Source of the DNA: an uncultured Lentisphaeria bacterium
GTDB lineage: Bacteria; Fidelibacterota; UBA8477; JABMPR01
Assembly: GCA_964469505.1 (NCBI GenBank)
Contig: CAYXZO010000001.1
Location: 37,402-101,401 of the forward strand
Length of the DNA stretch: 64,000 nucleotides
Direction of reading: 5' to 3'
Shown: piece by piece, positions 1 to 64,000 of the stretch
How positions within the stretch are numbered: the stretch's first letter is position 1
Layout of the letters: each line of letters starts with the position of its first letter
Notes under the pieces: generated by a model
Seen by the model: the letters and a program-made list of their open reading frames with translations, nothing else
Told to the model about the DNA's origin: nothing
Databases searched by the model: none
Made by a program: the position numbers and the translations under genes

Positions 1-694
1 CTTCCAGATACTTCTCCAGCAACTCATCGTCATACGCAGCGGCTTCCTCGATGAGTAGATGGCGATATTTCTGGACTATATCCACCATATCTTTTGGGAT
101 TTCACCATAATCGAAGCGGGCTCCCAGAGTACTCTCATTGTAGAGGATGGACTTCATCAGCAGCAGGTCCACGATACCCGTGAACAACTCGCCCGAGCCG
201 ATAGGTAAAACAATGGGCACCGGATTGGCGCCCAGGCGTTTTTTCATCATGTCCAGCACATTGTAAAAATCGGCGCCCATCCGGTCCATCTTATTAACGA
301 AAGCAACGCGGGGGACGCCGTATTTATCGGCTTGGCGCCAAACGGTTTCACTCTGGGGCTCAACCCCGCCAACGGCACAGAATAAACCTACCGCACCATC
401 CAAAACCCGTAAGGAGCGTTCAACCTCGACGGTGAAATCCACGTGACCGGGAGTATCAATGATGTTGATTCGATGGCCAGCCCAGAAACAGGTCGTGGCA
501 GCAGAAGTAATTGTTATGCCCCGCTCCCGCTCCTGTTCCATCCAATCCATGGTGGCGGAACCCTCGTGCACCTCACCGATGCGGTGGGTCCTACCGGTAT
601 AGAAAAGGATGCGCTCGGTAGTAGTAGTTTTACCGGCATCAATGTGGGCCATGATGCCAATGTTGCGAACCTTATGTAGAGGAGTCGGTTTCAC
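1..694 (-). CDS. fusA: Elongation factor G, N-terminal part (5' partial; C-terminus lies beyond window start). GTG start at 692-694.
   Basis: Reverse-strand translation from GTG gives [71 protein letters not shown], the canonical EF-G G1 motif. AAGGAAG SD lies 6 nt upstream. It sits directly downstream of rpsG as in str operons. Confidence 0.9.
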
Positions 695-708
695 GGCTTC
701 CTTTTCTA

Positions 709-1173
709 TTACCTAAAATGAGCAAAAGCCTTGTTGGCTTCCGCCATCCGGTGAGTATCTTCACGTTTCTTAATGGCTCCGCCTTCATTATTAGCGGCCG
801 CAATCAGTTCGGCCGCTAATTTCTCCGCCATAGACCGCCCCGAACGGGCCTTGGCGTAGCTGATAATCCAGCGATAAGCAAGGGCATATCGTCGTTCTGG
901 CCGTACTTCCACCGGAACCTGGTAGGTGGCCCCACCGACACGCTTGGAACGCACCTCAATTACAGGAGCCACATTTTCCACCGCTTTCTTGAAGAATTCC
1001 AGGGGATCACTTTTGGTACGCTGCCTGATCCGTTCAAAAGCAGTGTAGACGATTCGTTCCGCTAAGCCCTTTTTGCCCCGGCGCATCACATAGTTGATGA
1101 ACTTGGCGACCATTACATCGTTGTAAACCGGATCCGGGGCGATTTTACGTTTTTCAGGTCGTTTTCTGCGCAT
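709..1173 (-). CDS. rpsG: 30S ribosomal protein S7
   Basis: 154-aa ORF with S7-like sequence (…[34 protein letters not shown]…). It lies 14 nt downstream of rpsL and 14 nt upstream of fusA. Confidence 0.95.
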
Positions 1174-1187
1174 ATTCCTCTCGGCTA

Positions 1188-1565
1188 TTACTGCTGTTTA
1201 GGTCGCTTGGCTCCGTAGCGGGAACGACTGGTTCTACGCTGTTCCACTCCCGCTGCATCCAGGGTTCCACGGATTATGTGGTAACGCACGCCCGGCAGGT
1301 CTTTCACTCGCCCGCCCTCGATGAGGACGATGGAGTGTTCCTGCAAGTTATGGCCTTCCCCCGGAATGTAAGCGGTTACCTCGATTCCGTTGGTAAGACG
1401 CACTCTAGCCACCTTCCGCAGTGCGGAATTCGGTTTCTTCGGCGTTGTCGTATAAACACGTGTGCAAACCCCGCGTTTCTGGGGGTTACCTTTCAGGGCC
1501 GGGGCTTTCTTCTTCTTGGTAATGGAGCGTCGCCCCAGCCGCACTAACTGATTAATTGTCGGCAT
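1188..1565 (-). CDS. rpsL: 30S ribosomal protein S12. The listed ORF extends to 1592, but the MPTINQLVR start at 1565 is the conserved one.
   Basis: [13 protein letters not shown]…[58 protein letters not shown] is near-universal S12. GGGAG SD lies upstream of the internal ATG. Confidence 0.95.
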
Positions 1566-1627
1566 GCGTTCTCCCTTTAAAAAAGCCGCCAATTATAATT
1601 TTCGGCACCTGGGCAGTCAAGGTCAAT

Positions 1628-5893
<4,266 letters not shown>

Positions 5894-5905
5894 GGGAGAT
5901 CCTCC

Positions 5906-8900
5906 CTACTTTAATTCCACGTCCAGCCCCAGGCCTTTCATTTCCCGGAGCAAAACATTGAATGATTCAGGTGTCCCGAAGTCGGGCATGTTATGGCCCT
6001 TCACTATGGCGTTATACACCTTGGAACGGCCTTCCACATCGTCCGACTTCACGGTGAGCATTTCCTGGAGAGTGTAGGCGGCGCCGTAGGCTTCTAGCGC
6101 CCATACTTCCATCTCACCGAAACGCTGCCCACCGAACTGAGCCTTACCACCCAACGGCTGCTGGGTGATGAGGGAATAAGGACCGGTGGAACGAGCGTGC
6201 ATTTTGTCATCCACCTGATGCACCAGTTTCATCATGTAGATCTCACCGTAAGCCACGGGACTCTGGATGAACTCACCGGTGCGGCCGTCGATCAGCTGAG
6301 CTTTGCCGGTTTCAGGCACTCCGGCCTTCTTCATCCATTCCAGAATCTCTTCATGAGTAGCCCCGTTGAACACCGGGGTTTCGAATTTCACGTTGAGAAG
6401 TTTACCTACCCATCCCAGCATAGTTTCATACAACTGCCCCAGGTTCATTCGGGAAGGTACCCCCAAGGGATTCAGGACGATATCCACCGGTTTGCCATCG
6501 GGAGTGAAGGGCATATCCTCTTCAGGCACGATGGCCGCCACTACACCTTTGTTACCGTGGCGTCCAGCCATTTTGTCACCTACCCGAATCCGACGCTTGG
6601 TGGCGATTTGAACCTTAGCCAGCTTGATCACGCCGGGTTGCAGATCATCACCGACCTTGATCTTGTAAACTTCATTTTCGTAACGCTGATCAATTTTCAG
6701 ACGCAGACGCTGATAATTATCCAGCAGTTTTACTACCTTGCCGTTGATTTCGTCATCTTCGCAGATGGGATGCTCCAGATCGACCCGGTCCCAATTAACG
6801 TGGGCAATATGCTCCTTGGTGAGCACAGTACCTTTCTCGATCTGAACCCGGCCGCCAGTATCCTGAATGCCGGCGCTGATCTGCCCTTGGAGCAGGGAAT
6901 TGAGCTTCTCATTGCGTCGTTTGGTCAGTGAAGCTTTTTCCTGCTGGACTTTTTGTTTCAGTTGTTCCAGCAGCTTCTTCTCTTCATCCCGGGATTGACG
7001 ACCTTTTCGAGTGTAGAGCTCGGTTTTGATAACCACTCCGCTCATACCCGGTTCAGCCCGTTTGGAAGCATCCTTAACATCCCCGGCTTTTTCTCCGAAG
7101 ATAGCTTTGAGCAGCTTCTCTTCCGGTGTGGGATCGGTTTCACCTTTAGGTGTTACCTTACCGATAAGAATATCATTGGGCTTGACTTCCGCACCGATAC
7201 GGATGATGCCATCTTCCGTGAGGTTTCGGGTGGCTTCCTCTGAGACGTTTGGGATATCCCGGGTCAGTTCCTCTTCACCCCGCTTGGTCTCACGTACTTC
7301 CAGCTCCACTTGTTTAATGTGAATGCTGGTGAAGACGTCATCTTTCAGGATACGTTCGGAAAGAACAATGGCGTCCTCGAAATTGAGACCCCGCCAGGGC
7401 ATGAAGGCCACCGTTACGTTGCGTCCCAAGGCCAGCTCACCCTGGGCCGTGCTCATCCCGTCAGCCAGTATGTCACCCGGATTGACTTTCTGACCCGCTT
7501 TAACTACCGGACGCTGATTAATGCAAGTGTCCTGGTTGCTGCGGACGAATTTTTTCAGCTTATAACGAACGATTCCGGGTTCTTCTTCCAGGGAAGTGGC
7601 TTCGTCGATGCGCTGACTCACCTTGATAACGATCTCGTCGGCGCTTACGCTCTTAACTACGCCCTTGACATCGGAAATCACTAACGCCTTTGAATCCCGA
7701 GCCACAATCCGCTCGAAACCGGTGCCAACTATAGGCGGCTCGGGCCACAATAACGGAACAGCCTGCCGCTGCATGTTGGAGCCCATTAGGGCCCGGTTGG
7801 CGTCGTCGTTTTCCAAGAAGGGGATGCAGGCTGCTGCCGCCGAAACGATTTGCAGAGGCGAAACGTCCATGTAATCCACTTCGGTAGCGGGAACCATGGG
7901 GAAGTCACCTCTGATACGTACCTGTATGCGGTCATCCGTGAAATGCCCATCTTCCGACAGGGGTGTATTAGCCTGGGCAATTTTCAGGCGATCTTCGTCA
8001 TCGGCGGAAAGGTATTGGATTTTCTTGGTAACCCGTGCTTTACCGTTGCTCACCACCACTTTACGGTAGGGAGTTTCGATAAAGCCCAGCCGGTTGATTT
8101 TGGCGTAAGTGGAAAGGGAAGAAATCAAACCGATGTTGGGACCTTCCGGTGTCTCGATGGGACACAGACGTCCATAGTGCGTGTAGTGCACGTCACGCAC
8201 TTCGAAACCGGCCCGCTCACGGGTCAGGGCCCCCGGCCCCAGGGATGAAAGACGACGTTTATGGGTTATTTCCGCCAAGGGATTGGTTTGATCCAAGAAC
8301 TGGGAAAGCTGATTGGTACCAAAAAAGGAGTTGATGGCAGCGGTAATAATGCGCGAGTTGACTAGATCTACCGGCTTCAGCTTCTCAGTGTCACGACTAT
8401 TCATTCTTTCGCGGATAGTGCGGGACATCCGGGCCAGAGCCACGGAGAATTGGTTCCCCAATTGCTCACCCACTGTCCGCACCCGCCGATTACCCAGGTG
8501 ATCAATATCATCGGTTCCCCGGGTCCCTTTACGCATCTCGATGAGATACTCGGTGGTACGGATCAAATCTTCCGGTTGCAGGGTGAGCTGATCCAGCGGA
8601 ACGTTTACGCCGAACTTTTTGTTCATGCGGTAACGCCCCACCTCTCCCAGATCGTATTTCTTGGGATCGAAGAAGAGGCGGGCCAGGAATTTCTCAGCCA
8701 GATCCAGGTTCGGCGGTTCGCCGCCCCGCATTTCCGAATAGAACAGCCGCAACGCTTCGTTGGTGCTGGTAGTGGGATCTTTGGCCAGGGTGTTGCTGAG
8801 AAGCTCGTACTTCAGATCCTGTGGATCGGTGACTACCTGAACACCCGTAATCCCAGCCTTCTTGAGTTCGCGCACCTTTTCCCGGGTGAGCTTTTCACCG

Positions 8901-9679
8901 GCTTCCAATAGAACTTCGCCGGTTTCCTTATTCACCACATCCACTGGGACTTCAGTGTCGTAATACTTCTTCAGCCCCACATTGTCAGCCAGGCGCAGTT
9001 CTTTCAGGATTCCAAAAGCATTCAGAATATCTTCGTTGGAAGAGTATCCGATGGCTCGGAGTAACACGGTCAAGGGGAACTTGCGCCGACGGTCGATGAT
9101 GGCATAAATGGCATCGTGGATGTCGGTGGTAAGATCCAACCAGCTACCCCGGAAAGGTATAATCCGCGCCGAGTACAGCTTGGTTCCGTTGGGGTGGGTC
9201 TTCTGTTCGAAGAAAACTCCAGGAGAACGCTGGAGCTGTGAAACCACCACCCTTTCGGCTCCGTTGATGATGAAGGAGCCTTTGGGGGTCATATATGGAA
9301 TATTACCAAAGAATATATCTTCCTCGATATGGTCCACCCATTTACCGGGTTGACCTTCCTCGGAAACATGCAGAATCAGCTTAACCTTCAGGGGCACAGA
9401 GTAGGTCACGCCCCGTTCCAGGCATTCTTCGATGGAATAGCGCGGTATCCCCAGAGAGTAGGAAACATACTCCAAAAGGTAGTTACCGTGGCTGTCCTCA
9501 ACGGGAAATACGGACTGGAAAATAGCTTCCAGACCTTTATTTTCCCGCAGCCGGGGGGGTACGTCTTCTTGTAAAAACTCCCGCCAAGAATCCAACTGGA
9601 CATGGAGCAGCGGGGGCAGCTCCAGTCCCGGATCTACTTTAGCGAAAGAGTAGCGTTTTACTAGAGATGTGGGAGACAA
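5906..9679 (-). CDS. rpoB: DNA-directed RNA polymerase beta subunit (start codon TTG at 9677-9679)
   Basis: 1257-aa ORF with conserved rpoB blocks (…GPGALTRERAGFEVRDVHYTHYGRLCPIETPEGPNIGLI…, …GEMEVWALEAYGAAYTLQEML…). GGAGGTG lies 7 nt upstream of the TTG. Confidence 0.96.
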   Translation of the reverse strand: MSPTSLVKRYSFAKVDPGLELPPLLHVQLDSWREFLQEDVPPRLRENKGLEAIFQSVFPVEDSHGNYLLEYVSYSLGIPRYSIEECLERGVTYSVPLKVKLILHVSEEGQPGKWVDHIEEDIFFGNIPYMTPKGSFIINGAERVVVSQLQRSPGVFFEQKTHPNGTKLYSARIIPFRGSWLDLTTDIHDAIYAIIDRRRKFPLTVLLRAIGYSSNEDILNAFGILKELRLADNVGLKKYYDTEVPVDVVNKETGEVLLEAGEKLTREKVRELKKAGITGVQVVTDPQDLKYELLSNTLAKDPTTSTNEALRLFYSEMRGGEPPNLDLAEKFLARLFFDPKKYDLGEVGRYRMNKKFGVNVPLDQLTLQPEDLIRTTEYLIEMRKGTRGTDDIDHLGNRRVRTVGEQLGNQFSVALARMSRTIRERMNSRDTEKLKPVDLVNSRIITAAINSFFGTNQLSQFLDQTNPLAEITHKRRLSSLGPGALTRERAGFEVRDVHYTHYGRLCPIETPEGPNIGLISSLSTYAKINRLGFIETPYRKVVVSNGKARVTKKIQYLSADDEDRLKIAQANTPLSEDGHFTDDRIQVRIRGDFPMVPATEVDYMDVSPLQIVSAAAACIPFLENDDANRALMGSNMQRQAVPLLWPEPPIVGTGFERIVARDSKALVISDVKGVVKSVSADEIVIKVSQRIDEATSLEEEPGIVRYKLKKFVRSNQDTCINQRPVVKAGQKVNPGDILADGMSTAQGELALGRNVTVAFMPWRGLNFEDAIVLSERILKDDVFTSIHIKQVELEVRETKRGEEELTRDIPNVSEEATRNLTEDGIIRIGAEVKPNDILIGKVTPKGETDPTPEEKLLKAIFGEKAGDVKDASKRAEPGMSGVVIKTELYTRKGRQSRDEEKKLLEQLKQKVQQEKASLTKRRNEKLNSLLQGQISAGIQDTGGRVQIEKGTVLTKEHIAHVNWDRVDLEHPICEDDEINGKVVKLLDNYQRLRLKIDQRYENEVYKIKVGDDLQPGVIKLAKVQIATKRRIRVGDKMAGRHGNKGVVAAIVPEEDMPFTPDGKPVDIVLNPLGVPSRMNLGQLYETMLGWVGKLLNVKFETPVFNGATHEEILEWMKKAGVPETGKAQLIDGRTGEFIQSPVAYGEIYMMKLVHQVDDKMHARSTGPYSLITQQPLGGKAQFGGQRFGEMEVWALEAYGAAYTLQEMLTVKSDDVEGRSKVYNAIVKGHNMPDFGTPESFNVLLREMKGLGLDVELK

Positions 9680-9711
9680 AGGACACCTCCGTTTTTAAGG
9701 TTGCAATTGTA

Positions 9712-9745
9712 CATAATCCCGCCCAGCAAGCTCGGCGGGATTATG
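9712..9745 (-). promoter_or_regulatory. Perfect 12-bp-stem hairpin (cataatcccgcc / ggcgggattatg, 10-nt loop) in the rplL-rpoB spacer. Candidate attenuator or RNase III processing site.
   Basis: The inverted repeat is read directly from the sequence. Its position matches the known rplL-rpoB attenuator region of other bacteria. No U-tract follows it. Confidence 0.4.
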
Positions 9746-9767
9746 CCCAACGTGTCGTTCGGGGTGT

Positions 9768-10145
9768 TTACTTGATGGAAACAGTGGCTCCCGCTTCTTC
9801 CAGTTTTTTCTTGAGCTCTTCCGCTTCGGCTTTGGAAACCCCTTCTTTGACTTTGTTGGGAGCGTTGTCCACCAGAGCCTTAGCTTCTTTGAGCCCCAGA
9901 TCGGTGACCTGTCTGACCACTTTGATGACGTTAATCTTCTTATCGCCCGCAGATTCCAGAATTACGTCGAATTCGGTCTTTTCTTCCGCTTCCTCAGCCG
10001 GGCCGGCAGTGGCGGCGGCGGCCACAGCTACTGGAGCGGCGGCGGTCACACCGAACTTCTCTTCGATAGCGGAAACCAGGTCTGAAATCTCCAGCATGGT
10101 AGCTTTTTCAAGATAAGTTAGGATGTCTTCCTGGGTTATTGCCAT
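9768..10145 (-). CDS. rplL: 50S ribosomal protein L7/L12
   Basis: 125 aa with an Ala/Val-rich hinge ([22 protein letters not shown]) and a conserved C-terminal domain (…[51 protein letters not shown]). Confidence 0.95.
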
Positions 10146-10166
10146 GAGTACCTATCCTCCTGGATG

Positions 10167-10694
10167 TTAGTTACGTTTTTCCTGCAATTGATGTAAGACG
10201 TTCACCAGGTTACGCATGGGGGCTTGGAGCACTCCCACCAGATTTTGCATTGGTGCCTGCAGCACCCGGGCGAACATGCCTAAAAGCACTTCCCGCGGCG
10301 GCAGATTGGCCAATCGTTCAAAATCTTCACCTGGCAGGCGACGTCCTTCAATTACTAATCCTTTGACGGCTGGGAGTTTTTTCTCTTTTCCCTCAGCTTT
10401 TAAAAATTCTTTGAGTATCCTTGCAGGGGCAGTGGGTTCATCATACCCCAGGGCAATGGCAGTGGGCCCTTGGAGAATATCGCTCAAATCACCCAGCCCT
10501 ACTTCTTTAGCAGCAATGGCAGTCAGCGTGTTTTTTACCACCCGGTATTCAACTCCGGCTTCATGGAGGCGGCGGCGCAGAATGTTGATCTCATCCACCG
10601 TAAGTCCCATGTAATCGGTGAAATAGATCCCCGCCGCTTCCTCGAGCTTGGTGGTTAATTCTTGTACCTGGGCGACGTTTTTCTTGTTCGGCAT
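10167..10694 (-). CDS. rplJ: 50S ribosomal protein L10
   Basis: 175-aa ORF between rplA and rplL with L10-like sequence. It starts only 15 nt after the rplA stop. Confidence 0.92.
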   Translation of the reverse strand: MPNKKNVAQVQELTTKLEEAAGIYFTDYMGLTVDEINILRRRLHEAGVEYRVVKNTLTAIAAKEVGLGDLSDILQGPTAIALGYDEPTAPARILKEFLKAEGKEKKLPAVKGLVIEGRRLPGEDFERLANLPPREVLLGMFARVLQAPMQNLVGVLQAPMRNLVNVLHQLQEKRN

Positions 10695-10709
10695 GTTATC
10701 CTCGTCTCA

Positions 10710-11417
10710 TCACCGTTGCGCAGTTACCGTGGAGCGATCAATTCGAATCCCGGGCCCCATACTGGAGCTCAAGGTAATCCGCTTCAGATACTGACCCTTA
10801 GCCGTGGCCGGCTTTAACGCCAATAGCGTTTGAACCAGTGCCTGGGCATTCTCCATCAGCTTTTGTTCATCGAAAGAGGCCTTGCCAATGATGGTGTGGA
10901 CCACACCGTGACGATCGGTGCGAAATTCGACCCGACCTGCTTTGCTGAGCCGCACCGCTTCCGCCACATTATTGGTAACTGTACCGCTCTTGGGGTTGGG
11001 CATCAAACCCCGCGGCCCCAGGATGCGCCCCAGCTTTCCCACCTCCGGCATGCTATCGGGGGTGGTAATTACCACATCGACATCGGTCCAACCCTGTTTG
11101 ATTTTCTCGATATACTCTTCGAAGCCCACGTAATCAGCACCTGCTTCGCGAGCCTCATCGGCCTTAGGACCTTTAGCCAGGACCAGTACCCGCACTGGCT
11201 TGCCGGTTCCATGGGGCAGGGTGACGGCCCCTCGCACCATCTGGTCTGAATGACGGGGATTCACCCCCAAGTTAACAGCCATTTCGACAGTTTCGTCAAA
11301 ATTGGCGTTGGCACATTCTTTTACCAGGCGCAGGCCCTCGAGCAAGGGATACTCTTTGGTACGATTGATTTTCTGCAGTAGTTCACGCATTCTCCGCGAG
11401 CGTTTCATCCGCGCCAA
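10710..11417 (-). CDS. rplA: 50S ribosomal protein L1
   Basis: …[40 protein letters not shown]… matches the L1 family. It starts 6 nt after rplK. Confidence 0.93.
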
Positions 11418-11423
11418 ACCTCC

Positions 11424-11849
11424 TTATTCCACCACTGTCAAGCCCATGCTCCGGGCGGTGCCTTCGATAATGCGCATGGCTTGCTCCAGAGTGTGGGCGT
11501 TCAAATCGGGCCGCTTTATGGTGGCGATTTCCTTAATCTGCTCTTTGGTTACTTTGCCGACTTTTTCCGAGTTAGGTGTGGCCGAACCTTTTTCTATCCC
11601 GGCCGCTTTTTTCAGTAACACCGCCGCTGGGGGCGTCTTGGTGATGAAACTGAAAGAGCGATCAGCGTAAACCGTAATGACCACCGGAATTATGAGCCCC
11701 TGATCTTTAGCGGTCCGGGCATTAAAAGCTTTACAAAACTCCATGATATTCACCCCTGCCTGTCCTAATGCAGGACCAACCGGTGGTGAAGGGTTAGCCC
11801 CACCAGCAGGGATCTGAAGCTTAATCTGAGTTACGACCTTTTTCGCCAT
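11424..11849 (-). CDS. rplK: 50S ribosomal protein L11
   Basis: [44 protein letters not shown]… is the canonical L11 N-terminus. Confidence 0.95.
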
Positions 11850-11864
11850 AATGCGACCTTCTAC

Positions 11865-12398
11865 TTACTTTTCCAATTCAACCTGGAGAAAATCCAGCTC
11901 CACCGGGGTAGGACGACCGAAGATGGAAACTTCCACCTTTACCTTCTGTTTGGTCTCGTCCACATCTTTGACAAACCCGGTGAAATCCACAAAGGGCCCA
12001 TCGATGATTTTAATGGGATCCCCAACTTTGAAAGTGGTGCCGATAACTTCCCGACCGTCGCGCTGCTCCACTTCACCCAGAATCCGACGCATCTCCTCAT
12101 CTTTAAGGGGAGCCGGTTCACCCCGGGGACCGACAAATGAAATCACGCCGGGGATATTCTTAATGAGGTGCCGCGTAGTGGGAGTCAGCTCCATTTGGAT
12201 CATGATGTAGCCGGGAAAGAAAACCTTGTTACGGACGAACTTTTTGCCCCCCCGCATCTCAATTACGTTCTCAGAGGGCACCAGTACGTTGGGAATCTGG
12301 TCCTTAAGTCCCGCCAGCTCCGCTTCTTTCAGAATCAGATCGCGGACCTGTTTCTCTTTTCCCGACAAACAACGCAGACTATACCACTTCAAAGCCAT
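11865..12398 (-). CDS. nusG: Transcription termination/antitermination factor NusG
   Basis: 177 aa with an NGN domain and a C-terminal KOW (…FKVGDPIKIIDGPFVDFTGFVKDVD…). It lies between secE and rplK. Confidence 0.92.
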   Translation of the reverse strand: MALKWYSLRCLSGKEKQVRDLILKEAELAGLKDQIPNVLVPSENVIEMRGGKKFVRNKVFFPGYIMIQMELTPTTRHLIKNIPGVISFVGPRGEPAPLKDEEMRRILGEVEQRDGREVIGTTFKVGDPIKIIDGPFVDFTGFVKDVDETKQKVKVEVSIFGRPTPVELDFLQVELEK

Positions 12399-12399
12399 A

Positions 12400-12591
12400 T
12401 TAGCGTCCCATAATGAGATTTAATACCAGAGTGGAGAAGATTTTATCAAAGATGAACATAATCAGAGCCAACAGACCAGTAAGACCAAGCACGATCCACG
12501 TCGAGTTCTTTAGCTCCTCAAAAGTAGGCCAGGAGATCTTCTTGAACTCGAACTGCACTTCCTGAAAGAACGTCTGCAATTTTTTAATCAT
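12400..12591 (-). CDS. secE: Preprotein translocase subunit SecE
   Basis: 63-aa single-TM protein (…WIVLGLTGLLALIMFIFDKIF…) immediately upstream of nusG and after tRNA-Trp, the classic secE position. Confidence 0.85.
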   Translation of the reverse strand: MIKKLQTFFQEVQFEFKKISWPTFEELKNSTWIVLGLTGLLALIMFIFDKIFSTLVLNLIMGR

Positions 12592-12625
12592 GGCCGCTAA
12601 ACTCCACCCTTAAAACTGACTGTCG

Positions 12626-12698
<73 letters not shown>

Positions 12699-12714
12699 GT
12701 GCATGGCTGGAATG

Positions 12715-12879
12715 TCACTTGGTCTCTTTGAAGATGACGTGTTTGCGAGCAATAGGATCGTATTTCTTGTACTCCAGCCGTTGCGGATGCTTTTGTTTAT
12801 TCTTAGTAACTGTATATCGGTAGCCGGTTCCAGCCGTACTCTCGAGCTGCACGATTACCCGTTTGCTTTTTCCTGCCAC
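12715..12879 (-). CDS. rpmG: 50S ribosomal protein L33 (GTG start). Absent from the ORF track because it is under 60 aa.
   Basis: Hand translation gives [54 protein letters not shown], which matches L33 (…[27 protein letters not shown]…). It lies between tuf and tRNA-Trp as in many genomes. Confidence 0.85.
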
Positions 12880-12894
12880 AGCTCAAGCCCTCGT

Positions 12895-14088
12895 TTATTC
12901 CAGTATTTCAGTAACAACGCCGGCCCCCACGGTGTGACCGCCTTCACGAATGGCGAAACGCAGTTCTTTCTCCATCGCCACCGGCGCTATCAACTCCACC
13001 GTCAGGTTTACATTATCTCCCGGCATCACCATCTTGACATCTTCCGGCAACTCTACCACACCCGTCACATCCGTGGTCCGAAAATAAAACTGCGGCCGAT
13101 ATCCATTGAAAAACGGCGTGTGACGACCACCTTCCTCTTTCTTCAAGATGTACACCTCGGCCTTGAACTTCTTGTGCGGCTTCACACTACCAGGCTTGGC
13201 AACCACCATCCCGCGACGCAACCAATCCTTATCTATACCACGCAACAATAATCCCACATTGTCGCCTGCCTGACCAGTGTCCAAAATCTTCCGGAACATC
13301 TCCACTCCCGTCACCACAGTCTTCTTCGGCTCCGGAACTAAACCAACTATCTCTACCTCATCACCAACCTTGATAATTCCACGCTCAATTCGACCTGTAC
13401 CTACTGTACCACGACCCGTAATACTGAACACATCCTCAACCGGCATCAAAAACGGCTTGTCAATGTCACGTACTGGCTCCGGTATGTAATTGTCGATCGC
13501 ATCCAACAACTCCTGAATGCTCTTCGTCTTCTCCGGATCTTCCGGATGCTGCAACGCTTCCAACGCACTACCACGAATTACCGGTACTTCATCACCAGGA
13601 AACTCATACTCATTCAACAAATCCCGCAACTCCATCTCCACCAAGTCCAACAACTCCGGATCATCAACCTGATCAACCTTGTTCATATATACCACTATCG
13701 ATGGCACATTCACCTGACGCGCCAACAACACGTGCTCACGGGTCTGAGGCATCGCTCCATCAGCCGCACTCACCACCAGTATCGCCCCGTCCATCTGGGC
13801 CGCACCCGTGATCATGTTCTTGATGTAGTCCGCGTGACCAGGACAGTCCACGTGGGCGTAATGACGCTTGTCCGTCTCATACTCCACATGGGCCGTCGCT
13901 ATCGTAATTCCCCGCTCACGCTCCTCCGGCGCATTGTCTATCGAATCAAACGAACGAAACTCACTCAATCCTTTCCGCGACAAATAAGCCGTGATCGCCG
14001 CCGTCAACGTCGTCTTACCGTGGTCCACATGACCAATCGTCCCTACGTTTACATGCGGCTTCGTCCGCTCAAATTTCTCTTTTGCCAT
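12895..14088 (-). CDS. tuf: Elongation factor Tu
   Basis: 397 aa beginning [33 protein letters not shown]…, with DCPGHADY and NKVD motifs. Confidence 0.97.
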
Positions 14089-14137
14089 CAGTATCCTCCA
14101 TTCAACCTAGTTGTGTTCAAACCCGGGTGGGGAGTAG

Positions 14138-14210
14138 AGCTCGGGAGCGGACTTGAACCGCCGACCTTCTCCTTACCAAGGAGGTGCTCTACCGACTGAG
14201 CTACCCGAGC
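14138..14210 (-). tRNA. tRNA-Thr (anticodon GGT)
   Basis: The reverse complement reads GCTCGGGTAGCTCAGTCGGTAGAGCACCTCCTTGGTAAGGAGAAGGTCGGCGGTTCAAGTCCGCTCCCGAGCT. The acceptor stem is GCTCGGG/CCCGAGC. It sits 49 nt upstream of tuf. Confidence 0.85.
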
Positions 14211-14257
14211 ACAAGGGACAATGAAAATGCCCCGGAACGGGGCAACACACTGTCCGT

Positions 14258-14331
14258 TGGAGCGGGTGATGAGAATCGAACTCACATCACCAGCTTGGAA
14301 GGCTGGGGTTCTACCATTGAACTACACCCGC
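14258..14331 (-). tRNA. tRNA-Gly (anticodon TCC), CCA encoded
   Basis: The reverse complement reads GCGGGTGTAGTTCAATGGTAGAACCCCAGCCTTCCAAGCTGGTGATGTGAGTTCGATTCTCATCACCCGCTCCA. Confidence 0.85.
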
Positions 14332-14381
14332 GGGTTCCAACAGCAATTTGGTATTGCCTCCCCACCATTGTAAAAAAGCTG

Positions 14382-14465
14382 TGGGCCGGGATGGATTCGA
14401 ACCACCGTACCCATTACGGGAGCAGATTTACAGTCTGCCGCCTTTAACCACTCGGCCACCGACCC
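14382..14465 (-). tRNA. tRNA-Tyr (anticodon GTA), long variable arm
   Basis: The reverse complement reads GGGTCGGTGGCCGAGTGGTTAAAGGCGGCAGACTGTAAATCTGCTCCCGTAATGGGTACGGTGGTTCGAATCCATCCCGGCCCA. It has a class II variable arm and a GGTTCGAATCC T-arm. Confidence 0.8.
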
Positions 14466-14475
14466 AGTTCCCAGG

Positions 14476-14548
14476 AGCCAAGGAAGGGACTCGAACCCCC
14501 GACCGGCGGTTTACAAAACCGCTGCTCTACCAACTGAGCTACCTTGGC
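14476..14548 (-). tRNA. tRNA-Thr (anticodon TGT)
   Basis: The reverse complement reads GCCAAGGTAGCTCAGTTGGTAGAGCAGCGGTTTTGTAAACCGCCGGTCGGGGGTTCGAGTCCCTTCCTTGGCT. Confidence 0.85.
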
Positions 14549-14570
14549 CGACTCTGTTAAAAAGCCGCAG

Positions 14571-14606
14571 AATTTAACTTTCACTATCTGGAAGGCAACA
14601 TTTTTT
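14571..14606 (-). promoter_or_regulatory. Candidate sigma-70-type promoter for the tRNA-tuf operon (TTGCCT-N16-TAAATT), with an upstream A-tract
   Basis: The minus-strand sequence is …gcgaaaaaatgTTGCCTtccagatagtgaaagtTAAATTctgcggctttttaacagagtcg, followed by tRNA-Thr(TGT). This is a pattern match only. Confidence 0.3.
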
Positions 14607-14822
14607 CGCCTGCCTACTAGCAGTTAATTCAAACGGATCTAACACAACGACAGGCCCAAGATACTTTAACTGAATCGGAGAGAACAATTGTCTATTTCCG
14701 CTGGTCAATCTTGAAAGAAGATACCAGTGCATACACTGTCTGCCTGGCCGAGCCGGAAAAAGCATCTGCAGGCGATCTCCAGCACCAGTTTTACCGGAAA
14801 TATGTCAGACTTTATTTATACC

Positions 14823-15023
14823 CTAATTACGTTGTCTATTTCCCATTTTCTTTCTTAGGACTTGATATATCAGTGCGAAAGTCCCGGCGAAAGCAATCAC
14901 TGAGCTCCAGTTAATCTGTCCCTGCAGGAGATAAGTGACTATCGCCCAACCAGTTGTAGCCACGGCGGTAATAAACACCAGGAACCAGGGCCCCTGCGGG
15001 TCTTTGATGCTTTTCTTATCCAT
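14823..15023 (-). CDS. Small hypothetical membrane protein (66 aa, two predicted TM helices)
   Basis: The ORF lies 20 nt downstream of the cysS stop, co-oriented. It has hydrophobic segments WFLVFITAVATTGWAIVTYLL and VIAFAGTFALIYQVL. No homolog was recognised. Confidence 0.35.
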   Translation of the reverse strand: MDKKSIKDPQGPWFLVFITAVATTGWAIVTYLLQGQINWSSVIAFAGTFALIYQVLRKKMGNRQRN

Positions 15024-15043
15024 TCAAGCGTTACTACCTGCTG

Positions 15044-16453
15044 TCAGCGCTTACGCCACTTGGGCCCTTGAGGTGTGTCCAGCACCTCAATACCCTGTTC
15101 CCTAAGGCGGTCTCTAAGAGCATCTGCTGCGGCGAAATCTTTTCTCTTACGGGCTGCCTCACGCTCTGCCAGCAAGGCTTCAATAGCCGCTACGTCTAGC
15201 TCCTCTTCCCGGACCGGACGTAAATCAAAAACCCCAAACACATGTTCCAATCGCTGCAAATATTCTTTTGCCCGCCGTTTACCTTCCGCGCTCAACGTCC
15301 CCTGGTTGAGGCGCCGGTTAGTTTCCCGGACAAAATCGAACAGCGCCCCCACTCCGGCAGAAATATTCAAATCATCGTCCATTACTTCCTGGAAATGCCC
15401 TTCCAGCTCCGCCACATATTCTCCATCGTCCTCAGCTTGCGAGGGCGGATCATATTCTTTCAGCGTGTCGGCAAAAATCCATAACCGCTCCAGGGTCCGC
15501 CGAGCCTCGTCTGCCGCCTCCAGCCGAAAATTCAATTTCTGGCGATAATGGGTGGTTAGCAGCATCCAGCGAATGACCGCTGGCTCAAGCCCCTTTTCCA
15601 ACAAATCCCGCAACAGATAGAAATTGTTCAGGGATTTACTCATCTTGCGTCCATCAACCAGCAAATACTCGGCGTGCAGCCAGAAATTGACGAATGGTTC
15701 CCCTGTGGCACACTGGCTCTGGGCGATCTCATTCTCGTGGTGTGGAAAAATATTATCCACCCCCCCGCAGTGGATGTCGAAGTGTGGACCTAATAGCTCC
15801 GTGGACATCACCGAACATTCGATATGCCATCCCGGTCGCCCTTTACCCCAGGGCGAATCCCAGGCCACTTCCCCATCCTCCGGTTTCCAGGCCTTCCAGA
15901 GGGCAAAATCTTGAATATCCTCTTTTTCGTACTCGTCGGCAGCTACACGCTCGCCCCGCCGCATGTTAGCCGGGTCCAATCGAGCCAGCTTCCCGTAATC
16001 GGGGAAAGAAGAAATATCGAAATAAACACTACCGTCCTCCGCCCGGTATGCGTGTCCCTTCTCCAACAAAATTTTCACCATTCGCTGCATCTGCGGGATG
16101 TAAGCAGTAGCTTCGGGATAATGATGTGCCGGTTGAATGTTGAGAATCTTCAAATCCTCAAAAAACGCACGCTTGTAAAACCGGGTGAATTCTTCCAGCG
16201 CCTGCCCCTGTTCTCGACTGCCCCGAATGGTCTTATCATCCACATCAGTCAAATTCATGACCTGGGTAACGCGATACCCCCGATACTCCAAATAGCGGCG
16301 CAACAAGTCTTCAAAAATGAAGGTGCGAAAATTCCCGATATGGGCATAGTTGTACACTGTAGGTCCACAGGTGTAAAGCCTTACATGCCCCGGCTCTAAA
16401 GGCTTGAACTCCTCTTTGCGTCGCGTTAGTGTATTATAAAATCGTAAAGCCAT
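15044..16453 (-). CDS. cysS: Cysteinyl-tRNA synthetase
   Basis: 469 aa with HIGH (YAHIGN) and KMSKS motifs and a zinc-binding CGP…C pattern typical of class I CysRS. Confidence 0.95.
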   Translation of the reverse strand: MALRFYNTLTRRKEEFKPLEPGHVRLYTCGPTVYNYAHIGNFRTFIFEDLLRRYLEYRGYRVTQVMNLTDVDDKTIRGSREQGQALEEFTRFYKRAFFEDLKILNIQPAHHYPEATAYIPQMQRMVKILLEKGHAYRAEDGSVYFDISSFPDYGKLARLDPANMRRGERVAADEYEKEDIQDFALWKAWKPEDGEVAWDSPWGKGRPGWHIECSVMSTELLGPHFDIHCGGVDNIFPHHENEIAQSQCATGEPFVNFWLHAEYLLVDGRKMSKSLNNFYLLRDLLEKGLEPAVIRWMLLTTHYRQKLNFRLEAADEARRTLERLWIFADTLKEYDPPSQAEDDGEYVAELEGHFQEVMDDDLNISAGVGALFDFVRETNRRLNQGTLSAEGKRRAKEYLQRLEHVFGVFDLRPVREEELDVAAIEALLAEREAARKRKDFAAADALRDRLREQGIEVLDTPQGPKWRKR

Positions 16454-16456
16454 TAC

Positions 16457-17377
16457 TCAGGTTCTCCTGGTTGAAGAGTACTTCGCCAGGCTTAATTCCA
16501 CCAGCTTTTTCATCAATGCTGGGAAATCCATCCCCGCGGCCCGGGCCGCCATGGGGAACAAACTGGTTTCCGTCATCCCCGGCAGAGTATTGATCTCCAG
16601 CAGCCAGGGTTGCCCTCCCTCGTCCAAACGAAGATCTACCCGGCCGTAAACCTGAACCCCCAGCGCCTCCATGGCCTGGCCCGCCAACTCCTGAATCCGC
16701 TGTGTCAATTTTGGCTCCAGCTCGGCGGGACACTGGTAACGACTCAGGCCTTTGGTGTATTTGGATTGGTAGTCATACAGCTCATGCCCCGGGAAAATTT
16801 CCACGACGGGTAGGGCTTCTCCCCCCAACACCGCCACCGTAAGCTCTCGGCCGGGAATGAATTTTTCGTAAATTAACCGGCGATACTTACCCGAGACCTT
16901 CTCAGCTTTTTTTAGATCCTCCTCCACCCGAATTACCGACAATCCGAGAGTAGATCCCTCATTATCTGGCTTGATTACAAAAGGCAGATTCAATTCCCCC
17001 CTGGCCAGTGCTGTCCCGGGTTCGTGATCGTGCACCTCCCAGGCTGCGGTGGGCAAATTCTCTCTGGCGAAAATAGCCTTGGAAAGGGATTTATGGAATG
17101 CCCGGACACTGGCGGCAGCATCAGCTCCGGTGTATGGAATACCGTACTGTTCCAGAAACGATTGCAGCAATCCATCCTCACTGCGCCGACCGTGAAATCC
17201 CAGTACGAGCAAGTCGTACTTCGATGACCAATGTTCCAGAATGGTGAATTCGTCCTGCAGAATCAAGCGGTGGACCTGGTAGCCGGCCTGTCTCAAGGCT
17301 CGCTCCATAGCCGCTGTGGTTTTCAGCGAAACTTCCGCTTCACCACTGCTGCCACCACCTGCCAATAAAATCTGCAT
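16457..17377 (-). CDS. ddl: D-alanine--D-alanine ligase
   Basis: 306-aa ATP-grasp protein (…HGRRSEDGLLQSFLEQYGIPYTG…, …VDLRLDEGGQPWLLEINTLPGMTETSLFP…). Confidence 0.88.
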   Translation of the reverse strand: MQILLAGGGSSGEAEVSLKTTAAMERALRQAGYQVHRLILQDEFTILEHWSSKYDLLVLGFHGRRSEDGLLQSFLEQYGIPYTGADAAASVRAFHKSLSKAIFARENLPTAAWEVHDHEPGTALARGELNLPFVIKPDNEGSTLGLSVIRVEEDLKKAEKVSGKYRRLIYEKFIPGRELTVAVLGGEALPVVEIFPGHELYDYQSKYTKGLSRYQCPAELEPKLTQRIQELAGQAMEALGVQVYGRVDLRLDEGGQPWLLEINTLPGMTETSLFPMAARAAGMDFPALMKKLVELSLAKYSSTRRT

Positions 17378-17426
17378 TCTGCTGGTCCTTTCTAACTCGC
17401 GACTCTATTAATCAATATAGGGTATT

Positions 17427-19052
17427 TCACAAAAATCTTCCCAGATCTGCCAGCCACCCTCGCGGCCCCTGTCGCATGAAAGAAATCAGTAGCATGCCAC
17501 TGATCAGTAATAAGCTCCCTACTTGTAAGAAGCTCGGGCTGGAGAAAGCCGCTGTGGGGACGTGGACTGATCCATAAAAAAGTTCCGTTACCCCCCCGGC
17601 CATAGCTGCGAATAGCCACATTAGCCCCGCCAATTGTAGTACTTTCTTCCAGCCCCACCGGGCATGAACGTGGTTTAAAAAACGCCATCCACAGGCAGAG
17701 GCTGTGATCAAGAAAGCCATTACGGCCCCTGGCGACCATCCCCAATGGAGCAACACTGCTGCCAGAAAGGTGGCGCCGGCTGCATTCCAGAACAAAGGAA
17801 TGCCCACTAAAGCGCCTAAACCAATCCATAGCCAGGTTGGCAGGCTCTGCGAAACTATTCCCACATCCACTGGTGCCAGCGCCGCCGCCAGAAATACACC
17901 TCCCACTAACCATGGTCCCACATGATCCACCATTTCATGCCAGAGAAAAGGCCAGGTAGACGAACCCGGAGCTATTTCAGCCACTTCCGTTGGAGCTTCA
18001 CTCGCCTTTTTGTCCAGGTATACCCAGCTGCCGCTGACCAGAATCAATGTCACCACTACCAGCACCAACCGCCAGAGAGTCAATCGCCAGCCCAACAATG
18101 GCAGACTCAAGGCAAAAACCTCCGCTCCCACCGCGGGTGTTAATAACGCCGCTTGCATTAGGCGTGGTTTTACCGCAAGCTCGCCGGAGATAAAGCGGCA
18201 CGGACAGGAGGGATAAAAAATGCTACGCAATAGAGCACCCAGCTGCCCCACCGCTCGGCTCGAAGCGGATAAAAACAGCCACACCACCAGGAAAGTTACT
18301 GCAAAACCCACCAATACCGCTGGGGATACTTGTAACGCCGTACGCCACACCAAATCGGCATACGGCGAAGGTTCTTCCAATCCCCCCAGATGGGAAACAG
18401 CAACCAGTAAACCGATTGCGAGTAAAGCCCCCAGGGACTCCAGCGGAGGCACTCGCTTTTGACCATGCTGCCGATGCAATAAAATGTGGAGCAGCGAACC
18501 CGTGACCACCGCTTGAAAAATCAGTAATAGCCCGGCCTGCTGAACCTCCAAAGCCTGGCCTAAGAAGAAATATCCTCCTACGGTGGCTGTGGCCATACAG
18601 CCCAACAGTAACAAAATCCAGCGTAAGGCCAGGAAAGGTCGCAAAGCCCACCACACCAGCAACCCTACCGGGAAACGGTGTAAGACTACCCCCCATGCTA
18701 AATATCTACTTACCACCCCCTTCCCGGGCTCCGCCAAGGCGGCGCCATCGAGCAGGGTGTGAGCTACTATGCCTCCTAGTGCCAGCAATAACACCGCCAG
18801 ATGAGCCTGTCGCCGCACCTGATGGAGCGCATACTCCGCCAATCCCGGAAGCAAAGCGCCCAGCATAATTAACACTAACGCCCAGAGTTTAAGCTCGTGA
18901 AAAACATCAGGCAGCAAATGAAACAGCACCAGGCCGCCCACAGAGAAGAGGATGAAACCATCCAGGAAAGAATTGGCCCCTGGCCGTGTTTGGACCCGAT
19001 CCGCCACCAGCGGTCCCAGGAACAAGGACAGGATGGCGGCCGCCAGCAGCAT
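17427..19052 (-). CDS. Polytopic integral membrane protein of unknown function, possibly a transporter. The N-terminal half has His/Asp/Glu-containing TM motifs reminiscent of metal permeases.
   Basis: 541 aa, extremely hydrophobic with more than 12 predicted TM segments. Motifs include HLLPDVFHEL, VAHTLLDGAALAEP and a CPC in a predicted loop. Its start lies 2 nt after the lgt stop. The family was not confidently recognised. Confidence 0.55.
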   Translation of the reverse strand: MLLAAAILSLFLGPLVADRVQTRPGANSFLDGFILFSVGGLVLFHLLPDVFHELKLWALVLIMLGALLPGLAEYALHQVRRQAHLAVLLLALGGIVAHTLLDGAALAEPGKGVVSRYLAWGVVLHRFPVGLLVWWALRPFLALRWILLLLGCMATATVGGYFFLGQALEVQQAGLLLIFQAVVTGSLLHILLHRQHGQKRVPPLESLGALLAIGLLVAVSHLGGLEEPSPYADLVWRTALQVSPAVLVGFAVTFLVVWLFLSASSRAVGQLGALLRSIFYPSCPCRFISGELAVKPRLMQAALLTPAVGAEVFALSLPLLGWRLTLWRLVLVVVTLILVSGSWVYLDKKASEAPTEVAEIAPGSSTWPFLWHEMVDHVGPWLVGGVFLAAALAPVDVGIVSQSLPTWLWIGLGALVGIPLFWNAAGATFLAAVLLHWGWSPGAVMAFLITASACGWRFLNHVHARWGWKKVLQLAGLMWLFAAMAGGVTELFYGSVHVPTAAFSSPSFLQVGSLLLISGMLLISFMRQGPRGWLADLGRFL

Positions 19053-19053
19053 A

Positions 19054-19905
19054 TTAAGCTCCAGTGGTGACTTGCTTATGGCCTAGATACCAGATCAGTC
19101 CGGCTCCAATCAACATCAGGAAGCACAACACCTGGCCCATGGTGAAATAATTGAACAAAACAAAGCCCAACTGAGGGTCGGGTTGGCGGAAGAATTCAAT
19201 GAAGAATCGTACGAAACCGTAGCCAAAAACATAAGCGCCGGACAGAAAGCCGGGGAAATAATTGCGTTTCCGCAGGTTCCACAGCACGACAAACAGAAAG
19301 ATGCCTTCGAAAAATGCTTCGTAAAGCTGAGACGGATGGCGCAACAATCCATCCCCTGCCAGGGGGAAGTACATCCCGATGGGAGCCGTGGTTACCCGCC
19401 CGTATAATTCTCCGTTGATGAAATTCCCCAAGCGGCCGAAGGTGTAGCCCAGCGGGATTGCCGGGACGAACAAATCAGTTAGCTCAAAAAAGCGCATCCC
19501 ACGTTTACGAACAAAAATAATCCAGGCAACGATGACCCCCAGCACGCCGCCATGGTAAGACATACCGGAAATACCCACAAAACGCCAGTGGCCGCCTATC
19601 TTCGCGAAAGGCATAATAATGCTCAGTGGATGACGCATGAATTCGGAGAAGCCGTAAAACAAAACGTATCCTAACCGGCCGCCAATTATCACTCCCAGCA
19701 CCGCATACATCACCGCGTCGCCCACAAATTCACGTGAATAGGGCAGTTTTTCCTGGGTGATTCGCCGACTAACCAACCAATACACCAGCGTAAAGGCCAC
19801 CAGATACATGGTACCATACCAGCGTAGTGGGAAATTTCCGATGGTGAATATCACCGGGTCCATATGGCTCGGTAAATGTTGCCACCAGTACTTGAAACTG
19901 TTCAT
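19054..19905 (-). CDS. lgt: Prolipoprotein diacylglyceryl transferase
   Basis: 283 aa with the Lgt signature region (…HWRFVGISGMSYHGGVLGVIVAWIIF…) and a conserved FGRLGNFINGELYGR block. Confidence 0.9.
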   Translation of the reverse strand: MNSFKYWWQHLPSHMDPVIFTIGNFPLRWYGTMYLVAFTLVYWLVSRRITQEKLPYSREFVGDAVMYAVLGVIIGGRLGYVLFYGFSEFMRHPLSIIMPFAKIGGHWRFVGISGMSYHGGVLGVIVAWIIFVRKRGMRFFELTDLFVPAIPLGYTFGRLGNFINGELYGRVTTAPIGMYFPLAGDGLLRHPSQLYEAFFEGIFLFVVLWNLRKRNYFPGFLSGAYVFGYGFVRFFIEFFRQPDPQLGFVLFNYFTMGQVLCFLMLIGAGLIWYLGHKQVTTGA

Positions 19906-19989
19906 ATGGGATGGGAAGTTATTTCACGAAAGGGTGGAACCAAGAATTTCTAATATCTGTGTTTCCTGGAATGCGTCACAACGCTGCCG

Positions 19990-20170
19990 CTTTTTGGTAC
20001 GCCAATTATGTAGCACGGCATGCCGTGCCCCTACGAATTAATTGTTATACCACCCAACGGGCGACCGGCCGGTCGGCTCTACCATCACATTCCCCCCCCG
20101 TGCGGCCCGGCCAAACGTTCGTTGTTATCATTCATCACCTGGTTTAAATTCACCACCGTAAATGTAAATC
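19990..20170 (+). pseudogene. Decayed partial copy of the adjacent RAYT gene (HxH-to-mid region), immediately 5' of the intact gene. Contains the REP-like palindrome (imperfect, 20060-20076) and a second 16-bp perfect palindrome, gcacggcatgccgtgc, at 20013-20028.
   Basis: About 105 bp (20059-20165) aligns at roughly 85-90% identity to 20459-20562 inside the RAYT CDS. Conceptual translation reads …ARHAVPLRINCYTTQRATGRSALPSHSPPVRPGQ…, mirroring intact MPNHIHGIVWIVDNVGATGRSPLPSHYPPRGPAK but frameshifted. Confidence 0.45.
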
Positions 20171-20173
20171 GTT

Positions 20174-20827
20174 ATGGGTGAATACGATTCTCACCGTCAC
20201 CACCGGCGGTCAATTCGCCTGAAGGGATACAATTACACCCACCCGGGGGCGTACTTTGTTACCATCTGCACATATGAACATAGCTGTTTGTTTGGCCGGG
20301 TAGTTGATGGAAAAATGCGGTTGAATGGATATGGTGAAATGGTGCGGGATGAATGGTTCCGGTCGGTAAATATCCGGTCGGAAATCGAATTATATCCCGA
20401 TGAATTCGTGGTCATGCCCAACCACATTCACGGCATTGTGTGGATTGTGGACAACGTAGGGGCGACCGGCCGGTCGCCCCTACCATCACATTACCCCCCG
20501 CGCGGCCCGGCCAAACATTCGTTGTCATCATTCATCGCCGGGTTTAAATCCGCCGTCACCAAACGCATCAACCGCCATCGCCATACCCCCGGTGGGGTCG
20601 TCTGGCAACGGAATTATTACGAACATATCATTCGCACCGAATTGGCCTTGAATGCCATCCGGCAATACATTCGGGACAACCCCCTGCGCTGGCATTTAGA
20701 TCAATATAACCCCAACGCCACGGGTAACGATCCAATGCCTGACCACCTGGGGCGCTTGACATCGGACAACAGGCATCCTTACACGAAAACACCGAACCTT
20801 TATCCAGGGGAAGAAACCATGCCGTGA
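20174..20827 (+). mobile_element. REP-associated tyrosine transposase (RAYT) / IS200-like Y1 HUH transposase
   Basis: 217 aa with YFVTICTYEH…, the HUH motif NHIHGIVW and C-terminal GGVVWQRNYYEHIIR carrying the catalytic Tyr, all typical of RAYT/IS200 TnpA. It is the only plus-strand gene here, between divergent host operons. Confidence 0.85.
20461..20478. repeat. Perfect 18-bp palindrome GGCGACCGGCCGGTCGCC (REP-like hairpin) located inside the RAYT coding sequence
   Basis: Read directly from the sequence. An imperfect copy lies at 20060-20076 upstream of the gene. Confidence 0.8.
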
Positions 20828-21070
20828 CCATCGGTAGGGAACACCGTACTGAACAGCTAAAAACTTCCTACATCTCAATAGCAAATCGTAACGGCATACT
20901 ACAAGCAACCGTGCCCCATAGAACGGGATCGCACGTTACACGTATCCGTGGTAGCATTTTTCTCAAAAAAAGAGGGAATAAAAACAAAACACGCCAAACC
21001 GTGGCGCGACAAAACAACAACCTTGTTGCCTCACCTGGCGGGAGCTATAACCCTAACCCTGCCCCTCGGT

Positions 21071-21643
21071 CTATTGATCAGATTTTTGTAAACCGTTTCC
21101 TGCTATCCGGACTATTCCCAGCGCAATGATCACCCCCAAAGCCCCCAGCGCCAGAATCCATTTGGTCGAAGCGTAAAGACTGGCTAACGGTACCACACCA
21201 GGGGACACCACCGGGTAGGTGTGAAGCAAATACAAATGGCAGGCATTCTCCAACATGTCCAGGGCCCCGGCCAGCAAAGGAACCGTTAGCAACCAACGGA
21301 ACCAGGGGCGACCATTCCATTGGAAAGGCCGGGCGGTTTTGTATAACCACGTGGTTAGTAACAACGCATACAGCGCCGCGTACAGGTAATCTAACCCCAG
21401 GGCCCACACCCATTGATGGCGCACCTCAGCTGGCAATTTCGCTAAAACCGCAGCGGCTCGCTCACCGGTGAAGGCGAATTGCAAATCCAGCACTCCCACC
21501 CCCAGTTGTCGCTGCAGTTGCCAGTCACCAAGGTAGAGATAGCCCATCACGGGAATAATCAAAATCCACAGGATCAGATAGGCCCATGGTCGCTCGTCGA
21601 ACCAGCGGGCTACTACCAGACCTAAATTCATTTGCCCCGCCAC
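21071..21643 (-). CDS. Hypothetical membrane protein (190 aa, about 5 TM)
   Basis: Hydrophobic ORF overlapping the stop of the upstream enoyl-CoA hydratase gene by 16 nt. No family was recognised. Confidence 0.55.
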   Translation of the reverse strand: MAGQMNLGLVVARWFDERPWAYLILWILIIPVMGYLYLGDWQLQRQLGVGVLDLQFAFTGERAAAVLAKLPAEVRHQWVWALGLDYLYAALYALLLTTWLYKTARPFQWNGRPWFRWLLTVPLLAGALDMLENACHLYLLHTYPVVSPGVVPLASLYASTKWILALGALGVIIALGIVRIAGNGLQKSDQ

Positions 21644-22416
21644 CGGGGTTTGCGCTTGGCCAGAAAGGCTTCCAGCGCTTCACGGCGATCGGCGGTCTCG
21701 ATAATACCCTGGTAGAACTGACTCTCCATTTCCAGGCCTTTCTCCAACATAGGAGTAATTTCCGCCCGTAGGGCCTTTTTGGCCTGCCGCAGGGCCACCG
21801 GCGCTCCTTGCGCCAGTTCCTCCACCAGTTTCTGGAATTCAGCCTCGAATTCTTCTGGCGGGAAAACCCAGTGGATTACCCCGTCTGCCAGCGCTTCGCG
21901 GGCAGAGAAGCGTCGACCAGAGAGAATCCATTTTCCAGCGCGGGAAAGTCCCAGCTTCCAGCGGCTCAGTTGGGTCCCCCCCGCACCGGGAATCACCGCC
22001 AGTCGTACCTCGGTAAAACCCAGTTGGGCCGTCTCTGAGGCCGCTACCAGATCCGCTGCCAGCACGAATTCCAGGCCGCCCCCCAGCGCCGGTCCCTGGA
22101 CCCCCACCACCACCGGTTGCGGCAGTTTCCACCAGGCGAAAACCATGCGCTGGATGTCCTTCACCACTGTCGCCACTTGATCTTCAGGGATTTGACGCCT
22201 CTCTTTCAAATCCGCACCGGCACAAAACGCTTTGCCCGCAGCCGTCACCGCCACTAACCAGACATTATCGTCAGCCGCCAGCGCCGTGGCCATGCTGGTC
22301 AGCTCCGCCACCATTTGTCGACTCAGGGCATTAACCGGGGGATGATTGAGCCGTACCCAGGCCACATGGTTCTCCAGGCGGTATTCCAGGTTTTGATAAG
22401 AATTCTCGGAGCTCAC
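21628..22416 (-). CDS. Enoyl-CoA hydratase/isomerase (crotonase superfamily)
   Basis: 262 aa with …AAGKAFCAGADLKERR… and …GPALGGGLEFVLAADLVAASE… crotonase signatures. Confidence 0.85.
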   Translation of the reverse strand: MSSENSYQNLEYRLENHVAWVRLNHPPVNALSRQMVAELTSMATALAADDNVWLVAVTAAGKAFCAGADLKERRQIPEDQVATVVKDIQRMVFAWWKLPQPVVVGVQGPALGGGLEFVLAADLVAASETAQLGFTEVRLAVIPGAGGTQLSRWKLGLSRAGKWILSGRRFSAREALADGVIHWVFPPEEFEAEFQKLVEELAQGAPVALRQAKKALRAEITPMLEKGLEMESQFYQGIIETADRREALEAFLAKRKPRWRGK

Positions 22417-22766
22417 GGCATCTCCGGCAATTCTGGAGGTAAGGTGAAATCGTCTGGAACTTCCAGCTCAAGACGCAACATGGCCTGACCGTGGGTTTTG
22501 CCCTGGGCGTCATTGAGCAGGCTCTCGCTGCCACCGCCCCCCAAAGAATCATGGAGAATGAAATTCAACGCCAGCAGATTTGGGAGTTCATAGCGTGTAA
22601 CTTCACCTTTCACCAGGGTGCCGAAATGCGCTTTTACCCGTTCAGGGGTTAATTGAGCCACACCTAACTCATAAGCCTCGGGAGTGTAGAATATTACTCC
22701 CACATTGGAATTGGGACCTTTATCACCAGAGCGGGCATGGGCCAATCGTTCCAGTTTCACCTTCAT
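22413..22766 (-). CDS. Small conserved protein of the type that accompanies AtuA/DUF1446 (DUF4387-like)
   Basis: 117-aa ORF overlapping both neighbours by 4 nt. Its size and position match the DUF1446/DUF4387 gene pair. The family assignment is from memory. Confidence 0.55.
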   Translation of the reverse strand: MKVKLERLAHARSGDKGPNSNVGVIFYTPEAYELGVAQLTPERVKAHFGTLVKGEVTRYELPNLLALNFILHDSLGGGGSESLLNDAQGKTHGQAMLRLELEVPDDFTLPPELPEMP

Positions 22767-24139
22767 AAGCTCACCACCTCCACCCGCGGGTTAATGAACT
22801 TTTTGGGAATCAATGCCGGCCAGAAAGCCACAATTTCCTGAGGCTTGGGCCGCCCACCAGCAAAACCGGTGACTCCCGGCGGACCGTTGGTGATTACTGG
22901 CGCCAGCTCCATGCCGAATCGGGCCACTTTTTCCCGGTCCTGATCTCTCACGCTCAGACGCACCACCACCTCGTTGATCTGCGGCGGCAGGGGCACAATG
23001 TCTCCATGGCAGGAAGAAACTCCCAGGAATTCGGTATGGGTGGCTTCGTATTCATACCCGGCCCGGGCCAGGCGTTCCCAGATGATTTCTGCCACTTTCC
23101 TGGCTTTGCTGTAAGCCCGGGGACCGGAAACGGTCAGTTGGCCGGATGCTTTATAGCCCGCAAAATAGCTCAATGAAACTTTGTAGAATTCCGTGGGAGC
23201 ACGGCCTTTCACGCCGGTCACCCGCACCCGATCCTGGCTCTCCTCCTCCAGTCGCACGGTGGTGAAGTCCACCACCACCTCCGGGGAGATGTAATTCTGC
23301 GGATCACCCATTTCATACAGCATCTGTTCGGCAACGCTCATCCGATTTACCAGCCCGCCCGTGCCGGGGTGTTTGGTGATGCGAAACTCTCCGCTGGCTT
23401 CCATCTCGATTATGGGATAACCAATTCCAGCGTAATCGGGCACTTCCCACCAGCGGGAGTAATTGCCACCAGTGCACTGGGCGCCGCATTCGGTGATATG
23501 TCCAGCCACGGTACCGGCGGCCAGTTTGTCGTAATCGTCCAGAGACCAGCCGAAATGGTAGATCATGGGGCCCAGGGCCAACCCCGGGTCAGTCACGCGC
23601 CCTGTGAGGACTATCTGCGCCCCCTGGTCCAGGGCCTGGGCCACCGGCTCCGCCCCCAGGTACACGTTGGCCGAAAGGACCTTATCCCGATAGGGTTCGA
23701 ACGACTCACCGGTCTCCATATTGCGGAAATCCACGCCTTGAGCCATGAGTTCACCCAGGCGGTCCAGAATATCATCACCCGTCACCAGCCCCAGTTTCAG
23801 ATCGCGGATGTTCTGCTTCCGTGCCGTTTCAAACAAAGCTTCCGCCGCCGCCGGAGCATTCACGCCCCCAGCGTTGGCGATCACTTTGATATCCCTTTCC
23901 AGGAGAGTAGGCAGCAGCTTACCCATCAGAGGCACAAAGTCCCGGGCATAGCCCCGTTTAGGGTCCTTTAACTTTTGCCGCTGCATGATGGAGAGTGTCA
24001 CTTCAGCCAGGTAATCCATAGTGAGGTAATCCAGCGGCCCTCTCTCCACCAGGTGGATCGGGGCATCCACCGAATCACCCCAAAACCCCTGGCCGTTGCC
24101 AATGCGGATTGCTCGTTTAGTTCCCCCAGTGTCTGGCAT
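22763..24139 (-). CDS. AtuA-like protein (acyclic terpene utilisation family, DUF1446)
   Basis: 458-aa ORF starting MPDTGGTKRAIRIGNGQGFWGDSVDAPIHLVERGPLDYLTMDYLAEVTLSIM…, which resembles the AtuA N-terminus. It lies in an operon with a carboxyltransferase and an enoyl-CoA hydratase. Confidence 0.7.
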   Translation of the reverse strand: MPDTGGTKRAIRIGNGQGFWGDSVDAPIHLVERGPLDYLTMDYLAEVTLSIMQRQKLKDPKRGYARDFVPLMGKLLPTLLERDIKVIANAGGVNAPAAAEALFETARKQNIRDLKLGLVTGDDILDRLGELMAQGVDFRNMETGESFEPYRDKVLSANVYLGAEPVAQALDQGAQIVLTGRVTDPGLALGPMIYHFGWSLDDYDKLAAGTVAGHITECGAQCTGGNYSRWWEVPDYAGIGYPIIEMEASGEFRITKHPGTGGLVNRMSVAEQMLYEMGDPQNYISPEVVVDFTTVRLEEESQDRVRVTGVKGRAPTEFYKVSLSYFAGYKASGQLTVSGPRAYSKARKVAEIIWERLARAGYEYEATHTEFLGVSSCHGDIVPLPPQINEVVVRLSVRDQDREKVARFGMELAPVITNGPPGVTGFAGGRPKPQEIVAFWPALIPKKFINPRVEVVSL

Positions 24140-24230
24140 AGCTAAGCTTCCTGTATTTCTTTCTCTTTATTTGTAAGAACGTTTACCACGCGGCGCAATT
24201 TGCGTCACTTCCCGCTCGAAGGAACGCTGG

Positions 24231-25913
24231 TTAAACCTGCAAAACGCCGAAGTTGGGTGCCGGTAGCTTGGTCTGGTGCGCGCACAGCTCCAAAGAACGA
24301 ATTAATACTTCCCGCGTGTCTTCCGGATTGATGATTTCATCCACCCACAAGCGGGCCGCGGCGTAGCGGGGGTCACTTTGTTTGCGATAGACCTCTTTGA
24401 TTTCTTCTAAAATCTTGTTTTTGGTTTCCTCGTCGGGATTTTTCATCTTGGCCAGCCGGATTTGGGCTAAGGTATTGGCCGCTTGAGCACCTCCCATCAC
24501 GGCAATACGCGCCGTGGGCCAGGCATACATGAAGCGCGGTTCATAGGCGCGGCCGCTCATGGCGTAATTACCGGCACCGTAACTACCACCAATTACCACT
24601 GTAATTTTCGGGACAATGGAATTAGCCACGGCCTGCACCATTTTGGCTCCGTCCTTGGCAATGCCCTCCCATTCGGCTTCCCGTCCCACCATAAAACCGT
24701 TTACGTCATGTAGGAAAATCAAGGGAATGCGGTCCTGATTGCAGTTCATGATGAAACGGGCGGCTTTATCGGCGGAATCGTTGTAAACCACTCCCCCCAT
24801 CTGGATTCTACCGGTGGCCGTCTTTACCGGAATGCGCTGATTGGCCACGATTCCCACCGCGAAACCGCCGATCCTGGCATGACCACACAGAATTGTTTTA
24901 CCATACTCAGCTTTGTATTCTTCAAAAACCGAATCATCCACGATCCGCCCGATGATTTCCCGCATGTCGAACGACCCGCCATCAGGGGGTACGATGCCAT
25001 ACAAATCTTCCGCCGGCCAGCGGGGTGGCTTGGCCTCGATGCGATTGAAAGGAGCTTTCTCAGGCGGTGGCAGAAGACTTACCAGCTTGCGGACCCGTTC
25101 AAGAGCCGCTTTATCATTGGGTTCATGGTAGTCGGCGGTTCCCGAGATGGCGTTGTGGGTGGTGGCTCCTCCCAGAGTTTCGATATCGATATCCTGCCCG
25201 ATGGCGGCTTTTACCAGCGCAGGACCGGCCAGGAACAGGCTGGAGCCTTCCACCATGATGAACTTGTCGCACATTACCGGCAGATACGCGCCACCGGCCA
25301 CACAGGGCCCCATAACTACAGCGATCTGGGGCACCCCCATAGCGGATAACCTGGCATTATTGAAAAAGATGCGTCCGAAATGGGCCTCATCGGGGAATAC
25401 CTGATCCTGCATGGGGAGAAAAACCCCTGCCGAATCCACCAGGTAGATTATCGGTAGGTGGTTTTCCAGGGCTATACGCTGGGCCCGGAGGGTTTTCTTG
25501 AGGGAAACCTCGAAATAAGCCCCGGCTTTCACGGTGGCGTCATTGGCCATGATTACCACATCCCGGCCAGCAACTTTGCCGATACCGGTGACTACTCCAG
25601 CCGCCGCTGGAGAGCCCCATTCAGGATACATTTCCCAGGCGGCGAACAACCCGAATTCGAAAAACGAGGTGCCGGGATCGATTAGCTTGGCAATGCGTTC
25701 TCGCGCTGTGAGTCGATTTTTGGCATGTTGTCGATCGATGGCTTTCGGTCCACCTCCCCGGCGTAACTCGCGGCGTTCTTCTTCCAGGGCGGCCACCAAT
25801 TCTTGCATGTAGCGACGGTTGGTTTCGAAACTGGTCCGCGGCCACTTTTCACTGGAGGTGCCGCAGATTGCTACAGGCGCAGGACTAACCTGGGGATTAA
25901 GATTCTCTGACAT
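24231..25913 (-). CDS. Acyl-CoA carboxylase carboxyltransferase (beta) subunit (methylcrotonyl-/geranyl-/propionyl-CoA carboxylase beta family)
   Basis: 560 aa with two carboxyltransferase half-domains (…VANQRIPVKTATGRIQMGGVVYNDSADKAARFIMNCNQDRIPLIFLHDVNGFMVG…). Confidence 0.88.
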   Translation of the reverse strand: MSENLNPQVSPAPVAICGTSSEKWPRTSFETNRRYMQELVAALEEERRELRRGGGPKAIDRQHAKNRLTARERIAKLIDPGTSFFEFGLFAAWEMYPEWGSPAAAGVVTGIGKVAGRDVVIMANDATVKAGAYFEVSLKKTLRAQRIALENHLPIIYLVDSAGVFLPMQDQVFPDEAHFGRIFFNNARLSAMGVPQIAVVMGPCVAGGAYLPVMCDKFIMVEGSSLFLAGPALVKAAIGQDIDIETLGGATTHNAISGTADYHEPNDKAALERVRKLVSLLPPPEKAPFNRIEAKPPRWPAEDLYGIVPPDGGSFDMREIIGRIVDDSVFEEYKAEYGKTILCGHARIGGFAVGIVANQRIPVKTATGRIQMGGVVYNDSADKAARFIMNCNQDRIPLIFLHDVNGFMVGREAEWEGIAKDGAKMVQAVANSIVPKITVVIGGSYGAGNYAMSGRAYEPRFMYAWPTARIAVMGGAQAANTLAQIRLAKMKNPDEETKNKILEEIKEVYRKQSDPRYAAARLWVDEIINPEDTREVLIRSLELCAHQTKLPAPNFGVLQV

Positions 25914-27132
25914 TGGCTAAACGTTGCTCCATATCTTCTTGAAAATCATGACCTGTGTCGAACCCCACGATACGGTAGCGAATACGCCCTTGACCATCAA
26001 TAATCAGGGTAGTCGGTATTCCCTGAACGCCAAACACCATGGCGGCTCCATTATGAAAGGCTACGGGGAAGGTGTAACCATTCTCCTTGATAAAAGGCCG
26101 TACTTTAGCCGTATCCCGATCTACGGAAGCCGCCACAAAAACCAGGTCTGCATCCTGGGCATGGGTTTGATAGAATTTTTGAAATTCAGGTAGTTCTCGC
26201 TTGCAGGGCCCGCACCAGGTAGCCCAGAAATCCAGAATCAGGATTTTGCCTTTAAGTTTCGCGGGTGAAATCTCCTGTCCGGCAAAAGTAGTCATGGAAA
26301 AATCAGGGGCCGGCTCGTTAATCAATTCACCTAGTAGCTCCTCACGCCGTTTTTCCCGAAATGAGTCTCGTAACTGGCGCAGGTAAGTTACGGCATCAGC
26401 TTCGGGATGCAGCTTAGTATAGGTCGCGGCCGTCAGGTGCGCCAGATCAGCTTGCTGGGGCGCCAGTCCCCAGGCCTGGACAAAATCAGCCAACGCCTTT
26501 TCAGCTTGTCCCCGTTTCAGATAAATCTGTCCACGCCGTTTCAAGGTAGCGGAAAAAGGCATATAACTTATGGCCTTCCGATAGTCCTCCAGCGCTCGAT
26601 CGATGTCTCCCGTAAGTTCATAAACCAGTCCCCTGGTATCCAAAAAGGTAGCAGCCGATTCCACAAAATTACTTCGGGTAGTATCCAAGACATACAGGCT
26701 ATCAACGGCAAAGCTTGCCAATTTGAGGGCAGTCTTCAGGTTAAAAGTATCTTGAGCTGTACGCCAGGCAAAAGCGTTGGCAGCTTGAACTCGATCTTCC
26801 AAGCGCAAAATATGCCCCGGCGGGTAGGTCATAATTATTTGTGCCAGTTTATCAATGGGCTCAGGGTCTCGTTCATTTAGAGCACGGGTGAAAATCAGAT
26901 TCCACGAAGTAATGGCCCGGGGATCGTATTGATAATCATCCAGCAATTCCAGGGCAAAAGGTTTCCAATCCTGGTATGACATTGAGGTGCGCAACGTGTC
27001 GTTGAGCACCCGTAAACGGGCGGGCGAAGGTTCCGGTTTTTTACTGCAGGCCGCTACCAGAAGCACTCCTGCCACCAGCAACCACCCGCGAAACTTAATC
27101 TTCATCATTATTTCCTTTCTGTTGAAGCCCAA
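25897..27132 (-). CDS. TPR-repeat lipoprotein with a C-terminal TlpA-like thioredoxin domain (thiol-disulfide oxidoreductase)
   Basis: Signal peptide with lipobox (LLVAAC). TPR-like helical repeats. C-terminal …ILILDFWATWCGPCKRELPEF… with a CxxC redox motif. The start codon is uncertain (several Met near the N-terminus). Confidence 0.8.
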   Translation of the reverse strand: MGFNRKEIMMKIKFRGWLLVAGVLLVAACSKKPEPSPARLRVLNDTLRTSMSYQDWKPFALELLDDYQYDPRAITSWNLIFTRALNERDPEPIDKLAQIIMTYPPGHILRLEDRVQAANAFAWRTAQDTFNLKTALKLASFAVDSLYVLDTTRSNFVESAATFLDTRGLVYELTGDIDRALEDYRKAISYMPFSATLKRRGQIYLKRGQAEKALADFVQAWGLAPQQADLAHLTAATYTKLHPEADAVTYLRQLRDSFREKRREELLGELINEPAPDFSMTTFAGQEISPAKLKGKILILDFWATWCGPCKRELPEFQKFYQTHAQDADLVFVAASVDRDTAKVRPFIKENGYTFPVAFHNGAAMVFGVQGIPTTLIIDGQGRIRYRIVGFDTGHDFQEDMEQRLANVRES

Positions 27133-27286
27133 AGGTAGGTCACCATTTCAGCCCAAATTAGCGCAGTAGAGGTTAATGACAAAAAGAATCGCCACCATAC
27201 TCAGGACAAAAGAATTCCATTGATTCATCGCAAAAGGAGGGAAACCTTGTAAAACGGCCCTGAAACGAAGTACTTTCCCTATTACC

Positions 27287-28498
27287 ATGGTATATCAGCG
27301 ATTATTATTCAAACTCATCTTATCCAGTATTATTTATCAATTCTTCCTCAGCCAAACTATGGCCTGCCGTATGTGGGCCGCGGCCCGCTACGATACCGCT
27401 GCGTTGAGTATTACTTATCTACAGGCTGAAATAAGCGAGTTACGGCGACAGGGTGGAGGAGATAATTACTGGCCATACGACAACCTAGACGGTTGGAGTC
27501 TGGCGGGCTATGTCGCTGCAGATAGCGCCTGGATAACCCGTTCCGCGATTCCCGCCGCTCAGGATTCCAACTATGCCACCCAAAGTGCTTTTTTACTCCA
27601 GGCGGTTCCGACGAATCTATACCTGGGCCATGTGCGCACAGCCACCAGCGGAGCTCAAAACGTTCCTAATCCACATCCGTTCACTTTTCGGGATAGTTCG
27701 GGCCAAGTCTATCTTCTGGCTCATAACGGAACACTTGACAAAGAAACTTTACGCGATCTGATCGGGACCGATTGGTTGCAGCAACATCCACCTCAAACTT
27801 TTGGTCATGGCGCCTGGGACGATACCGGTTGGCCCTACGTGGTGGATTCGGAACTTCTTCTGCTCTGGATTATGCAGAATATAGAATCCGTTCAGGGAAT
27901 GGTTCTCGAAGGGATGCGGCAAGCACTTCAGGTTTTGGAAGAAATAGAGCCTTGGGCGGATAAAAACATCATTTTCGGTGATTCTGAGCGTTGGTACGCT
28001 TATCGCTCACCTGGTGGTCCGGATCTGTATTATCTGCCCGCCGGATACTCGGGACATTACGCCGTTATGAGCACTCCTCCGGATACTGGAGTCGCCGCTG
28101 CCTTGCCCTGGACTGAGATCCCCGACGGTGCTTTGGTGTATTTCAACGCCAACGAAGGGCCAGTGGTGCTCACTGATTTCGCCTCTCCAGTGGCGGCAGC
28201 TTCAACCAGTATTGTTTCCAACGAAGACATAGAATTAACCATCTATCCCTCCCCGACAAACGGCCCCCTTTCCATCAGGTGGGCAATCCCCGACAATGGA
28301 CCTGCGGAGTTCACCCTTTATTCTTTGCTGGGTTATAAGCTGCTCATAATAACAACCAATAGGATTAGTGAACAGGGACAATTGGAATTAGATCTTACTA
28401 ACCTCCATCGGGGGAAGCTATTACCGGCCGGGGTCTATATAATTCAACTTCGCACCACCCGTAGGGTAATTTCGCGAAGTATCGTAATTACAAGATAG
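27287..28498 (+). CDS. Secreted class-II glutamine amidotransferase-like Ntn-hydrolase (YafJ/EgtC-like) with a T9SS C-terminal sorting domain
   Basis: N-terminal signal peptide ending …LSQTMA followed by CRMWAAARY…, which resembles the MCRxLAY Ntn Cys1 motif. The C-terminal roughly 80 aa (…ELTIYPSPTNGPLSIRW…GVYIIQLRTTRRVISRSIVITR) match the Por secretion tail. Confidence 0.7.
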   Translation: MVYQRLLFKLILSSIIYQFFLSQTMACRMWAAARYDTAALSITYLQAEISELRRQGGGDNYWPYDNLDGWSLAGYVAADSAWITRSAIPAAQDSNYATQSAFLLQAVPTNLYLGHVRTATSGAQNVPNPHPFTFRDSSGQVYLLAHNGTLDKETLRDLIGTDWLQQHPPQTFGHGAWDDTGWPYVVDSELLLLWIMQNIESVQGMVLEGMRQALQVLEEIEPWADKNIIFGDSERWYAYRSPGGPDLYYLPAGYSGHYAVMSTPPDTGVAAALPWTEIPDGALVYFNANEGPVVLTDFASPVAAASTSIVSNEDIELTIYPSPTNGPLSIRWAIPDNGPAEFTLYSLLGYKLLIITTNRISEQGQLELDLTNLHRGKLLPAGVYIIQLRTTRRVISRSIVITR

Positions 28499-29023
28499 CT
28501 GCGACCTTTATCCGGTAAGAAACACTGTCAAGGGGCCAATATTTTGACTGCCAAGACACCAGATAGGAAAATCAAGCAAGATTGGACATCAACAAGATGG
28601 CATCAGGAATAGATCATTCATTTATGATTTATATACCTATTAATAAGCTAGTGTGCGGATTGAATTATCAACATTCAGTTTAGATTTATTTAATCAGCAT
28701 TTTAGCAGTCAGTGCAAAAATTTGATACGTCCATTTTCATCACAACAATTGATATAGTTAATGATTATTGCTAAACATAAACAGGGGCAAACAGTAAAGG
28801 GCGTGTTCTAAAAAATCCTATATCCCTGGTGACAGCTCTACGCTGAGATAATTTATTGAAATGGTATTACTACCCATCGGAGTCTAAGATGGTAGTCAAA
28901 TTCATTAATGATTTGGAGAAGCCGGAGACTATTGATCTGAACTTGTTATACGCCCGCTAATTATTACATAGATTTAATTTGAGTTTTCCCCTTTTCCCTG
29001 ATATATCGGTGTGTGGGTTCAGA
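28499..29023. other. About 525 bp of AT-rich non-coding spacer (GC far below the flanks) at the edge of the polysaccharide locus
   Basis: Compositional shift visible by eye. No ORF of 60 aa or more. Confidence 0.6.
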
Positions 29024-30709
29024 CTACCAATCGAAATATATTTTCAAACGAGCGGCCAAATCCCGACTTTCGAACTCATACGTCAATTCTAGTTGCCCCA
29101 CCCATAAACGAGTAAACCAGAAATCTATGCGACTGCCTATACTGGTTGTCGTGTTCCAGGGACTGAGCAGAAAAGGGGTATTTTCGTCCAGCGTCCTGTC
29201 TCTCAAATCATAATTGTCCGTTTCATGACTTCCCAGTCCGGAGCCTTTATCTAAGCGTGAAACTTCCAAATGCCATAACCCTCGAGATCCGAGCCACCGA
29301 TCGTAAAAAATTACAAAATGCCTGCTGTTGGGCCCAAATCGATATCCCAGGGGGTGACCACCGGAGGTGAAACTTAACAAAGAATCATCATGGGTAAATA
29401 CCCAAGGACGGGCAAGAGTGAACTCGCCTCCCAGGTCCCAGCGCGCTGAAGAAGCAACGTACCACAACCCGCCTTGGAAGATGAATTTATTACCCCACCA
29501 AGGTTTCAGCAATTCCAACCAGTTTAATTCGTCCCACAGAAAGGTTCCATATATCTCCCATCCCTTGAAATTGCGCCAGCGTCCCTCGAGAGCCATTAAC
29601 ACATTATCCCGGTCGCCTTGGTTGTGTTCTTCCGACCAGAATATGTTCACTGGTAGGAGGTAACCTAATTCGAGAAAGCGCCGGGCATAAACCACCATTT
29701 CAGTGAAAGCGATGGTAGTGGAGGGAGTCAAATCCCATTCGAATCGGTGGGCCGCCAGGCGTTTATAGGGGACCAATGAATCTCGTCGGGAAGGATCAAA
29801 CGGTACCAAGGCCCCTTGTATGCTCTGAAAACGAAAACCGCGATAGCTGGTCTGGATTGTGGCAAAGGGGTAGGCTAGAGGTTCAGCACTCAAAATTACG
29901 GGATTTAGCGGAGAGAAACCCCATTGCAGCGGTCGTTTCTCGAGGCCGATGGTAAAGCGGGGCCCATGGTATATTAGCCCCGCATAACTTCGATCCCACA
30001 CCAACCAGGGCAGGCTGCTATCCTGTAGAGTAAACCCCTGCTTATGTTCAGGAGGTAGAGGAAGATCAGAATCGGATTTTTGGGAAAGGCGATAAAGCTG
30101 GTAATCGCTGTAAAAGCTGATACCCGGTAACCACTGACCGGCTATTCTTAGTCGATCCCAATAAAAGGGACGCGCTTGGCCATTGATTATTTCTACTAGA
30201 AATGATTCCCGCCAATCGGCCCAAAGGTGTAAATCATCGCTGGCGAAGGTCCCCAAATGAGGTTCAGGCGTACGAAGTCCCTGCTGCAAATCCCAGGCTT
30301 TTAACATCTTTTGCCAGGCAGCTTTGCGCCAAGGACCACTAATTCCAGATTCCCAGGTGCTCCAATCAAACTCCGCTTGAAACCGGGATAAAAGATGGTG
30401 TTCAAACGGATCAAGCTGGTTTCGGTATCGGCCCAGTTCGTTTAAGGCTTTTAAAACCTCACTCCATGAGTAGGGTCTGTTGCCAATATTCAATTTTGAG
30501 ATTCGGCCCCGTACCATTTCCTGCCTTATAAAAAAGCCAGCTGGATGGGTAAAATCCAAAGGGACGTCCTGTCCCTGTGCACTGATTGCAATGAAGAAAA
30601 AGAGAAGCGGGATTCTGGAGCTGACTAACCCTGAATTGGGCAAAGTATTCCTGTAATGGAAAACCCGATGCAAAACTGCTCGAAGCGGTCGTAATTGTCG
30701 CATATGCAT
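29024..30709 (-). CDS. Putative outer-membrane protein (signal peptide; C-terminal aromatic residue), possibly a capsule-assembly (Wzi-like) or porin-like barrel
   Basis: 561 aa with N-terminal …RIPLLFFFIAISAQGQ signal and C-terminus …LELTYEFESRDLAARLKIYFDW. Trp/Tyr-rich and beta-strand-like. It is first in the polysaccharide locus. The Wzi assignment is speculative. Confidence 0.5.
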   Translation of the reverse strand: MHMRQLRPLRAVLHRVFHYRNTLPNSGLVSSRIPLLFFFIAISAQGQDVPLDFTHPAGFFIRQEMVRGRISKLNIGNRPYSWSEVLKALNELGRYRNQLDPFEHHLLSRFQAEFDWSTWESGISGPWRKAAWQKMLKAWDLQQGLRTPEPHLGTFASDDLHLWADWRESFLVEIINGQARPFYWDRLRIAGQWLPGISFYSDYQLYRLSQKSDSDLPLPPEHKQGFTLQDSSLPWLVWDRSYAGLIYHGPRFTIGLEKRPLQWGFSPLNPVILSAEPLAYPFATIQTSYRGFRFQSIQGALVPFDPSRRDSLVPYKRLAAHRFEWDLTPSTTIAFTEMVVYARRFLELGYLLPVNIFWSEEHNQGDRDNVLMALEGRWRNFKGWEIYGTFLWDELNWLELLKPWWGNKFIFQGGLWYVASSARWDLGGEFTLARPWVFTHDDSLLSFTSGGHPLGYRFGPNSRHFVIFYDRWLGSRGLWHLEVSRLDKGSGLGSHETDNYDLRDRTLDENTPFLLSPWNTTTSIGSRIDFWFTRLWVGQLELTYEFESRDLAARLKIYFDW

Positions 30710-31137
30710 ATTTTTCTTTTCCAGTCTGAGTTTACAATGAAAAAATCACTTTCACGAGAAAAGGTATAGGGATAAACATGCGCAAAGCAAAGGCTGGTTT
30801 ACTATTGGGATTTGACACTGGCATGTTAGGTGTCATTCCGATGCTGCTTCAAGGTTTCGACTCGTATGCCAATCAATCAGCGTTTTTTTGCTGAGTCTCC
30901 ATCGGCATATTTCTTTCTGTAACGAATGTCGACTTGAAATTGGTCTTTAAGGGGTGGTTTTAACTGGCTTAGTTCTGTTGCCCCCGATCTATGTTATCTG
31001 GCCCCAAGATCAGGATGCTCAAATTCCACTGCTGATTTCTGCGCTGTTTTTAGGAGGAGCCTTAGGTTACTTCGTAGAAAATGGAGTGATCCTTTACCTA
31101 AAGGGTAAAACTCAGGCGATCTCCGTGCTACAGATTC

Positions 31138-32208
31138 CTACTCCAACCCGAAATGATTTTTTAAAATCGCTGCAATCCGAGAGGCGGCTTGCCCATCTCC
31201 GTAATGCGGATGCCATTTCTTGGCTCTGGGAGGATTATTGATCAATTGGATAAGACGGTCCCAATCTGAAAAGACCAGAGTATTCCAGCCATCGGCCACG
31301 GTTTCTTTCCATTCAGTTTCAGTCCTGAGTGTAATACAAGGCACTCGATGAAGATAGGCTTCTTTCTGGACACCGCCAGAATCGGTGAGAATCACCGCGG
31401 CGTTCTTTTCAAGTTTGAGCATATCCAGATACCCTACTGGATCTAAAAAGCGAATGGTGGGATGATCAGCCAATTTCTCAAGCGGAATCAGCTTCCGGGT
31501 ACGAGGATGAACCGGAAACAGAACCGGTTTTTCAGCCTTCTCCAAAGCATGCAATAGTATTGACAAGCGTTTGGAATCGTCGGCGTTTACCGGGCGATGG
31601 ATCGTCATCAAAACATAGCCCCCGGCAGACAATCCGTATTTGTCCAGAATCTTGCTTTTTGTCTCTGCTACTTGCGAATAGTGATACAGGGCATCCACCA
31701 TAACATCGCCGGTCAGGTAGACTCCGCGCTCCAGCCCTTCTCTACGGAGATTATCTACCGCTTCCTGGCTGGGGCAGAATAGAAATTCAGCCAGAACATC
31801 AGTGACTACCCGATTAATCTCCTCCGGCATTCTTCGATTGTAAGAGCGCAAGCCGGCCTCTACGTGGGCAACTGGTATGTGTAGTTTCGCCGCAGCAAGA
31901 GTCCCTCCAATGGTGGCATTGGTGTCCCCATATACTAGAACAAGATCCGGCTTCTCTTTAAGCAATACTTTCTCAACCCGTACCAGGGTGGCGGCTGTTT
32001 GCTCGGCTTGCGTGCCAGATCCCACTTCCAGGTCGTAATCCGGGCGGGGGATTTCCATTTCATCGAAAAATATGCGGGCCATCTGGGGATCATAATGTTG
32101 GCCGGTGTTGACCATTATCTCTTGAAAGCCAGCTTTCCGTAGGGCTCGGGAAACCACGCTAGCTTTTATGAATTGTGGACGGGCGCCGGTGATGGAAACT
32201 ATCTTCAT
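31138..32208 (-). CDS. wecB: UDP-N-acetylglucosamine 2-epimerase (non-hydrolysing)
   Basis: 356 aa beginning MKIVSITGARPQFIKASVVSRAL…, with …VLVYGDTNATIGGTLAAAKLHIPVAHVEAGLRSYNRRMPEEINR… (canonical WecB). Confidence 0.9.
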   Translation of the reverse strand: MKIVSITGARPQFIKASVVSRALRKAGFQEIMVNTGQHYDPQMARIFFDEMEIPRPDYDLEVGSGTQAEQTAATLVRVEKVLLKEKPDLVLVYGDTNATIGGTLAAAKLHIPVAHVEAGLRSYNRRMPEEINRVVTDVLAEFLFCPSQEAVDNLRREGLERGVYLTGDVMVDALYHYSQVAETKSKILDKYGLSAGGYVLMTIHRPVNADDSKRLSILLHALEKAEKPVLFPVHPRTRKLIPLEKLADHPTIRFLDPVGYLDMLKLEKNAAVILTDSGGVQKEAYLHRVPCITLRTETEWKETVADGWNTLVFSDWDRLIQLINNPPRAKKWHPHYGDGQAASRIAAILKNHFGLE

Positions 32209-32257
32209 TGCAGTAATAATTGCCCTATGAGATACTATTGTTTACTTCGTATCGTAA

Positions 32258-33472
32258 TCATCTCTCTGGTTGCCAAACCGTGTAATTCTTGCCTTTGAGG
32301 AAATCCACCCAACCCATGATCATGGCAGCCAACATTCCCGCCGCGTAGCTTAGTCTTTTACCGCCAGGGGTTAATCTTTGATAAACATCATTTCTACGGA
32401 CAATGAAAAAACCGAATAGTTCAAAAGATAGCATAAAAAAGAAAGCTATTTTTGATAAAACTCCCGGCGCGGCAAGAGTGGTTAGCATCAATAATTGGTA
32501 CCAAAGTGGTATTAACCAGCGTAATAACTTATGGCTAATAAATATGAACTTAAATTGAATGGGAGCTGTACTTATCTCTTTTCTGAAAGCCCATATTGAA
32601 GTTAAGCTGCGTGCCAGGATTCGCCGGTGTCGTCTGTATTCCACATCAATTCTACCGGTAGATTTCTCGTAGCACACTGCGGAGGGTTGATACACACTTT
32701 TATATCCTTTAAGTACCACGAACACCGGAACCATCAAGTCATCCATGGCAAAATCAGGTAAGAATTCATAGCATTCTCTGCGCACTGCGTAAATGCTGCC
32801 ATTGGCACCGATGGTTGAGAAAAATTGGCTTTCCTGTTTTTTCAGCCATCGTTCCCATGACCAGTATTGGGCCTCTATATCATCATCATATCGATCGTTA
32901 TCATTAGGAATAAGTTTTAATTCGCCACAGACAGCACCGACATTAGGATCTGCAAACGGTTTTACTAATTCCTTAAGCGCATTTTTTTCGTACATGCTAT
33001 TTGCATCGGAAAAAACCAGTATAGGGCTATTGCTTAGCTTCACGGACTCATTACGGGCAATAATTTTACCTGCGTGCGTGTCCGTTTTTATTAGCTTTAC
33101 CGCTGGAAAGAATCCTTCAACAATTTGATTTGTCCGGTCAGTGGACCCATCCGTTGCCACATATATATTTAGCTTTTCTCTAGGATAATTTAACTCTAGC
33201 GTATTTCTTAACTTTTTTTCAAGGATTTCTTCTTCGTTGTATGCTGCGATAAGGAAATCCATTTCTGGTGTTTCGTCGGACGCGCTAACCTTGGCGCCAT
33301 TTTTTTTACGTGTTTTTCTAATGGATTGCGCTAAGTATATCACCATTGGATATACAAGTATCGGGTAAGCCATAAACAATCCGATAATGAATACTAGCGC
33401 GGAAATCATTTCTGGAATTAGTTGATTTTTCTCATCAAATTCGTTAACCACTCTCTGTGGTGATTTATGCAA
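32258..33472 (-). CDS. Family-2 glycosyltransferase with flanking transmembrane segments (synthase-type, HasA/PgaC/chitin-synthase-like)
   Basis: 404 aa with an N-terminal TM, a GT2 core (…FLIAAYNEEEIL…YVATDGSTD…VFSDANS…) and C-terminal TM helices. The gene is AT-rich. Confidence 0.75.
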   Translation of the reverse strand: MHKSPQRVVNEFDEKNQLIPEMISALVFIIGLFMAYPILVYPMVIYLAQSIRKTRKKNGAKVSASDETPEMDFLIAAYNEEEILEKKLRNTLELNYPREKLNIYVATDGSTDRTNQIVEGFFPAVKLIKTDTHAGKIIARNESVKLSNSPILVFSDANSMYEKNALKELVKPFADPNVGAVCGELKLIPNDNDRYDDDIEAQYWSWERWLKKQESQFFSTIGANGSIYAVRRECYEFLPDFAMDDLMVPVFVVLKGYKSVYQPSAVCYEKSTGRIDVEYRRHRRILARSLTSIWAFRKEISTAPIQFKFIFISHKLLRWLIPLWYQLLMLTTLAAPGVLSKIAFFFMLSFELFGFFIVRRNDVYQRLTPGGKRLSYAAGMLAAMIMGWVDFLKGKNYTVWQPER

Positions 33473-33552
33473 TATCTTCGCATGTAATATTTACCAATAA
33501 TATCAGCACAAACCGATATTTCTTTTTTCATATTTCGCACTTAAAAGTGCTA

Positions 33553-35007
33553 TTATCTGGTAATCTGATAGATCAGCAACAATAGTGATGTTATATTTCC
33601 TATGATCGTGGTATAAGTGGATATTCTTTTTAAGTAGTAGTCAAAATCGCGGTAAGGAGTCCTGGGGACCCATATAAAATCGCCAGATTCAATCTTATAG
33701 TTATTTTTCCCGTCTGTCATATCTATCCACGCTCGTGATTTACTCTTTATTAAGTATACCTTTTCTTTAGCTCTCTTGCCTAATCCTCCCGCTTGCGCGA
33801 TATAATATTTATAATCAGCGCCAGGCTTATACTTTATATACCCCGGCGTCATTACCTGCCCGTACACATAAATCATATCACTCTTTGTGGGAATGATTAT
33901 CACATCGCCATCTTTCACAATGAAAGTGCTGCTCGGGGAGTTTGGATTCTTCAAATCCCTGAAATCGATTGAAGCAATCGCATGGAGGTTCCTAAGAAGA
34001 TTGTCCGCGATGAAGTTCAAAGAGTCCTGAGGATCCACATCCGCCATTCGCTCCATTAGCAATAAATCTATGTTAGTGCTCAATAAATTAACTCTAAATG
34101 TCCTGTCTCGGTCCTTATACAGCGAACTATATATGCCGTAATTAGCGAACGCAAATGGATCTCGAATCAATTCGGCATTTAACAAATCCGCATTTTCCCT
34201 GAAGCCACCAGCTTTATTTATCACTTCCCACAACGTCGTGTTGTCTTTGGAAATAAAAATATACCCAGGCCTATATACCTCGCCTAGTACCAGAACCTTG
34301 TAATCTCTCCTGTTAGTTTCATCAGCCACGATCCGAATTCTATCACCTCTTTTTAAAACGAAATTTAGACTGTCAACAGGTATCCTAATTGTTCTACTTT
34401 CTTGTCCGTTATAGCTAAGCCTTTCTATAACTGCATATTTTATATCATCGTAAGATTCATTAACCCCCCGCGCAAAAAGCAATGCATCAGACAATTTGTC
34501 GCCATCAATGAACTGGAATTTGCCAGGCTTATTCACCGCGCCTTCCACCTCGATGAAACTCCTCTCCATATCTAGAGGAGGAAATATTATAACATCACCA
34601 TCTCTTAAATAAGGATTGTAGCGATAATCCGCGGTGAGCCTGAATTTTTTTAAGTCAATTATCTGCTTACTACCATCCTGGTGAACTAATTTTATGCCAC
34701 GTAACGCATAGTCGCCAAACATTCGCACGACTTTATTGTAATCACTGTAAGTTTTGGCCGAGCTTAGCATTTCGTTCTTAGCTTTATTAAAAATTCTTGT
34801 AACAAACTCATCTACCCGCTCATTAACAAAAGCCCTGAATGATCCATTGGCAATGAATTCGCCTCCAATTGTCACACTTATCGTATTTTCACTCGCAATA
34901 TCTAGCGAACTACTGCCTATTACTTGAGAATAACAAACGACCGAACTACCCAAAAGGAACAATATAGAGAAAACCAAAGGCACAATTATCGAACGCTTCT
35001 CATTCAT
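33553..35007 (-). CDS. Polysaccharide export protein (Wza-like; Poly_export plus multiple SLBB domains)
   Basis: 484 aa with a signal peptide and repeated soluble-ligand-binding beta-grasp motifs (…LRDGDVIIFP…, …LKRGDRIRIV…, …VKDGDVIIIPT…, …IESGDFIWVP…). AT-rich. Confidence 0.75.
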   Translation of the reverse strand: MNEKRSIIVPLVFSILFLLGSSVVCYSQVIGSSSLDIASENTISVTIGGEFIANGSFRAFVNERVDEFVTRIFNKAKNEMLSSAKTYSDYNKVVRMFGDYALRGIKLVHQDGSKQIIDLKKFRLTADYRYNPYLRDGDVIIFPPLDMERSFIEVEGAVNKPGKFQFIDGDKLSDALLFARGVNESYDDIKYAVIERLSYNGQESRTIRIPVDSLNFVLKRGDRIRIVADETNRRDYKVLVLGEVYRPGYIFISKDNTTLWEVINKAGGFRENADLLNAELIRDPFAFANYGIYSSLYKDRDRTFRVNLLSTNIDLLLMERMADVDPQDSLNFIADNLLRNLHAIASIDFRDLKNPNSPSSTFIVKDGDVIIIPTKSDMIYVYGQVMTPGYIKYKPGADYKYYIAQAGGLGKRAKEKVYLIKSKSRAWIDMTDGKNNYKIESGDFIWVPRTPYRDFDYYLKRISTYTTIIGNITSLLLLIYQITR

Positions 35008-35149
35008 ATTGGCACCTATTATTTAATGTGGTATCTAGCGAATATGTAGTATTTATCATAATTATTATTTATCCAATCCTCGCCCACATAAAACAAAGCA
35101 TTTTTAGTCAGTTCGACTCTAGCAGAAATAGTAGTCTTACCATAAATAT

Positions 35150-36484
35150 CTATTCATTATTTAATGATAATTTAGAGGCCCCCAAACGAATTATCCTATC
35201 ACTGTTAATTCTCCTTGTAGCATTTCGGGTATCGACTACTAATTTCGAATGCTTCACAATCCACTCCCAATCATAACGGGAATGGTTGGTGGTAATTACC
35301 ACACAATCCTGATTTTCCAATATCTCTTCGCTTAATTCAATCGACTTAATTTCACGGCCATTGAATTTAACTTGAGGCACATAAAAATCGTGATAACTGA
35401 CAATAGCCCCTTTACTGAGCAGTATTTCGTGTATATCCAGAGCCGGGCTTTCCCGTACATCATCAATATCAGGCTTATAAGCCATACCCAATAGCAATAC
35501 TCGGGAACCTTTAATACTTTTCTCGCTCCGATTTAGACCCTCTCCCACCAGATCAACCACATAGTAGGGCATTTCGGCATTAATTTCACTAGCCAACTCG
35601 ATAAATCTCGCCCGATAGTTTAAAGTTTTCATTTTCCATGACAAGTAATGGGGATCGATGGGGATACAATGACCACCAAGTCCGGGACCAGGCGTGAATT
35701 TCATAAACCCAAACGGCTTAGTGTTAGCGGCATCTATTACTTCCCAGACATTGACCCCCAGCTTGTCAGCCATTAGAGCCATTTCGTTAGCCAACCCGAT
35801 ATTGATGCTACGGAAAGTATTCTCGAGTAATTTAGTCAGCTCTGCGGCCTCCGGGGAAGAAACTGGCACCATCTGATCAATAACTTGTTCATACAGTGCT
35901 AAACCAAGCCTTAAGCAATTAGGGGTAACTCCCCCCATTATTTTGGGGGTATTCTTGGTATTAAACCTTTTATTTCCGGGGTCGACCCGTTCCGGAGAGA
36001 AGAGTAAAAATACATCCTCACCAACTTTCAGGTCCTTGCTTTCTATTGCAGGGAGCAAAAGTTCACGAGTTGTACCAGGGTAAGTAGTGCTTTCTAATAC
36101 TACCAGAAAATCACGATGTACATATTTTCTAATCTGCTCGGCAACCTGCAGCAAGTAGGATACATCAGGATCTTTGGTTTTATTTAAAGGAGTTGGTACC
36201 GCAATGGCCACCGCATCCATCCGTTCTAAATCGGCATAATTAGTGCTGGCGGACAGCGTGCCCTGCTTTACCAAAATCCTCAAGCGGGAATCATCCACAT
36301 CCTGGATATAATTTTCCCCCCGATTGATTTGCTGAACTCTGGATACATTAATATCTAGCCCAATGGTTCGAAATCCAGCAGCCGCAAATTCAACCGCCAA
36401 TGGTAATCCGACGTACCCTAACCCAATAACACCAACTGTAATCTCCTTATTTTCTATTCGCTTGAGAAAATCCTGAATTGCCAT
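35150..36484 (-). CDS. UDP-N-acetyl-D-mannosamine/glucosamine 6-dehydrogenase (WecC/WbpA family nucleotide-sugar dehydrogenase)
   Basis: 444 aa with …ITVGVIGLGYVGLPLAVEFA… Rossmann motif and a catalytic-Cys region …GPGLGGHCIPIDP…. Confidence 0.85.
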   Translation of the reverse strand: MAIQDFLKRIENKEITVGVIGLGYVGLPLAVEFAAAGFRTIGLDINVSRVQQINRGENYIQDVDDSRLRILVKQGTLSASTNYADLERMDAVAIAVPTPLNKTKDPDVSYLLQVAEQIRKYVHRDFLVVLESTTYPGTTRELLLPAIESKDLKVGEDVFLLFSPERVDPGNKRFNTKNTPKIMGGVTPNCLRLGLALYEQVIDQMVPVSSPEAAELTKLLENTFRSINIGLANEMALMADKLGVNVWEVIDAANTKPFGFMKFTPGPGLGGHCIPIDPHYLSWKMKTLNYRARFIELASEINAEMPYYVVDLVGEGLNRSEKSIKGSRVLLLGMAYKPDIDDVRESPALDIHEILLSKGAIVSYHDFYVPQVKFNGREIKSIELSEEILENQDCVVITTNHSRYDWEWIVKHSKLVVDTRNATRRINSDRIIRLGASKLSLNNE

Positions 36485-36498
36485 TTCGATAATGCCCC

Positions 36499-37515
36499 CT
36501 AATCTCGTTCCAAATATTGTCGTTTGTAATACTCCAGGTACTCACCTGATTTTAGGGGTTCCCACCAGCTACGATGTTCTACATACCACTTGATTGTATC
36601 TTTCAATGCTTGCTCGAAATCCGTTTTTGGAACCCATCCCAAACTTGCCAACTTGGAGCTATCTAAAGAATAGCGCCGATCGTGTCCAGGCCTATCAGCG
36701 ACATATTTAATTAAGCTTTCCGGCTTCCCAAGTTCTCGCAAAATAAATTTGGTGATGAAAATGTTCTCGCGCTCATTTCCACCGGCAATATTGTAAACTT
36801 CACCATTTACACCTCTATCGAGCAAGAAATACAAGGCTTCACAATGATCTTCTACGAAGAGCCAATCCCGGATATTCTTGCCGTCACCATACAACGGTAA
36901 AGGTTTATCCTCAAGCGCATTGGTGACGAACAAAGGTATCAATTTCTCTGGATATTGATAAGGCCCGAAATTATTACTAGCACGACTGATTATTACAGGC
37001 AATTCATAGGTGGCAAAATAAGAATATGCCAAACGGTCCGCACCGGCTTTGGAGGCGGAATAGGGATTTCGAGGCATAAGAGGATCGGTCTCTTTGAATG
37101 ACCCCTCAGTAATGCTCCCATATACTTCATCAGTAGATATCTGCAAGAATCGCTCAACCCCGTATTCGCGCGCTGCTTCCAATAAAACATAAGCACCAAA
37201 AATATCGGTGCGGATGAAATCTTCTGGATTTCCGATGGAACGGTCAACGTGGCTTTCAGCAGCAAAATTGACTACGTGCGTAAAACGATGTTCCTGAAAT
37301 AAACTCTTCACTAATTCCTTATCGGCAATGTCGCCCTTAACGAAGGTATAACGCGGATCATCTGCTACATCTGCCAGATTAGCCAGATTTCCAGCATAAG
37401 TCAATTTATCCAGGTTGACTAACCTGAATGGCTCATTCTGCCGCAGCAGAAATCTAATGAAATTGCTGCCAATGAATCCGGCACCTCCAGTAATTAGGTA
37501 TACTCGCTCTTTCAT
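36499..37515 (-). CDS. rfbB: dTDP-glucose 4,6-dehydratase
   Basis: 338 aa beginning MKERVYLITGGAGFIGSNF…, with a YSASKA catalytic motif. Confidence 0.9.
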   Translation of the reverse strand: MKERVYLITGGAGFIGSNFIRFLLRQNEPFRLVNLDKLTYAGNLANLADVADDPRYTFVKGDIADKELVKSLFQEHRFTHVVNFAAESHVDRSIGNPEDFIRTDIFGAYVLLEAAREYGVERFLQISTDEVYGSITEGSFKETDPLMPRNPYSASKAGADRLAYSYFATYELPVIISRASNNFGPYQYPEKLIPLFVTNALEDKPLPLYGDGKNIRDWLFVEDHCEALYFLLDRGVNGEVYNIAGGNERENIFITKFILRELGKPESLIKYVADRPGHDRRYSLDSSKLASLGWVPKTDFEQALKDTIKWYVEHRSWWEPLKSGEYLEYYKRQYLERD

Positions 37516-37554
37516 GACACATTAACCCTATACATAGTTAGCCAATCAAGATTG

Positions 37555-38868
37555 TTAAATGGCGCTGCGGCCAATATTGCGATAGCGATAGCCTAACCGC
37601 TTTAACTCCTGAACGCTGAGAACGTTCCGGGCATCAACTATTACTGGTTGGTTCAGAAGTTTTTTGGTATGCTCCAGATCCAATCCGCGTAATTCATGCC
37701 AATCGGTGAGTACGATGGCCGCATCCGCTCCTTGTAAGGCTCCATCCAAAGTGCGGGAAACCGGTAAATCCGGGAAATACAAGCGCCGCATGTTCTCTCC
37801 GGCCAGGGGATCATAACCGATTACTTCAGCTCCCTCCTCTATTAGGCGTTTAATTAAAGGAATCGCCGGAGACTCACGTACATCATCGGTATTAGGCTTG
37901 AAAGCCAATCCCAGGACGGCAATACGTTTGCCCTCAAGATCCGGCAGTAACTCTTTGAGTTTTTGGAAAACCACTTCGCGCTGGTGTTCATTGGTTTCAA
38001 TGGCCGCGGCCACTACTCGGGCCTTTACTCCATATTCCTCAGCGGTGGCTACTAAAGCACGAGTATCCTTTGGGAAACAACTACCACCGAACCCGGGACC
38101 AGGGTGTAAAAATTTAGAACTGATTCGCCCATCCAGCCCCATAGCCCGGGCAATAACATGAACATCAGCACCTACAACGTCAGCCAGATTCGCTATCTCG
38201 TTGATGAATGAGATTTTAACCGCCAGAAAAGCATTGGAGGCATACTTTATAAGTTCCGCGGTGGGGATGTTGGTAATAACCATGGGAGTTTCGTTGATAT
38301 ACAAGGTACGGTATACGCGACGCATGACTTCAGCCGCGCGCTCTGATTCGACGCCCACTACCACCCGGTTGGGGATGAGGAAGTCCCTCACGGCAGAGCC
38401 TTCCCGTAGGAACTCCGGATTAGATACTACGTCGAAGGGATGTGGTTCCGGCCTGTGTTTTTCAATGATGTCTTTGATTTTGTACCCAGTCCCCACAGGA
38501 ACGGTACTTTTAGTGCAGATCACCTTATAGCCATTTAGATTTTCACCAATAGTCTTGGCCACGTCAAAAACGGCACTCAAATCAGCTTCGCCGTTTTCCG
38601 CCGGGGGTGTCCCCACTGCAATGAACACTACTTCTGATTCCTGGATCGCTTTTGGAATATCCAGCGAGAAATGTAGCCTGCCTGCCTGCACATTACGGTC
38701 TACTAGCTCCTGTAATCCATGCTCATATATAGGTAACTTTCCTTGCTGTAAACTTTTGATCTTGCTTTCGTCAATATCCACACATACCACTTGGTTACCA
38801 AAATCAGATAAGCCGGCTCCGGTAGTGAGCCCCACGTAGCCGGTACCAATCATGCAAATTCGGGTCAT
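37555..38868 (-). CDS. ugd: UDP-glucose 6-dehydrogenase
   Basis: 437 aa beginning MTRICMIGTGYVGLTTGAGLSDFGNQVVCVDID…, with …GFGGSCFPKD…. Confidence 0.9.
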   Translation of the reverse strand: MTRICMIGTGYVGLTTGAGLSDFGNQVVCVDIDESKIKSLQQGKLPIYEHGLQELVDRNVQAGRLHFSLDIPKAIQESEVVFIAVGTPPAENGEADLSAVFDVAKTIGENLNGYKVICTKSTVPVGTGYKIKDIIEKHRPEPHPFDVVSNPEFLREGSAVRDFLIPNRVVVGVESERAAEVMRRVYRTLYINETPMVITNIPTAELIKYASNAFLAVKISFINEIANLADVVGADVHVIARAMGLDGRISSKFLHPGPGFGGSCFPKDTRALVATAEEYGVKARVVAAAIETNEHQREVVFQKLKELLPDLEGKRIAVLGLAFKPNTDDVRESPAIPLIKRLIEEGAEVIGYDPLAGENMRRLYFPDLPVSRTLDGALQGADAAIVLTDWHELRGLDLEHTKKLLNQPVIVDARNVLSVQELKRLGYRYRNIGRSAI

Positions 38869-38951
38869 AATCGCTTTCCCCTCAAAAGTTCTACAATGTT
38901 AAAAATCGACTGAATTTAGGATGTCTCTCAAAGGGGACAATGGAAATGCCC

Positions 38952-41015
38952 TCATAAGAGCCCCATCCTTTTCCTTAAAACCCAGGTAGTCACTAACATT
39001 ACAATTAAAACCCACAACCATGCAAACCGGCGAATGCCACGATAAGTCCAGGTTTTCACCACCCTTTGGTATCGCGACGGTGGTTGCCACTCCTTGATGG
39101 TTGAGTCGTTCAAAACCTTGCCATGGGAGATATGCGCCAGCTGATGCAACAAACCAAGGTTAACTCCCCTAGTCAGATTCTCTATATCGACCGGTTGAAC
39201 TTGAGTTGCAAGACTGTCCCTCCCCCACAAGTAGCTGCTGCGGTAAGCTTCCAATTTGATTTGTAAAGGCCCTGCCACACTGGTGAGTAATCGCTGCTCA
39301 TATATTCCAGGAGCAGCTTCGTGCAATACGCTAGGGGCCGACCAATTCAGACCGTTGTTTGAAATGCGTATATTAACCTGGGCCCCCGATAAGGGCCGAC
39401 CCGTAAGGTCTTTAAGTTTTACTATTACCAGATTGTCTCCATTCTGCACCGGCGGATCGGGAACCAGGGTAGTTTCAAGTGGTCGATACCTGCTACGAAC
39501 TAACAGAAACTGTAACAACTTCCTCCAAAAAAGAGCAAATCCTTGACGTTCCGGCGGTTGAAGAAACCAGTGCCAGATATCGGCGGAGTTCACCAGGGCC
39601 AGCGGTAAACGTTTATGTAACACAAGTACGGGGAACGGGGAACCACCGGGATATGACTCCAACAGAACCTCACCATTTATCTGAAAAGAGGAAGGACTTA
39701 ATTTTATGGGGGGTAAACGCCGCCACAACTCTCGGCTAAAATCTCGACTTTCCAGGCGGTACGCCAACCAGAGTGGGGAATCATCTGATCCCACCGGCAC
39801 CACAGCATGAGATAGGCCGGAAGTCTGAGGGGCAGACTTTAGAGATAGCTTACGACTTAAATTGCCGCGTACAGCCCCCCCGGCGGCAATTGCCACTATC
39901 GCCACACCCGAGTCCACCCAGGTCTCAAGTTGCTTCCGGAACCAGTTTCTGGACAAAGACATGGAATCAATATTCAGTACGACCAGATCGGGTTTGACGG
40001 ATTTAAACTGTGGGGGAGCCTGGGCTTCATCCACCAACCACAGGCGGAACCGATAATTCTTAGCTGGCAGAGCTCGCTTAACTGCCCCAATTAATGGACT
40101 TCTTAATCCCGTACAGAACCAGATACGGGGCCGAAGATCTCCCACGTCGATAGTTAAAGATTTCCGGACTCTCAAACCCGTCCGAGGAGCTTCCAACTCC
40201 ACGTTTAATATCTGCTTGCCCGGAGTACTGAACTTAAGGGGGACCTGCAATCTTAAGTGTCGTTCTTTCAGCGAGATATTTTTCTGCCATACTAGCCGCT
40301 CTCCCACCATAATCCTGCCGATGATAAAAGAATCTGAGGGAGCTTGTACCTGGACAAAGAGAGAAAGCCAGATCGTGCTATCGATCGGCAAACTTGTTGG
40401 CAGGTCAATTCTTTCCAGCTTTAGTTCCCGGGCCGGTTGCGGCTCGGAGGGGAGATACGGTAGGAGGGGAACTTTTTTCACCCACGGTTGCTCCAAAGGT
40501 GGGCGCCCAGTATTTATTTGCCCATCAGTCACCAGTACAATAGCAGCAGGATTCAGTTCTGGCGTAGAAATATTCCCGAATGGATCATTCATTTTAGTAT
40601 ACCGACGGCCGAATCTTCGTAAAGTATCCAGCTCCACGGTTTGCCCTTCCAGATTCACAATTTGTATGGGGTGGGAGGCTAAAGTCTGATAAAGATGTTT
40701 GATTCCCGCCAGCACCTTGCGGGGGCCGCCTTGCCAGGCAGTAGCCATGCTCTGTGAATCGTCCACCATCACCCATATCGGCTGAAGTTTGCGCTGACGC
40801 CAGCTCAGCTTAAGGTTCGGGTCCCACCACAACAGTTCCAATATTCCAAAGGCGATAATCGGCAGCCATCGAATGAGAAATCGTAAAAATGAAGAACCAC
40901 GCTGCGGACGGTGGGCCCAAAGCATCCAGGCACCAAAGAGCACCAGTAGTAACAGCGCCAACCAGCCGGTACCATGGAAGTCAGCTTCCAGAGTAAAATT
41001 CGCCAGAGATAACAT
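38952..41015 (-). CDS. Membrane-anchored von Willebrand factor A domain protein (BatA-like)
   Basis: 687 aa with an N-terminal TM pair, a MIDAS-like VMVDDSQSM…VLVTDGQ motif and a C-terminal TM (…FAWLWVLIVMLVTTWVL…). Confidence 0.55.
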   Translation of the reverse strand: MLSLANFTLEADFHGTGWLALLLLVLFGAWMLWAHRPQRGSSFLRFLIRWLPIIAFGILELLWWDPNLKLSWRQRKLQPIWVMVDDSQSMATAWQGGPRKVLAGIKHLYQTLASHPIQIVNLEGQTVELDTLRRFGRRYTKMNDPFGNISTPELNPAAIVLVTDGQINTGRPPLEQPWVKKVPLLPYLPSEPQPARELKLERIDLPTSLPIDSTIWLSLFVQVQAPSDSFIIGRIMVGERLVWQKNISLKERHLRLQVPLKFSTPGKQILNVELEAPRTGLRVRKSLTIDVGDLRPRIWFCTGLRSPLIGAVKRALPAKNYRFRLWLVDEAQAPPQFKSVKPDLVVLNIDSMSLSRNWFRKQLETWVDSGVAIVAIAAGGAVRGNLSRKLSLKSAPQTSGLSHAVVPVGSDDSPLWLAYRLESRDFSRELWRRLPPIKLSPSSFQINGEVLLESYPGGSPFPVLVLHKRLPLALVNSADIWHWFLQPPERQGFALFWRKLLQFLLVRSRYRPLETTLVPDPPVQNGDNLVIVKLKDLTGRPLSGAQVNIRISNNGLNWSAPSVLHEAAPGIYEQRLLTSVAGPLQIKLEAYRSSYLWGRDSLATQVQPVDIENLTRGVNLGLLHQLAHISHGKVLNDSTIKEWQPPSRYQRVVKTWTYRGIRRFAWLWVLIVMLVTTWVLRKRMGLL

Positions 41016-42029
41016 TCAGGCGGAAAAATCCAGCTTTAAGCGGGGGTAAATCTGTAAATCCAGCTCACTGGACAAACCATCTTGGAGCTGTAGATAACCT
41101 GCGTAAGCAATCATCGCGGCATTATCGGTACAAAAACGTAACTCCGGGTAAATGAGTTCCCAACCTTCCTGCTCAGCCGCGGCCTGGAATTGGTCACGTA
41201 AATAACTATTGGCTGCTACGCCCCCCGCCAATACTACCCTTTTTAAACCTGTATCCCGAGCGCACTGAATGGTCGGTTGCAGCAGATTGTCCACGGCAGC
41301 TGCTTCAAATGCTGCCGCCAAGTCGGCTCGATGCGATTCCAAGAGCCGGGTACCATGGCGTTGTACGTAATACAACACCGCGGTCTTCAAACCCGAAAAT
41401 GAGAAATCGTAGCTGTCGCGAAAACGGGTCCGGGGGAAATCGATAAAATGGGGATCACCCTCACGGGCTAGTTTATCCAGCAACGGCCCGCCAGGATATG
41501 GTAACCCTAAAATCCGAGCAGTTTTGTCAAAGGCCTCTCCCGCAGCATCGTCTCGAGTGTGACCGTGGAGACGATAGCGGCGGAAAGCCTGGACCTCCAC
41601 CAACATGGTATGCCCCCCAGAGACCAGCAAACATAAAAAAGGGAAGGGGGGCTGTTTTTGACCGATGAAGTTAGCGAAAATATGACCTTCGATATGATTG
41701 ATACCGAGTAAAGGTTTGTTTAATGCTGCGGCCAACCCTTTAGCGAAACCAACCCCCACCAGCAAAGAACCGGCTAATCCCGGCCCTTGAGTCACGGCTA
41801 TTCCGGTTAAATCTTTCAGGCTAACCCCGGCTTGCTTTAAAGCCTGTTCGGTTACGGGCAGCAAGTGTTGCTCATGGGCCCGCGAGGCAAATTCAGGAAC
41901 TACACCTCCATATGCTTCGTGCACTGCCTGGGCGGCAGTGACATGGGCTAATAACTCCGGGCCTCGGGTTACAGCCGCTGCTGTCTCATCGCAAGAGGTT
42001 TCGATTCCCAACAACAGCGGAGCAACCAT
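41016..42029 (-). CDS. tsaD: tRNA N6-adenosine threonylcarbamoyltransferase
   Basis: 337 aa beginning MVAPLLLGIETSCDETAAAV…, with …GINHIEGHIF… Kae1/TsaD signatures. Confidence 0.9.
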   Translation of the reverse strand: MVAPLLLGIETSCDETAAAVTRGPELLAHVTAAQAVHEAYGGVVPEFASRAHEQHLLPVTEQALKQAGVSLKDLTGIAVTQGPGLAGSLLVGVGFAKGLAAALNKPLLGINHIEGHIFANFIGQKQPPFPFLCLLVSGGHTMLVEVQAFRRYRLHGHTRDDAAGEAFDKTARILGLPYPGGPLLDKLAREGDPHFIDFPRTRFRDSYDFSFSGLKTAVLYYVQRHGTRLLESHRADLAAAFEAAAVDNLLQPTIQCARDTGLKRVVLAGGVAANSYLRDQFQAAAEQEGWELIYPELRFCTDNAAMIAYAGYLQLQDGLSSELDLQIYPRLKLDFSA

Positions 42030-42986
42030 TCAGCGTAGAACGACTTCCACTTTTTCGGGGATTATTTTGGCAATGCGCTGGACACCTTCCGGAGCCTGAA
42101 TGGCCACAGTGTACAGATGAACATCGGGACGCCAAGATTTGCGAAAATCGAAGCTGGCGCTGAAATCCCGGGCTTCCAACTCCAGCAAGCGATCCTGCCC
42201 CCCTTCGGCAACCACATCTACCGTAGCCGGTATTACCACCACTTTATAGCGTGGCGGGACATGTTCAATTTTTACCGGGATATCCTTAAACGTGGCCGTA
42301 CCAATGCTCTGCACATCAACTTTCACTGTTACCTCACTGGGATCCAGTCGCAGCAATTCAGCCGGTGAGACTAAGACTGGCAATTTCAGATTCAAGAATG
42401 TTTCGGCATTTTCCACTAGACGATAAGGAGTTTCCAGTACTCCCAGGGAGCGTACTAGTGAGCGAGGACCGGAAACTTTCACCCGTGGGGGTTCTACCAG
42501 CGGATGCCCCACCACGATATAACCTGGGGCCGGTCTGATTTCCAGATTTGGTTTTACTTCCAGTTCCCGCTCCAGGCTAGCCTCCATACTCACCCAAACC
42601 GTTTCGGGGGCAACCACACCGATAAATTCCAGGTCAAAATCCCGGGGAAGTTTCAGCCGGTCAGGATGGTTCTCTAAATAATCATTCATATCGAAAAAAG
42701 CTGTGCGTTGGACCCGGGATAAGTCGAGTTGCACCACCGCTTCCCGCAAAGAAGGGGAAACGGCCGCCAGGAGCAGGTTTTGTCCCCGCCCCCGGAACCT
42801 CAATCGCAATTCCGATGGCAGGGGGTTAGCTGGGACTTTACCGGACGGCAGATTAACCGCTTGCAGGGGAATGGAAAAATCCCAGAAGAACATCCGGTCA
42901 GTCACTACAAAACCCCAAATTATCACGGCCAGGAAGAGGCTGGTAAGTTTAGCCTGCCAATCCCGGAAAAAATTTCCCGCGGCCAT
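42030..42986 (-). CDS. YbbR-like domain protein (CdaR-like)
   Basis: 318 aa with an N-terminal TM followed by repeated YbbR-like beta modules. The family recognition is moderate. Confidence 0.55.
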   Translation of the reverse strand: MAAGNFFRDWQAKLTSLFLAVIIWGFVVTDRMFFWDFSIPLQAVNLPSGKVPANPLPSELRLRFRGRGQNLLLAAVSPSLREAVVQLDLSRVQRTAFFDMNDYLENHPDRLKLPRDFDLEFIGVVAPETVWVSMEASLERELEVKPNLEIRPAPGYIVVGHPLVEPPRVKVSGPRSLVRSLGVLETPYRLVENAETFLNLKLPVLVSPAELLRLDPSEVTVKVDVQSIGTATFKDIPVKIEHVPPRYKVVVIPATVDVVAEGGQDRLLELEARDFSASFDFRKSWRPDVHLYTVAIQAPEGVQRIAKIIPEKVEVVLR

Positions 42987-43139
42987 GGAATTAATATAGA
43001 CTTTCGCTAGTCACAGCCCAAGTTTACCAAATTCCACCTAAAATCACAGGCCCCGCTTGCAAGGGGCGGGGCCTGTTTTCTATTTGCACACAACCTCGGA
43101 GGAATTCGCTAGGAGCGAACCCTGCCTGAGCAGGAATTT

Positions 43140-45662
43140 CTAGGATTCTTCCCCTGCTTCGCCGGAGGCTTCGCCCTCTTTGTCAGAAGAAGATTTAGCC
43201 TTCTTCCGGGTTTTCTTCTCTTTTACCGGCTCGGCTGGCTCAGATGCTTTATCAGCTTCCGACCCAGTTTCGGTACTTACCTTAGCCGCTGAGGAGTCGG
43301 ATTCTTCACCACCAGCCGTTTCCTTAGCCTCGGTTTCTTTAGCCTTTGATTTGCTCTTAGCGGTTGTGGTTTTCTTCTTTTTGGCGGCCGTTTTCTTTTC
43401 AGGTTCAGCTTCTTCAGTTTCAGTTACGGCTTCTTCTTGGGGTTCTTCTTTTTTAGCGGTGGATTTCTTAGTGGTTCGCTTTTTGGATTTGGTCTTGGTT
43501 TCTGCTTCAGCAGGAGCTTCTTCGGTTTCCGGGGGAGTTTCTTCCTCAGCTTCGGCAGGGGTGCTTTTTTCAGTAGCAGCTGTAGACTCCGCCTCCTCGG
43601 GGCTTTGAGCTTCTTCTTCAGCTTTCAGGGCCTGCACAACTTCTTCAGGTAATTCAATCTTCTCAACGGCTTCCGTCTGCTGTCCACGGAGATACTCTTC
43701 GATTTCGGCCCGTTCCCGATCTTTGATGGCAGCCTCGTGGCTCACCACGATTTTCTTATCGTTGGCGTCCACCCGCACCACTTTGACCTCAACTTCCTGG
43801 CCGATCTCGAACTGCTGCAGAATGTTTTTCCGCTCGCGTTTGCGGAATTCGTTCAAAGGAACGATTCCTTCCACGTCATAATCGGGGAACTCTAGAATAA
43901 TCCCCTTATCCAGCAAACGGATAACCTTGCCCTTATGAACACTGTTGACCGCGAAGTGCTCTTTGATGGCCGGCCATGGATCTTCAGTGACCTGTTTGAT
44001 CCCCAGGGAAATACGATGCTGTTCGGGGTTCAGGTCCAGAATTTTGACCTTCACCCGTTGAGACTTACGCAGCACTTCCCGGGGGTGCCGAACTTTACGA
44101 GTCCAGGACAGATCGGAGATATGGACCAGGCCTTCGATTCCCGGTTCCAGCTCCACGAAAGCCCCGTAAGGCAGGATGTTTTTCACTACCCCTTCATGAA
44201 CCGAGGAAACTACGTAACGTTCCTCGATGGTGCTCCAAGGATCGGGCTGCAAGTCCTTGATACTGAGGGAGATCTTTTGATTCTGCCGATCAACGGAAAG
44301 AACCAGAACTTCCACTTCATCGCCGATCTTGAGCATATCCGAGGGATGCTTGATGTGCTGGGTCCAGGAAAGGGCCGAAACATGGACCAGGCCTTCTACT
44401 CCCTCTTCCAGCTCGATGAAGGCCCCGTACTCCTTTAAGCCGACCACTTTGCCCTTCACCCGGGATCCCGGAGGATATTTCTCTTCCACATGATCCCAGG
44501 GGTGGGGTTGGAGCTGTTTCAGTCCTAGAGAGACCCGTTGGTTTTCCCGGTCGTAGTCAATGATTTTGACTGTGATAGTTTCATCCAGTTTTACGATCTC
44601 CGAGGGATGGTTCACCCGGCCCCAGGAAAGGTCGGTGATATGTAACAGACCATCAACGCCTCCCAGATCGACGAAAACTCCGAAGTCGGTGATGTTCTTT
44701 ACCCGACCTTCGACGATCTTGCCGATTTCCAGATTCTCCAACAAGGCGCGTCGCTTCTCTTCCAGAGCTTCCTTGAGAATCTCTTTCCGGGACAGAACCA
44801 CGTTTTTACGGAAATCGTTTATCTTAACGATTTTGAACTTGAAGGTCTTACCGATATAGCTGTCGAAATCCCTGACGGGGCGCACATCAAGTTGAGAACC
44901 GGGCAGGAAGGCATTCACGCCGTTTACATTGACTACCATCCCGCCCTTGATGCGGCGGGTGATGGTGCCTTCCACCAGTTCACCCCGTTCGTAATGTTTT
45001 TTGATTTCCTGCCAGACCCGCATGAAATCGGCTTTTTTCTTGGAAAGCAGAATCAAGCCGGCGTCATCTTCGATCTGGTCCAGAAAAAGCTCGAGAGTGT
45101 CCCCTACCTGAGGCATTTCATCGGGAGAGAACTCCTCTTTGGGCACCATTCCTTCGGACTTGAAGCCGAAATCCACTATGATCTCTTTCTCACCGATGGA
45201 AATCACCCGGCCTTTCACCAGTGATTTCTGGCTGAAGACCTGCATGGCTTCTTCCATCAATTTCTGGTATGAAGTGGATTCACCCTCCAGGTCCTGCTTC
45301 TCCTCCGGCAAATCCTGGCGTTTGACAATGCGGATCTGCTTGAAAAGCTCGTTCATAGCCGCCCGTTTATCAATTGCGCGGGATTTAGCCGGGGTTTCTT
45401 TCTCGGCTTCCTCCTTAGCCTTTACCTGGGCTTCTTCTTTTTCTTTGACTTCCTTAGAGACAGATTCCGGCTTTGCCGTTTCTGCGGCCCCACTGGTTTC
45501 AGTGGCAGTGGTAGCTGCTTTTGACTCCTCCCCGCCAGTGGAGGGAGTCGCATCAGCGGTTTGCTCCGCGGGCGTCGTCGCGACGGCGTCGGAGTCATTC
45601 AGGACAGCTTCCCCTTTCTCAGTTTTCACTGGGGAAGTATCCTTTTTGGGTTCTTCAGTCAT
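43140..45662 (-). CDS. rpsA: 30S ribosomal protein S1 with long N- and C-terminal low-complexity charged extensions
   Basis: 840 aa with six S1 domains (e.g. …KGRVISIGEKEIIVDFGFKSEGMVP…, …EGRVKNITDFGVFVDLGGVDGLLHITDLSW…). There is an approximately 100-aa Thr/Ala/Glu/Lys-rich N-terminus and an approximately 200-aa KE/AT-rich tail (…KTKSKKRTTKKSTAKKEE…KKKKTTTAKSKSKAKETEAKE…). It overlaps cmk by 4 nt. Confidence 0.9.
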   Translation of the reverse strand: MTEEPKKDTSPVKTEKGEAVLNDSDAVATTPAEQTADATPSTGGEESKAATTATETSGAAETAKPESVSKEVKEKEEAQVKAKEEAEKETPAKSRAIDKRAAMNELFKQIRIVKRQDLPEEKQDLEGESTSYQKLMEEAMQVFSQKSLVKGRVISIGEKEIIVDFGFKSEGMVPKEEFSPDEMPQVGDTLELFLDQIEDDAGLILLSKKKADFMRVWQEIKKHYERGELVEGTITRRIKGGMVVNVNGVNAFLPGSQLDVRPVRDFDSYIGKTFKFKIVKINDFRKNVVLSRKEILKEALEEKRRALLENLEIGKIVEGRVKNITDFGVFVDLGGVDGLLHITDLSWGRVNHPSEIVKLDETITVKIIDYDRENQRVSLGLKQLQPHPWDHVEEKYPPGSRVKGKVVGLKEYGAFIELEEGVEGLVHVSALSWTQHIKHPSDMLKIGDEVEVLVLSVDRQNQKISLSIKDLQPDPWSTIEERYVVSSVHEGVVKNILPYGAFVELEPGIEGLVHISDLSWTRKVRHPREVLRKSQRVKVKILDLNPEQHRISLGIKQVTEDPWPAIKEHFAVNSVHKGKVIRLLDKGIILEFPDYDVEGIVPLNEFRKRERKNILQQFEIGQEVEVKVVRVDANDKKIVVSHEAAIKDRERAEIEEYLRGQQTEAVEKIELPEEVVQALKAEEEAQSPEEAESTAATEKSTPAEAEEETPPETEEAPAEAETKTKSKKRTTKKSTAKKEEPQEEAVTETEEAEPEKKTAAKKKKTTTAKSKSKAKETEAKETAGGEESDSSAAKVSTETGSEADKASEPAEPVKEKKTRKKAKSSSDKEGEASGEAGEES

Positions 45663-46339
45663 GCATTTCCTCCCTTGAATTTGGGCATGGTTTTGATGTT
45701 ACTCACTACGTAAGCGACCTGTTCATCTATGGAAAGGCCAGTTGTATCCAGTACCAGTGCGTCAGGAGCCGGCTTCAATGGTGACAGCGTACGCGAGGAA
45801 TCGTACTCGTCACGGGCGCGAATTTCCTGCTCCACTTCATCCAGGGATTTGTCAATCCCCTTGGCCAGCAATTCTTTTCGGCGCCTTTCTGCCCGGGTGC
45901 GCAGATCCGCCACTAGATAAATTTTCAATTCCGCATCGGGGAAAACCACGGTCCCCATATCCCGGCCCTCAGTAACCACATCATAGTGCCGAGCCAGTTC
46001 CCGCTGGAGCGTAACCATTTTCTGCCGTACCGGTGCCAGGGCACTCACCTGGCTTACCCCCTGAGTCACTTCCGGCAAGCGCAACTCATCGGTAAGCAGC
46101 TGGCCGTTAAGCCTGATCAGCTGCTCGCGTCCCTGATATTCAACCTGGAGGTCCAGCTCGTCTAGGGCCTGGGCAACAGCCTTGGAATCTTGGGGATCAA
46201 TCCCTTTCTGTAAGAAGTAATATGTTACCGCCCGATACATGGCGCCGGTGTCCATGTGCTTAAAACCCAAAGCCTCCGCCACTCCGCGAGCGGTGGTGCT
46301 TTTGCCGGCAGCTGCAGGACCATCTATTGTGACTATCAT
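45659..46339 (-). CDS. cmk: Cytidylate kinase
   Basis: 226 aa beginning MIVTIDGPAAAGKSTTARGVAEALGFKHMDTGAMYRAVTYY… (P-loop). Classic cmk-rpsA pairing. Confidence 0.9.
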   Translation of the reverse strand: MIVTIDGPAAAGKSTTARGVAEALGFKHMDTGAMYRAVTYYFLQKGIDPQDSKAVAQALDELDLQVEYQGREQLIRLNGQLLTDELRLPEVTQGVSQVSALAPVRQKMVTLQRELARHYDVVTEGRDMGTVVFPDAELKIYLVADLRTRAERRRKELLAKGIDKSLDEVEQEIRARDEYDSSRTLSPLKPAPDALVLDTTGLSIDEQVAYVVSNIKTMPKFKGGNA

Positions 46340-46454
46340 ATCGGCCTGAATGAACTGTTTTTGTTAAAGTTGTGCCATTCGTTCTCAAGGCCGCCGAATA
46401 TAGACGACGCCCCCCCGAGAAACAACGCTGGAATGCGACTTTTTTTCACCGAAT

Positions 46455-48167
46455 TCAATATTTTATCCGATAACCTTTGTCTTCGAATTCCAGTACCCAG
46501 TTGACTACCGCCCCGATATCCATCTCTTCCACTGCCGCCAGGAAACGCCGGTTGCGATAGTAGGAAGAAGAATAATCCATGCGGGTCTCGCTACTCATCA
46601 TTTCCTGCATCCGTTTGAAGCGCTCCTGCCAGGTCACCATGTTCTCCCGTCGTAGATCCAACCAGCCCTGGGCGGTCCAGCGGTCAATATTCTCCGGGGT
46701 TACTTCCAGCACCGGCCGACCTTCGAAGTTAGGAATGGAGATATCGGGCCCTCGGAGCAGATTCTTGCCATCGCTGAGCAAAATCGGAGTTCCCACCGAC
46801 AGGATAGTACTTCGGAGGGCGGAATCTTTCAGAATCAACTCTTCCATTTCCCGGGTTAAATCGCTGGGGCGGGCTTTTATTACGGCTTCCAAGCTACCTT
46901 TCAGGCGTTTCAACATATAGGCCTCGTAGAGTAGTTTGGTCAGGCGGGGTGGTCCCAGCAATTCGAACGCCACGCTGTCGCAATCTTTTTCCTTCTCCAA
47001 TTGACGCATTTTCTGCAATGCGGCATACCGCAGCAGTCCCCCACGGTAAGAAGGCGGTAGCACTGCGGCGTCCAGCGCCGCCATTATGTCATGGCCGGTG
47101 TTCCCCCCTTTGATTTCCAACAGGACATTGTCGGCGATTTCTTCGGGGGTGATGAATTCCATCTGACCTTCCGCCGTCAGAACCGCGAACTCGCCCGCCG
47201 AGAAATAACCATTCTCCCCGGCATCTATGTACACCGATTCCAGAACCCGGTCTTCCAGGCGTTCCCAGCTGCATTTGGGACTACGGGACAGGGTGGGCCC
47301 CAACGCAGTTTTCTCCGATGGTCGACAGTCATAGAGGGGAATAGTAGTACCTTTCCGGATTACCTCCCCGTAGCCGATTTTCTTCCAGGCGATGGCGGCT
47401 GCCGGTTTTAGTTCCTTGACTACGGGCGAATTGGGGGTTCTTCCCAGAAGCCACAACAGCATGGTGTGAGCTCCCGCCAGGGAGGATTTACTCATAAGCA
47501 TCTTGGAGGGTCGATCTTCGGAATGGGTGTAAGGAATGTTGAACCCCATACCGCCGGTACCGGTAGTTCCTACCTTCAGATAGAATTCTACCTTCCCCCG
47601 GCGCATGGCTTCGATCAACAATTGCACGTGACGAATCAACTGAGGGATGTAAAGGGTGGCCATAGTGTTTTCGATTTTCCCCAGAAGTTCCTGGGGTACG
47701 TGCTGGGCTTCCCGGGCTTGTTGCAGATCCGTGCGCAGCTCAGCCACCAGCTGATAGATGTTCTGATAGGCAAAGGCGGTGGCGGTATTGATACAGTCGA
47801 TGAGAATTTGAGGCTTGAAGCGATTTATGACCTGAACCAACTTGGAACTGCTGATGATTTCTTCGGTCAGGTCGTCATAAATGTCGTGGATGAGCAGTTG
47901 GACCAGTTTGCGATCTTTGAAAATATCCCGTTTGGGTTTATCGGCCAGTTCCACTCTGACAAACAGATCTCCCCAGTCCACAGAAATACGGGTTCCCTGG
48001 TTGGCCGGGTGATTCACCAGCAGGGCCTGGATTTCCCGCGCTTCCTGTTCCCGTAATGAGGTAAGTATCAATTCCGTGGGGCGTTCTTTGAGAATCTGGC
48101 GGGCAATGGCTTGGCCCACCAAACCCCAACCTCCGAAAATCATCACTCGTTTACCCTGAATATCCAT
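46455..48167 (-). CDS. Conserved hypothetical protein (570 aa) with an N-terminal Rossmann-like dinucleotide-binding motif
   Basis: N-terminal MDIQGKRVMIFGGWGLVGQAIARQIL… (GxGxxG-like). No confident family was recalled. It overlaps the rluB stop by 17 nt and is last in the trpS-scpAB-rluB operon. Confidence 0.55.
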   Translation of the reverse strand: MDIQGKRVMIFGGWGLVGQAIARQILKERPTELILTSLREQEAREIQALLVNHPANQGTRISVDWGDLFVRVELADKPKRDIFKDRKLVQLLIHDIYDDLTEEIISSSKLVQVINRFKPQILIDCINTATAFAYQNIYQLVAELRTDLQQAREAQHVPQELLGKIENTMATLYIPQLIRHVQLLIEAMRRGKVEFYLKVGTTGTGGMGFNIPYTHSEDRPSKMLMSKSSLAGAHTMLLWLLGRTPNSPVVKELKPAAAIAWKKIGYGEVIRKGTTIPLYDCRPSEKTALGPTLSRSPKCSWERLEDRVLESVYIDAGENGYFSAGEFAVLTAEGQMEFITPEEIADNVLLEIKGGNTGHDIMAALDAAVLPPSYRGGLLRYAALQKMRQLEKEKDCDSVAFELLGPPRLTKLLYEAYMLKRLKGSLEAVIKARPSDLTREMEELILKDSALRSTILSVGTPILLSDGKNLLRGPDISIPNFEGRPVLEVTPENIDRWTAQGWLDLRRENMVTWQERFKRMQEMMSSETRMDYSSSYYRNRRFLAAVEEMDIGAVVNWVLEFEDKGYRIKY

Positions 48168-48873
48168 GGGCCTGCTCCTTCAGTTTTGCGATTTCCCCGT
48201 CCTCCAAATAACGCCACCGGCCCACCGCCAGCGCATCCACCCGGATGCCAGCGAAAGCCGCCCGATGCAACCGCTCCACCCGATATCCCAGAGCTTGAAA
48301 CAACCGCTTTACCTCCCGTTTTATCCCCTCCCGCAGCACAAGGCGTACCAGGAACCCATTCTTTTGGGGAGTAACCTCCAACACCTCTCCCCGAGCAATT
48401 TTCCCAGACTCAAGTTCCACTCCGGTGGCAATTCGCTCCAGTTCCTCAGGTGTGGGTCGAGCACGGAGCCATACTTCATATTCTTTTGGCACCTGAAACC
48501 GGGGGTGAGTCAGCAGATGAGCCAGATCGCCCGAATTGGTAAGTAATAACGCCCCGGTGGTATCGAAATCCAATCTGCCGATGGGAAACAGACGGATATC
48601 GGATGGAACCAGATCCATCACCGTCGGTCGTCCGAAGGGATCGGATACGGTGGTAAGATAACCGGCAGGTTTGTGCAAGAGGATTACTACCGTTTGGGTG
48701 GGCAATTTAACCCGATGGCCTTTGAAGAAAACCTCATCCCGACCGATCTCCACCTGCCGGGCCGGGTTGCGCTCCACTTCTCCGTTGACTACCACGAAGC
48801 CGCGTCGGATGAGGGCATCGCAGGTACGACGCGAGGCCACTCCGGCCTGGGCCAGATAGCGGTTCAAACGCAT
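48151..48873 (-). CDS. rluB: 23S rRNA pseudouridine synthase (RluB/RsuA family; S4 domain plus PseudoU_synth_2)
   Basis: 240 aa beginning MRLNRYLAQAGVASRRTCDALIRRGFVVVNGE… (S4 domain), with …LFPIGRLDFDTTGALLLTNSGDL… catalytic Asp region. Confidence 0.85.
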   Translation of the reverse strand: MRLNRYLAQAGVASRRTCDALIRRGFVVVNGEVERNPARQVEIGRDEVFFKGHRVKLPTQTVVILLHKPAGYLTTVSDPFGRPTVMDLVPSDIRLFPIGRLDFDTTGALLLTNSGDLAHLLTHPRFQVPKEYEVWLRARPTPEELERIATGVELESGKIARGEVLEVTPQKNGFLVRLVLREGIKREVKRLFQALGYRVERLHRAAFAGIRVDALAVGRWRYLEDGEIAKLKEQAHGYSG

Positions 48874-48924
48874 GCCTCCCTCCCGCAGAAGGCTATGTTG
48901 AATCGGGGTACCGTTGGACGGGAC

Positions 48925-49482
48925 CTAAAGAAGATTCTCCTCCTCGTTCTGAAACAAGGATTCCGCTTCTTTCAACGGCGGGAGATCGGCCAAAGATTTC
49001 AAGCCGAAATATTGTAGGAATTGAGTGCTGGTGCGGTAGAGAAGAGGTCGGCCGGGCCCTTCATCTCGCCCGGCGATTTCGATCAAATGCCGCTCAAGTA
49101 AGGTTCGTAGGGAAGATTCGGAAGATACCCCCCGGATATTGTCTATTACCGCCCGGGTCACCGGTTGGCGATAAGTAATGACTGCCAAAGTTTCCAGGGC
49201 GGCCTGGGAAAGTCGCAAGCGTTGCCCTTTGTGGTATAGGCGTTTGATATAGGTCTGAAATTCAGGCTTGGTAACGATCTGATAACCGCCGGCCACCTCG
49301 AAAATGGTGAAAGCCCGCTGATCGGTTTCATAATGTTCCTGGAGGGCGGCGATAACCTCAGCCAGGGGTGGCACCTGATCGTCTTCGATTCCCAGCGCCT
49401 GGCGGTAACGCTTTTCCGTAAGGGGTTCGGGAGTGGCAATGAGCAGCGCCTCAACGATGGGTATCACTTCATTCAGCTCCAT
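48925..49482 (-). CDS. scpB: Segregation and condensation protein B
   Basis: 185-aa winged-helix protein following scpA with a 14-nt overlap. Confidence 0.8.
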   Translation of the reverse strand: MELNEVIPIVEALLIATPEPLTEKRYRQALGIEDDQVPPLAEVIAALQEHYETDQRAFTIFEVAGGYQIVTKPEFQTYIKRLYHKGQRLRLSQAALETLAVITYRQPVTRAVIDNIRGVSSESSLRTLLERHLIEIAGRDEGPGRPLLYRTSTQFLQYFGLKSLADLPPLKEAESLFQNEEENLL

Positions 49483-50209
49483 AAGCCACTCCTCTATAAA
49501 GTAGTAAATCTTCGAACATTTTTTTCTGAACCACGCGAACGGTTCGATCCCGCAGACATTCCAATAGGGCCAGAAAAGTCACCACAATAACCAGTCGCGA
49601 CTGAAGTTGTTGCATCAGCTCCAGGAAAGAAAGGGGTTCTTTGGCAGCCAACATATCCAACAAATATCGTTTCTGCTCGGTAACGGTGATCTCCTCAAGT
49701 TGAACCTCGTGGAAGGTTTCCTGTCGGTGGCGTTTGAGCAGATCCTGGAAAGTAGCCATAATGTCGTATAGCTGGACTTCCGCCAATGATTCTTCCGGCT
49801 CCACCGGGTAGCCGGCTTCTACCGGGGCCGGTATACGATAGAAATATCGACTTTGGATATCTTCCTTCAGGGCCAGTTCCTGGGCGGCCTCCTTGAAACG
49901 CTTGTATTCCAGCAACATATTTACCAGCTCGGTGCGGGGATCTTCCACTTCACCCCCCTGCTCATCCTCAGGAGCCGGCAGAAGCATGCGCGCTTTCATT
50001 TTCAGCAAAGTGGCCGCCATCAACACGTAATCCCCGGCGTTGGCCAAGTGGATTTCCTTTGCCTGCTCCACATATCTCAGAAACTTGCCGGTGATTTCCG
50101 CCAAAGGAATGTCATAAATATCAATCTCATCCTTACGGATAAGGAACAACAAGAGGTCCAGGGGACCTTCGAACATTTCTAGTTGAACCCGATAGGGGTT
50201 GAGCGCCAT
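49469..50209 (-). CDS. scpA: Segregation and condensation protein A. The preferred start is the internal Met at 50209 (MALNPYRVQLEMFEGPLDLLLFLI…), because the listed upstream start at 50290 would overlap trpS by 80 nt.
   Basis: ScpA N-terminal signature …FEGPLDLLLFLIRKDEIDIYDIPLAEIT…. The start choice is an inference. Confidence 0.8.
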   Translation of the reverse strand: MALNPYRVQLEMFEGPLDLLLFLIRKDEIDIYDIPLAEITGKFLRYVEQAKEIHLANAGDYVLMAATLLKMKARMLLPAPEDEQGGEVEDPRTELVNMLLEYKRFKEAAQELALKEDIQSRYFYRIPAPVEAGYPVEPEESLAEVQLYDIMATFQDLLKRHRQETFHEVQLEEITVTEQKRYLLDMLAAKEPLSFLELMQQLQSRLVIVVTFLALLECLRDRTVRVVQKKMFEDLLLYRGVAYGAE

Positions 50210-50210
50210 C

Positions 50211-51221
50211 CTATTGGTAGGGAACGAATCCGATTTTGCGGTAAACCTTACGCAGAGTGCGCCGGGCCAAGCTTTGAGCTTCAGCGGCACCCCGTTGGAG
50301 AATTTCCTCCAGATACTTTTTCTCGGAGCGTATTTCCCGATAGCGGGCCTGAAAAGGTTCCAAAACCGCCACCACCAGATCGGCTAATTCCCGCTTTAGA
50401 TCCGCATACCCCCGCCCCTGGAATTTTTCCACCACCTGGGACAATTCCTCCCGGGATAAAGCAGCGTAGATGTTGAGTAAATTAGCCAGCCCTGGTTTGT
50501 TCTCCGGATCGTAAACGACTTCCCGCCCAGAATCGGTGACCGCCCGTTTGATCTTCCGCCGCAACACATCGGGCGGGTCCAACAACGCCAGGTAATTGTT
50601 GGGGTTGGCGTCGGACTTGGACATTTTCTTAGTGGGATCCTGCAGACTCATGATACGAGCACCGGTGGGCGGAATGTAGGGCTCCGGGACTTTAAAAGTA
50701 GGGCCGTAACGGTGATTGAAACGCTGGGCCAGGTCCCTGGTAAGTTCCAGATGCTGTTTCTGGTCTTCACCCACCGGTACCAGATCGGTCTGATACAAGA
50801 GGATGTCAGCGGCCATCAGAACCGGGTAGGTATACAGCCCGGCGTTGATGTTCTCAGCATGGCGGCGAGCTTTATCCTTGAATTGGGTCATACGGTTCAA
50901 TTCGCCCATATGGGTAAAGCACCCTAAAACCCAGGCCAGTTCCGCATGTTGGGGGACGTGGGATTGGATGAAAATGATATTGCGTTCGGGATCGATCCCC
51001 GCCGCCAGGTATTGTGCAGCAAAGGAAAGACAGCGCTGCCTTAAAGCCGCGGGCTCCTGCTGAACCGTAATGGCATGCAGATCGACTACAATGAAGATGC
51101 CCAGATATTTATCCTGCAAAGCCACCCAATTGCGCATGGCCCCTACAAAATTGCCAATGGCCAGCTCACCGGAGGGCTGAATACCGGAAAGCAGAATAGG
51201 ACGTGATTCGGATGTGGTCAT
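50211..51221 (-). CDS. trpS: Tryptophanyl-tRNA synthetase
   Basis: 336 aa with …LSGIQPSGELAIGNFVGA… (HIGH-region variant) and …KMSKSDAN… KMSKS motif. Confidence 0.93.
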   Translation of the reverse strand: MTTSESRPILLSGIQPSGELAIGNFVGAMRNWVALQDKYLGIFIVVDLHAITVQQEPAALRQRCLSFAAQYLAAGIDPERNIIFIQSHVPQHAELAWVLGCFTHMGELNRMTQFKDKARRHAENINAGLYTYPVLMAADILLYQTDLVPVGEDQKQHLELTRDLAQRFNHRYGPTFKVPEPYIPPTGARIMSLQDPTKKMSKSDANPNNYLALLDPPDVLRRKIKRAVTDSGREVVYDPENKPGLANLLNIYAALSREELSQVVEKFQGRGYADLKRELADLVVAVLEPFQARYREIRSEKKYLEEILQRGAAEAQSLARRTLRKVYRKIGFVPYQ

Positions 51222-51232
51222 AGCTGCACCGT

Positions 51233-52093
51233 CTATTTCGATTCCAAGTTTAGTACACGTCGAGCCCCCAGGCAGCGTTTTGCCAGCCGGGGATGATAAA
51301 TGCTGCCGTGGGTGGGATTCAGGGAGTTGATTTTCACAAAACCCGAAGCGTGAATGAAAGCTCCGTCCCCTAAATGCAAGGCCACGTGTGTAATGGTTTT
51401 ACCTTCTTCCTCGGAGAAAAAAATCAGATCTGCTGGTTCCCAACTCTGCCAGTCCCGCCCCAGGTCCTGGCCTACCGTTCCCTGCTGGTGAGAATCCCTA
51501 GGCAATTTAAAGCCGTGCAAGCGAAAGACCGTCTGCACAAAGCCGGAACAATCGAAACCTTTGGGACTGCGTCCGCCCCAGAAATATTGAATACCTAAAA
51601 AACGAAAGGCGGTTTGGAGCAGATCTTCCCGTGAAAGTTGTTGAGGCGGTTGCCAGGGATCATCTTTTAGCCAGCCCTCTTGACCATCGGGTAAGCGAAC
51701 CTGAACCCAGCCGTCCTGGCGATCGACCAAGGGTAAGGGCGAACCGATGGTGATGTCCCGTAGAGCTACGGCATCGGGGTTAGGAGTTTCCCGGATGAAA
51801 TCCCACAGCGCGTTGGGAATAAACATCTCGTGGGCCTCCCAATCCTCCGGTTTAGGGACCACGAAAGCCTTGCGAATCCAGGCTTCATAATCGTCTTCCA
51901 TCCGGACCCGAATCCAATCGGGGATCTCTTCCAGCACCAGCAGTTTCTCACCCAGAAAGGACTGGGAAGTGGTATCGGAAGTAAAGCTGGGCTCGCGATA
52001 GGTAAATGCTACGCTGACGTTGGTGAGCATTTCTTTGTCAGTATGGTAAGGCATAGTTCGCGGCGAATTTACGAGGGCCAGGGGGGAATACAA
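51233..52093 (-). CDS. NlpC/P60 (C40) family cell-wall peptidase with an N-terminal SH3-like region
   Basis: 286 aa with …GGRSPKGFDCSGFVQTVFRLHGFKLPRDSHQQ…HVALHLGDGAFIHAS… (Cys-His catalytic pattern). Confidence 0.8.
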   Translation of the reverse strand: MYSPLALVNSPRTMPYHTDKEMLTNVSVAFTYREPSFTSDTTSQSFLGEKLLVLEEIPDWIRVRMEDDYEAWIRKAFVVPKPEDWEAHEMFIPNALWDFIRETPNPDAVALRDITIGSPLPLVDRQDGWVQVRLPDGQEGWLKDDPWQPPQQLSREDLLQTAFRFLGIQYFWGGRSPKGFDCSGFVQTVFRLHGFKLPRDSHQQGTVGQDLGRDWQSWEPADLIFFSEEEGKTITHVALHLGDGAFIHASGFVKINSLNPTHGSIYHPRLAKRCLGARRVLNLESK

Positions 52094-52310
52094 TACGGAT
52101 TCAATCGGAACAGAGGTAGGAGGAAAGGCAGCTAGATTAAGCTTTTGATACGGACTTTAGACTTGGGACCTAGGACTTAAGATTATCTCTGTCGTCCGCC
52201 GTCGAGCGTGGTGTGACGTCTAATTATATTTCTCAAAAAAACAAAAAAAGAAACTTCCAGGGTTTGTTACTCTGTCGGGTGGAAACAGACGTTATTTATA
52301 ATCAAAGGGA

Positions 52311-52346
52311 CTAAAAACCGGAAGGCGTCCTGATGGGCGCCTTCGG
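52311..52346 (-). terminator. Rho-independent terminator for the upstream OM-barrel gene
   Basis: The minus strand reads ccgaaggcgcccatcaggacgccttccgg followed by TTTTT. This is a GC-rich 11-bp stem about 90 nt after the stop. Confidence 0.6.
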
Positions 52347-52434
52347 CGTTCACTCCCCTTAACCCAAGAAGGAGAACTAAATTAAATCGGATTGTGTATT
52401 AAAAGCTATTACTGGGATAAAATCTTGCCAAGGA

Positions 52435-53655
52435 CTAAAAAGCCACCCGCAGCTCCATAAAGATCTGATCATCATCGGCACTGGCACCGAAAGGTGAACC
52501 GGCTGGGCCGTCAAACAGAATAGCTCCCAACGTAAGGTGGGTGGCATCGGCGATTTCCCGGGTGACGAAGGGCAATAAAAACCAATCCCCATCGTTCTGA
52601 TTGTAAACGCCGATAATTTGTATTTCCGTAAAGCCCCCCAGTTTCCAGCGGGTCACCGTGGACCAGGAATAAGAATCGACCGGATAAGCAGTTAAGACAT
52701 GGGTCGCTCCCAGGGAATCCAGGCGCGCTTGCTCAGCATCCTGATCATACTGCAGATAATGCCGCACGATACCCTGTAAATTGAAAGAGAAGCGGTCGTT
52801 GGGTAACCAATCCCCGCCCAGAACGGCGTACAGATTACTGTTTTTCACCAGGGGGTCCGTGCCGTCCTGATCATCACTGATATTCAGCGCCGCTTCTCCT
52901 TTGAGATCCCAATGCTCTCCCGGCCACACGAAATCGGCTCCCAGCATTTTAATGGGACGATAAACGAATACCGGCTTCATAATATTAATTGGCGGTTGCA
53001 TATGATCAAATTCCGGGAATTTGCGCAAGCCCTGGTAGTAGCAGAAAGAATATCCGATGCGTCCCAGGTCCCGGGCAAAACGAAGTCCCCATTGGGAATG
53101 GGCAAAAGCCGAGTCGCTCACCTCCGGGGCATACGGAAATGGAATCTTATCCGGCACATTGACAGGGGAAAAAACCAGTTCCAGAGTTCCCAGGGAGGGG
53201 TAGAAATCCAATTTTATGGCCGGGATCGGGATGCGGTAGTCTTCCAGGTCCGAGGACATGTTTTGATAATCCCAGGGCACGAAGAGGTCGGTGGGGTTGA
53301 CCCAATCGGCGCGGCCCCAGAAGACGTACTGCTGCCCCACGCGGAGATCGAAAAAGTTGCCGTAGTAATCGATGTACCACTCGGCGGGATAGAAGGTAAG
53401 TCCGCTGCCGCGTTCCGCCAGGGCGCCCCGCTCCGCCAGCATACGGTAGCGCGCCACGAATTCAGCCCGGTAGGCAATCCTCTCGCCGATATTCCCATTG
53501 AAACGCCACTGCACCTGGCTATACAGCCGTTCCCAACGGTCGGTATGGTTGGGATTGGCCGCCGCGTAGCTTTTCAAAAAGCCCCCCACTTCCATTTGGC
53601 CGTAAAGGGCCAGCCGGCTCAGGGCCAGCCAGCCTATTACCAGTCGCTTAAGCAT
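52435..53655 (-). CDS. Outer-membrane beta-barrel-like protein (DUF1302-like). The preferred start is MLKRLVIGWLALSRLALYGQ (53655), abutting the upstream gene.
   Basis: Signal peptide. Tyr/Trp/Gly-rich strands. C-terminal …FMELRVAF aromatic terminus. Co-operonic with the LolA-like and MMPL genes. The DUF assignment is from memory. Confidence 0.6.
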   Translation of the reverse strand: MLKRLVIGWLALSRLALYGQMEVGGFLKSYAAANPNHTDRWERLYSQVQWRFNGNIGERIAYRAEFVARYRMLAERGALAERGSGLTFYPAEWYIDYYGNFFDLRVGQQYVFWGRADWVNPTDLFVPWDYQNMSSDLEDYRIPIPAIKLDFYPSLGTLELVFSPVNVPDKIPFPYAPEVSDSAFAHSQWGLRFARDLGRIGYSFCYYQGLRKFPEFDHMQPPINIMKPVFVYRPIKMLGADFVWPGEHWDLKGEAALNISDDQDGTDPLVKNSNLYAVLGGDWLPNDRFSFNLQGIVRHYLQYDQDAEQARLDSLGATHVLTAYPVDSYSWSTVTRWKLGGFTEIQIIGVYNQNDGDWFLLPFVTREIADATHLTLGAILFDGPAGSPFGASADDDQIFMELRVAF

Positions 53656-53656
53656 T

Positions 53657-54436
53657 TCAGCGCCCTCGTTGCAAATAGCGGGGAGTGAAGAACCTGTCCG
53701 GGATGGGTACATCCACTTTCAAGTTTTCGAAAAGCATGCGGCTCTGATGGTTGATTTGCACATCCCGCATCAGCATATCGGTGGCAAAGGGTGCTCCACG
53801 AATTTCCTGAAATTGCAGGACGGTTAGCACTTTCTTTAACTCCCCCGATTTGTCGTAATACTCGGTATAGAAAACGCTGGAATCGGCCTGGTTAACCCAG
53901 TTGATGTATTTGCTGTAACCGGTGTCCTCCAGTACCTGCCTGGTGCGAGGGCGAGCTTCGATGACCCAGGCCCGCCGACCGTCCCGGTTTTCTTCCCGCA
54001 ACAGATGGTAATTCCAATCCTCCAGTTTGGGAGCCCCCAGATCGTAATAAGTGAAATCACTGGACATGAAATTGCCGCCCCGACCGGAGGAGGCGATCTT
54101 CTTGATCCGTCGCAAAGCGGGCAGGTACAGAAAACGATCGTCGGGTCGGTCGGCATTCTCCAGGGTGAGAAAACCGGTACCCACCACATCCCGGGGATAT
54201 ACAAAGCGCATCAGCATCTTGCTCAGATCGGTGCGAGGGTCGGTTTTGGAAAAGAACTTGATTTTGCGAATCCGCTTTTCTCCGGTACTGGAGATAAGCA
54301 CCAGTTGCATATCGGCTTGCATGCTGGTAATTGTGTTGCGCTGTAGGATGCTCTTCATGATCTCGTAACCCTTGTCGGCGGCGGGTAGGTGCACCACCAG
54401 CACCATAAGCAAGAGCGAAACAATTCTTTTCATCAT
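53657..54436 (-). CDS. LolA-like 'outer membrane lipoprotein-sorting protein' family periplasmic protein
   Basis: 259 aa with signal peptide MMKRIVSLLLMVLVVHLPAADKG…. Its size and composition match LolA-like proteins commonly encoded next to MMPL/RND transporters. Confidence 0.6.
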   Translation of the reverse strand: MMKRIVSLLLMVLVVHLPAADKGYEIMKSILQRNTITSMQADMQLVLISSTGEKRIRKIKFFSKTDPRTDLSKMLMRFVYPRDVVGTGFLTLENADRPDDRFLYLPALRRIKKIASSGRGGNFMSSDFTYYDLGAPKLEDWNYHLLREENRDGRRAWVIEARPRTRQVLEDTGYSKYINWVNQADSSVFYTEYYDKSGELKKVLTVLQFQEIRGAPFATDMLMRDVQINHQSRMLFENLKVDVPIPDRFFTPRYLQRGR

Positions 54437-56805
54437 TACACCTCTTTTATTTGCAAACTCTTGGGTTTCAGGAGGATGAAGACACCGGGCACGATGGTCA
54501 GAGCTCCAAAAGCCGCCGTGAGCATGGTGAGGGTAATCATGGCTCCCATTTCCCGAATGGGTACGAAGGCCGAAGTGGCAATCACCGCGAAACCCGCCGC
54601 CACCACGATGGAGTTGTACAGGATAGCCAGCCCCGACTCACGCATGGTAGCCCCGACCGCGGATTCGTAAGTATGCCCCTCCTTCAGCTTCATCCGGTAG
54701 CGATGGATGAAATGAATGGCATAGTCCACTCCCACCCCGATGGCAATACTGGAAGTAGTCAGAGTCTCTAGGTTGATCTTTATGCCGGTGAAGCCCATTA
54801 CGGCAAAGTTCAAAACTAGGGCGAAAAAGAGGGGTAGAGTGTTGAAAAAACCCACCACGGGTGAGCGGAACATGAAAGTGGTCAGCAGCCAGACCAGAAA
54901 CAGAGAGGTAATGATGCTGTAGAACTGCCCTTTAACGATCATGTCATCCACTACCGTGACCAGCTTGGCCAGCCCGGTGACAGCGGCTTGTACGGAGTCG
55001 TTATTCACATGCTGCTCCAGGTAACGGGAGAGAACATGATCCACCCGCCGCAGGGCTGCCACGTCGTCTGTGTTGAGCATGATGTTCATCTTGCCGTACT
55101 GGTATTTGTAATCCACCAGATTTTCCATGCTGCCGGGTTTGCCGGACATTTCCAGCAGTTGAAGATATTGGGCCACCAATTCACGGCCCGAGACCCGATA
55201 GGTTTTTTCCACTTCCTTCCAAGTGCCATTCTCTTCCACCCATTCGGTTCCGGTTACATTGGTACTCTCAGGCGGAATGCGGTAAAAGGCGGGATCATCG
55301 GCATGGAGCACCTTATTAATGCGCTTGATAAAGTCAGCCAGTGATTGGACGCTGCCCACGTGCGGCTGCCGCAGCGCCAGGTCTTTCAAGGAATCCAGTC
55401 TGGCAAGAAGCAAAGGATCTTTCATAACATCCTCGCGCCGCCCTTCCACCATAACGGCGAAACCAGTGGTGCCGGCGAAGTGCTCATTGACCCATTCCGC
55501 TGCTTCCCGCACCGGGTGGCCTTCAGGAAAACCTTTGATTGAAGAAAAACCATAATCCAACCGGGTGAATCCCCAAACTGCAATGAGGAGGGTGAGTATT
55601 ATAAAAGGCAACATCAGCTGTTTCTCTTTCACCAAGAAATTACCCCAACGCTCCATTAAATCAGCTCCGTTGCGGCGTGCCTTATATTTGCGGAAACGAA
55701 GGGGTACTGGGAGAAGTACTAAAAAAGCGGGGAACCAAGTCAACGTCAATACGAGGGCGAAAAGCACTCCCAGGGCAGTGAATATTCCCAGTGTGGCAAC
55801 CGAGGTAGCTCCCACCGTGCCTAAGGCGATAAAGCCAGCCATGGTGGTTAAAGAGGTCATAATTACTGGTGCACTCATCTCTTGCATGGTTATCTCGGTT
55901 AGCTCGGCTGAAGTGGCTCCCGGCTTTTCTCCTGCATGGTGGTAAAAATGGGAAAGTATGTGAATACTATCCGCCACGGCGATGGCCATGATGAGTATGG
56001 GCAGAATTTCCAGGGCGTGCCCCATGGGAATCTTAAGCAGCGCCAGGAGTCCCATGGTCCAGATCACAGAGAATATGACTACTGATAGCGGCAAGAAAAT
56101 CCCCCGGAAATTGCGGAATATTACGAGAAGCAGCAGGAAAATAATCCCGATGCCGGCCATGAAAAAAATACCCATGTCCCGCTGCATACCCTGGCTCACG
56201 TAATAACTAACCACCGGTTTACCGGTAATGATCACCTTCAGCTTAGTAGTATTGCGAAACTTGTCGATATCCTTGATGAGCTGGGCCACAAATTTAGGGA
56301 CATCGGCTGTGCTTTTCAGGAAAAGCATAATACCAAATGCCTGCTGATCTTTGCTGACCAGATTGCCCAGCGCCAGATCGCTATGAAACAGGTCATAACG
56401 AAAATGTTCGATATCAACGGCGGCCTTAGGCGGCTCTGAAAGGATATCATAAACCTCCATACCTTCGGGAGTTCCTTTGATCACAGAAACATTGGTGGGA
56501 GAAATAACCGAATGAACCGCCGGGTAGGTTTCCAGTTTTTTGGTAAGTTGCCACACGGTTTGGAGATTCTCGGGTGCGAAAATATCATCTCCAGACAAGC
56601 CCACGAAAATGAACTCCTGGGAAGGAAATATTTCCCCCATTTTATCATAGAGACGCTTAGCGGGGATATGTTGGGGCAGCGCCGCAGTGACATCCGGATT
56701 CATTTTTAGATTCCTGATGGCATACCCCAGCCCCAAGGTGATAACAAGATTTATTACAATTAAGGTTTTCGGGAAACGTAACACCAGGCGTATCCAGTGG
56801 TTCAT
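54436..56805 (-). CDS. MMPL/RND-superfamily transporter (HpnN-like, 12 TM with two periplasmic loops)
   Basis: 789 aa beginning MNHWIRLVLRFPKTLIVINLVITLGLGYAI…, with two hydrophobic 6-TM bundles (…AVADSIHILSHFYH… conserved TM4-like region). Confidence 0.85.
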   Translation of the reverse strand: MNHWIRLVLRFPKTLIVINLVITLGLGYAIRNLKMNPDVTAALPQHIPAKRLYDKMGEIFPSQEFIFVGLSGDDIFAPENLQTVWQLTKKLETYPAVHSVISPTNVSVIKGTPEGMEVYDILSEPPKAAVDIEHFRYDLFHSDLALGNLVSKDQQAFGIMLFLKSTADVPKFVAQLIKDIDKFRNTTKLKVIITGKPVVSYYVSQGMQRDMGIFFMAGIGIIFLLLLVIFRNFRGIFLPLSVVIFSVIWTMGLLALLKIPMGHALEILPILIMAIAVADSIHILSHFYHHAGEKPGATSAELTEITMQEMSAPVIMTSLTTMAGFIALGTVGATSVATLGIFTALGVLFALVLTLTWFPAFLVLLPVPLRFRKYKARRNGADLMERWGNFLVKEKQLMLPFIILTLLIAVWGFTRLDYGFSSIKGFPEGHPVREAAEWVNEHFAGTTGFAVMVEGRREDVMKDPLLLARLDSLKDLALRQPHVGSVQSLADFIKRINKVLHADDPAFYRIPPESTNVTGTEWVEENGTWKEVEKTYRVSGRELVAQYLQLLEMSGKPGSMENLVDYKYQYGKMNIMLNTDDVAALRRVDHVLSRYLEQHVNNDSVQAAVTGLAKLVTVVDDMIVKGQFYSIITSLFLVWLLTTFMFRSPVVGFFNTLPLFFALVLNFAVMGFTGIKINLETLTTSSIAIGVGVDYAIHFIHRYRMKLKEGHTYESAVGATMRESGLAILYNSIVVAAGFAVIATSAFVPIREMGAMITLTMLTAAFGALTIVPGVFILLKPKSLQIKEV

Positions 56806-57620
56806 GTTTTCTCCTTGAAGAACGCGTTGAAGATTGTCTCCAGGTGGTCAATCTCCTTGTCCAGATACGTTCGCGAATAGCCACGTAGCAGTTTGGAGCT
56901 CAACCCCAGCAAGAAAGTCCAGATAATCTGAATCATGAGATTGGCATCCTCGGGAGCCATTCGGGGCAGACGAGCGGCGAAAAGACGATTCAGCTCCTGG
57001 TGGTGCAATTCCCGTAGTTCAGCAATTTCCCGGCAATTAAGCAGTTCCTCCGGAGCATGGGTACCCAAAGGCATGAATAGGCGCAAGAAATGAGGGTTTT
57101 GCTCCATGAAGTCCAGGTAGGAATGCATCATGGTGGAGAACAACCGTTCCCGGGGGGTCTGCCATAGAGTTTCCAGCAACCGGCGGTAGTACCGATCTAC
57201 CATCTCACCATGCATAGCGGTGTATATGGCTTCCTTACTGGGGAAGTAATAATAGAGGGTAGCTTTCCCCAGCCTGGCTGCAGCCGCGATTTCCGCCATG
57301 GTGGTATTGCGGTAACCATTTTGGGCAAAGAGACGAAAAGCGGTTTCCAGGATCAGTTGGCGTCGCTGTTCTTTTTCTTGTGCTCGTCTTTCGTGGTGAG
57401 GATTTCGACCGCTTGTTTTATTTTCGACCACTCGGTCGAATAAACATAATTCATCCCGAAACAGCAAGAATTTTTTTCGAAAATCCAGGGCATAATGAGG
57501 GCGTTTTCGAGACGCGTAATCATTCGTCTTTACGTGATTCCGTTCTCCACCTAGCCGCGGCGGAAAGCAACCACCGGCAAACCGTAGGGCGAAATTCATT
57601 TCGCTGTAAAAGTCCTCCAC
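56802..57620 (-). CDS. TetR/AcrR-family transcriptional regulator. The N-terminus is uncertain: the listed start is GTG, and the HTH begins about 85 aa in.
   Basis: HTH …ILETAFRLFAQNGYRNTTMAEIAAAARLGKATLYYYFPSKEAIY… The stop overlaps the MMPL start by 4 nt. Confidence 0.82.
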   Translation of the reverse strand: MEDFYSEMNFALRFAGGCFPPRLGGERNHVKTNDYASRKRPHYALDFRKKFLLFRDELCLFDRVVENKTSGRNPHHERRAQEKEQRRQLILETAFRLFAQNGYRNTTMAEIAAAARLGKATLYYYFPSKEAIYTAMHGEMVDRYYRRLLETLWQTPRERLFSTMMHSYLDFMEQNPHFLRLFMPLGTHAPEELLNCREIAELRELHHQELNRLFAARLPRMAPEDANLMIQIIWTFLLGLSSKLLRGYSRTYLDKEIDHLETIFNAFFKEKT

Positions 57621-57627
57621 AAAGTAG

Positions 57628-57666
57628 TGTTAAACGGTGTTTAAACGACGTTTAATGGTCGTTGAA
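57628..57666. promoter_or_regulatory. Near-palindromic AT-rich motif (gtgttaaacggtgtttaaacgacgtttaatggtcgtt) directly upstream of the tetR ORF. Candidate TetR operator.
   Basis: Contains GTTTAAAC and an AACGAC…GTCGTT inverted repeat. Positional inference only. Confidence 0.25.
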
Positions 57667-57750
57667 TGCCTGATTTACTGAATAACCGGTGCCCGTGGCG
57701 GGGTGCCTACCCCGGCGATGTTCCTCAATACGCGGGTGGGCAGTCCGATG

Positions 57751-57905
57751 TGTCATTGCGAGTGAGTCCCGATCCCGCCCTGGCGGGAGGATGAACGAAG
57801 CAATCCGTCAGATATTTCCATTACACTCTTCCTGCCGCCGGTCCTTTCCGACGAACCGGTACGGATTGCTTCGTCTCCCGATAAATCGGGATCCTCGCAA
57901 TGACA
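57751..57905. repeat. Approximately 155-bp nested inverted-repeat element: outer arms tgtcattgcgag…gatcccg / cgggatcctcgcaatgaca, and inner 13-bp perfect IR cgaagcaatccgt / acggattgcttcg. MITE-like or structured RNA.
   Basis: Arms at 57751-57777 vs 57886-57905 and 57796-57808 vs 57861-57873, read from the sequence. There is also a cccgcc..ggcggg mini-palindrome at 57774-57787. Confidence 0.4.
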
Positions 57906-58223
57906 GGCCGGGAGCCTGGACGGAGTTTGCGGAGGGGTATGGGTTTATTTCGGGTTGTTATTGCCCTCTGCCCTCCGGCGGAGACGGGGCTCGGTTCTTG
58001 GGGCATCATACTGAAGTATGGTGTTGTTTACATTACGGTTCTTTTCCGGGCACAGCCTTACCAACCCTCCCCCAGGCTTACAATCCTGCCCTCCAACCAT
58101 TAATATCTCAATAACCCTCGGATACATAGCTACTTAGCTACATAGATACCCCCACACCCCCTTGCTCCCTCCTCCCTCATCCTTTCCATTGCCTTTTTCG
58201 TGGATTACCGGTAGGCTTAAGGG

Positions 58224-60047
58224 ATGAGCAAAAAATTGTACGTGCTTTTGCTTACGGCATTGCTGGTGACGACTTGCCGGCCAACTGAGCCGCCTTTACG
58301 CTCATGGCGGGATGAGATCGTTTACTTCATCCTGGTGGATCGGTTCCGGAACGGTGATCCCTCCAATGACACTGGAGGTATCCCCGGCAGTCATATTCCA
58401 TACACCGGAGATAATCCTGAAGCTCTGAAAACCTACCAGGGCGGCGATCTGTTGGGCATTATGCAAGAACTGGACAATCTCAAAAGCCTCGGAGTAACGG
58501 CTCTCTGGCTTTCTCCCATCTGGGACAACTCCAACCGTGACTATGTGGGCTGGTGGCCCTATCACGGTTATCAACCGGTGAATTTCTATCAGGTGGAGGA
58601 GCATTTCGGCGATAAAGCCCTGCTTAAAAAATTAGTTCGAAATATCCATGACAAAGGTTTCAAGCTGCTGTGCGACCTAGCCTTGAATCAGACCGCTGCT
58701 GATCATCCCTGGGTGACAGACCAGACGCATCGGGATTGGTTCCACCACGATTCCACCGGCCGGCCCTTTGACATCACGGATTGGAACGACCAGCGCCAAC
58801 TGGAGATGGGCGAACTGCACGGCCTACCCGACCTGGCTCAGGAAAATCCCCAGGTGACCGATACGCTTCTGGCCATCGCCTATCATTGGGCGAAGCTCAT
58901 GGAATGCGATGGTTTCCGCCTGGACGCCGTCAAGCATATTCCCCGCTCGTTCTGGAAACGCTTCAATGCCGAGATACGACAAGCCTTTGGATCTGATTTT
59001 CTGTTACTGGGGGAAGTATTCTGGGGTGAAGCCGAACGCCTGGCACCCTACGCCACAATCGGTTTCAACGCGCTGTTCGATATTCCCGGCTATTACGCCA
59101 TTCACCGGGTTTTTGGACAGGGAGCCTCGGCCAAGCTCCTCTCCCAGGCCCTGCGCCAGAAACACCGTTACTACGGCAACTTGTTGGTGGCCCGCTTGAT
59201 CGACAATCACGACCTGCCCCGCTTCAATACGGGACTGCGTGACCATCCCTGGGAACGGGAACGGCTGGCTTTGGGGTACATTTTAACTCTGCCGGGTCTG
59301 CCGGTGCTCTACTACGGCACTGAAATCGGGATGCCCGGCGCGCCGGTGCTTAATTCCCAAACGGGTGAACCCCAGGATTACCTGAACCGCCTGCCCTACC
59401 CCACTCACTTTTCGTCGGAGCAGCAACGTCGCTGGCAGGACACCCGGCAGCTCATCGAACTGCGCAAAGTACATCCCGCCTTGCGGCGAGGGCGGTTCCT
59501 GGAATTGTACCGGGATTGGGGAGTTTATGCCTACCTGCGGCTCACATCGCGAGAGCATCTGGCGGTATTCATAAACACCGCCGTCACGCCTGAAACAATC
59601 AGAGTGGCCCTGGGTGATTCGTTGAGCATCAGTGGTTTAAATTCTCCGGTTTACGGTTCGGGTCTAGTCAAGTTGCATGATTCAGCCCTGGTGGCCCAAC
59701 TCCCGCCGTTGAGCCTGACGGTGGTTCCCTTCCAGGGGCGCTGCCGGCGCCAGTCCCCCTGGGTGACATTCACCGACCGTTTCACTGGCGATTACCGCCT
59801 GGTGGAACTCTCCTACCCCGCTTCTATCAGCGATACCCTTGCTGTAGCCGGGGACTTCAATAACTGGCAGCCGCAGCCCTATAAGCAGCGCCATCAGGAT
59901 GGCCGAGTCGTAACAACCTTGCCTCTACGGCTTGGCCGTTACCGCTACAAATTCGTGGTCAACGGCAAATGGGTAGCCGATCCCGCTGCGACGGAACGCG
60001 AACGGGATCCTTACGGCGGTTGGAATAGTATTTTGAACGTGCAGTAA
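58224..60047 (+). CDS. GH13 alpha-amylase-family lipoprotein with a C-terminal starch/glycogen-binding (CBM48/E-set-like) domain
   Basis: 607 aa with signal peptide MSKKLYVLLLTALLVTTC. GH13 motifs …DLALNQTAADH…, …GFRLDAVKHI…, …LLGEVFWG…, …LIDNHDLPRF…. C-terminal …AGDFNNWQPQPY…YRYKFVVNGKWVADP…. Confidence 0.9.
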   Translation: MSKKLYVLLLTALLVTTCRPTEPPLRSWRDEIVYFILVDRFRNGDPSNDTGGIPGSHIPYTGDNPEALKTYQGGDLLGIMQELDNLKSLGVTALWLSPIWDNSNRDYVGWWPYHGYQPVNFYQVEEHFGDKALLKKLVRNIHDKGFKLLCDLALNQTAADHPWVTDQTHRDWFHHDSTGRPFDITDWNDQRQLEMGELHGLPDLAQENPQVTDTLLAIAYHWAKLMECDGFRLDAVKHIPRSFWKRFNAEIRQAFGSDFLLLGEVFWGEAERLAPYATIGFNALFDIPGYYAIHRVFGQGASAKLLSQALRQKHRYYGNLLVARLIDNHDLPRFNTGLRDHPWERERLALGYILTLPGLPVLYYGTEIGMPGAPVLNSQTGEPQDYLNRLPYPTHFSSEQQRRWQDTRQLIELRKVHPALRRGRFLELYRDWGVYAYLRLTSREHLAVFINTAVTPETIRVALGDSLSISGLNSPVYGSGLVKLHDSALVAQLPPLSLTVVPFQGRCRRQSPWVTFTDRFTGDYRLVELSYPASISDTLAVAGDFNNWQPQPYKQRHQDGRVVTTLPLRLGRYRYKFVVNGKWVADPAATERERDPYGGWNSILNVQ

Positions 60048-60060
60048 AGGAGCGAGCCAA

Positions 60061-60633
60061 ATGCCTCAAACAGTCGCAGTCAATTCTTTCGTGACGCGTC
60101 AGGTGCCCGGTAGCGGCAAGAGCTACGTTCGTGAAATAACCTTTGCCGACCTGGCTTGTCACGCTGAAGAGTTGTTGAATAATCACCCCGAGCGGGTCGT
60201 GCCGGGATATCGTGACGGGGTGGTACGGGTCAAAGTGGCCCCGGAATGGGTTAAATATTTCGTTTGTCCAATCATCAAGCTGGAGGAAAACACACCTCTT
60301 ATAGCGGAAGTGGCCCGGCGTCGGGAAAATGAAGAGCCTTACATACGCATCAAAGCTCTGGCCGGGGAGCCATTGCCCACCGGCTCGGCGGAGCTGATTC
60401 TGTACCGCCACGACGTGCTGGCGGAAACCGACGAAGCCGAAACCGACGCCGACTGGGAATTGATCGCCTTTCACGCCATACCTGAAGGTCTGGAAGAATT
60501 GCCCATGCATCCGGTGACCATGATGCGGAATCAGTTGGCGCTGCCTGGGGGTACCAAAGGATATTATTCCTCGGAGGAATGGGCTGAAGCGGTGCGTTTC
60601 TGGCAAATGCATGCCATGCTGGAGAAGCCTTGA
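60061..60633 (+). CDS. Conserved hypothetical protein (190 aa), probably co-transcribed with the amylase gene (14-nt gap)
   Basis: Clean ORF with acidic composition. No family was confidently recognised. Confidence 0.55.
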   Translation: MPQTVAVNSFVTRQVPGSGKSYVREITFADLACHAEELLNNHPERVVPGYRDGVVRVKVAPEWVKYFVCPIIKLEENTPLIAEVARRRENEEPYIRIKALAGEPLPTGSAELILYRHDVLAETDEAETDADWELIAFHAIPEGLEELPMHPVTMMRNQLALPGGTKGYYSSEEWAEAVRFWQMHAMLEKP

Positions 60634-60921
60634 TTAAACAAAAACGGCTGTATACGCGATCGATAATCAGTTTATTGTTTTCTTATTCAAGAAAATTTCA
60701 CTGAAGTCGGGGGTTAACAAGGTTGCCCGTTCTAGGGGGGTCATTATGGAGTCGAGGAATTAAGGAGGGAGTTCCGCCCGTGGTGATCGCCGGTTTTTTC
60801 CCAGCCCGTTTTTCGCCCGAGCGCGGAACCCGATATATGGCTGAAGCCGACCGGCGGGGAGTGCGAGGGTTCGATGAAACAATAGGGGCTAAAGCTCCAT
60901 CATCGTTAGGCTTCCTTAGTC

Positions 60922-61002
60922 CACGGGCTGAAGCCCGTGACTAATCAAGATACTCACTAAATCATTCAATATTAATGACTTGCCCCGAGCTTCAGCTCGG
61001 GG
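60922..61002. repeat. Pair of mirror-oriented GC hairpins (cacgggcTGAAgcccgtg and ccccgagcTTCAgctcgggg) separated by about 43 bp of AT-rich DNA
   Basis: Read from the sequence. The loops are reverse complements of each other. This could be REP/BIME-like, a terminator pair, or the ends of a tiny element. Confidence 0.3.
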
Positions 61003-61205
61003 GTTGGGGTATTTCCCAAAAACTTTGGGAACCGGCTACTTATAAAACAACTTGAAACTATCATTGACTGATCCAAAGGTTTGGTTTGCAGAATCAAGCC
61101 TGACAGAAATAAATTCCGGCGAGAAAGTAGTATAACATGCAAATAGATTCCCTTCGAGTAGGATGGCTTCCACGGAATGTTTGTGTAACACTAAAGGGGT
61201 TTTAG

Positions 61206-64000
61206 ATGGCAGGTTACTCTTGCCTTTTAAGGCTTAAAATTGTCCGACAACACGGGAAACTTTTTTTATCACTGGGATCTCTTTTACTGTTGTCGTTCAC
61301 GCTGGCGGGTTGTTTCAGCGCTCTATCCATTATAGGAAGCCGCCGTTCTGCTGATTTACTAAGATGGAAATTTGAAACCAATAATGCTATCCGATGCGCT
61401 CCGGTTCTGGCGGATGACGGCACCATTTACGTGGGGTCTGGTGACCACTACCTTTACGCTCTCAACTCTGACGGCTCCCTTAAATGGAAATTTGAAACCG
61501 GCGAAAGGGTTGATTCTTCCCCGGCCGTTGCTGCTGATGGTACCATCTACGTGGGGTCGTGGGACAATTACCTTTACGCTCTCAACCCTGACGGCTCACT
61601 CAAATGGAAATTTAAAACCGGAGGTTGGGTCAGATCTTCCCCGGCCATCGGCGCCGGCGGTATCATTTACATGGGGTCATGGGACCATTTCCTCTATGCC
61701 GTTAAACCTGACGGTTCCCTTGCATGGAAATTCAAAACCGGCGACAAAGTCGATTCTTCTCCGGCCATCGGCGTCGACGGTACCATCTACGTGGGTTCAT
61801 GGGATCACTGTCTTTACGCTCTCAATCCTGACGGCTCGTTGAAGTGGAGATTTCAAACCGCAGACTTGGTTAAATCTTCCCCGGCCATCGGCGCTGACGG
61901 CACCATCTACGTGGGTTCCGACGATCACTACCTCTACGCCCTCAACCCCGACGGCTCGCTAAAGTGGAAATTTGAAACCGGTGACTGGGTTAGATCCTCT
62001 CCGGCCGTTACCGTCGACGGCACCATCTATGTGGGTTCCGATGATCGCTACCTTTACGCTCTCAATCCCGATGGCTCCCTAAAGTGGAAATTCGAAACCG
62101 GAGGTTGGGTTAGATCTTCCCCAGCTGTCGGCGCCGACAGCGTCGTTTATGTAGGCTCAGCTGACCACCATCTTTACGCCCTCAACCCCACCGGTACCCT
62201 CAAATGGAAATTTGAAACTGGAGCAAAGGTTGGTTCCTCCCCAGCCATCGCCGCCGATAGCGCTGTCTATGTGGGTTCAGATGACCACTATCTTTACGAT
62301 ATCAAATCCAGTAGCTCCCTCAGGTGGATATTTAAACCCATAGCCTGGGTTTACTCTTCTTCCTTCCCGAAAAATAGCAGGACCACCCATGTCGGATCGG
62401 ACAACAGAGATCTCTACGCCATAGCCGACCTCAACGGTAGTCTGGTCCGAAGCTCCTGGCCCAAATTCCACCGGGACCAATTCAACGGAGGTTTTATCGG
62501 AAAAACTACATACACATGCTTTACGACTGAAAAGGCAGCGCCTCTGCTTTCCTCAACGGGCAAAACCATAACTCGACTCCCTATTGCAACAAGCATAACA
62601 ATAGTAAAAGCAGGAAAAAATTACGCCTACGTTCAGGTGGGAGACAACCTGAAAGGCTGGATAAAAAACGGCACTTTCAGTCCGGAAAAGCCGGACATCG
62701 CTCGGCCGTTGATCAGGATAATCGAGAAAAACTTCCAGGAACCCTATCTGTACCTGAAAGGCGTGGCCTATGATGACAAGGCGATTGCCGCCGTGGCCTT
62801 CGCCGGCAAGAACTTGCCCCGGGCGGATTTCGAAGTGGAGCATACTAATTACGGCGACGTTTATCCTTTCGAAGCTCGTCTTTTAATTATGCCCGGCACT
62901 AAGAAGATTTTGCGGGCCCGGGACCACAGCGGTAAGGTAACCGAACTACCCCTGCGTATCGAAGGGCGCCCGGTCTCTTACATACCCGAGCTGACTCAAC
63001 TGGTAACAACCAAGGCCGCCAACCTGCGCTCCGGTCCCAGTCTGCAAGCCAAGGTGCTCAAAACCGTTCCTCCCGGCACCCAACTCCTGGCTCTGGGGCA
63101 TAAAAAGGGTTGGTACATTCTGGAGGGTGGCAGCTGGATTTACCGTAGCGTGGTCAAAAAAATCGAATTGCCGCAAACCTCAACTCCAGGAGCCATAACC
63201 ATTGCCGAGGCAGCGCAGGTTCCCACACCCCCGGATGTGCCGGCCCTCAGCGATGTGGATGTTAAAATTCCTTCAACCCACCAAAAAAGACCTTACGATG
63301 TAGCCCTCATCATCGCCAACGCGAAGTATCAGAGTCAAGATGTGCCTCCCGTGAAATATGCCCTGCGAGACGCTCACGCCATGCGGGATTACCTGGTGAA
63401 AACCCTGGGATTTAAAAAAGAAAACATTCTCTACGTGGAGAACGCCACCTTGGCCAAGATGCGGGAACTGTTGGGGAGCGAGAACAACCCCAAGGGGCGC
63501 CTGTATAATTTTCTGCGACCGGGACGCGGCACGGTTTTCGTGTATTATGTGGGACATGGGGCACCGGATTTGGTGAACAAAGAAGCCTACTTCGTGCCCG
63601 TGGATTGCGCTCCAAATTTCGTCGCCCAAAACGGCTATCCTTTATCGTTGTTCTATGACAACCTCAACCGACTACCGGCCCGGCAAATAACGGTGGTGAT
63701 CGATGCGTGTTTTTCCGGGGGTTATTCGGAGGGCATGCTGATTCGTCAGGCCAGCCCCATATACCTGAGCGTGGAGCAACCTCAAGTTCCGAAGAAAGCT
63801 TTGCTATTTACGGCTGCCAACGGTGACCAGATCGCTTCATGGTATCCGGAGAAAAATCATTCATTGTTCACCTACTTTTTCTTAAAAGGTCTCCAGGGCG
63901 AAGCTGATCTGGACGGAAATGGTAGTATCTTAGCTGGTGAGATGGCGCAATACCTAAAAGACAATGTGCCGTATTTAGCCGGTCGCTTATTCAATCGGGA
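61206..64000 (+). CDS. Lipoprotein with an approximately 9-blade PQQ/BamB-like beta-propeller, two SH3b-like domains and a C-terminal caspase-like (peptidase C14) domain. The 3' end lies beyond the window.
   Basis: Hand translation of the +3-phase frame from ATG 61206 runs to the window end with no stop. It reads MAGYSCLLRLKIVRQHGKLFLSLGSLLLLSFTLAGC (lipobox), then 9× [DGSLKWKFETGxxVxSSPAxxxDGTIYVGSxDxxLYALNP], then …KAANLRSGPSLQAKVLKTVPPGTQLLALGHKKGWYIL…, then …YDVALIIANAKYQ…VFVYYVGHGAP…VVIDACFSGG… (caspase His and Cys). It is not in the ORF track because no stop lies inside the window. Confidence 0.8.
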   Translation, partial: MAGYSCLLRLKIVRQHGKLFLSLGSLLLLSFTLAGCFSALSIIGSRRSADLLRWKFETNNAIRCAPVLADDGTIYVGSGDHYLYALNSDGSLKWKFETGERVDSSPAVAADGTIYVGSWDNYLYALNPDGSLKWKFKTGGWVRSSPAIGAGGIIYMGSWDHFLYAVKPDGSLAWKFKTGDKVDSSPAIGVDGTIYVGSWDHCLYALNPDGSLKWRFQTADLVKSSPAIGADGTIYVGSDDHYLYALNPDGSLKWKFETGDWVRSSPAVTVDGTIYVGSDDRYLYALNPDGSLKWKFETGGWVRSSPAVGADSVVYVGSADHHLYALNPTGTLKWKFETGAKVGSSPAIAADSAVYVGSDDHYLYDIKSSSSLRWIFKPIAWVYSSSFPKNSRTTHVGSDNRDLYAIADLNGSLVRSSWPKFHRDQFNGGFIGKTTYTCFTTEKAAPLLSSTGKTITRLPIATSITIVKAGKNYAYVQVGDNLKGWIKNGTFSPEKPDIARPLIRIIEKNFQEPYLYLKGVAYDDKAIAAVAFAGKNLPRADFEVEHTNYGDVYPFEARLLIMPGTKKILRARDHSGKVTELPLRIEGRPVSYIPELTQLVTTKAANLRSGPSLQAKVLKTVPPGTQLLALGHKKGWYILEGGSWIYRSVVKKIELPQTSTPGAITIAEAAQVPTPPDVPALSDVDVKIPSTHQKRPYDVALIIANAKYQSQDVPPVKYALRDAHAMRDYLVKTLGFKKENILYVENATLAKMRELLGSENNPKGRLYNFLRPGRGTVFVYYVGHGAPDLVNKEAYFVPVDCAPNFVAQNGYPLSLFYDNLNRLPARQITVVIDACFSGGYSEGMLIRQASPIYLSVEQPQVPKKALLFTAANGDQIASWYPEKNHSLFTYFFLKGLQGEADLDGNGSILAGEMAQYLKDNVPYLAGRLFNR
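61355..62440 (+). repeat. Tandem 120-bp DNA repeat (8 well-conserved copies plus 1-2 degenerate) encoding the propeller blades
   Basis: The motif …c(t/a)aa(a/g)tggaaatttgaaaccg… recurs at 61361, 61481, 61601, 61721, 61841, 61961, 62081, 62201 and 62321 with exact 120-bp spacing and high nucleotide identity. Confidence 0.85.

Follow-up and report, generated by a model that had tools for sequence, protein, structure and literature searches.

A TnpA_REP/RAYT gene with an in-frame REP and a decayed partial copy of itself upstream, in an uncultured member of the FCB group

The window, a 64,000-nt stretch of DNA from an uncultured bacterium of the Fibrobacteres-Chlorobi-Bacteroidetes (FCB) group, carries an ordinary member of a known family, the domesticated REP-associated tyrosine transposases (RAYTs) whose genes contain their own palindromic repeat. 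Upstream of this gene lies a 96-nt block that, judged by its alignment, is a decayed partial self-copy of the RAYT gene. The reading preferred here, to which we give a probability of roughly 65%, is that the locus is a REPtron of subclass 2.4/group 4 and that the block, itself without function, was left behind when part of the gene was duplicated locally. The features on which the argument rests are as follows, in window coordinates.

19054..19905, minus strand: lgt (prolipoprotein diacylglyceryl transferase; Pfam LGT, E 8.9e-70), divergent from the RAYT gene
19906..20173, no strand: lgt-RAYT spacer between the two start codons, 268 nt (from the sequence)
20010..20034, plus strand: second, degenerate REP GTAGCACGGCATGCCGTGCCCCTAC, its core the 16-bp perfect palindrome 20013-20028
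20059..20154, plus strand: decayed partial copy of gene segment 20460-20554 (blastn, family HMM)
20174..20827, plus strand: intact TnpA_REP/RAYT gene, 217 aa (ORF list)
20254..20542, plus strand: central cassette of the RAYT gene, aa 28-123, including the HUH and the in-frame REP (alignment with contig L001)
20423-20431, plus strand: HUH motif of the RAYT gene, H84-I-H86
20456..20483, plus strand: perfect 28-nt double-foot REP GTAGGGGCGACCGGCCGGTCGCCCCTAC (GTAGGGGC..GCCCCTAC) (palindrome search)
20603-20635, plus strand: GTAG-recognition block of the RAYT gene, W144 Q145 E150 H151 R154
20666-20668, plus strand: catalytic Tyr, Y165, with N169-P170 after it
21008-20990, minus strand: terminator-like hairpin after the 190-aa gene
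21071..21643, minus strand: host membrane-protein gene, 190 aa, convergent with the RAYT gene and homologous to the 190-aa gene of the L091 cluster

The transposase gene and its in-frame REP

The original prediction placed a complete HUH/Tyr transposase gene of RAYT/IS200-like Y1 type at 20174-20827 on the plus strand, and this was correct. The ORF is intact and its product matches Pfam Y1_Tnp (E 7.9e-7, 29.7 bits with a cutoff of 23), the match covering the C-terminal half only. The choice between RAYT and IS200, which had been left open, can be sharpened to RAYT. NCBIfam REP_Tyr_transpos (NF047646) scores 57.8 bits under its 80-bit cutoff and the IS200 TnpA model NF033573 scores 17.1 bits under its cutoff of 55; both are below cutoff, the former being an equivalog model for another RAYT subgroup of which only the C-terminal motifs are matched. 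At least 7,986 homologs turn up in the protein collection, named at source ‘transposase’ or ‘REP element-mobilizing transposase RayT’ and distributed over the Planctomycetota, Chloroflexota, Bacteroidota, Armatimonadota, Acidobacteriota and other phyla. Ten residues are invariant across an alignment of 26 homologs, namely H84, H86, W144, Q145, E150, H151, R154, Y165, N169 and P170.

When this 26-homolog alignment was used as a profile against the PDB, a single match was returned, to the E. coli TnpA_REP (4ER8), and at E 0.11 it is marginal, so that a comparison of folds was needed. In the profile alignment the HUH pairs with the HMH of 4ER8, W-Q-x4-E-H-x2-R pairs at equal spacing with W94, Q95, E100, H101 and R104, and Y165-I-R-D-N169-P170 pairs with Y115..N119-P120, giving a Y-x3-NP signature. 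The AlphaFold2 model of the protein (pLDDT 71.5) has as its best PDB matches in Foldseek the ISDra2 TnpA (2xm3; E 2.5e-6) and 4er8 itself (E 2.7e-6; rmsd 4.1 Å over 157 columns). All 29 matches with E <= 0.001 are to the TnpA of ISDra2, IS608, IS200 and related Y1 transposases, and to 4er8. Y-x3-NP is the published Tyr signature of class 2 TnpA_REP, and the five paired residues are those with which the E. coli enzyme recognizes the GTAG foot (Quentin et al. 2018; PMC6006769). On the strength of this signature, of the recognition residues and of GTAG-footed palindromes at the locus, the sequence assigns the gene to the TnpA_REP/RAYT side of the HUH-Y1 enzymes rather than to IS200.

The comparison with the best-known relatives can then be drawn closely. 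With the E. coli enzyme, a member of subclass 2.2 (group 2), the window protein shares the HUH-Y1 fold and the three motifs in the same spacing; it differs in its marginal sequence similarity and in a C-terminal extension of ~45 aa. With the IS200/IS605 transposases of IS608 and ISDra2 it shares the catalytic fold and, by analogy, may share the logic of recognizing hairpins in single-stranded DNA. Unlike them, it reaches only ~17 bits with the NCBIfam IS200 model and has the class 2 Tyr motif, and its gene possesses neither subterminal left- and right-end hairpins nor multiple identical copies. Within the 64-kb window blastn detects no further copy of the gene; no terminal hairpins or target duplications were found bounding it, and no hairpin 3' of it on folding the DNA. 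A scan of the genome collection with the protein found just one locus, and that a distant one. The gene is apparently an intact, single-copy one whose predicted product is a HUH-Tyr single-strand DNA nuclease/transferase.

The palindrome inside the gene has the layout GTAG-GGG...CCC-CTAC and is translated in frame as VGATGRSPL. It precedes the Tyr and occupies a disordered loop that links the HUH strand to the next helix. As single-stranded DNA it folds with -14.7 kcal/mol (z -5.8), and the protein segment to which it corresponds, residues 97-106, has a pLDDT < 50 in the AlphaFold2 model. The original prediction had noticed a ‘REP-like palindrome’ here without recognizing that it is a family-wide and published property. 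An in-frame REP within its own transposase gene is not new. The REPs of subclass 2.4 are described as ‘double foot’, with 5' GT[AG]G, 3' C[TC]AC and three basal G-C pairs in the stem, and as lying in frame in the gene between HuH and Y, where they are modelled as a peripheral loop (PMC6006769). This subclass is RAYT group 4 of Bertels et al. (2017), which is common in Cyanobacteria, Chlorobia and Caldilineae and whose flanking 16-mers are only modestly repeated. The REPs of E. coli, by comparison, have a single foot and bulged stems and flank the gene as REPINs (PMC6006769). GTAG REPs inside genes were known in a more general setting from Di Nocera et al. (2013).

The regularity of this in-frame REP across the class can be judged from 80 related metagenomic loci, of which 74 have an intact gene. 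The pattern GTAGGGGC-N8-16-GCCCCTAC occurs inside the gene at 49 of the 74; of these REPs all but one (48) are placed after HUH and before WQRNY, and the palindrome is perfect in 45. Their inner stems are of 31 different types, 26 of them palindromic, and thus the stem varies with compensating changes. A REP within 300 nt outside the gene accompanies 13 of the 74 intact genes, often of the same type as the internal one, and a REP 30-100 nt 5' of the start codon is frequent among the related loci. Elsewhere in the 64-kb window no further REP copies were found; an occurrence of GCCCCTAC at 51139 was considered as a REP and rejected. Tens of dispersed genomic copies with the GACCGGCCGGTC or CACGGCATGCCGTG core would indicate an active REP family, and none at all an orphan RAYT.

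By the published descriptive features, rather than by the authors' profiles, the gene can be assigned to the type of TnpA_REP subclass 2.4/RAYT group 4. Its REP, long and double-footed (5' GTAG, 3' CTAC), has three G-C basal stem pairs and sits as an in-frame insert in a peripheral loop separating HuH from Tyr. These two motifs are 81 aa apart, the published median for the subclass being 88. The W, Q, E, H and R of the block that recognizes GTAG are all conserved, flanking repeats are few, and the taxonomic distribution is broad and patchy. The window departs from the published description in that its flanking REPs are decayed, one of them being joined to 72 nt of conserved coding sequence, in that its 64 kb contain no REP population, and in that two alleles with swapped cassettes coexist in its population. 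The REPs of Di Nocera et al. (2013) are likewise GTAG palindromes translated in frame in protein-coding genes, but those are scattered in unrelated genes, whereas the site seen here is fixed in the REP's own transposase family. With this locus a published RAYT class gains a representative from an uncultured FCB-group bacterium.

The 96-nt block upstream

The original prediction also described a degraded duplicate of the central part of the gene at 19990-20170, running from the HxH motif through the KRINR region. The duplicate is real and ~90% identical, but this extent is too wide and shrinks to 20059-20154. Pairwise alignment of the upstream segment with the gene is highly significant, blastn giving 90.1% identity over 91 nt (E 2.5e-29, searched against the 64-kb window) and showing no third copy of the block anywhere in the window. 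The direct repeat, 20059-20154 with 20460-20554, consists of two ungapped parts, 93% identical over 40 nt and 89% identical over 61 nt, in which the spacing is 401 and 400 nt, respectively. The 1-nt indel between them puts the two halves of the copy in different reading frames. The copy begins at the internal palindrome and extends through residues PRGPAK..SFIAGFKSA, so that its left limit is the foot of the REP and its right limit lies near the FKSA codons. Neither outward extension survives scrutiny. To the left of the palindrome, where ELIVIPPN would correspond to DEFVVMPNH and hence to HxH, 181 of 300 shuffles score as high and the family HMM sees nothing; to the right, after 20154, the pairing of VNVNRY with KRINRH is not significant against shuffles. 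The only stretch that the HMM recognizes in translations of the spacer is PPCGPAKRSLLSFITWFKFTT (profile positions 108-132), and the HxH motif therefore falls outside the copy, while the KRINR region is not significantly covered.

The block is made up of a degenerate REP (20059-20082) and 72 nt derived from the codons for PSHYPPRGPAKHSLSSFIAGFKSA. That it includes the same palindrome as the gene was rightly noticed, but the palindrome is decayed: it has no 5' GTAG foot, substitutions at the base of the stem leave two mismatches, and as DNA it folds no better than shuffled sequence (z -0.9). In the coding part the copy still reads KRSL, the family consensus, against KHSL in the present gene, and is off consensus elsewhere, with ITWFKFT against the gene's IAGFKSA; both have thus changed since what would be an old duplication. 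Among all the family DNA collected the sole relative of the fragment is the resident, window-type allele, and for these 96 nt the description ‘decayed partial copy of itself’ is apt. The block is identical in eight assemblies or contigs from at least six samples and is, therefore, not an assembly artefact. It ends 19 nt before the RAYT start. An ORF of 53 codons that runs through it ends in ATGGGTGA and overlaps the RAYT start codon. The block is probably without function.

Further upstream stands the 16-bp perfect palindrome that had been reported as new. It exists, at 20013-20028, but is the core of a second, degenerate REP of the same superfamily, a subtype found at related loci: GTAGCACGGCATGCCGTGCCCCTAC equals the subtype GTAGGGGCACGGCATGCCGTGCCCCTAC minus the GGG of the left foot, intact GTAGGGGCACGGCATGCCGTGCCCCTAC occurs inside the RAYT genes of L048 and L050, and 26 nt of the REP at 20010-20034 recur exactly at the gene start in L079. 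Its DNA fold has a z of -2.7. Both degenerate REPs lie within 165 nt upstream of the RAYT gene. On the other side, neither shuffle-tested alignment nor the family HMM detects anything akin to the gene or the upstream spacer in 20828-21070. A candidate decayed REP at ~20885-20933, which shares the 9-mer CCGTGCCCC with the upstream REP, was rejected, as its fold (z -0.1) and its alignment are no better than those of shuffled sequence.

Two alleles and the origin of the block

On the preferred reading, a tandem duplication of ~20155-20554, or a 400-nt circle re-integrated to the same effect, would have doubled a unit comprising the 19-nt leader and codons 1-127. What survives of the copy would span the internal REP and the sequence up to where the next helix begins, the left copy having later lost its 5' part, the GTAG foot, the pairing of the stem and the reading frame. 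Against this simple form, a left copy of full length would run into lgt, and the model has to assume a later deletion of ~300 nt from it. The repeat period of 400-401 nt fits the partial tandem duplication that had been offered originally as one of two possible origins. That the copy is cut off on the left at the REP foot hints that the REP hairpin, or the enzyme acting on the hairpin, set this breakpoint.

Local duplication associated with the REP recurs in the family. The internal REP array has been copied to just outside the gene at L016, L043 and L080, and L008 and L009 have two tandem genes and a partial third copy. The extragenic copies at other loci consist of the hypervariable REP array only, conserved coding sequence having been copied at the window alone, and family support for the particular mechanism proposed here is accordingly limited. 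All the available strains share an identical fragment, so there is no variation from which constraint could be gauged. The partial self-copy is in itself a minor matter; it suggests that local duplications may have a breakpoint at such a REP inside the gene.

The more useful by-product of the comparison of strains, and the one lead worth following, is a polymorphism of the gene itself. Near-identical strains carry two RAYT alleles that differ by a swapped central cassette of ~290 bp. The second allele is that of L001 and L085 (JGI sample 3300023503) and of the independently assembled L086 (3300009408), all with flanks 99.5-99.9% identical to those of the window; the window-type allele is found also in L002 and L089. 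Between carriers of the two alleles the background differs by 0.04-0.7%, and between the cassettes there are 71 mismatches and 11 gaps. The L001-type cassette has its own REP core, GACGCATGCGTC, which encodes VGATHASPL. The left edge of the cassette is also where contig L088 stops, at exactly 20253, as would be expected from an assembly bubble; a further contig end falls at 20170. The window-type cassette is 72-81% identical to the nearest homologs, like its own N- and C-terminal parts, whereas the L001-type cassette is only 47-57% identical to the same homologs, from which it follows that the L001-type allele is the chimera and its cassette foreign. The best matches to a donor are 68-69% identical, a weak negative in a search that missed P0002 itself. 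If long reads confirm the two alleles, they would provide a natural system in which to ask whether RAYT specificity and REP sequence are swapped together.

This polymorphism offers an unlikely alternative origin for the upstream block. The central half of the gene may be replaced at times by homologous recombination with diverged alleles or paralogs, and in that case the block would derive from a cassette, displaced or incoming, part of which was joined illegitimately beside the gene. The two alleles do differ only within 20254-20542, in backgrounds that are 99.3-99.96% identical and in independent assemblies, and the right end of the fragment (~20554) falls ~12 nt from the right limit of the cassette (20542/20543). 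That last coincidence is explicable by the strong conservation of FKSAVT, and the left end lies at the REP instead of at the left boundary of the cassette. The fragment also differs by 10% from the window-type cassette and bears no relation to that of the L001 type. Being identical in strains with either allele, it predates the exchange that is observed and is not its product. A bolder form, in which the central half with its HUH strand, in-frame REP and helix start is an exchangeable specificity cassette and the upstream block a stored or left-over part of one, seems improbable to us; were it true, enzyme and carried REP would be re-matched as one module, a route of RAYT-REP co-evolution that the RAYT literature cited here does not describe. 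There is likewise little to recommend the repeated or nested insertion originally suggested as the other origin, in which a new mobile copy entered an older one and the block is the 5' remnant of the latter. The fragment adjoins the start of the intact gene and the tandem genes of L008 and L009 provide precedents; however, nothing resembling the 3' part of the gene remains downstream, the 64 kb hold no second copy, and no terminal hairpins or target duplications surround the gene. The resident gene, moreover, is the fragment's closest relative at a regular period of 400 nt, and RAYTs in the literature are mostly single-copy and unlike IS elements.

That the block is a functional element acting in cis, be it an operator for autoregulation of the RAYT, a piece of the RAYT or lgt promoter or a silent donor cassette for gene conversion, we consider very doubtful. 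Its position in the only spacer open to both promoters, the frequency with which related loci have a REP shortly before the start codon, and the small ORF that reaches over the RAYT start codon would all suit such a role. The REP of the block nevertheless no longer has the GTAG foot required for recognition by the E. coli enzyme (PMC6006769), with a hairpin only as stable as shuffled sequence; the spacer contains no match to a promoter consensus; the sequence of the fragment is found inside the gene in no allele; and the arrangement is absent from the 80 other loci. Chance similarity or an artefact of assembly would have nothing further in its favour than the metagenome-type nature of the assembly, and is effectively refuted by the blastn E-value and by the identity of the block in independent contigs and samples.

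The host gene cluster

The gene had been thought to sit alone between two convergent or divergent host operons. The flanks prove instead to be one co-directional cluster on the minus strand, conserved in a relative, L091 (GCA_964543125.1), whose Lgt is 69% identical, and the RAYT gene is antisense inside it. The co-directional order in L091 is AtuA, AtuA-ferredoxin, ECH, 190-aa protein, PAP2, lgt, ArsP, Ddl, CysS. The window keeps this order on its minus strand with the antisense RAYT in place of PAP2, of which no remnants were found in the window. By its position the block may bear on lgt expression, as the original prediction had it. In the spacer no match to a sigma-70 or a Bacteroidetes-type (TAnnTTTG) promoter was found, consensus scans being weak for a host of the FCB group.

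A closer relative, L090 (Lgt 86% identical), helps to place the edge of the insert. Blastn of the spacer against it gives no match at E 1e-5, and by eye only ~50 nt beside lgt can be aligned, so that roughly 19955-20173 belongs with the RAYT insert. The partial self-copy puts ~200 nt of foreign DNA into the stretch that separates lgt from the RAYT gene, upstream of the former.

Allelic replacement within the RAYT gene

The RAYT gene, encoding the TnpA_REP/RAYT transposase, occurs as two alleles among near-identical strains whose background divergence is only 0.04-0.7%. They are told apart by their central cassette, a swapped stretch of ~290 bp (window 20254-20542) in which both the HUH motif and the in-frame REP lie.

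Sites of the cassette polymorphism:
window 20254-20542
L001 6081-6354
L086
L085

On sequence comparison, the foreign cassette is that of the L001-type allele, because it is only 47-57% identical to the nearest homologs as against 72-81% for the window-type cassette. Two independent contigs, L088 and L087, both break within the RAYT locus. The L088 contig ends at window 20253, precisely at the cassette's left boundary, a position compatible with the presence of both alleles in that sample; L087 ends at window 20170, 4 nt short of the RAYT start codon.

The surroundings of the gene

In L091, a relative in which synteny is conserved, the place of the RAYT gene is occupied by a gene for a PAP2-family phosphatase.

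L091 3139-3900: PAP2-family phosphatase region, compared with window 19906-21070

No PAP2 remnant was detectable in window 19906-21070 by this comparison. A 53-codon ORF (window 20020-20181), probably fortuitous, runs across the decayed partial copy of the gene; its end, ATGGGTGA, overlaps the start codon of the RAYT gene.

Hairpins lie both near the gene and elsewhere in the window.

window 20990-21008, minus strand: terminator-like hairpin with T-run, 63 nt past the stop codon of the 190-aa membrane-protein gene
window 790-820, 9712-9745 and 43046-43076: three further perfect hairpins, stems 11-12 bp, loops 9-10 nt

If the hairpin at 20990-21008 works, antisense read-through into the RAYT gene would be halted and lgt would require its own promoter. 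The three further hairpins are unrelated to REP and may be terminators.

Tandem genes, arrays and inserts in homologs

Tandem pairs of complete RAYT genes are found in the related loci L008 (2983-4693) and L009 (515-2398), their internal REP cores differing (GACCGGCCGGTC versus AATTCATGAATT), and a third, partial copy follows each pair. In some homologous proteins (P0054, P0083 and P0118), tandem repeats such as VGATG and AGATDAT form long in-frame arrays resembling half-REP expansions, and arrays homologous to the internal ones recur just outside the gene (L016 889-1043, L043 2419-2541 and L080 3535-3636). P0003 and P0098 have a second in-frame insert resembling REP (..GVTSRSPL.. and ..ANGRSPL..; protein alignment A2, columns 305-322), located after the IIRD/ERA motif and immediately ahead of the catalytic Tyr helix.

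Follow-up and report, generated by a model that had tools for sequence, protein, structure and literature searches.

The locus described here raises the question of why a transposase gene should carry a perfect palindrome within its own reading frame. An earlier note on this DNA had placed an 18-bp perfect palindrome inside a RAYT ORF, between the HUH motif and the tyrosine, and had considered three explanations: a cognate hairpin substrate captured in frame, a recombination or regulatory hairpin in the mRNA, and a site that inactivates or modulates the enzyme. We found that the palindrome is indeed there and that its true extent is 28 nt. The 18-mer GGCGACCGGCCGGTCGCC (20461-20478) is the core of GTAGGGGCGACCGGCCGGTCGCCCCTAC (20456-20483), the longest perfect palindrome in the window (the whole 64-kb stretch of DNA that was analysed). 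We consider it very probable that this palindrome is a 'double-foot' GTAG REP, located in frame in the loop after the HUH strand in a subclass 2.4-type TnpA-REP. Insertion of REPs in frame between HuH and Y is a hallmark of subclass 2.4 (Quentin, Siguier, Chandler & Fichant 2018, BMC Genomics 19:475, PMC6006769). The in-gene REP is an already published trait of this subclass, real but ordinary. The features of the locus are collected in Table 1.

Table 1. Features at and around the RAYT gene, in positions of the window
Feature	Position	Strand	Remark
Second REP type, GTAG-CACGGCATGCCGTG-CCCCTAC	20010..20034	.	16-nt perfect palindrome at 20013-20028
Degenerate upstream REP copy, 23/28 positions (our own reading)	20055..20082	.	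~90 nt upstream of start codon
Relic of RAYT central region (aa 97-135 equivalent, one frameshift)	20059..20175	+	abuts start codon
Y1/HUH tyrosine transposase gene, TnpA-REP (RAYT) type, subclass 2.4-like	20174..20827	+	intact 217-aa ORF
Central cassette, aa ~28-123 (HUH, REP and αC start)	20254..20542	+	alignment A2 versus strain variant L082
HUH motif codons H84-I85-H86 (in PNHIHG)	20423..20431	+	align to H59/H61 of 4ER8
Variable loop, aa 92-116, from HUH β-strand to helix αC, contains REP peptide	20447..20521	+	AF2 model, alignment A1
Internal 'double-foot' REP, GTAG-GGGCGACCGG/CCGGTCGCCC-CTAC	20456..20483	.	frame 0, encodes V95-L103 (VGATGRSPL)
WQRNYYEHIIR, conserved W144, Q145, E150, H151, R154	20603..20634	+	align to GTAG-contact region of 4ER8
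Catalytic Tyr motif YIRDNP (Y165, N169)	20666..20683	+	aligns to Y115...N119-P120 of 4ER8

The palindrome and its copies

The 28-mer has the anatomy of a REP, with a GTAG foot at the base, a G+C-rich stem (GGGCGACCGG/CCGGTCGCCC) and CTAC at the 3' end. Its predicted fold, as RNA or single-stranded DNA, is a stable hairpin with a 12-bp stem and a 4-nt loop, so that the RNA fold proposed in the earlier note as a check does return a stable mRNA hairpin. The GTA of the palindrome is codon V95 of the 217-aa ORF, and reading the ORF confirmed the encoded peptide that had been given, VGATGRSPL. The palindrome lies 3' of the HUH motif (H84-I-H86) and 5' of both WQRNY (W144, 20603) and YIRDNP (Y165). 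No T-run is present 3' of the hairpin and no terminator-like site was found there, which rules out an intrinsic terminator within the gene. An Rfam search of positions 19500-21500 returned no match at E ≤ 1.

These properties bear on a rival reading, in which the in-gene REP is a selected cis-acting element and not a tolerated passenger. It could act as an autoregulatory site in the gene or mRNA, as an mRNA hairpin that throttles translation, or as a recombination landmark for cassette exchange. We regard such a role as unlikely. The predicted stability of the RNA hairpin speaks for it, whereas the lack of a terminator tail and of an Rfam match speaks against it.

Other copies of the palindrome, for which the earlier note had suggested a search, are dispersed in metagenomes. 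At least 120 metagenome stretches contain the identical 28-mer, and its flanks there are unrelated. Among 68 copies lying away from contig ends, 6 are in RAYT loops and 5 have such a loop within 600 nt. A stricter count, made separately, covered 67 copies, of which 42 appear to be intergenic. Some copies lie in other genes, within long open frames, and in Thermogemmata REPs were found inside hsdM and hsdS. Within the window, a search for the 18-mer with up to three mismatches gave 2 matches (versus 0.04 expected from shuffles), and the REP is represented there by one perfect and two degenerate copies, all at the RAYT locus. This scarcity counts against our preferred explanation. As with GTAG REPs inside genes (Di Nocera et al. 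2013, PMC3733652) and Rickettsia palindromic elements, an in-frame palindromic repeat is tolerated. Unlike in those insertions, the host gene here encodes the presumed mobilising enzyme, and the same loop is occupied across the whole subfamily.

The enzyme and its linker

The Pfam model Y1_Tnp (PF01797) matched the protein at 29.7 bits (cutoff 23), with only the C-terminal half aligned in one stretch. The NCBIfam model NF047646 REP_Tyr_transpos, likewise aligned over the C-terminal half only, gave 57.8 bits, under its trusted cutoff of 80. This low score weighs against the preferred explanation; the model evidently covers other TnpA-REP subclasses better than that of the present protein. At least 7986 homologues of the 217-aa protein were detected, spread over many phyla. 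Residues H84, H86, Y165, I166, N169 and P170 are invariant in alignment A1.

A single-sequence phmmer search against PDB found no match, and a profile search reached 4ER8, the E. coli TnpA-REP structure that reportedly goes back to Messing et al. 2012 and Ton-Hoang et al. 2012. Foldseek also returned 4er8_A as the best match, followed by ISDra2, IS608 and IS200 TnpA (probability 1.00 for all). Hence, E. coli TnpA-REP (YafM/RayT) is the best PDB match by both profile and fold, and equivalents of its HUH motif, W94, Q95, E100, H101, R104, Y115 and N119 are all present. In the profile alignment, W144, Q145, E150, H151 and R154 correspond to W94, Q95, E100, H101 and R104 of 4ER8, residues with a role in GTAG recognition by E. 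coli TnpA-REP (PMC6006769). The substrate of the E. coli enzyme is a GTAG-footed REP too. However, E. coli TnpA-REP belongs to subclass 2.2 (DHLH, WE, YIHYNP) and, unlike the present gene, has no in-gene REP; E. coli REPs have a single foot and are imperfect and bulged, in contrast to the perfect, symmetric palindrome seen here.

The protein shares with IS200/IS605 TnpA (IS608, ISDra2) the Y1 HUH fold and the recognition logic for single-stranded DNA hairpins. However, IS200/IS605 enzymes have Y-x3-Q and hairpins outside the gene, while here we find Y-x3-NP and a hairpin inside the gene. The genes called next to it are lgt and one hypothetical, with no tnpB, and neither LE/RE ends nor a multi-copy element were seen in the 64-kb window, in which the RAYT gene is single-copy. 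An IS200/IS605 element is ruled out by Y-x3-NP, by the score against the NCBIfam IS200 model NF033573 (17.1 bits versus a cutoff of 55), by the missing tnpB and by the single copy.

The evidence goes against the suggestion that the palindrome inactivates the enzyme. A disruptive insertion that inactivates the transposase and puts the gene on its way to becoming a pseudogene, or else a chance palindrome, strikes us as very improbable. Inactivation would agree with the degenerate gene fragment that adjoins the gene and with the limited Pfam alignment, which is continuous over the C-terminal half alone. However, the gene retains an intact ORF with all of its catalytic and GTAG-contact residues conserved, which rules out a pseudogene; the enzyme is probably still active. 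Moreover, the same layout is present in most fetched homologues from many phyla.

The enzyme probably belongs to TnpA-REP subclass 2.4 (RAYT group 4) or to something very close to it. RAYT group 4 of Bertels et al. 2017 is said to be the same as subclass 2.4. Enzymes of class 2 (TnpA-REP) carry Y-x3-NP and those of class 1 Y-x3-Q; traits of subclass 2.4 include a β3:αC variable insertion and an 8-aa insertion ending αB (PMC6006769). Like subclass 2.4 as published (PMC6006769), the present system combines NH[IFV]H (here NHIH), WQ and the Y-x3-NP catalytic motif with a variable β3-αC insertion, and its REPs, with 5' GTAG and 3' CTAC, both flank the gene and lie in frame between HuH and Y. The present REP conforms to the double-foot consensus of the subclass, 5' GT[AG]G ... 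C[TC]AC 3', and the taxonomic scatter (Chloroflexi, Cyanobacteria, Chlorobi, Bacteroidota, others) is also alike. Unlike subclass 2.4, the protein has YIRDNP, with D at the first N of the YIxNNP consensus (Table 1 of PMC6006769), a deviation that counts against the preferred explanation, and it is 217 aa long versus a median of 194 aa.

The AF2 model of the protein (pLDDT 74.9) comprises a strand at aa 84-91, a coil at 92-116 and a helix at 117-136, with pLDDT < 50 at aa 96-105, inside the coil. In alignment A1, both the length and the sequence of this region, aa 92-116, are hypervariable. Thus modelled, the REP-encoded peptide V95-L103 would sit in a poorly ordered loop. The loop is peripheral in the published subclass 2.4 model (PMC6006769) and a low-confidence coil in ours.

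The linker was said in the earlier note to measure about 60 aa here versus 25-35 aa in canonical RAYT/IS200 proteins. This contrast stands when the distance is taken from HUH to the WQ motif (58 aa to the conserved W versus 33 aa in the 4ER8 alignment), but not when it is taken to the catalytic Tyr (79 aa versus 54 aa in 4ER8). The catalytic Tyr is Y165 (YIxxNP), and the Tyr residues of WQRNYY are not catalytic. Subclass 2.4 has a published median HuH-to-Y distance of 88 aa, compared with 58-67 aa for most subclasses (PMC6006769). The segment had also been called absent from canonical RAYT/IS200 proteins. It does add length relative to these, and the proposed alignment with RAYTs shows the extra length against 4ER8, but within its own subfamily the segment is normal.

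Recurrence of the in-gene REP among homologues

We scored the strict double-foot REP as GTAGGGGC-N12-GCCCCTAC and found it in 42 of 74 HUH-WQ spans of homologues from many phyla; 57 of the 74 had a perfect stem of 9 bp or longer. The controls gave 0/1480 for codon-shuffled spans and 0/74 for N-terminal coding segments. A chance palindrome is ruled out by the shuffled spans together with the ~2e–4 perfect 14-pair palindromes expected per 64 kb (our own arithmetic). REP density is ~50-fold higher in HUH-WQ spans than elsewhere in the same loci (2.6 versus 0.05 per kb). Most homologue REPs are perfect despite 40-50% protein divergence, and many homologue genes have a matching REP close by on the upstream or downstream side, whose inner stem is the same or differs in one pair. 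The in-gene REP is a subfamily-wide trait and not a single capture in the present gene. The idea of a cognate hairpin captured in frame is supported, as a trait of the family: the REP anatomy, the dispersed 28-mer, the matching flanking REPs near homologues and the low-confidence loop speak for it, and its recurrence in 42/74 homologues shows that it was not a one-off event.

The inner stems vary among homologues yet remain complementary, with 98% of cells paired, double changes in 9 of 14 pairs and this complementarity reached in 0/500 shuffles, although the test is partly circular, as the sequences had been pre-selected as palindromes. REPs are read in frame 0 28 times, in frame 1 15 times and in the TAG-containing frame 0 times. 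One REP is read as VGARHAVPL in some genes and as GRGTACRAPT in others; as these peptides are unrelated, conservation is at the nucleotide level. A reading in which the conserved feature is the peptide VGAxGRxPL and the palindrome a by-product of its codons could appeal to the recurrence of VGA...PL in many homologues. We give it next to no credence, and the two-frame reading of the same DNA rules it out. The compensated inner-stem changes, the location of the identical 28-mer mostly outside RAYT genes and the placement of the peptide in a low-confidence loop also speak against it.

The same survey weighs on both sides of a selected cis-acting role. The ~50-fold enrichment in the loop and the mostly perfect REPs favour it, and both exceed what a purely passive passenger would predict, a point against the preferred explanation. 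However, short-linker relatives (L047, L068 and L073) have no hairpin, and the position, copy number and frame of the REP differ among family members. The preferred explanation, with a loop that tolerates the insertion, is favoured by the low-confidence coil of the model, by the short-linker relatives without a REP and by a Thermogemmata homologue that has a second in-frame REP at a different site.

Genes of this enzyme family are usually flanked by their own REPs, an arrangement known as a REPtron. By analogy with E. coli TnpA-REP, family enzymes would bind single-stranded REP hairpins via the GTAG foot, cut and rejoin them. Under the preferred explanation, the REP copy may have arrived or been renewed through the REP processing of the enzyme itself, or through REP-to-REP recombination in cis. 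Since 28 nt is not a multiple of three, an in-frame copy needs a 1- or 2-nt adjustment or replacement of a REP by another of the same length. The REP would then persist because the loop tolerates any peptide, with selection leaving only the two stop-free frames. It counts against the preferred explanation that binding and cutting of the present hairpin by the present protein is a prediction.

Upstream elements and strain variation

The earlier note had overlooked a second copy of the palindrome upstream of the gene and the ~90 nt of coding sequence that come with it (20059-20149). The degenerate REP at 20055-20082 has retained the right CTAC foot and lost the left GTAG foot. The relic is a direct repeat of 20460-20549 with 90% identity (blastn, 91 nt at 90.1%) and appears as two tblastn segments (E 5e–5 each). 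The second REP type equals the widespread GTAGGGGCACGGCATGCCGTGCCCCTAC REP minus 3 nt, which is found at full length in L007, L011, L030, L040, L071 and L072. Thus, the flanking REPs of the gene are the upstream degenerate copy and this second type; on the downstream side, the 64-kb window shows no clear REP. At most loci, internal and flanking copies share only the ~28-38-nt palindrome. Duplications of 83-109 nt were seen in three loci only (the window locus, L055 and L066), which rules out a long upstream duplication as a general feature.

A strain variant of the gene, L082, is 100% identical outside a 290-nt cassette, within which both the REP and the αC start are different. Its cassette contains GTAGGGGCGACGCATGCGTCGCCCCTAC and has SLGAIVGSFKS where the present gene has SLSSFIAGFKS. 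No donor of the cassette was found among ~200 fetched loci, in which the best matches were only ~76-79% identical.

Across the family, the REP inner-stem type tracks the residues before FK of αC (similarity 0.60 for same-type versus 0.56 for different-type genes, permutation P-value ≤ 0.0005). The pairings are AGFKS with G[AC][AC]CGG, RGFKS with GTATxG, RSFKS with ACGGCA, and GAFKTVS with G[GA]TTCG. The cassette variant, the upstream relic and this tracking are three observations beyond PMC6006769, in which neither the relic nor the strain cassette replacement is reported.

All of these can be cited in favour of a cis-acting element: L082 differs in nothing but the cassette with its other REP and αC start, a relic of the cassette stands upstream of the gene, stem type goes with αC residues, and L055 and L066 likewise have part of the gene duplicated around REPs. 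However, the link between REP and αC is explicable by physical linkage or shared ancestry, and ordinary homologous recombination also yields cassette-like patches. One may go further and propose a "specificity cassette" that can be swapped, in which the in-gene REP is no passive passenger but supplies the nucleic-acid half, a view that we hold to be improbable. REP-guided recombination in the gene would then change the specificity of enzyme and hairpin together; alternatively, the enzyme might detect the REP that its own gene or mRNA carries. The hairpin may have a regulatory role or, in view of the cassette swap, one in recombination. We found no later literature on the function of intragenic REPs.

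Overall, the in-frame palindrome in this transposase gene is the described signature of a RAYT subfamily, and annotators should take it for neither an assembly artefact nor a frameshift or pseudogene. Where 124 sequences of subclass 2.4 were tabulated in 2018 (PMC6006769), our survey widens the description to at least 7986 detectable members in many phyla, and adds quantitative support in the ~50-fold loop enrichment, the use of two stop-free frames only and the compensated stems. If the side observations hold, namely the strain cassette replacement and the REP type tracking αC residues, they would offer a way into the joint change of specificity of RAYT enzymes and their REPs.

The palindrome and the transposase that contains it

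The earlier note placed an 18-bp perfect palindrome in frame inside the gene for the REP-associated tyrosine transposase (RAYT, or TnpA-REP). This is borne out, and the palindrome is larger than stated: the 18-mer is the core of a perfect palindrome of 28 nt (see the table of coordinates), and no longer perfect palindrome occurs in the 64-kb window. By our own arithmetic, a perfect 28-nt palindrome is expected by chance ∼2e–4 times per window, and shuffles gave 0.04 matches to the 18-mer even at a tolerance of 3 mismatches. Codon V95 of the ORF is the GTA of the palindrome, and the peptide encoded is VGATGRSPL, as the note had read it. Folded as RNA or as single-stranded DNA, the 28-nt palindrome is predicted to form a 12-bp stem with a 4-nt loop.

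The window protein scores above the cutoff of Pfam Y1_Tnp, in a single-stretch alignment confined to the C-terminal half, and below that of NCBIfam REP_Tyr_transpos (57.8 bits versus 80); the NCBIfam IS200 model gives only 17 bits. Among PDB proteins, a profile built from 24 homologues hits one, E. coli TnpA-REP (4ER8). In the profile alignment, 4ER8 H59/H61 pair with window H84/H86, and W94, Q95, E100, H101, R104, Y115 and N119 correspond to W144, Q145, E150, H151, R154, Y165 and N169. The AlphaFold model (pLDDT 74.9) has 4er8_A as its top fold match, with ISDra2 and IS608 TnpA next. Alignment and fold match together identify the catalytic Tyr as Y165 in YIRDNP; the palindrome does precede it, as claimed, but the tyrosines of WQRNYY are not catalytic. 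Catalytic and GTAG-recognition residues are intact in the alignment to 4ER8, and the idea that the palindrome inactivates the enzyme is contradicted.

In the window protein, 58 aa separate HUH from the conserved W, versus 33 aa in E. coli, and 79 aa separate it from the catalytic Tyr, versus 54 aa. The extra length suspected from the sequence is therefore real, and it falls wholly between the HUH strand (84–91) and the next helix (117–136), which are separated by coil in the model. pLDDT drops below 50 at residues 96–105, exactly the REP-encoded peptide.

Coordinates of the features in the window and in homologous loci (L-numbers)
Feature	Locus	Position	Strand	Details
Y1/HUH transposase ORF	window	20174–20827	+	217 aa
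18-mer	window	20461–20478		GGCGACCGGCCGGTCGCC
Perfect 28-nt palindrome	window	20456–20483		GTAGGGGCGACCGGCCGGTCGCCCCTAC
Second REP type	window	20010–20034		GTAG-CACGGCATGCCGTG-CCCCTAC, 3 nt short; precedes the relic
Degenerate REP	window	20055–20082		heads the relic
Relic of the central part of the gene itself	window	20059–20175		immediately upstream of the start codon; aa 97–135, one frameshift; 90% identical to window 20460–20549
Short element past the gene	window	20834–20849		GTAGGGAACACCGTAC, seven nt past the stop codon; GTAG...GTAC-like feet, almost stemless
Patch differing between strains	window / L082	20254–20542 / 3081–3354		290 nt
Direct duplication	L055	2855–2937 / 3266–3350		coding sequence around the internal REP
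Direct duplication	L066	3200–3308 / 3619–3725		coding sequence around the internal REP
Thermogemmata fonticola homologue	L203	10001–10648		69% identity; two in-frame REPs, one in the post-HUH loop
Further double-foot REPs	L203	8303–9310		inside T. fonticola hsdM and hsdS
Second, more distant Y1 transposase gene	L006	4237–4509		longer loop
Second, more distant Y1 transposase gene	L079	230–532		longer loop

REPs in homologous genes and beyond

The homologue family is very large (7986 proteins with E ≤ 1e–3 among 8000 scored candidates) and includes members from Chloroflexi, Planctomycetes, Bacteroidota, Chlorobi, Armatimonadota, Acidobacteria, Cyanobacteria, Nitrospirae and Proteobacteria. After MPNHIHGIVWIV, the protein alignment is hypervariable in both length and sequence, with peptides such as VGATGRSPL, VGAHGRAPL, VRATRRVAPT and VGAQRRCAPT, at times in tandem arrays. 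The DNA behind these loop peptides is always a palindrome, GTAGGGGC-N12(13)-GCCCCTAC. A strict double-foot REP (5′ GTAG, 3′ CTAC) is present in 42 of the 74 HUH-WQ spans of homologues (2.6 per kb), and a perfect stem of ≥9 bp in 57/74; strict double-foot REPs number 0/1480 in codon-shuffled spans and 0/74 in N-terminal coding controls, and the rest of the same loci holds 0.05 per kb. Of the stem pairs, the outer eight (GTAGGGGC with GCCCCTAC) are near-invariant, and the inner six vary by gene yet stay complementary. Across 25 different internal REPs, pairing holds in 98% of cells, a figure that is partly circular since the sequences were pre-chosen as palindromes, the unbiased figures being the span-versus-control counts; 9 of 14 pairs have changed on both sides, which no shuffle matched. 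Internal REPs are read in frame 0 (28 cases) or frame 1 (15 cases) and never in the frame that reads TAG, and one and the same REP gives VGARHAVPL in some genes and GRGTACRAPT in others. The two-frame reading and the paired inner-stem changes show that DNA, not peptide, is conserved.

Tandem half-REP-like peptide units occupy the same loop in four homologous proteins (P0118, P0054, P0083 and P0107; columns ∼130–210 of protein alignment A1), and a Chloracidobacterium protein carries the array (VGATDATAGATDAT)n. These arrays suggest that the hairpin undergoes slippage, or that partial insertions have repeatedly occurred there.

Many loci have, 30–130 nt ahead of the start codon or just beyond the stop, a REP whose inner stem equals that of the internal REP or differs from it by one pair (for example L010, L045, L055, L071, L053, L062 and L049); gene and matching flanking REPs form a REPtron arrangement. 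The short element downstream of the window gene may perhaps be the scar of a collapsed REP. At least 120 metagenome stretches contain the exact window 28-mer. Classification covered the first 80 loci, where 68 copies lie away from contig ends: 6 inside RAYT loops, 5 no more than 600 nt from one, and 57 elsewhere. In a separate, stricter tally 42 of 67 copies look intergenic. Dispersed copies have unrelated flanks, and the mobile unit is therefore the 28-nt palindrome itself.

Overall, the most likely course is that the enzyme would process REP hairpins in single-stranded form, in the manner of E. coli TnpA-REP, that copies would be deposited or renewed in and around its own gene by the enzyme in cis or by REP-to-REP recombination, and that only those in the permissive loop and in either stop-free frame would survive. 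This proposal builds on the REP anatomy, the dispersed repeat, the use of the same loop family-wide with matching flanking copies, and the poor order of the loop in the model. A unit of 28 nt does not divide into whole codons, and a copy can stay in frame only if 1 or 2 nt are adjusted as well or if it replaces an older REP of the same length. The existence of hairpin-free relatives (L047, L068, L073) and a second in-frame REP in the T. fonticola homologue, seven residues ahead of the catalytic Tyr, agree with insertions that recur at tolerant sites. The T. fonticola gene lies within a type I restriction-modification operon, hsdM-hsdS-RAYT-hsdR.

Strain variation and a possible role for the in-gene REP

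Passive insertion does not fully explain the enrichment and perfection of the REPs, which are ∼50-fold enriched in the post-HUH loop and still perfect across 40–50% protein divergence, nor does it fully account for the strain patch, the upstream relic or the tracking of αC described here. All of these would also suit an in-gene REP that acts as a recombination landmark, a specificity cassette or an autoregulatory element, a reading we consider improbable. L082 comes from a sister metagenome and represents a strain variant with the same gene order as the window, to which it is 100% identical over 995 nt save for the central patch; the patch carries another REP (GTAGGGGCGACGCATGCGTCGCCCCTAC, inner stem GACGCATGCGTC) and another αC start. 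The patch looks like a cassette replacement; the fetched loci yielded no close donor. The relic, with the second REP type ahead of it, would likewise suit a functional role, as would partial duplications of 83–109 nt in L055 and L066. The latter adjoin a flanking REP, as in the window, but are absent from most other loci, where the palindrome alone is common to the copies.

Across L002–L081, the inner-stem type goes hand in hand with the residues directly ahead of FK in αC: AGFKS goes with G[AC][AC]CGG, RGFKS with GTATxG, RSFKS with ACGGCA or GCAGCA, RLFKS with ACGTTG, GAFKTVS with G[GA]TTCG, xQFKS with the 29-nt types GACCCG, GACGCG and GACCTG, and IVRGFKIGVTKW with GAAAAA. Genes of the same REP type are also more alike elsewhere in the protein (0.60 versus 0.56, permutation P-value ≤ 0.0005, no phylogeny correction). 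Linkage and shared ancestry could account for all the points that would suit a functional role. As to regulation, the in-gene hairpin was rejected as an intrinsic terminator after a terminator check and matched no Rfam family.

Relation to a published subfamily

TnpA-REP subclass 2.4, as defined by Quentin, Siguier, Chandler and Fichant (2018; PMC6006769), corresponds to group 4 of the RAYTs in Bertels et al. (2017). Key motifs of the subclass are NH[IFV]H, WQ and YIxNNP; it has a variable insertion between β3 and αC and "double foot" REPs (5′ GT[AG]G, 3′ C[TC]AC). HuH and Y are a median of 88 aa apart, versus 58–67 aa in most other subclasses. [quoted passage not shown] Bertels et al. describe group 4 as common in Cyanobacteria, Chlorobia and Caldilineae and its flanking repeats as modest in number, and GTAG REPs inside other genes are also described (Di Nocera et al. 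2013, PMC3733652). We found no later literature on a function for intragenic copies. The published features compared all match the window gene except for its Y motif, YIRDNP.

The proposal that a hairpin was captured in frame is supported by the REP anatomy, the dispersal and the matching flanking copies, but not as a singular event. The earlier note had set against it a normal subfamily segment without extra length; the segment is indeed normal for the subfamily, but the extra length is real. In the second Y1 gene of L006 and L079, the loop holds a hairpin-encoded peptide of a different kind, VGADLCVCPD...GAHAGAPL, with stems such as GGGGCAGACC...GGTCTGCCCC. The in-frame REP is a subfamily-wide and already published trait, not a one-off capture, and, given these distinct loop hairpins, the in-gene hairpin trait may extend to another Y1 clade.

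Follow-up and report, generated by a model that had tools for sequence, protein, structure and literature searches.

A class II glutamine amidotransferase-like amidohydrolase with a T9SS tail and a predicted catalytic cysteine behind its signal peptide

Our analysis of a 64,000-nt stretch of DNA (the window) revealed a gene whose 403-aa product is the predicted precursor of an exported, T9SS-sorted Ntn amidohydrolase of the class II glutamine amidotransferase (GATase)-like type. The protein consists of a signal peptide, an Ntn domain and a T9SS C-terminal domain (CTD) (Table 1), and 35 homologues share 30–40 % identity with it.

The ATG that opens this reading frame is the earliest start available to it in the ORF list. 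The gene callers of NCBI, JGI and Logan have nevertheless picked a 379-aa form (P0001) beginning at Met25 (MACRMW...) and a 375-aa form (P0037) beginning at Met29, either of which would make the protein cytoplasmic and leave the leader untranslated, and there is no obvious Shine–Dalgarno sequence at either candidate start. We consider it very improbable that these short forms are correct. The frame is open from position 27287 and the additional stretch has the n/h/c anatomy of a signal peptide; moreover, almost all related loci likewise have an open upstream frame that encodes a hydrophobic leader reaching up to the nucleophile, and a comparable leader is present in every homologue of full length. 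The T9SS CTD would be purposeless without Sec export, and neither short start yields the expected N-terminus, as Met removal from Met25 leaves Ala-Cys rather than Cys1, while a start at Met29 loses the Cys altogether. The 403-aa form (P0036) is also among the JGI calls. Across the family, the signal peptide has often been dropped in public annotation through a later start call.

Table 1. Positions in the window of the amidohydrolase gene, its predicted features and its divergent neighbour
Feature	Position	Strand	Basis or remark
Divergent lipoprotein gene (lipobox LLVAAC, followed by SKK) with TPR and TlpA/ResA-like thioredoxin (WCGPC)	25897..27132	-	Pfam AhpC-TSA, Redoxin, TPR
Intergenic region (154 bp), shared with the divergent thioredoxin-lipoprotein gene	27133..27286		Gene layout
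Whole gene (ORF)	27287..28498	+	403 codons plus stop; Pfam and NCBIfam matches
Sec-type signal peptide (residues 1-26)	27287..27364	+	Read from sequence; -3/-1 scan; model helix 2-21
Catalytic Ntn (alpha-beta-beta-alpha) domain, GATase_4 / YafJ-EgtC type (residues 27-298)	27365..28180	+
Cys27 (TGC), predicted N-terminal nucleophile of the mature enzyme	27365..27367	+	Invariance; strand 1 begins at residue 28
G-H-V-R-T-A-T-S-G motif (residues 114-122)	27626..27652	+	hhalign with PurF GIGHVRYPTAG, GlmS GIAHTRWATHG
His146-Asn147-Gly148, predicted oxyanion hole	27722..27730	+	hhalign with PurF Asn101-Gly102, GlmS Asn98-Gly99
Clade-specific insertion W-L-x-x-H-P-P-Q-T-[FY]-G-x-G-x-W-x-x-x-G-W (residues 163-183)	27773..27835	+	Lies before DSE
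Asp187-Ser188-Glu189 (DSE)	27845..27853	+	hhalign with PurF SDSEIL, GlmS TDTEVI, YafJ TDSEKAF
Flexible linker (residues 299-315)	28181..28231	+	pLDDT below 50 at 303-312
Type A T9SS C-terminal sorting domain (residues 316-403)	28232..28495	+	TIGR04183, PF18962, beta-sandwich

Catalytic domain and candidate substrate

The first-pass annotation had proposed an Ntn-hydrolase fold of the class II glutamine amidotransferase type, and this assignment is almost certainly correct. The protein matches the Pfam family GATase_4 (PF13230) with 41.1 bits (cut-off 23), and its hhalign comparison with E. coli YafJ returned a probability of 97.6. In the AlphaFold model (pLDDT 84.1), the catalytic domain has the four-layer alpha-beta-beta-alpha arrangement of the Ntn fold, as judged from the predicted structure and fold scores.

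The residues expected of a class II active site are near-invariant, the HxR, HNG and DSE columns being 94–99 % conserved across 186 relatives. His115 and Arg117 are retained in 185 and 184 of these, respectively, Asn147 and Gly148 in 178 and 185, and Asp187 in 174. By hhalign, Arg117 pairs with Arg73 of PurF and GlmS, which binds the alpha-carboxylate of the substrate according to established structural work on both enzymes, and Thr120 pairs with Thr76. Asp187 is the counterpart of PurF Asp127 and GlmS Asp123, which hold the glutamyl substrate by its alpha-amino group. Conservation of Arg117, Asp187 and the Asn147-Gly148 pair makes hydrolysis of glutamine or of a gamma-glutamyl amide the most likely reaction; by motif correspondence, we would give such a substrate an even chance.

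An insertion directly ahead of the DSE motif corresponds to a gap in the alignment with YafJ. Its residues Pro169, Thr171 and Trp182 are invariant in the aligned homologues and it was modelled with a pLDDT of 93–97, and we regard it as a candidate leaving-group or specificity loop.

Sorting domain and genomic neighbourhood

The C-terminal ~80 aa had been read as a T9SS sorting tail, and profile searches and modelling bear this out. Residues 319–401 match TIGR04183 (27.8 against an NCBIfam cut-off of 23), residues 319–400 give a borderline match to Por_Secre_tail PF18962 (27.0 against a cut-off of 27.0), and residues 316–401 form a beta-sandwich in the AlphaFold model. A CTD HMM made from the homologues scored E 1.1e-17 on the protein, which carries the tail motifs YPSPTNGPLSI, LPAGVYIIQL and a terminal RSIVITR. 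The preceding linker varies in length and accommodates large domain insertions in homologues of ~600 aa. T9SS cargo is also expected to bear an N-terminal Sec signal, and one was recognised here heuristically from the n/h/c anatomy and a -3/-1 site. We therefore hold with high confidence that the protein is exported and bears a T9SS tail, and from these features we infer export by the T9SS. A scan of the ~20 larger ORFs in the window returned no match to a T9SS component.

The intergenic region upstream is the presumed promoter region. It contains no match to the sigma-70 promoter consensus, and a consensus scan found no terminator after the gene; both consensus searches are uninformative for this phylum. 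The divergently transcribed neighbour encodes a thioredoxin lipoprotein, and this adjacency (zero to one genes apart, divergent) is kept by 25 of 27 loci with the shared neighbourhood, where both proteins are <40 % identical to the window copies. By this association, the lipoprotein is a possible redox partner of the amidohydrolase. Among distant homologues the gene contexts are unrelated, for example a polysaccharide locus (L005) and one with PorV and a sigma factor (L010). Two other functional links were considered and dropped: linkage through an operon, as the amidohydrolase gene is monocistronic, and an EgtC/EgtE-like pairing, as the Aminotran_5 and alpha/beta-hydrolase proteins encoded beside close homologues have no signal peptide and no counterpart in the window.

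The neighbourhood also bears on the toxin/immunity role that the first-pass annotation had suggested. A secreted protein with an amidase fold and a Cys nucleophile could act as an interbacterial toxin, for instance as a deamidase paired with its own immunity protein, and glutamine deamidases do occur among bacterial effectors. However, the gene is monocistronic and lies between housekeeping genes on the opposite strand, with no small immunity-like ORF adjoining it, and its surroundings represent conserved chromosomal synteny over many Neomarinimicrobiota genomes rather than a variable island. Furthermore, the conserved residues that bind the alpha-amine and alpha-carboxylate favour small-molecule glutamyl substrates over protein glutamines. 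The suggestion was consequently abandoned, and we rate a toxin as extremely improbable.

Proposed exposure of the Cys27 nucleophile

Catalysis by class II (PurF-type, Ntn) glutamine amidotransferase domains always requires a Cys at residue 1 of the mature protein. The precursor begins MVYQRLLFKLILSSIIYQFFLSQTMA, followed directly by CRMWAAAR, and this leader resolves into an n-region MVYQRLLFK (with Arg5 and Lys9), an h-region LILSSIIYQFFL and a polar c-region SQTMA, the hydrophobic core spanning residues 10–21. We placed the cleavage site using the -3/-1 rule together with comparative data. Only two sites lie within the normal distance of the h-region, one between residues 26 and 27 (Thr at -3, Ala at -1) and a weak one between residues 24 and 25 (Thr at -1). 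The sole canonical signal peptidase I (SPase I) site of the c-region thus directly precedes Cys27, in agreement with the earlier proposal that the signal peptide ends in SQTMA with Cys as the next residue. Cys27 is the only Cys of the protein and its column is unchanged in 22/22 aligned homologues; in the AlphaFold model, the strand formed by residues 28–34 starts right behind it. Verified bacterial SPase I substrates have almost no Cys from P10 to P10' (PMC2638155), so that its conservation at +1 can be read as a functional signature. Taken together, the cleavage rules, secondary structure and fold scores would place Cys27 in the active site, and we think it likely that this residue becomes the N-terminal nucleophile of the mature chain.

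The first-pass annotation called a secreted amidohydrolase of this family unusual. That description suits the literature but not nature, as the family comprises 192 clusters (50 % identity) at E<=1e-30 and 960 at E<=1e-10. Its members come mostly from uncultured marine bacteria, and archaeal surface-protein contexts also occur. We surveyed the junctions of the best 150 cluster representatives, 120 of which had an assignable N-terminus; among the latter, the nucleophile column holds Cys in 113 and Ser in seven. Signal peptides or domains of the surface type are found in most assignable members of the best 150; a T9SS tail is present in 58 of the 150, and others bear dockerin, IPTL-CTERM, LamG or beta-helix modules, which are common in surface proteins.

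In approximately 58 of the 120 assignable representatives, the nucleophile stands directly behind a signal peptide (51 [AGS]↓Cys and seven [AG]↓Ser, the arrow marking the junction), and only A, G, S, T, V, I and L were seen among the residues sampled at -3 in these 58. Other junctions take three forms. Pro occupies -1 in 12 representatives, and the genomic scan, which used a closer alignment and had only the near clade within reach, showed it in 12 of its 27 close homologues from Neomarinimicrobiota; among the close homologues, the Pro-type leaders are otherwise near-identical to the Ala-type leaders. Ten representatives have an A-[DE]↓C junction. The third form, H-[NE]↓C or N↓C, occurs in ~38, behind a propeptide or hundreds of residues into giant proteins; the H-[NE]↓C junctions follow propeptides of 10–40 residues or fall at positions 233–1099 of surface proteins of 1.4–3.8 kaa.

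These data divide the earlier proposal that a signal peptidase unmasks the Cys: the position of the site directly before Cys27 stands, while the identity of the cutter is less secure, given that close homologues are often of the P↓C type and other branches probably self-cleave. SPase I would be the most economical reading, and we lean slightly towards it for the cut between residues 26 and 27. The competing explanation leaves the enzyme and its destination unchanged but has Cys27 unmasked by intramolecular autoproteolysis, through an N-to-S acyl shift at the X-Cys27 bond, so that the N-terminal hydrophobic segment would be a mere export signal or transient membrane anchor removed by the enzyme itself. 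Self-processing has a precedent in the same superfamily, in the propeptides of B. subtilis PurF and glutamate synthase. At the H-[NE]↓C junctions, behind propeptides or inside giant proteins, only self-cleavage could release the nucleophile, and the A-[DE]↓C junctions point the same way; together with P↓C they suggest that the family can also self-cleave and that SPase I may be dispensable here. Certain leaders, e.g. MFKALCIRGFVFFILVLPLFP↓C, are without any small-residue site, and Pro is avoided at P3 to P1' of verified SPase I sites (PMC2638155), so that the Pro-type relatives disfavour this peptidase. Against autoproteolysis, the junction in the present protein is a textbook SPase I site, with Thr at -3, Ala at -1 and a polar c-region, and the restricted choice of -3 residues in the 58 representatives is predicted by SPase I selection but not required by autoproteolysis. 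On balance, we think self-cleavage of this protein somewhat unlikely.

A Cys at +1 behind a signal peptide is also what a lipoprotein would show, in which case Cys27 would be modified by Lgt, the leader cut by signal peptidase II and the protein lipid-anchored through a non-catalytic residue. The organism encodes Lgt (19054..19905), and many relatives, which combine Leu at -3 with Ala or Gly at -1 (e.g. L-S-A↓C), fit the lipobox L-[AS]-[GA]-C (PMC9360617). However, T-M-A-C fails this consensus and follows a polar c-region, unlike the true lipobox of the neighbouring lipoprotein, and in other relatives the equivalent Cys is buried deep in large proteins. The Cys also heads strand 1 of an Ntn fold in which all other catalytic residues are conserved. 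In addition, the seven Ser-type representatives keep all remaining catalytic motifs, and two further Ser variants in GTDB genomes bring to nine the relatives with Ser at this position and an otherwise intact active site. Ser is a valid Ntn nucleophile yet cannot be lipidated, and its presence in place of Cys therefore rules out lipidation as the explanation. We accordingly consider a lipoprotein highly doubtful.

Returning to release by SPase I, we propose, with moderate confidence in the explanation as a whole, a route of Sec export, cleavage at TMA↓C exposing Cys27, T9SS delivery and glutamyl amide hydrolysis. The precursor would leave via Sec with its classical 26-residue signal peptide, and the cut would make Cys27 residue 1 of the mature chain, so that activity would begin only once the protein had been exported. 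In the periplasm, the mature Ntn domain of 272 residues would then fold, with the thiol of Cys27 as nucleophile and its free alpha-amine as general base, before the type A CTD carried the folded enzyme through the T9SS to the cell surface or medium. There it would hydrolyse the gamma-amide of free glutamine or of gamma-glutamyl-X compounds to glutamate and ammonia or an amine, possibly in nitrogen or amino-acid scavenging by this uncultured marine Neomarinimicrobiota (SAR406) bacterium. A lone thiol is vulnerable in an oxidising compartment, which is a point against this explanation.

More speculatively, the protein may be one member of a large undescribed radiation of extracytoplasmic class II glutamine amidotransferases in bacteria and archaea, with three interchangeable ways of unmasking the nucleophile: SPase I (A/G↓Cys, A/G↓Ser), self-removal of a signal anchor or of a single-residue stub (P↓C, A-[DE]↓C) and self-cleavage at H-[NE]↓C in giant proteins. 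The SAR406 member would then be a cell-surface glutaminase or gamma-glutamyl hydrolase that feeds on dissolved organic nitrogen, and the conserved, divergently transcribed TPR-thioredoxin lipoprotein would keep its lone catalytic thiol reduced. We offer this wider picture tentatively and judge it unlikely in its entirety.

Relation to known systems

Textbooks present class II glutamine amidotransferase domains as enzymes of the cytoplasm, and in this branch their chemistry would take place outside the cell. Our literature search found no paper on a secreted class II glutamine amidotransferase with a signal peptide, none describing class II GATase-type T9SS cargo and none on the family itself, whose members occur in T9SS, dockerin, IPTL-CTERM and archaeal surface-protein settings; YafJ, GATase_4 and PF13230 receive incidental mentions only. 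Since removal of the export signal would also be the activating step, an otherwise dangerous amidase would remain inactive until exported. If the substrates are glutamine or gamma-glutamyl compounds, the enzyme would represent an uncounted route of extracellular nitrogen remineralisation in the abundant, uncultured SAR406. The Cys/Ser swap at +1, and the fact that a single family contains both SPase-type and self-cleaving junctions, offer a natural system for studying the evolution of Ntn activation. The family is also a trap for lipoprotein predictors, as many members have L-x-[AG]↓C for catalysis rather than lipidation.

The closest sequence relatives with PDB structures belong to the YafJ group. 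The best PDB matches to the family profile were 1te5 (PA1307; E 1.4e-10) and 3mdn (SPO2029; E 3.9e-9), and both proteins, like E. coli YafJ (b0223), belong to Pfam GATase_4, as does the window protein. The motifs DGW, HxR, NxHPF, HNG and DSE are common to the window protein and this group, whose members are cytosolic proteins of ~255 aa that start with MC, lack export signals and have no assigned function. The E. coli YafJ, GlmS and PurF sequences all start MC, and Cys1 is exposed through methionine removal. The ergothioneine amidohydrolase EgtC of Mycolicibacterium smegmatis (PDB 4zfj/4zfk/4zfl) is likewise cytoplasmic with its Cys exposed by Met removal, has neither signal peptide nor CTD and is located in the egt operon; its similarity to the family is below HMMER significance (E 0.13). 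The window protein differs from EgtC in its ~20-residue HPPQT...GW insertion and has no egt genes nearby.

In PurF, GlmS, AsnB and GltS, the glutaminase domain is fused to a synthase domain and ammonia is channelled in the cytoplasm; without an acceptor domain, the window protein can only be a hydrolase. The self-processing PurF precursor is classed in MEROPS C44. There are other exported Ntn amidohydrolases in which the nucleophile stays masked until after export, namely gamma-glutamyltranspeptidase (GGT), penicillin G acylase (PGA), the AHL acylases and the Gram-negative penicillin V acylases of the choloylglycine hydrolase family. All belong to other Ntn families, with no class II GATase motifs and no T9SS tail. 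GGT is the functional analogue, being an extracytoplasmic gamma-glutamyl hydrolase, although its nucleophile is Thr and that of PGA is Ser, both being freed by autoproteolysis within the chain, between the two subunits. In some Gram-negative penicillin V acylases, the catalytic Cys comes straight after a signal peptide. In PGA-type maturation, the nucleophile is unmasked only after export (PMC5474475).

With respect to sorting, the protein resembles T9SS type A cargo (TIGR04183 / PF18962), which likewise combines a Sec signal with a C-terminal beta-sandwich of ~80 residues and with which it shares a YPNP-like motif, GxY and a basic terminus. In the papers searched, described T9SS cargo consists mainly of proteases, glycosidases, adhesins and nucleases.

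Reading frame, domains and fold

The first-pass annotation had described the target as a T9SS-bound Ntn hydrolase in which signal-peptide removal would unmask the catalytic Cys, and the features it described are in place, since the ORF, the SQTMA/Cys junction (slashes mark junctions) and the GATase_4 and T9SS-tail matches were all found. The ATG of the 403-aa frame is the earliest start possible, and the N-terminus reads MVYQRLLFKLILSSIIYQFFLSQTMA/CRMWAAAR, with a basic R5 and K9, a hydrophobic core of 12 residues and the polar c-region SQTMA. Cys27 (TGC) is the sole cysteine of the entire protein. HMM searches bore out both domain assignments, with matches to PF13230 (Pfam GATase_4; 41.1 bits, gathering score 23) and TIGR04183 (NCBIfam; 27.8, cut-off 23, residues 319-401); PF18962 (Por_Secre_tail) scored 27.0, exactly on its cut-off.

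Public gene calls of the identical protein use three starts (window 27287..27367), giving 403 aa (P0036), 379 aa beginning MACRMW (P0001) and 375 aa beginning MWAAAR (P0037). Both short calls drop the signal peptide and one also drops the catalytic Cys; therefore, database annotation conceals that the family is an exported one. The short cytoplasmic form chosen in these two calls can be set aside as the true product: the open upstream frame and its signal-peptide anatomy favour the long form, such a leader is kept in nearly all related loci, the short forms would yield Ala-Cys or lose the Cys altogether, and without Sec export the T9SS tail would be purposeless.

The AlphaFold2 model, for which 22 homologues were used (mean pLDDT 84.1), has a helix at residues 2-21 (signal peptide), a strand at 28-34 beginning directly after Cys27, a disordered linker (303-312) and a seven-strand C-terminal sandwich (316-401). 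Foldseek searches against solved structures were consistent as to family, returning EgtC, the ergothioneine amidohydrolase of Mycolicibacterium smegmatis (E 3.6e-13, TM-score on target 0.74-0.77), then PurF, 3mdn (SPO2029), GlmS and 1te5 (PA1307). Escherichia coli YafJ, GlmS and PurF, taken from the MG1655 record and set against a mature-domain profile, all begin MC, as had been said of cytosolic members; YafJ matched with a probability of 97.6. G-H115-V-R117 aligned with PurF/GlmS Arg73, H146-N147-G148 with the Asn-Gly of the oxyanion hole and D187-S-E with PurF Asp127 and GlmS Asp123. From structural work on PurF and GlmS, we take the Arg and Asp to bind glutamine at its alpha-carboxylate and alpha-amine, with the Asn-Gly forming the oxyanion hole. 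The three motif columns are 94-99% conserved among 186 relatives, and the predicted fold of the target domain is the class II glutamine-amidotransferase-type Ntn fold.

The leader junction and the nucleophile across the family

A word-indexed search returned 35 homologues (30-40% identity), all metagenomic, one of them named 'class II glutamine amidotransferase [Fidelibacterota]'. Cys27 is invariant in a 22-sequence alignment, each time behind an N-terminal hydrophobic leader. With the mature domain as profile, an exhaustive search gave 2829 cluster representatives at E<=1e-3, of which 960 reached E<=1e-10 and 192 reached E<=1e-30; the nucleophile-aligned residue was located in all retrieved sequences, 120 being assignable. 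These 120 comprise 51 with A, G or S before Cys, 3-10 residues past the hydrophobic core, 7 with A or G before Ser in the same place, 12 with Pro/Cys, 10 with A-[D/E]/Cys and about 38 with a conserved H-[N/E]/Cys or N/Cys, a site found behind a signal peptide and a 10-40-residue propeptide or at positions 233-1099 of proteins of 1.4-3.8 kaa. Where A, G or S precedes the nucleophile, the -3 residues read from the sequences listed belong without exception to the set A, G, S, T, V, I and L, in keeping with what SPase I requires. A published survey of verified bacterial SPase I sites found next to no Cys between P10 and P10', which makes its conservation at +1 a strong sign of function, and an avoidance of Pro between P3 and P1' (PMC2638155).

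The host has a lipoprotein pathway, because the window encodes Lgt (prolipoprotein diacylglyceryl transferase), and Cys27 might itself be read as a lipoprotein cysteine. This reading is set aside on account of variants with Ser directly behind the signal peptide, e.g. TQA/SRIWAVI (P0046, P0061, P0062, P0067, P0096, P0102, P0117 and P0161), to which GTDB genomes add two more (loci L038 and L041). Most measure 730-1090 aa and bear either a T9SS tail or a dockerin (T9SS tail in six of the eight checked), and every other catalytic motif is kept. Ser is not lipidatable, yet is a valid Ntn nucleophile; hence, the +1 position is conserved as a nucleophile and not as a lipidation site. Like the Ser variants, copies internal to large proteins speak against a lipoprotein reading throughout the family, and the T-M-A-C of the target, after a polar c-region, is unlike the lipobox consensus L-[AS]-[GA]-C (PMC9360617), while a true lipobox (LLVAAC/SKK) is present in the adjacent gene.

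A -3/-1 scan of the target gave two candidate sites whose spacing from the h-region is normal, one between residues 26 and 27 (T at -3, A at -1) and a weak one between 24 and 25 (Thr at -1). The former is a textbook SPase I site, for which reason SPase I is favoured and would, with somewhat better than even probability, make this cut. A serious alternative, to which we assign a rather low probability and against which the textbook junction speaks, is that Cys27 is freed by self-cleavage. Its support comes from a scan in which each GTDB species was represented by a single genome and the frame upstream of each match was translated; this found 28 loci, nearly all in Candidatus Neomarinimicrobiota MAGs (best identity 45%): the -1 residue is Pro in 12 (e.g. 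VLPLFP/C) and A, G or S in 13, and two loci have a Ser nucleophile. The Pro and Ala versions have otherwise near-identical leaders, some Pro versions being without any alternative small-residue site. Judged by their junctions, these proteins would most likely cut themselves free through an intramolecular N-to-S acyl shift, as Ntn precursors typically do, and H-[NE]/C members would have to self-cleave likewise. SPase I and self-cleavage differ here only in the cutting enzyme; both give Cys27 as residue 1 after export.

Six representatives, some from Bathyarchaeota, carry the domain deep within 1.4-3.8 kaa surface proteins, after DUF2341/LamG-type modules: P0080 (Cys 701), P0123 (761), P0149 (670), P0160 (1099), P0125 (233) and P0134 (428). 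H-[NE] precedes the Cys in five of the six (e.g. ...LHLNENYEHE/CRLWGMI) and T-N in P0123; such copies resemble self-cleaving modules, by which the giant host protein would be split. Some Neomarinimicrobiota MAGs hold two paralogues of the exported enzyme (locus L018 with L025, L024 with L041), and in GMC6.metabat2.199 one has a Cys nucleophile and the other Ser.

The target is the sole window ORF matching a CTD model made from homologues, and such a tail ends 58 of the best 150 representatives. Other relatives have dockerin, IPTL-CTERM, LamG, DUF2341, beta-helix, BACON or CarboxypepD_reg modules, and some are giant Bathyarchaeota surface proteins; the entire clade is predicted to be extracytoplasmic, via whichever sorting system the host has. 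No T9SS machinery genes were found among the window ORFs scanned, about 20 of the larger ones.

Gene neighbourhood

The gene context of the target points to no pathway: in the window, acyl-CoA metabolism genes lie upstream and a cluster for polysaccharide biosynthesis and export lies downstream, and the neighbours of close homologues are cytoplasmic Aminotran_5 and alpha/beta-hydrolase genes. A divergently transcribed thioredoxin lipoprotein lies 0-1 genes from the target homologue in 25 of the 27 loci sharing the neighbourhood, window included; the 25 include three copies of the window's own species (L011-L013), and the association persists although both proteins have diverged to <40% identity. 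The adjacency is absent in distant members. A periplasmic reductase beside an exported single-thiol enzyme is suggestive of a redox partner; the adjacency may equally be inherited synteny.

The 561-aa protein heading the polysaccharide cluster has no Pfam match, and its C-terminus resembles those of outer-membrane beta-barrels. Strand bias is strong, the minus strand holding about 34 of the 41 window ORFs of at least 200 aa. The transposase homologue is among the very few plus-strand genes, and the only sizeable ones not overlapping a longer minus-strand ORF are the target, this transposase-like ORF and an alpha-amylase.

Features of the target and its surroundings in the window
Feature	Position	Strand	Remarks
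Lgt	19054..19905	-	
IS200/Y1-type (RayT-like) transposase homologue	20174..20827	+	Pfam Y1_Tnp, 29.7 bits
AtuA, carboxyltransferase, enoyl-CoA hydratase cluster	within 21628..27132	-	upstream of thioredoxin gene; acyclic terpene or leucine catabolism type
Thioredoxin lipoprotein	25897..27132	-	TPR repeats, TlpA/ResA-like thioredoxin domain (WCGPC); divergent from target
Target gene	27287..28498	+	
Cys27 codon	27365..27367	+	
561-aa protein	29024..30709	-	N-terminal hydrophobic segment, ends ...KIYFDW; convergent with target
UDP-GlcNAc 2-epimerase	31138..32208		polysaccharide cluster
GT2	32258..33472		polysaccharide cluster
SLBB/Wza-like	33553..35007		polysaccharide cluster
Two UDP-sugar dehydrogenases and an epimerase	up to 38868		polysaccharide cluster
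Alpha-amylase	58224..60047	+	

Likely function and known systems

Being without an acceptor or synthase partner, the target domain can only be a hydrolase. Because, in addition, the residues recognising the free L-glutamyl head group are kept and EgtC, the nearest characterised relative, hydrolyses a gamma-glutamyl amide, we propose by analogy, as an evenly balanced proposition, that the target would hydrolyse glutamine or a gamma-glutamyl-X compound extracellularly. The insertion at 163-183 (HPPQT...GW), which is clade-specific, invariant, confidently modelled and without counterpart in YafJ, adjoins the DSE motif, where it may shape the pocket for the leaving group. A toxin or immunity role, raised in the first-pass annotation, can be set aside, as the gene is monocistronic, has opposite-strand genes on either side and lies in a chromosomal region of conserved synteny where no small partner ORF occurs.

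A secreted amidohydrolase of this kind had also been called unusual. This holds for the literature, in which targeted full-text searches found neither an exported class II GATase branch described nor a combination of SPase-type with self-cleaving junctions and Cys/Ser interchange in such a branch, but not for nature, given the 192 clusters at the strictest threshold. The finding is well supported and mechanistically neat and gives entry to a sizeable uncharacterised family, the substrate and processing enzyme being predictions. Some Gram-negative penicillin V acylases have a Cys directly behind the signal peptide. Fold, catalytic logic and T9SS tail each belong to a known kind, and maturation after export has precedents among exported Ntn hydrolases in GGT and the penicillin acylases (PMC5474475).

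Follow-up and report, generated by a model that had tools for sequence, protein, structure and literature searches.

A conserved TetR-RND-LolA-like-outer-membrane barrel operon from an uncultured Fidelibacterota bacterium, a candidate trans-envelope transporter of hydrophobic molecules

Four adjacent genes in the genome of an uncultured Lentisphaeria bacterium (Fidelibacterota in the GTDB lineage) encode a TetR regulator, an RND pump, a LolA-like periplasmic protein and an outer-membrane barrel, which raises the question of whether they build a single machine across the cell envelope and, if so, what it would carry and in which direction. ORF calling on the window, that is, the whole 64,000-nucleotide stretch of DNA analyzed, places the four open reading frames co-directionally on the minus strand (Table 1), where they form a real four-gene operon. 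The TetR and RND genes overlap by 4 nt (ATGA), the RND and LolA-like genes meet at TAATGATG with an overlap of 1 nt, or a gap of 2 nt when counted from the second ATG, and the LolA-like and barrel genes are separated by 1 nt (TGAaATG). These junctions (-4, -1/+2, and +1 nt) agree with the tight coupling, by 4-nt or abutting overlaps, claimed in a preliminary description of this DNA, and the start given there for the barrel gene is that of the identical database protein. Two of its boundaries had to be moved: the LolA-like protein has 258 and not 259 residues, the identical database protein beginning at the second ATG, and position 57620, taken as the end of the TetR gene, is only where the open frame could start at the earliest, which makes the gene 189 nt too long. 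The true TetR start was placed at the GTG at 57431 because close homologues begin with MVENKP..., which aligns with this codon.

Table 1. Position of the genes and regulatory elements of the operon in the window
Feature	Position	Strand	Remarks
Outer-membrane barrel gene	52435..53655	-	406 aa; start as in a 100% identical 406-aa database protein
LolA-like periplasmic protein gene	53657..54433	-	258 aa; identical database protein begins at the second ATG
RND pump gene	54436..56805	-	789 aa
TetR gene	56802..57431	-	209 aa; GTG start; stop overlaps RND start
Intrinsic terminator	52311..52346	-	hairpin then U-run, closes the operon; from folding of 52296-52360
Candidate palindromic operator	57423..57440		TTCGACC-N4-GGTCGAA, perfect; sequence match; overlaps TetR start codon
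Second GGTCGAA half-site	57404..57410	-	12 nt downstream of the palindrome; read directly

The intrinsic terminator proposed earlier at the downstream end of the unit is borne out by folding of the surrounding 65 nt of the minus strand, which yields -32.4 kcal/mol (z = -5.4, none of 200 shuffled sequences being as stable) and a stem CCGAAGGCG...CGCCUUCCGG followed by UUUUU. A simple terminator scan had missed this hairpin because its loop is larger than the limit of the scan.

Comparison of 80 related loci, drawn from genomes of about ten phyla, shows that the order TetR-RND-LolA-like-barrel, on a single strand, is almost invariant. The LolA-like gene is immediately preceded by the RND gene in 71 of the 73 assessable loci and immediately followed by the barrel gene in 76 of 77, and a TetR gene is present in 50 of 52; the genuine exceptions are a locus without RND gene (L069), one with another gene order (L085), and two without TetR (L015 and L056). 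The loci belong to Marinimicrobia/Fidelibacterota, Calditrichota, Ignavibacteriales/Melioribacteraceae, KSB1, Aminicenantes, Deferribacteres, Myxococcales, Planctomycetota, Acidobacteria, and others; Porphyromonas and Bacteroides also possess the cassette. The co-occurrence check suggested in the preliminary description thus reveals an almost complete co-conservation, and the recurrence of the four-gene order in dozens of unrelated genomes puts the arrangement far beyond chance. Furthermore, clustering of all neighbors in the 80 loci brought out no further recurrent family, the flanks varying everywhere, and in none of these loci does the cassette have linked lipid-biosynthesis or catabolic genes. 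The cassette therefore works as one unit, untied to a biosynthetic cluster. Neither the operon nor the conserved neighborhood holds a membrane-fusion-protein (MFP) gene, as had been claimed, or a TolC-family gene.

The 789-aa protein is, judging from its profile matches, an inner-membrane RND transporter of the HAE3/MMPL type. The MMPL search that had been proposed as a check returns PF03176 at 5.9e-44 (150.8 bits for a cut-off of 20.5) over two stretches (TC 2.A.6.7 family), along with Sterol-sensing (2.7e-11), Patched, and a marginal ACR_tran match of 34 bits over one TM bundle, while the best NCBIfam match is the HAE3 model TIGR00921 (5.1e-78), whose 262.9 bits stay under the cut-off of 351.9. 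The pump has 12 TM segments, of which the hydropathy profile displays 11 clear hydrophobic ones plus the Asp-bearing TM10, and two periplasmic domains (about residues 34-211 and 415-627) in the TM1-2 and TM7-8 loops. Among 60 homologues, Asp279 (56/60) and His282 (59/60) are conserved in TM4, as are Asp694 (60/60), Tyr695 (58/60), and His698 (59/60) in TM10; by analogy with MmpL3 and HpnN, the acidic residues may act as a proton relay. In a PDB sequence search the nearest solved chains are those of MmpL4, at only 1.3e-10. An identity as the HpnN hopanoid transporter was rejected (TIGR03480, 132.1 bits against 751.85; NF052374, 47.3 against 1100), and no hpn genes occur in the flanks of the cassette; the BstA profile gives 48 bits for a cut-off of 1400.

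The 258-aa protein, from both its sequence and its predicted structure, is a soluble periplasmic LolA-fold protein of the PF17131 (LolA_like/TP_0789-like) or 'LolA3' type. It carries a type I signal peptide without lipobox Cys, and its main Pfam match is PF17131 (4.6e-55, 186.6 bits for a cut-off of 30), followed by DUF1329 (2.9e-10, 40.4 bits for 23.1); the LolA family proper is absent from its Pfam table. The AF2 model (pLDDT 87.7) is a 13-stranded half-barrel with an N-terminal and a C-terminal helix, in agreement with the published description of LolA3 from Porphyromonas gingivalis (PMC13103446). The latter is the closest solved structure in Foldseek (9tp6, TM 0.83/0.90, E 4.9e-25; 2e-31 and 30% identity with phmmer), the DUF1329 crystal structure 4z48 (TM 0.82/0.88) and 3bk5 being matched too, while TM-scores to true LolA proteins reach only 0.35-0.43. 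Both the profile and the half-barrel tests advised earlier for this protein were hence positive. In the database, it bears the name 'outer membrane lipoprotein-sorting protein'.

The 406-aa protein is modeled as a short and divergent DUF1302 outer-membrane barrel of 18 strands. Its N-terminal signal peptide contains no Cys, and its C-terminus reads ...RVAF. As for the DUF1302 and barrel-fold checks, PF06980 comes out just above its cut-off (25.9 bits for 23.2, a marginal match, relatives in the family reaching 43.6 bits), and an 18-stranded channel is predicted that resembles the Occ and AlgE channels, with Occ-type substrate uptake channels as its closest folds. Residues 103-141 are the most conserved segment, yet the part of the predicted structure with the lowest confidence. 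No match was returned by a PDB sequence search with this protein.

The regulator matches TetR_N at 5.1e-19, and a PDB sequence search with it retrieved generic TetR regulators only, with nothing pointing to a ligand. Its candidate operator, the palindrome TTCGACC-N4-GGTCGAA, is the sole match in the window even when two mismatches are allowed, and about 40 related loci of several phyla carry the motif at the 5' end of their TetR gene. Tandem operators with equal spacing occur in six loci (L029, L035, L052, L066, L075, and L076), and the second half-site of the window probably represents the right arm of a second, degenerate operator. Such a conserved operator gives experiments a direct way to find the inducing ligand. 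A sigma-70 promoter scan found none for the operon; by eye, weak candidates are TTGCTG-17 nt-TTTATT at 57467-57439 or a Bacteroidota-like TAtgTTTA.

The kind to which the cassette belongs is already known, its relatives being the proteobacterial DUF1302/DUF1329/Ycf48/HAE3 clusters, compared with which it is compact, and the resemblance to DUF1302/DUF1329-RND clusters noted in the preliminary description is supported by the MMPL, DUF1329, and DUF1302 matches. Our comparison covered AmeABCD of Castellaniella defragrans, Sama_1588-1591 of Shewanella, and PP_0765/0766 with PP_2018/2019 of Pseudomonas. These systems share with the cassette an HAE3 RND pump of like size (787 aa, and 789 aa in the window), a LolA-superfamily periplasmic protein, a DUF1302 barrel, and the lack of MFP and TolC; linkage or cofitness joins their genes, and the systems as such have been tied to hydrophobic compounds (PMC6394551; 10.1101/072470; PMC10866462). 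On the other hand, they include a Ycf48/BNR-like fourth protein, whereas no such gene (COG4447) exists in the operon or in the gene tables of the related loci, where no fifth family recurs. The LolA-like protein of the window is of the short PF17131 form (258 aa instead of about 450), its barrel has 406 residues instead of about 600, the gene order (regulator-RND-carrier-barrel) is reversed, and the regulator is a TetR rather than a LuxR or AraC protein. Cofitness links the DUF1302, DUF1329, BNR, and RND proteins to each other (10.1101/072470), and AlphaFold co-folding predicts the DUF1329 protein on the DUF1302 barrel or, alternatively, on the RND and Ycf48-like proteins (PMC10866462; ipTM 0.84 in PMC13499233). 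The earlier statement that the substrates of such clusters are undefined is right only in part, as there are phenotypes: loss of AmeABCD makes cells less tolerant of monoterpenes and lets more Nile Red accumulate (PMC6394551), and mutants of the Pseudomonas homologues do not grow on Tween 20 and fatty esters (10.1101/2020.07.04.188060; PMC10866462).

The cassette is also homologous to the PG1178-PG1181 operon of P. gingivalis, which encodes a TetR, an MMPL protein, LolA3 (PGN0947, PDB 9tp6), and a 'porin', i.e. the same families in the same order (PMC10434189; PMC13096392). The relationship is a distant one, the P. gingivalis RND and barrel proteins scoring about 1e-47 and 4e-43 against the window profiles. 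In Porphyromonas, two ABC half-transporters are added to the cassette, and P. macacae has two more small genes there. PG1178-81 is a single transcription unit that appears to be TetR-regulated (PMC11018363, citing Boutrin 2016). Its strong inducers are haem/iron limitation and NO rather than solvents (PMC10434189, PMC10470040, PMC11018363), a response known for oral Bacteroidota only. The LolA3 protein of P. gingivalis shows very weak binding to LolB, and neither the LolA Arg nor the LolB Leu signature is present in it (PMC13103446). In Flavobacterium johnsoniae, the modeled binding site of LolA3 was called more polar, the lolA3 deletion causes no defect in gliding or type IX secretion, and a quintuple lolA/lolB mutant is viable (PMC11885536).

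It is very probable that the four genes encode one tripartite RND transport unit. As to its working, we slightly favor a TetR-autoregulated, inducible, and proton-driven trans-envelope transporter that, devoid of MFP and TolC, would move hydrophobic or amphiphilic molecules outward. A TetR dimer would sit on the palindrome, covering its own start codon and the likely promoter, until a lipophilic ligand releases it, which would allow joint expression of the four tightly coupled genes. Using the proton gradient through Asp279 (TM4) and Asp694-Tyr695 (TM10), the RND protein would lift the substrate from the inner membrane or the periplasm into its periplasmic domains; the LolA-fold protein would take it into its hydrophobic half-barrel and dock on the periplasmic face of the 18-stranded barrel, which would let the substrate go through or into the outer membrane. 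We infer these physical contacts, the outward direction implied by the word 'exporter', and the class of substrate. HAE1 systems such as AcrAB-TolC and TtgABC likewise combine RND, periplasmic, and outer-membrane parts with a TetR regulator and a palindromic operator at its own promoter. However, their periplasmic part is a membrane-fusion protein and not a soluble LolA-fold protein, and their outer-membrane part is the trimeric TolC tunnel instead of an 18-stranded barrel of the monomer type.

Several observations count against this transporter scheme, namely the haem/iron and NO response of PG1178-81, the polar LolA3 site in F. johnsoniae (PMC11885536), the marginal DUF1302 score, and the low confidence of the barrel model at residues 103-141. 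The Tween 20 and fatty-ester phenotype of Pseudomonas, which is uptake-like, counts against efflux (10.1101/2020.07.04.188060; PMC10866462).

Among the alternatives, an unlikely one is that the cassette is dedicated to exporting an envelope lipid of the cell's own making, in the manner of HpnN, BstABC, or MmpL3; the RND protein would extract or flip the lipid, which would then travel on the LolA-like protein to the barrel and be inserted by the latter into the outer membrane. An RND protein that works with a periplasmic carrier and without MFP is an established lipid-export pattern, exemplified by HpnN and BstABC, and it speaks for this possibility. Indeed, the profile matches of the pump include MMPL, the sterol-sensing domain, Patched and, weakly, HpnN and BstA, the carrier has a LolA fold, and export of cell-wall components was proposed by Price et al. 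for the proteobacterial clusters (10.1101/072470). HpnN, BstA(BC), and MmpL3/4/5 are, like the pump of the window, MFP-less 12-TM MMPL proteins with two periplasmic domains and acidic residues in TM4 and TM10; their substrates are lipids or lipophilic siderophores, and some have periplasmic partners. Nevertheless, the similarity of the window pump to this group is very low (1e-10 to 1e-6) and its equivalog scores are far under the cut-offs (132 against 752 bits for HpnN, 48 against 1400 for BstA), and these systems lack a DUF1302 barrel and usually stand beside biosynthetic genes, whereas none of the 80 loci has a linked lipid-biosynthesis gene and their flanks differ. An autoregulated TetR also suits an inducible response better than constitutive biogenesis, and the mild outcome of the lolA3 and quintuple lolA/lolB deletions in F. 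johnsoniae (PMC11885536) does not favor such a role.

Doubtful as well is import of a hydrophobic nutrient in the NPC2-to-NPC1 direction, with the barrel admitting it, the LolA-like protein carrying it, and the RND protein, with its sterol-sensing domain, inserting it into the inner membrane. The sterol-sensing-domain and Patched/NPC1-type matches of the pump and the Occ-type uptake channels that are the closest folds of the barrel would fit this route. To our knowledge, characterized bacterial RND pumps are exporters, which counts against it, as does the absence of linked catabolic genes from the 80 loci. In favor of import, Pseudomonas depends on its homologues to grow on Tween 20 and butyl stearate (10.1101/2020.07.04.188060; PMC10866462), few operons of P. 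gingivalis are induced as strongly by haem/iron limitation as its homologue, for which the authors suggest a possible compensation for missing haem uptake (PMC10434189, PMC10470040, PMC13096392), and expression of the cluster is high in a benzene degrader (PMC13101534); conversely, the lower tolerance of the AmeABCD mutant and its greater dye content point outward (PMC6394551).

Finally, a lipoprotein-sorting role of the 258-aa protein as a Lol-pathway paralogue, with the cassette serving lipoprotein trafficking, is suggested by its database name and its LolA-superfamily fold, but is highly improbable and was rejected, as it is contradicted by the partner genes, which are invariably the RND pump and the barrel and not LolCDE or LolB, and by the literature (the very weak LolB binding and missing signatures of P. 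gingivalis LolA3, PMC13103446; the absence of a gliding or type IX secretion phenotype in the F. johnsoniae lolA3 deletion, PMC11885536), in addition to the PF17131 and DUF1329 assignment and the low TM-scores to true LolA.

A bolder reading, which we regard as a long shot, is that such cassettes represent a distinct multi-phylum class of RND machines in which an 18-stranded barrel and a soluble LolA-fold carrier alternating between pump and barrel replace TolC and MFP, and which at least in some lineages might operate inward, in an NPC2-to-NPC1-like manner, to acquire a hydrophobic cofactor in short supply, for instance haem, porphyrin, or a quinone. Inward operation would account for the extremely strong induction that haem/iron limitation elicits in the Porphyromonas and Prevotella homologues. 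The window supplies one more clean example of a cassette that ranges from Marinimicrobia to human oral and gut Bacteroidota, and it helps to join three literatures that do not cite one another, on the proteobacterial DUF1302/DUF1329/RND clusters, on the 'orphan' LolA3 of Bacteroidota (solved in 2026), and on the haem- and NO-responsive PG1178-81. A word-indexed search, which retrieved 15 proteins, had given the impression that the barrel family is rare; this was ruled out by profile searches of the loci and of a representative library, the latter containing about 7,800 cluster representatives of the family at 50% identity.

The architecture of the cassette is secure. Four ORFs lie in a head-to-tail series, and the ORFs, the junction reads and RNA folding bear out the real module of four genes, tight junctions and a terminator proposed in the preliminary description. 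The TetR stop and the RND start overlap in an ATGA preceded by AGGAG, the RND stop and the LolA-like start read TAATGATG, and the barrel gene starts one base past the LolA-like stop (TGAaATG). The terminator folds at -32.4 kcal/mol (z = -5.4), a stability equalled by 0 of 200 shuffles. The TetR gene had been given 57620 as its end, which is wrong: the open frame extends to this position, but the closest homologues begin MVENKP... and align with VVENKTSGR in the window, so that the start is placed at the GTG listed in the table. With this correction, the earlier interpretation of the module is supported overall.

Features of the cassette, with predicted regulatory elements
Feature	Position	Strand	Remarks
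Predicted TetR operator	57423-57440		perfect palindrome TTCGACC-gagt-GGTCGAA, overlapping TetR start codon
TetR-family gene	56802-57431	minus	GTG start, 209 aa
RND pump gene	54436-56805	minus	789 aa
LolA-like gene	53657-54433	minus	258 aa, second ATG as in 100% identical database protein
Barrel gene	52435-53655	minus	406 aa, matches 100% identical database protein
Terminator	about 90 nt downstream of barrel gene		GC-rich hairpin, then UUUUU

The pump matches MMPL (5.9e-44), the sterol-sensing domain and Patched in Pfam, and its best NCBIfam match is the HAE3 subfamily model (5.1e-78, under the cut-off of that model), while its scores for the HpnN, BstA and MmpL3 models are far under their cut-offs. 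By hydropathy, the pump has the 12-TM layout, its periplasmic domains spanning about 34-211 and 415-627, and the nearest solved chains are those of MmpL4, at 1.3e-10 only. Asp279 and His282 (TM4) and Asp694-Tyr695 and His698 (TM10) are nearly invariant among 60 homologues; by analogy with MmpL3 and HpnN, these residues presumably form the proton relay.

The preliminary description had ascribed a LolA-like fold to the periplasmic protein, and the carrier indeed matches PF17131 (4.6e-55; current Pfam name TP_0789-like), with DUF1329 as a secondary match. Since it has a type I signal peptide and zero cysteines, the protein should be soluble and periplasmic. Its AF2 model (pLDDT 87.7) comprises an N-terminal helix, 13 strands and a C-terminal helix, and Foldseek places it closest, at TM 0.82-0.90, to 9tp6 (P. 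gingivalis LolA3, released in February 2026), 3bk5 and 4z48 (DUF1329); true LolA, LolB, RseB and LprG rank lower (TM ≤0.55). The 406-aa protein has a signal peptide, ends in ...RVAF and exceeds the Pfam cut-off for DUF1302 (25.9 versus 23.2 bits), its relatives scoring up to 43.6 bits and covering most of the model. A canonical DUF1302 protein has been reported with the same folds as those that it matches (PMC13499233). The barrel family profile retrieves 7,807 cluster representatives at E≤1e-3, of which 991 reach E≤1e-30; most are 400-450 aa long. Its most conserved stretch is residues 103-141 (window 53235-53349; D103, G107, Q109, W113, G114, D117, N120-D123, P127, E138, D139 and R141), which overlaps the Pfam DUF1302 match region and is where the AF2 model is least confident (pLDDT <50 at 118-128 and 131-140). 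This segment may be a lumenal plug, a constriction or a carrier docking site.

A LolA-like profile, run against a single genome of each species, yielded 80 loci from Marinimicrobia/Fidelibacterota, Calditrichota, Melioribacteraceae/Ignavibacteriales, KSB1, Aminicenantes, Deferribacteres, Myxococcales, Planctomycetota, Acidobacteria, Desulfobacterales and others, whose ORFs were searched with the window proteins and profiles. Counted over assessable loci, with artefacts of ORF calling and masked N runs corrected, the four-gene order is kept: an RND gene lies directly upstream of the LolA-like gene in 71/73 loci, a barrel gene directly downstream in 76/77, and a TetR gene ahead of the RND gene in 50/52, all on the same strand as the LolA-like gene. 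The true exceptions are one locus without an RND gene (L069), one with the order carrier-barrel-RND (L085) and two without TetR (L015 and L056). Clustering all other ORFs of the loci revealed no further recurrent gene family, the next largest cluster spanning 9 loci, and the flanks vary between loci; the cassette thus acts as an independent unit, without attachment to a biosynthetic or catabolic pathway. The Desulfobacterales exception (L085:7977-13475) encodes the carrier, a 501-aa barrel and then a longer RND protein (~1060 aa), and may represent a step between the short cassette and the long form of Proteobacteria.

The TetR protein matches TetR_N (5.1e-19), with weak matches to TetR C-terminal domains. 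Its predicted operator is the sole match in the 64-kb window even with two mismatches allowed, and in ~40 related loci the TetR gene carries the motif at its 5' end, with variants including TTCGACT-N4-AGTCGAA and TTGACT-N4-AGTCAA and often with a second copy or half-site ~12 nt further on (57404-57410 in the window). This conservation is strong comparative evidence for autoregulation by TetR through the palindrome. The TetR start codon, GTG in the window and ATG in the closest homologues, falls within the 4-nt operator spacer, which would leave a very short leader or none, so that the tetR message of this clade may be leaderless or nearly so; in loci further removed, this operator precedes a later ATG. 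A promoter scan of the window identified no operon promoter.

The cassette belongs to a known, widespread kind of system, the closest described being the proteobacterial DUF1302-DUF1329-Ycf48/BNR-HAE3 clusters. The likeness proposed earlier is borne out, with four differences: the window cassette lacks a Ycf48-like protein, its carrier and barrel are short forms, its gene order is reversed and it is TetR-controlled. In Castellaniella defragrans, AmeABCD is induced on monoterpenes, and mutants lacking it tolerate monoterpenes less well and accumulate more Nile Red (PMC6394551). The DUF1302, DUF1329, Ycf48/BNR and HAE3 families cofit in Shewanella, Kangiella and Pseudomonas (10.1101/072470), and P. 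putida requires them to grow on Tween 20 and fatty esters (10.1101/2020.07.04.188060). Co-folding predicts that DUF1329 binds the barrel, or the RND and Ycf48-like pair (PMC10866462), with an ipTM of 0.84 (PMC13499233), and a benzene-degrading strain of Desulfobacterota expresses a similar cluster at a high level (PMC13101534).

When the 9tp6 sequence, rebuilt from an alignment, was used as query, LolA3 genes were found between MMPL and DUF1302 genes in a P. gingivalis-like contig, P. macacae and Bacteroides zoogleoformans (L086-L088), the P. macacae locus adding a TetR gene, two ABC half-transporters, a 136-aa protein and a methyltransferase. From this gene context, the Bacteroidota 'orphan' LolA3 is identified as the carrier of the same cassette, and these loci correspond to P. 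gingivalis PG1178-81. This operon is transcribed as one unit, apparently under the control of its TetR, and NO stress raises PG1181 84-fold (PMC11018363). PG1178-81 is upregulated 13- to 136-fold on iron depletion, as are similar Prevotella intermedia operons (PMC10434189), and four of its genes are among the most hemin-responsive of the genome (PMC10470040); it was still named an uncharacterised transport system in 2026 (PMC13096392). Neither LolA3 paper mentions an RND partner (PMC13103446, PMC11885536), and the cited literature does not make the link between LolA3/PG1178-81 and the cassette. The main value of the present analysis is comparative, residing in the conserved operator and in the connection of LolA3/PG1178-81 with the DUF1302/DUF1329/RND clusters.

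The cassette would encode an inducible, proton-driven trans-envelope transporter carrying hydrophobic or amphiphilic molecules outward, in which the soluble LolA-fold carrier and the DUF1302-type barrel would stand in for the MFP and TolC. Outward transport is favoured on three grounds: export is what RND pumps do in bacteria, AmeABCD acts as an exporter, and control by a substrate-responsive TetR is a usual feature of efflux systems. We consider this whole mechanism, direction included, somewhat probable. Export of an endogenous lipid is unlikely, being weakened by the absence of linked biosynthetic genes, and import of a hydrophobic nutrient, to which the growth phenotypes in Pseudomonas and the response of Porphyromonas to haem limitation point, appears slightly less likely still. 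A role in the Lol pathway is not supported, as LolA3 binds LolB only weakly and lolA3 deletion leaves gliding and type IX secretion intact (PMC13103446, PMC11885536).

The window is chromosomal. Its GC content shows no break between the cassette and its flanks, and the nearest homologues are annotated as Marinimicrobia, Neomarinimicrobiota or Fidelibacterota, the lineage to which the window probably belongs. Upstream lie large ORFs, whose sizes suggest rpoBC, ribosomal-protein and tuf genes, and a tRNA cluster of the kind usual in such a region. The immediate neighbours encode an NlpC/P60 protein, trpS, scpAB and an alpha-amylase. The longest ScpA ORF (49469-50290; GTG start, 273 aa) extends 80 nt into the end of trpS (50211-51221), an artefact of choosing the first possible start, since the gene call of the identical contig has a 246-aa ScpA. 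The ~780-bp gap separating the TetR gene from the divergent alpha-amylase gene contains nested perfect inverted repeats (12 nt, 57751-57762 with 57894-57905; 14 nt, 57795-57808 with 57861-57874) forming a hairpin of ~155 nt (57751-57905; -79.5 kcal/mol, z = -5.9), which has no match in Rfam and is a candidate MITE/REP-like palindromic element or structured RNA. Another palindrome, TTAAACGGTGTTTAAACGACGTTTAA, is located at 57630-57655, some 200 nt before the TetR start; it bears no relation to the TetR operator motif and might be recognised by a different regulator.
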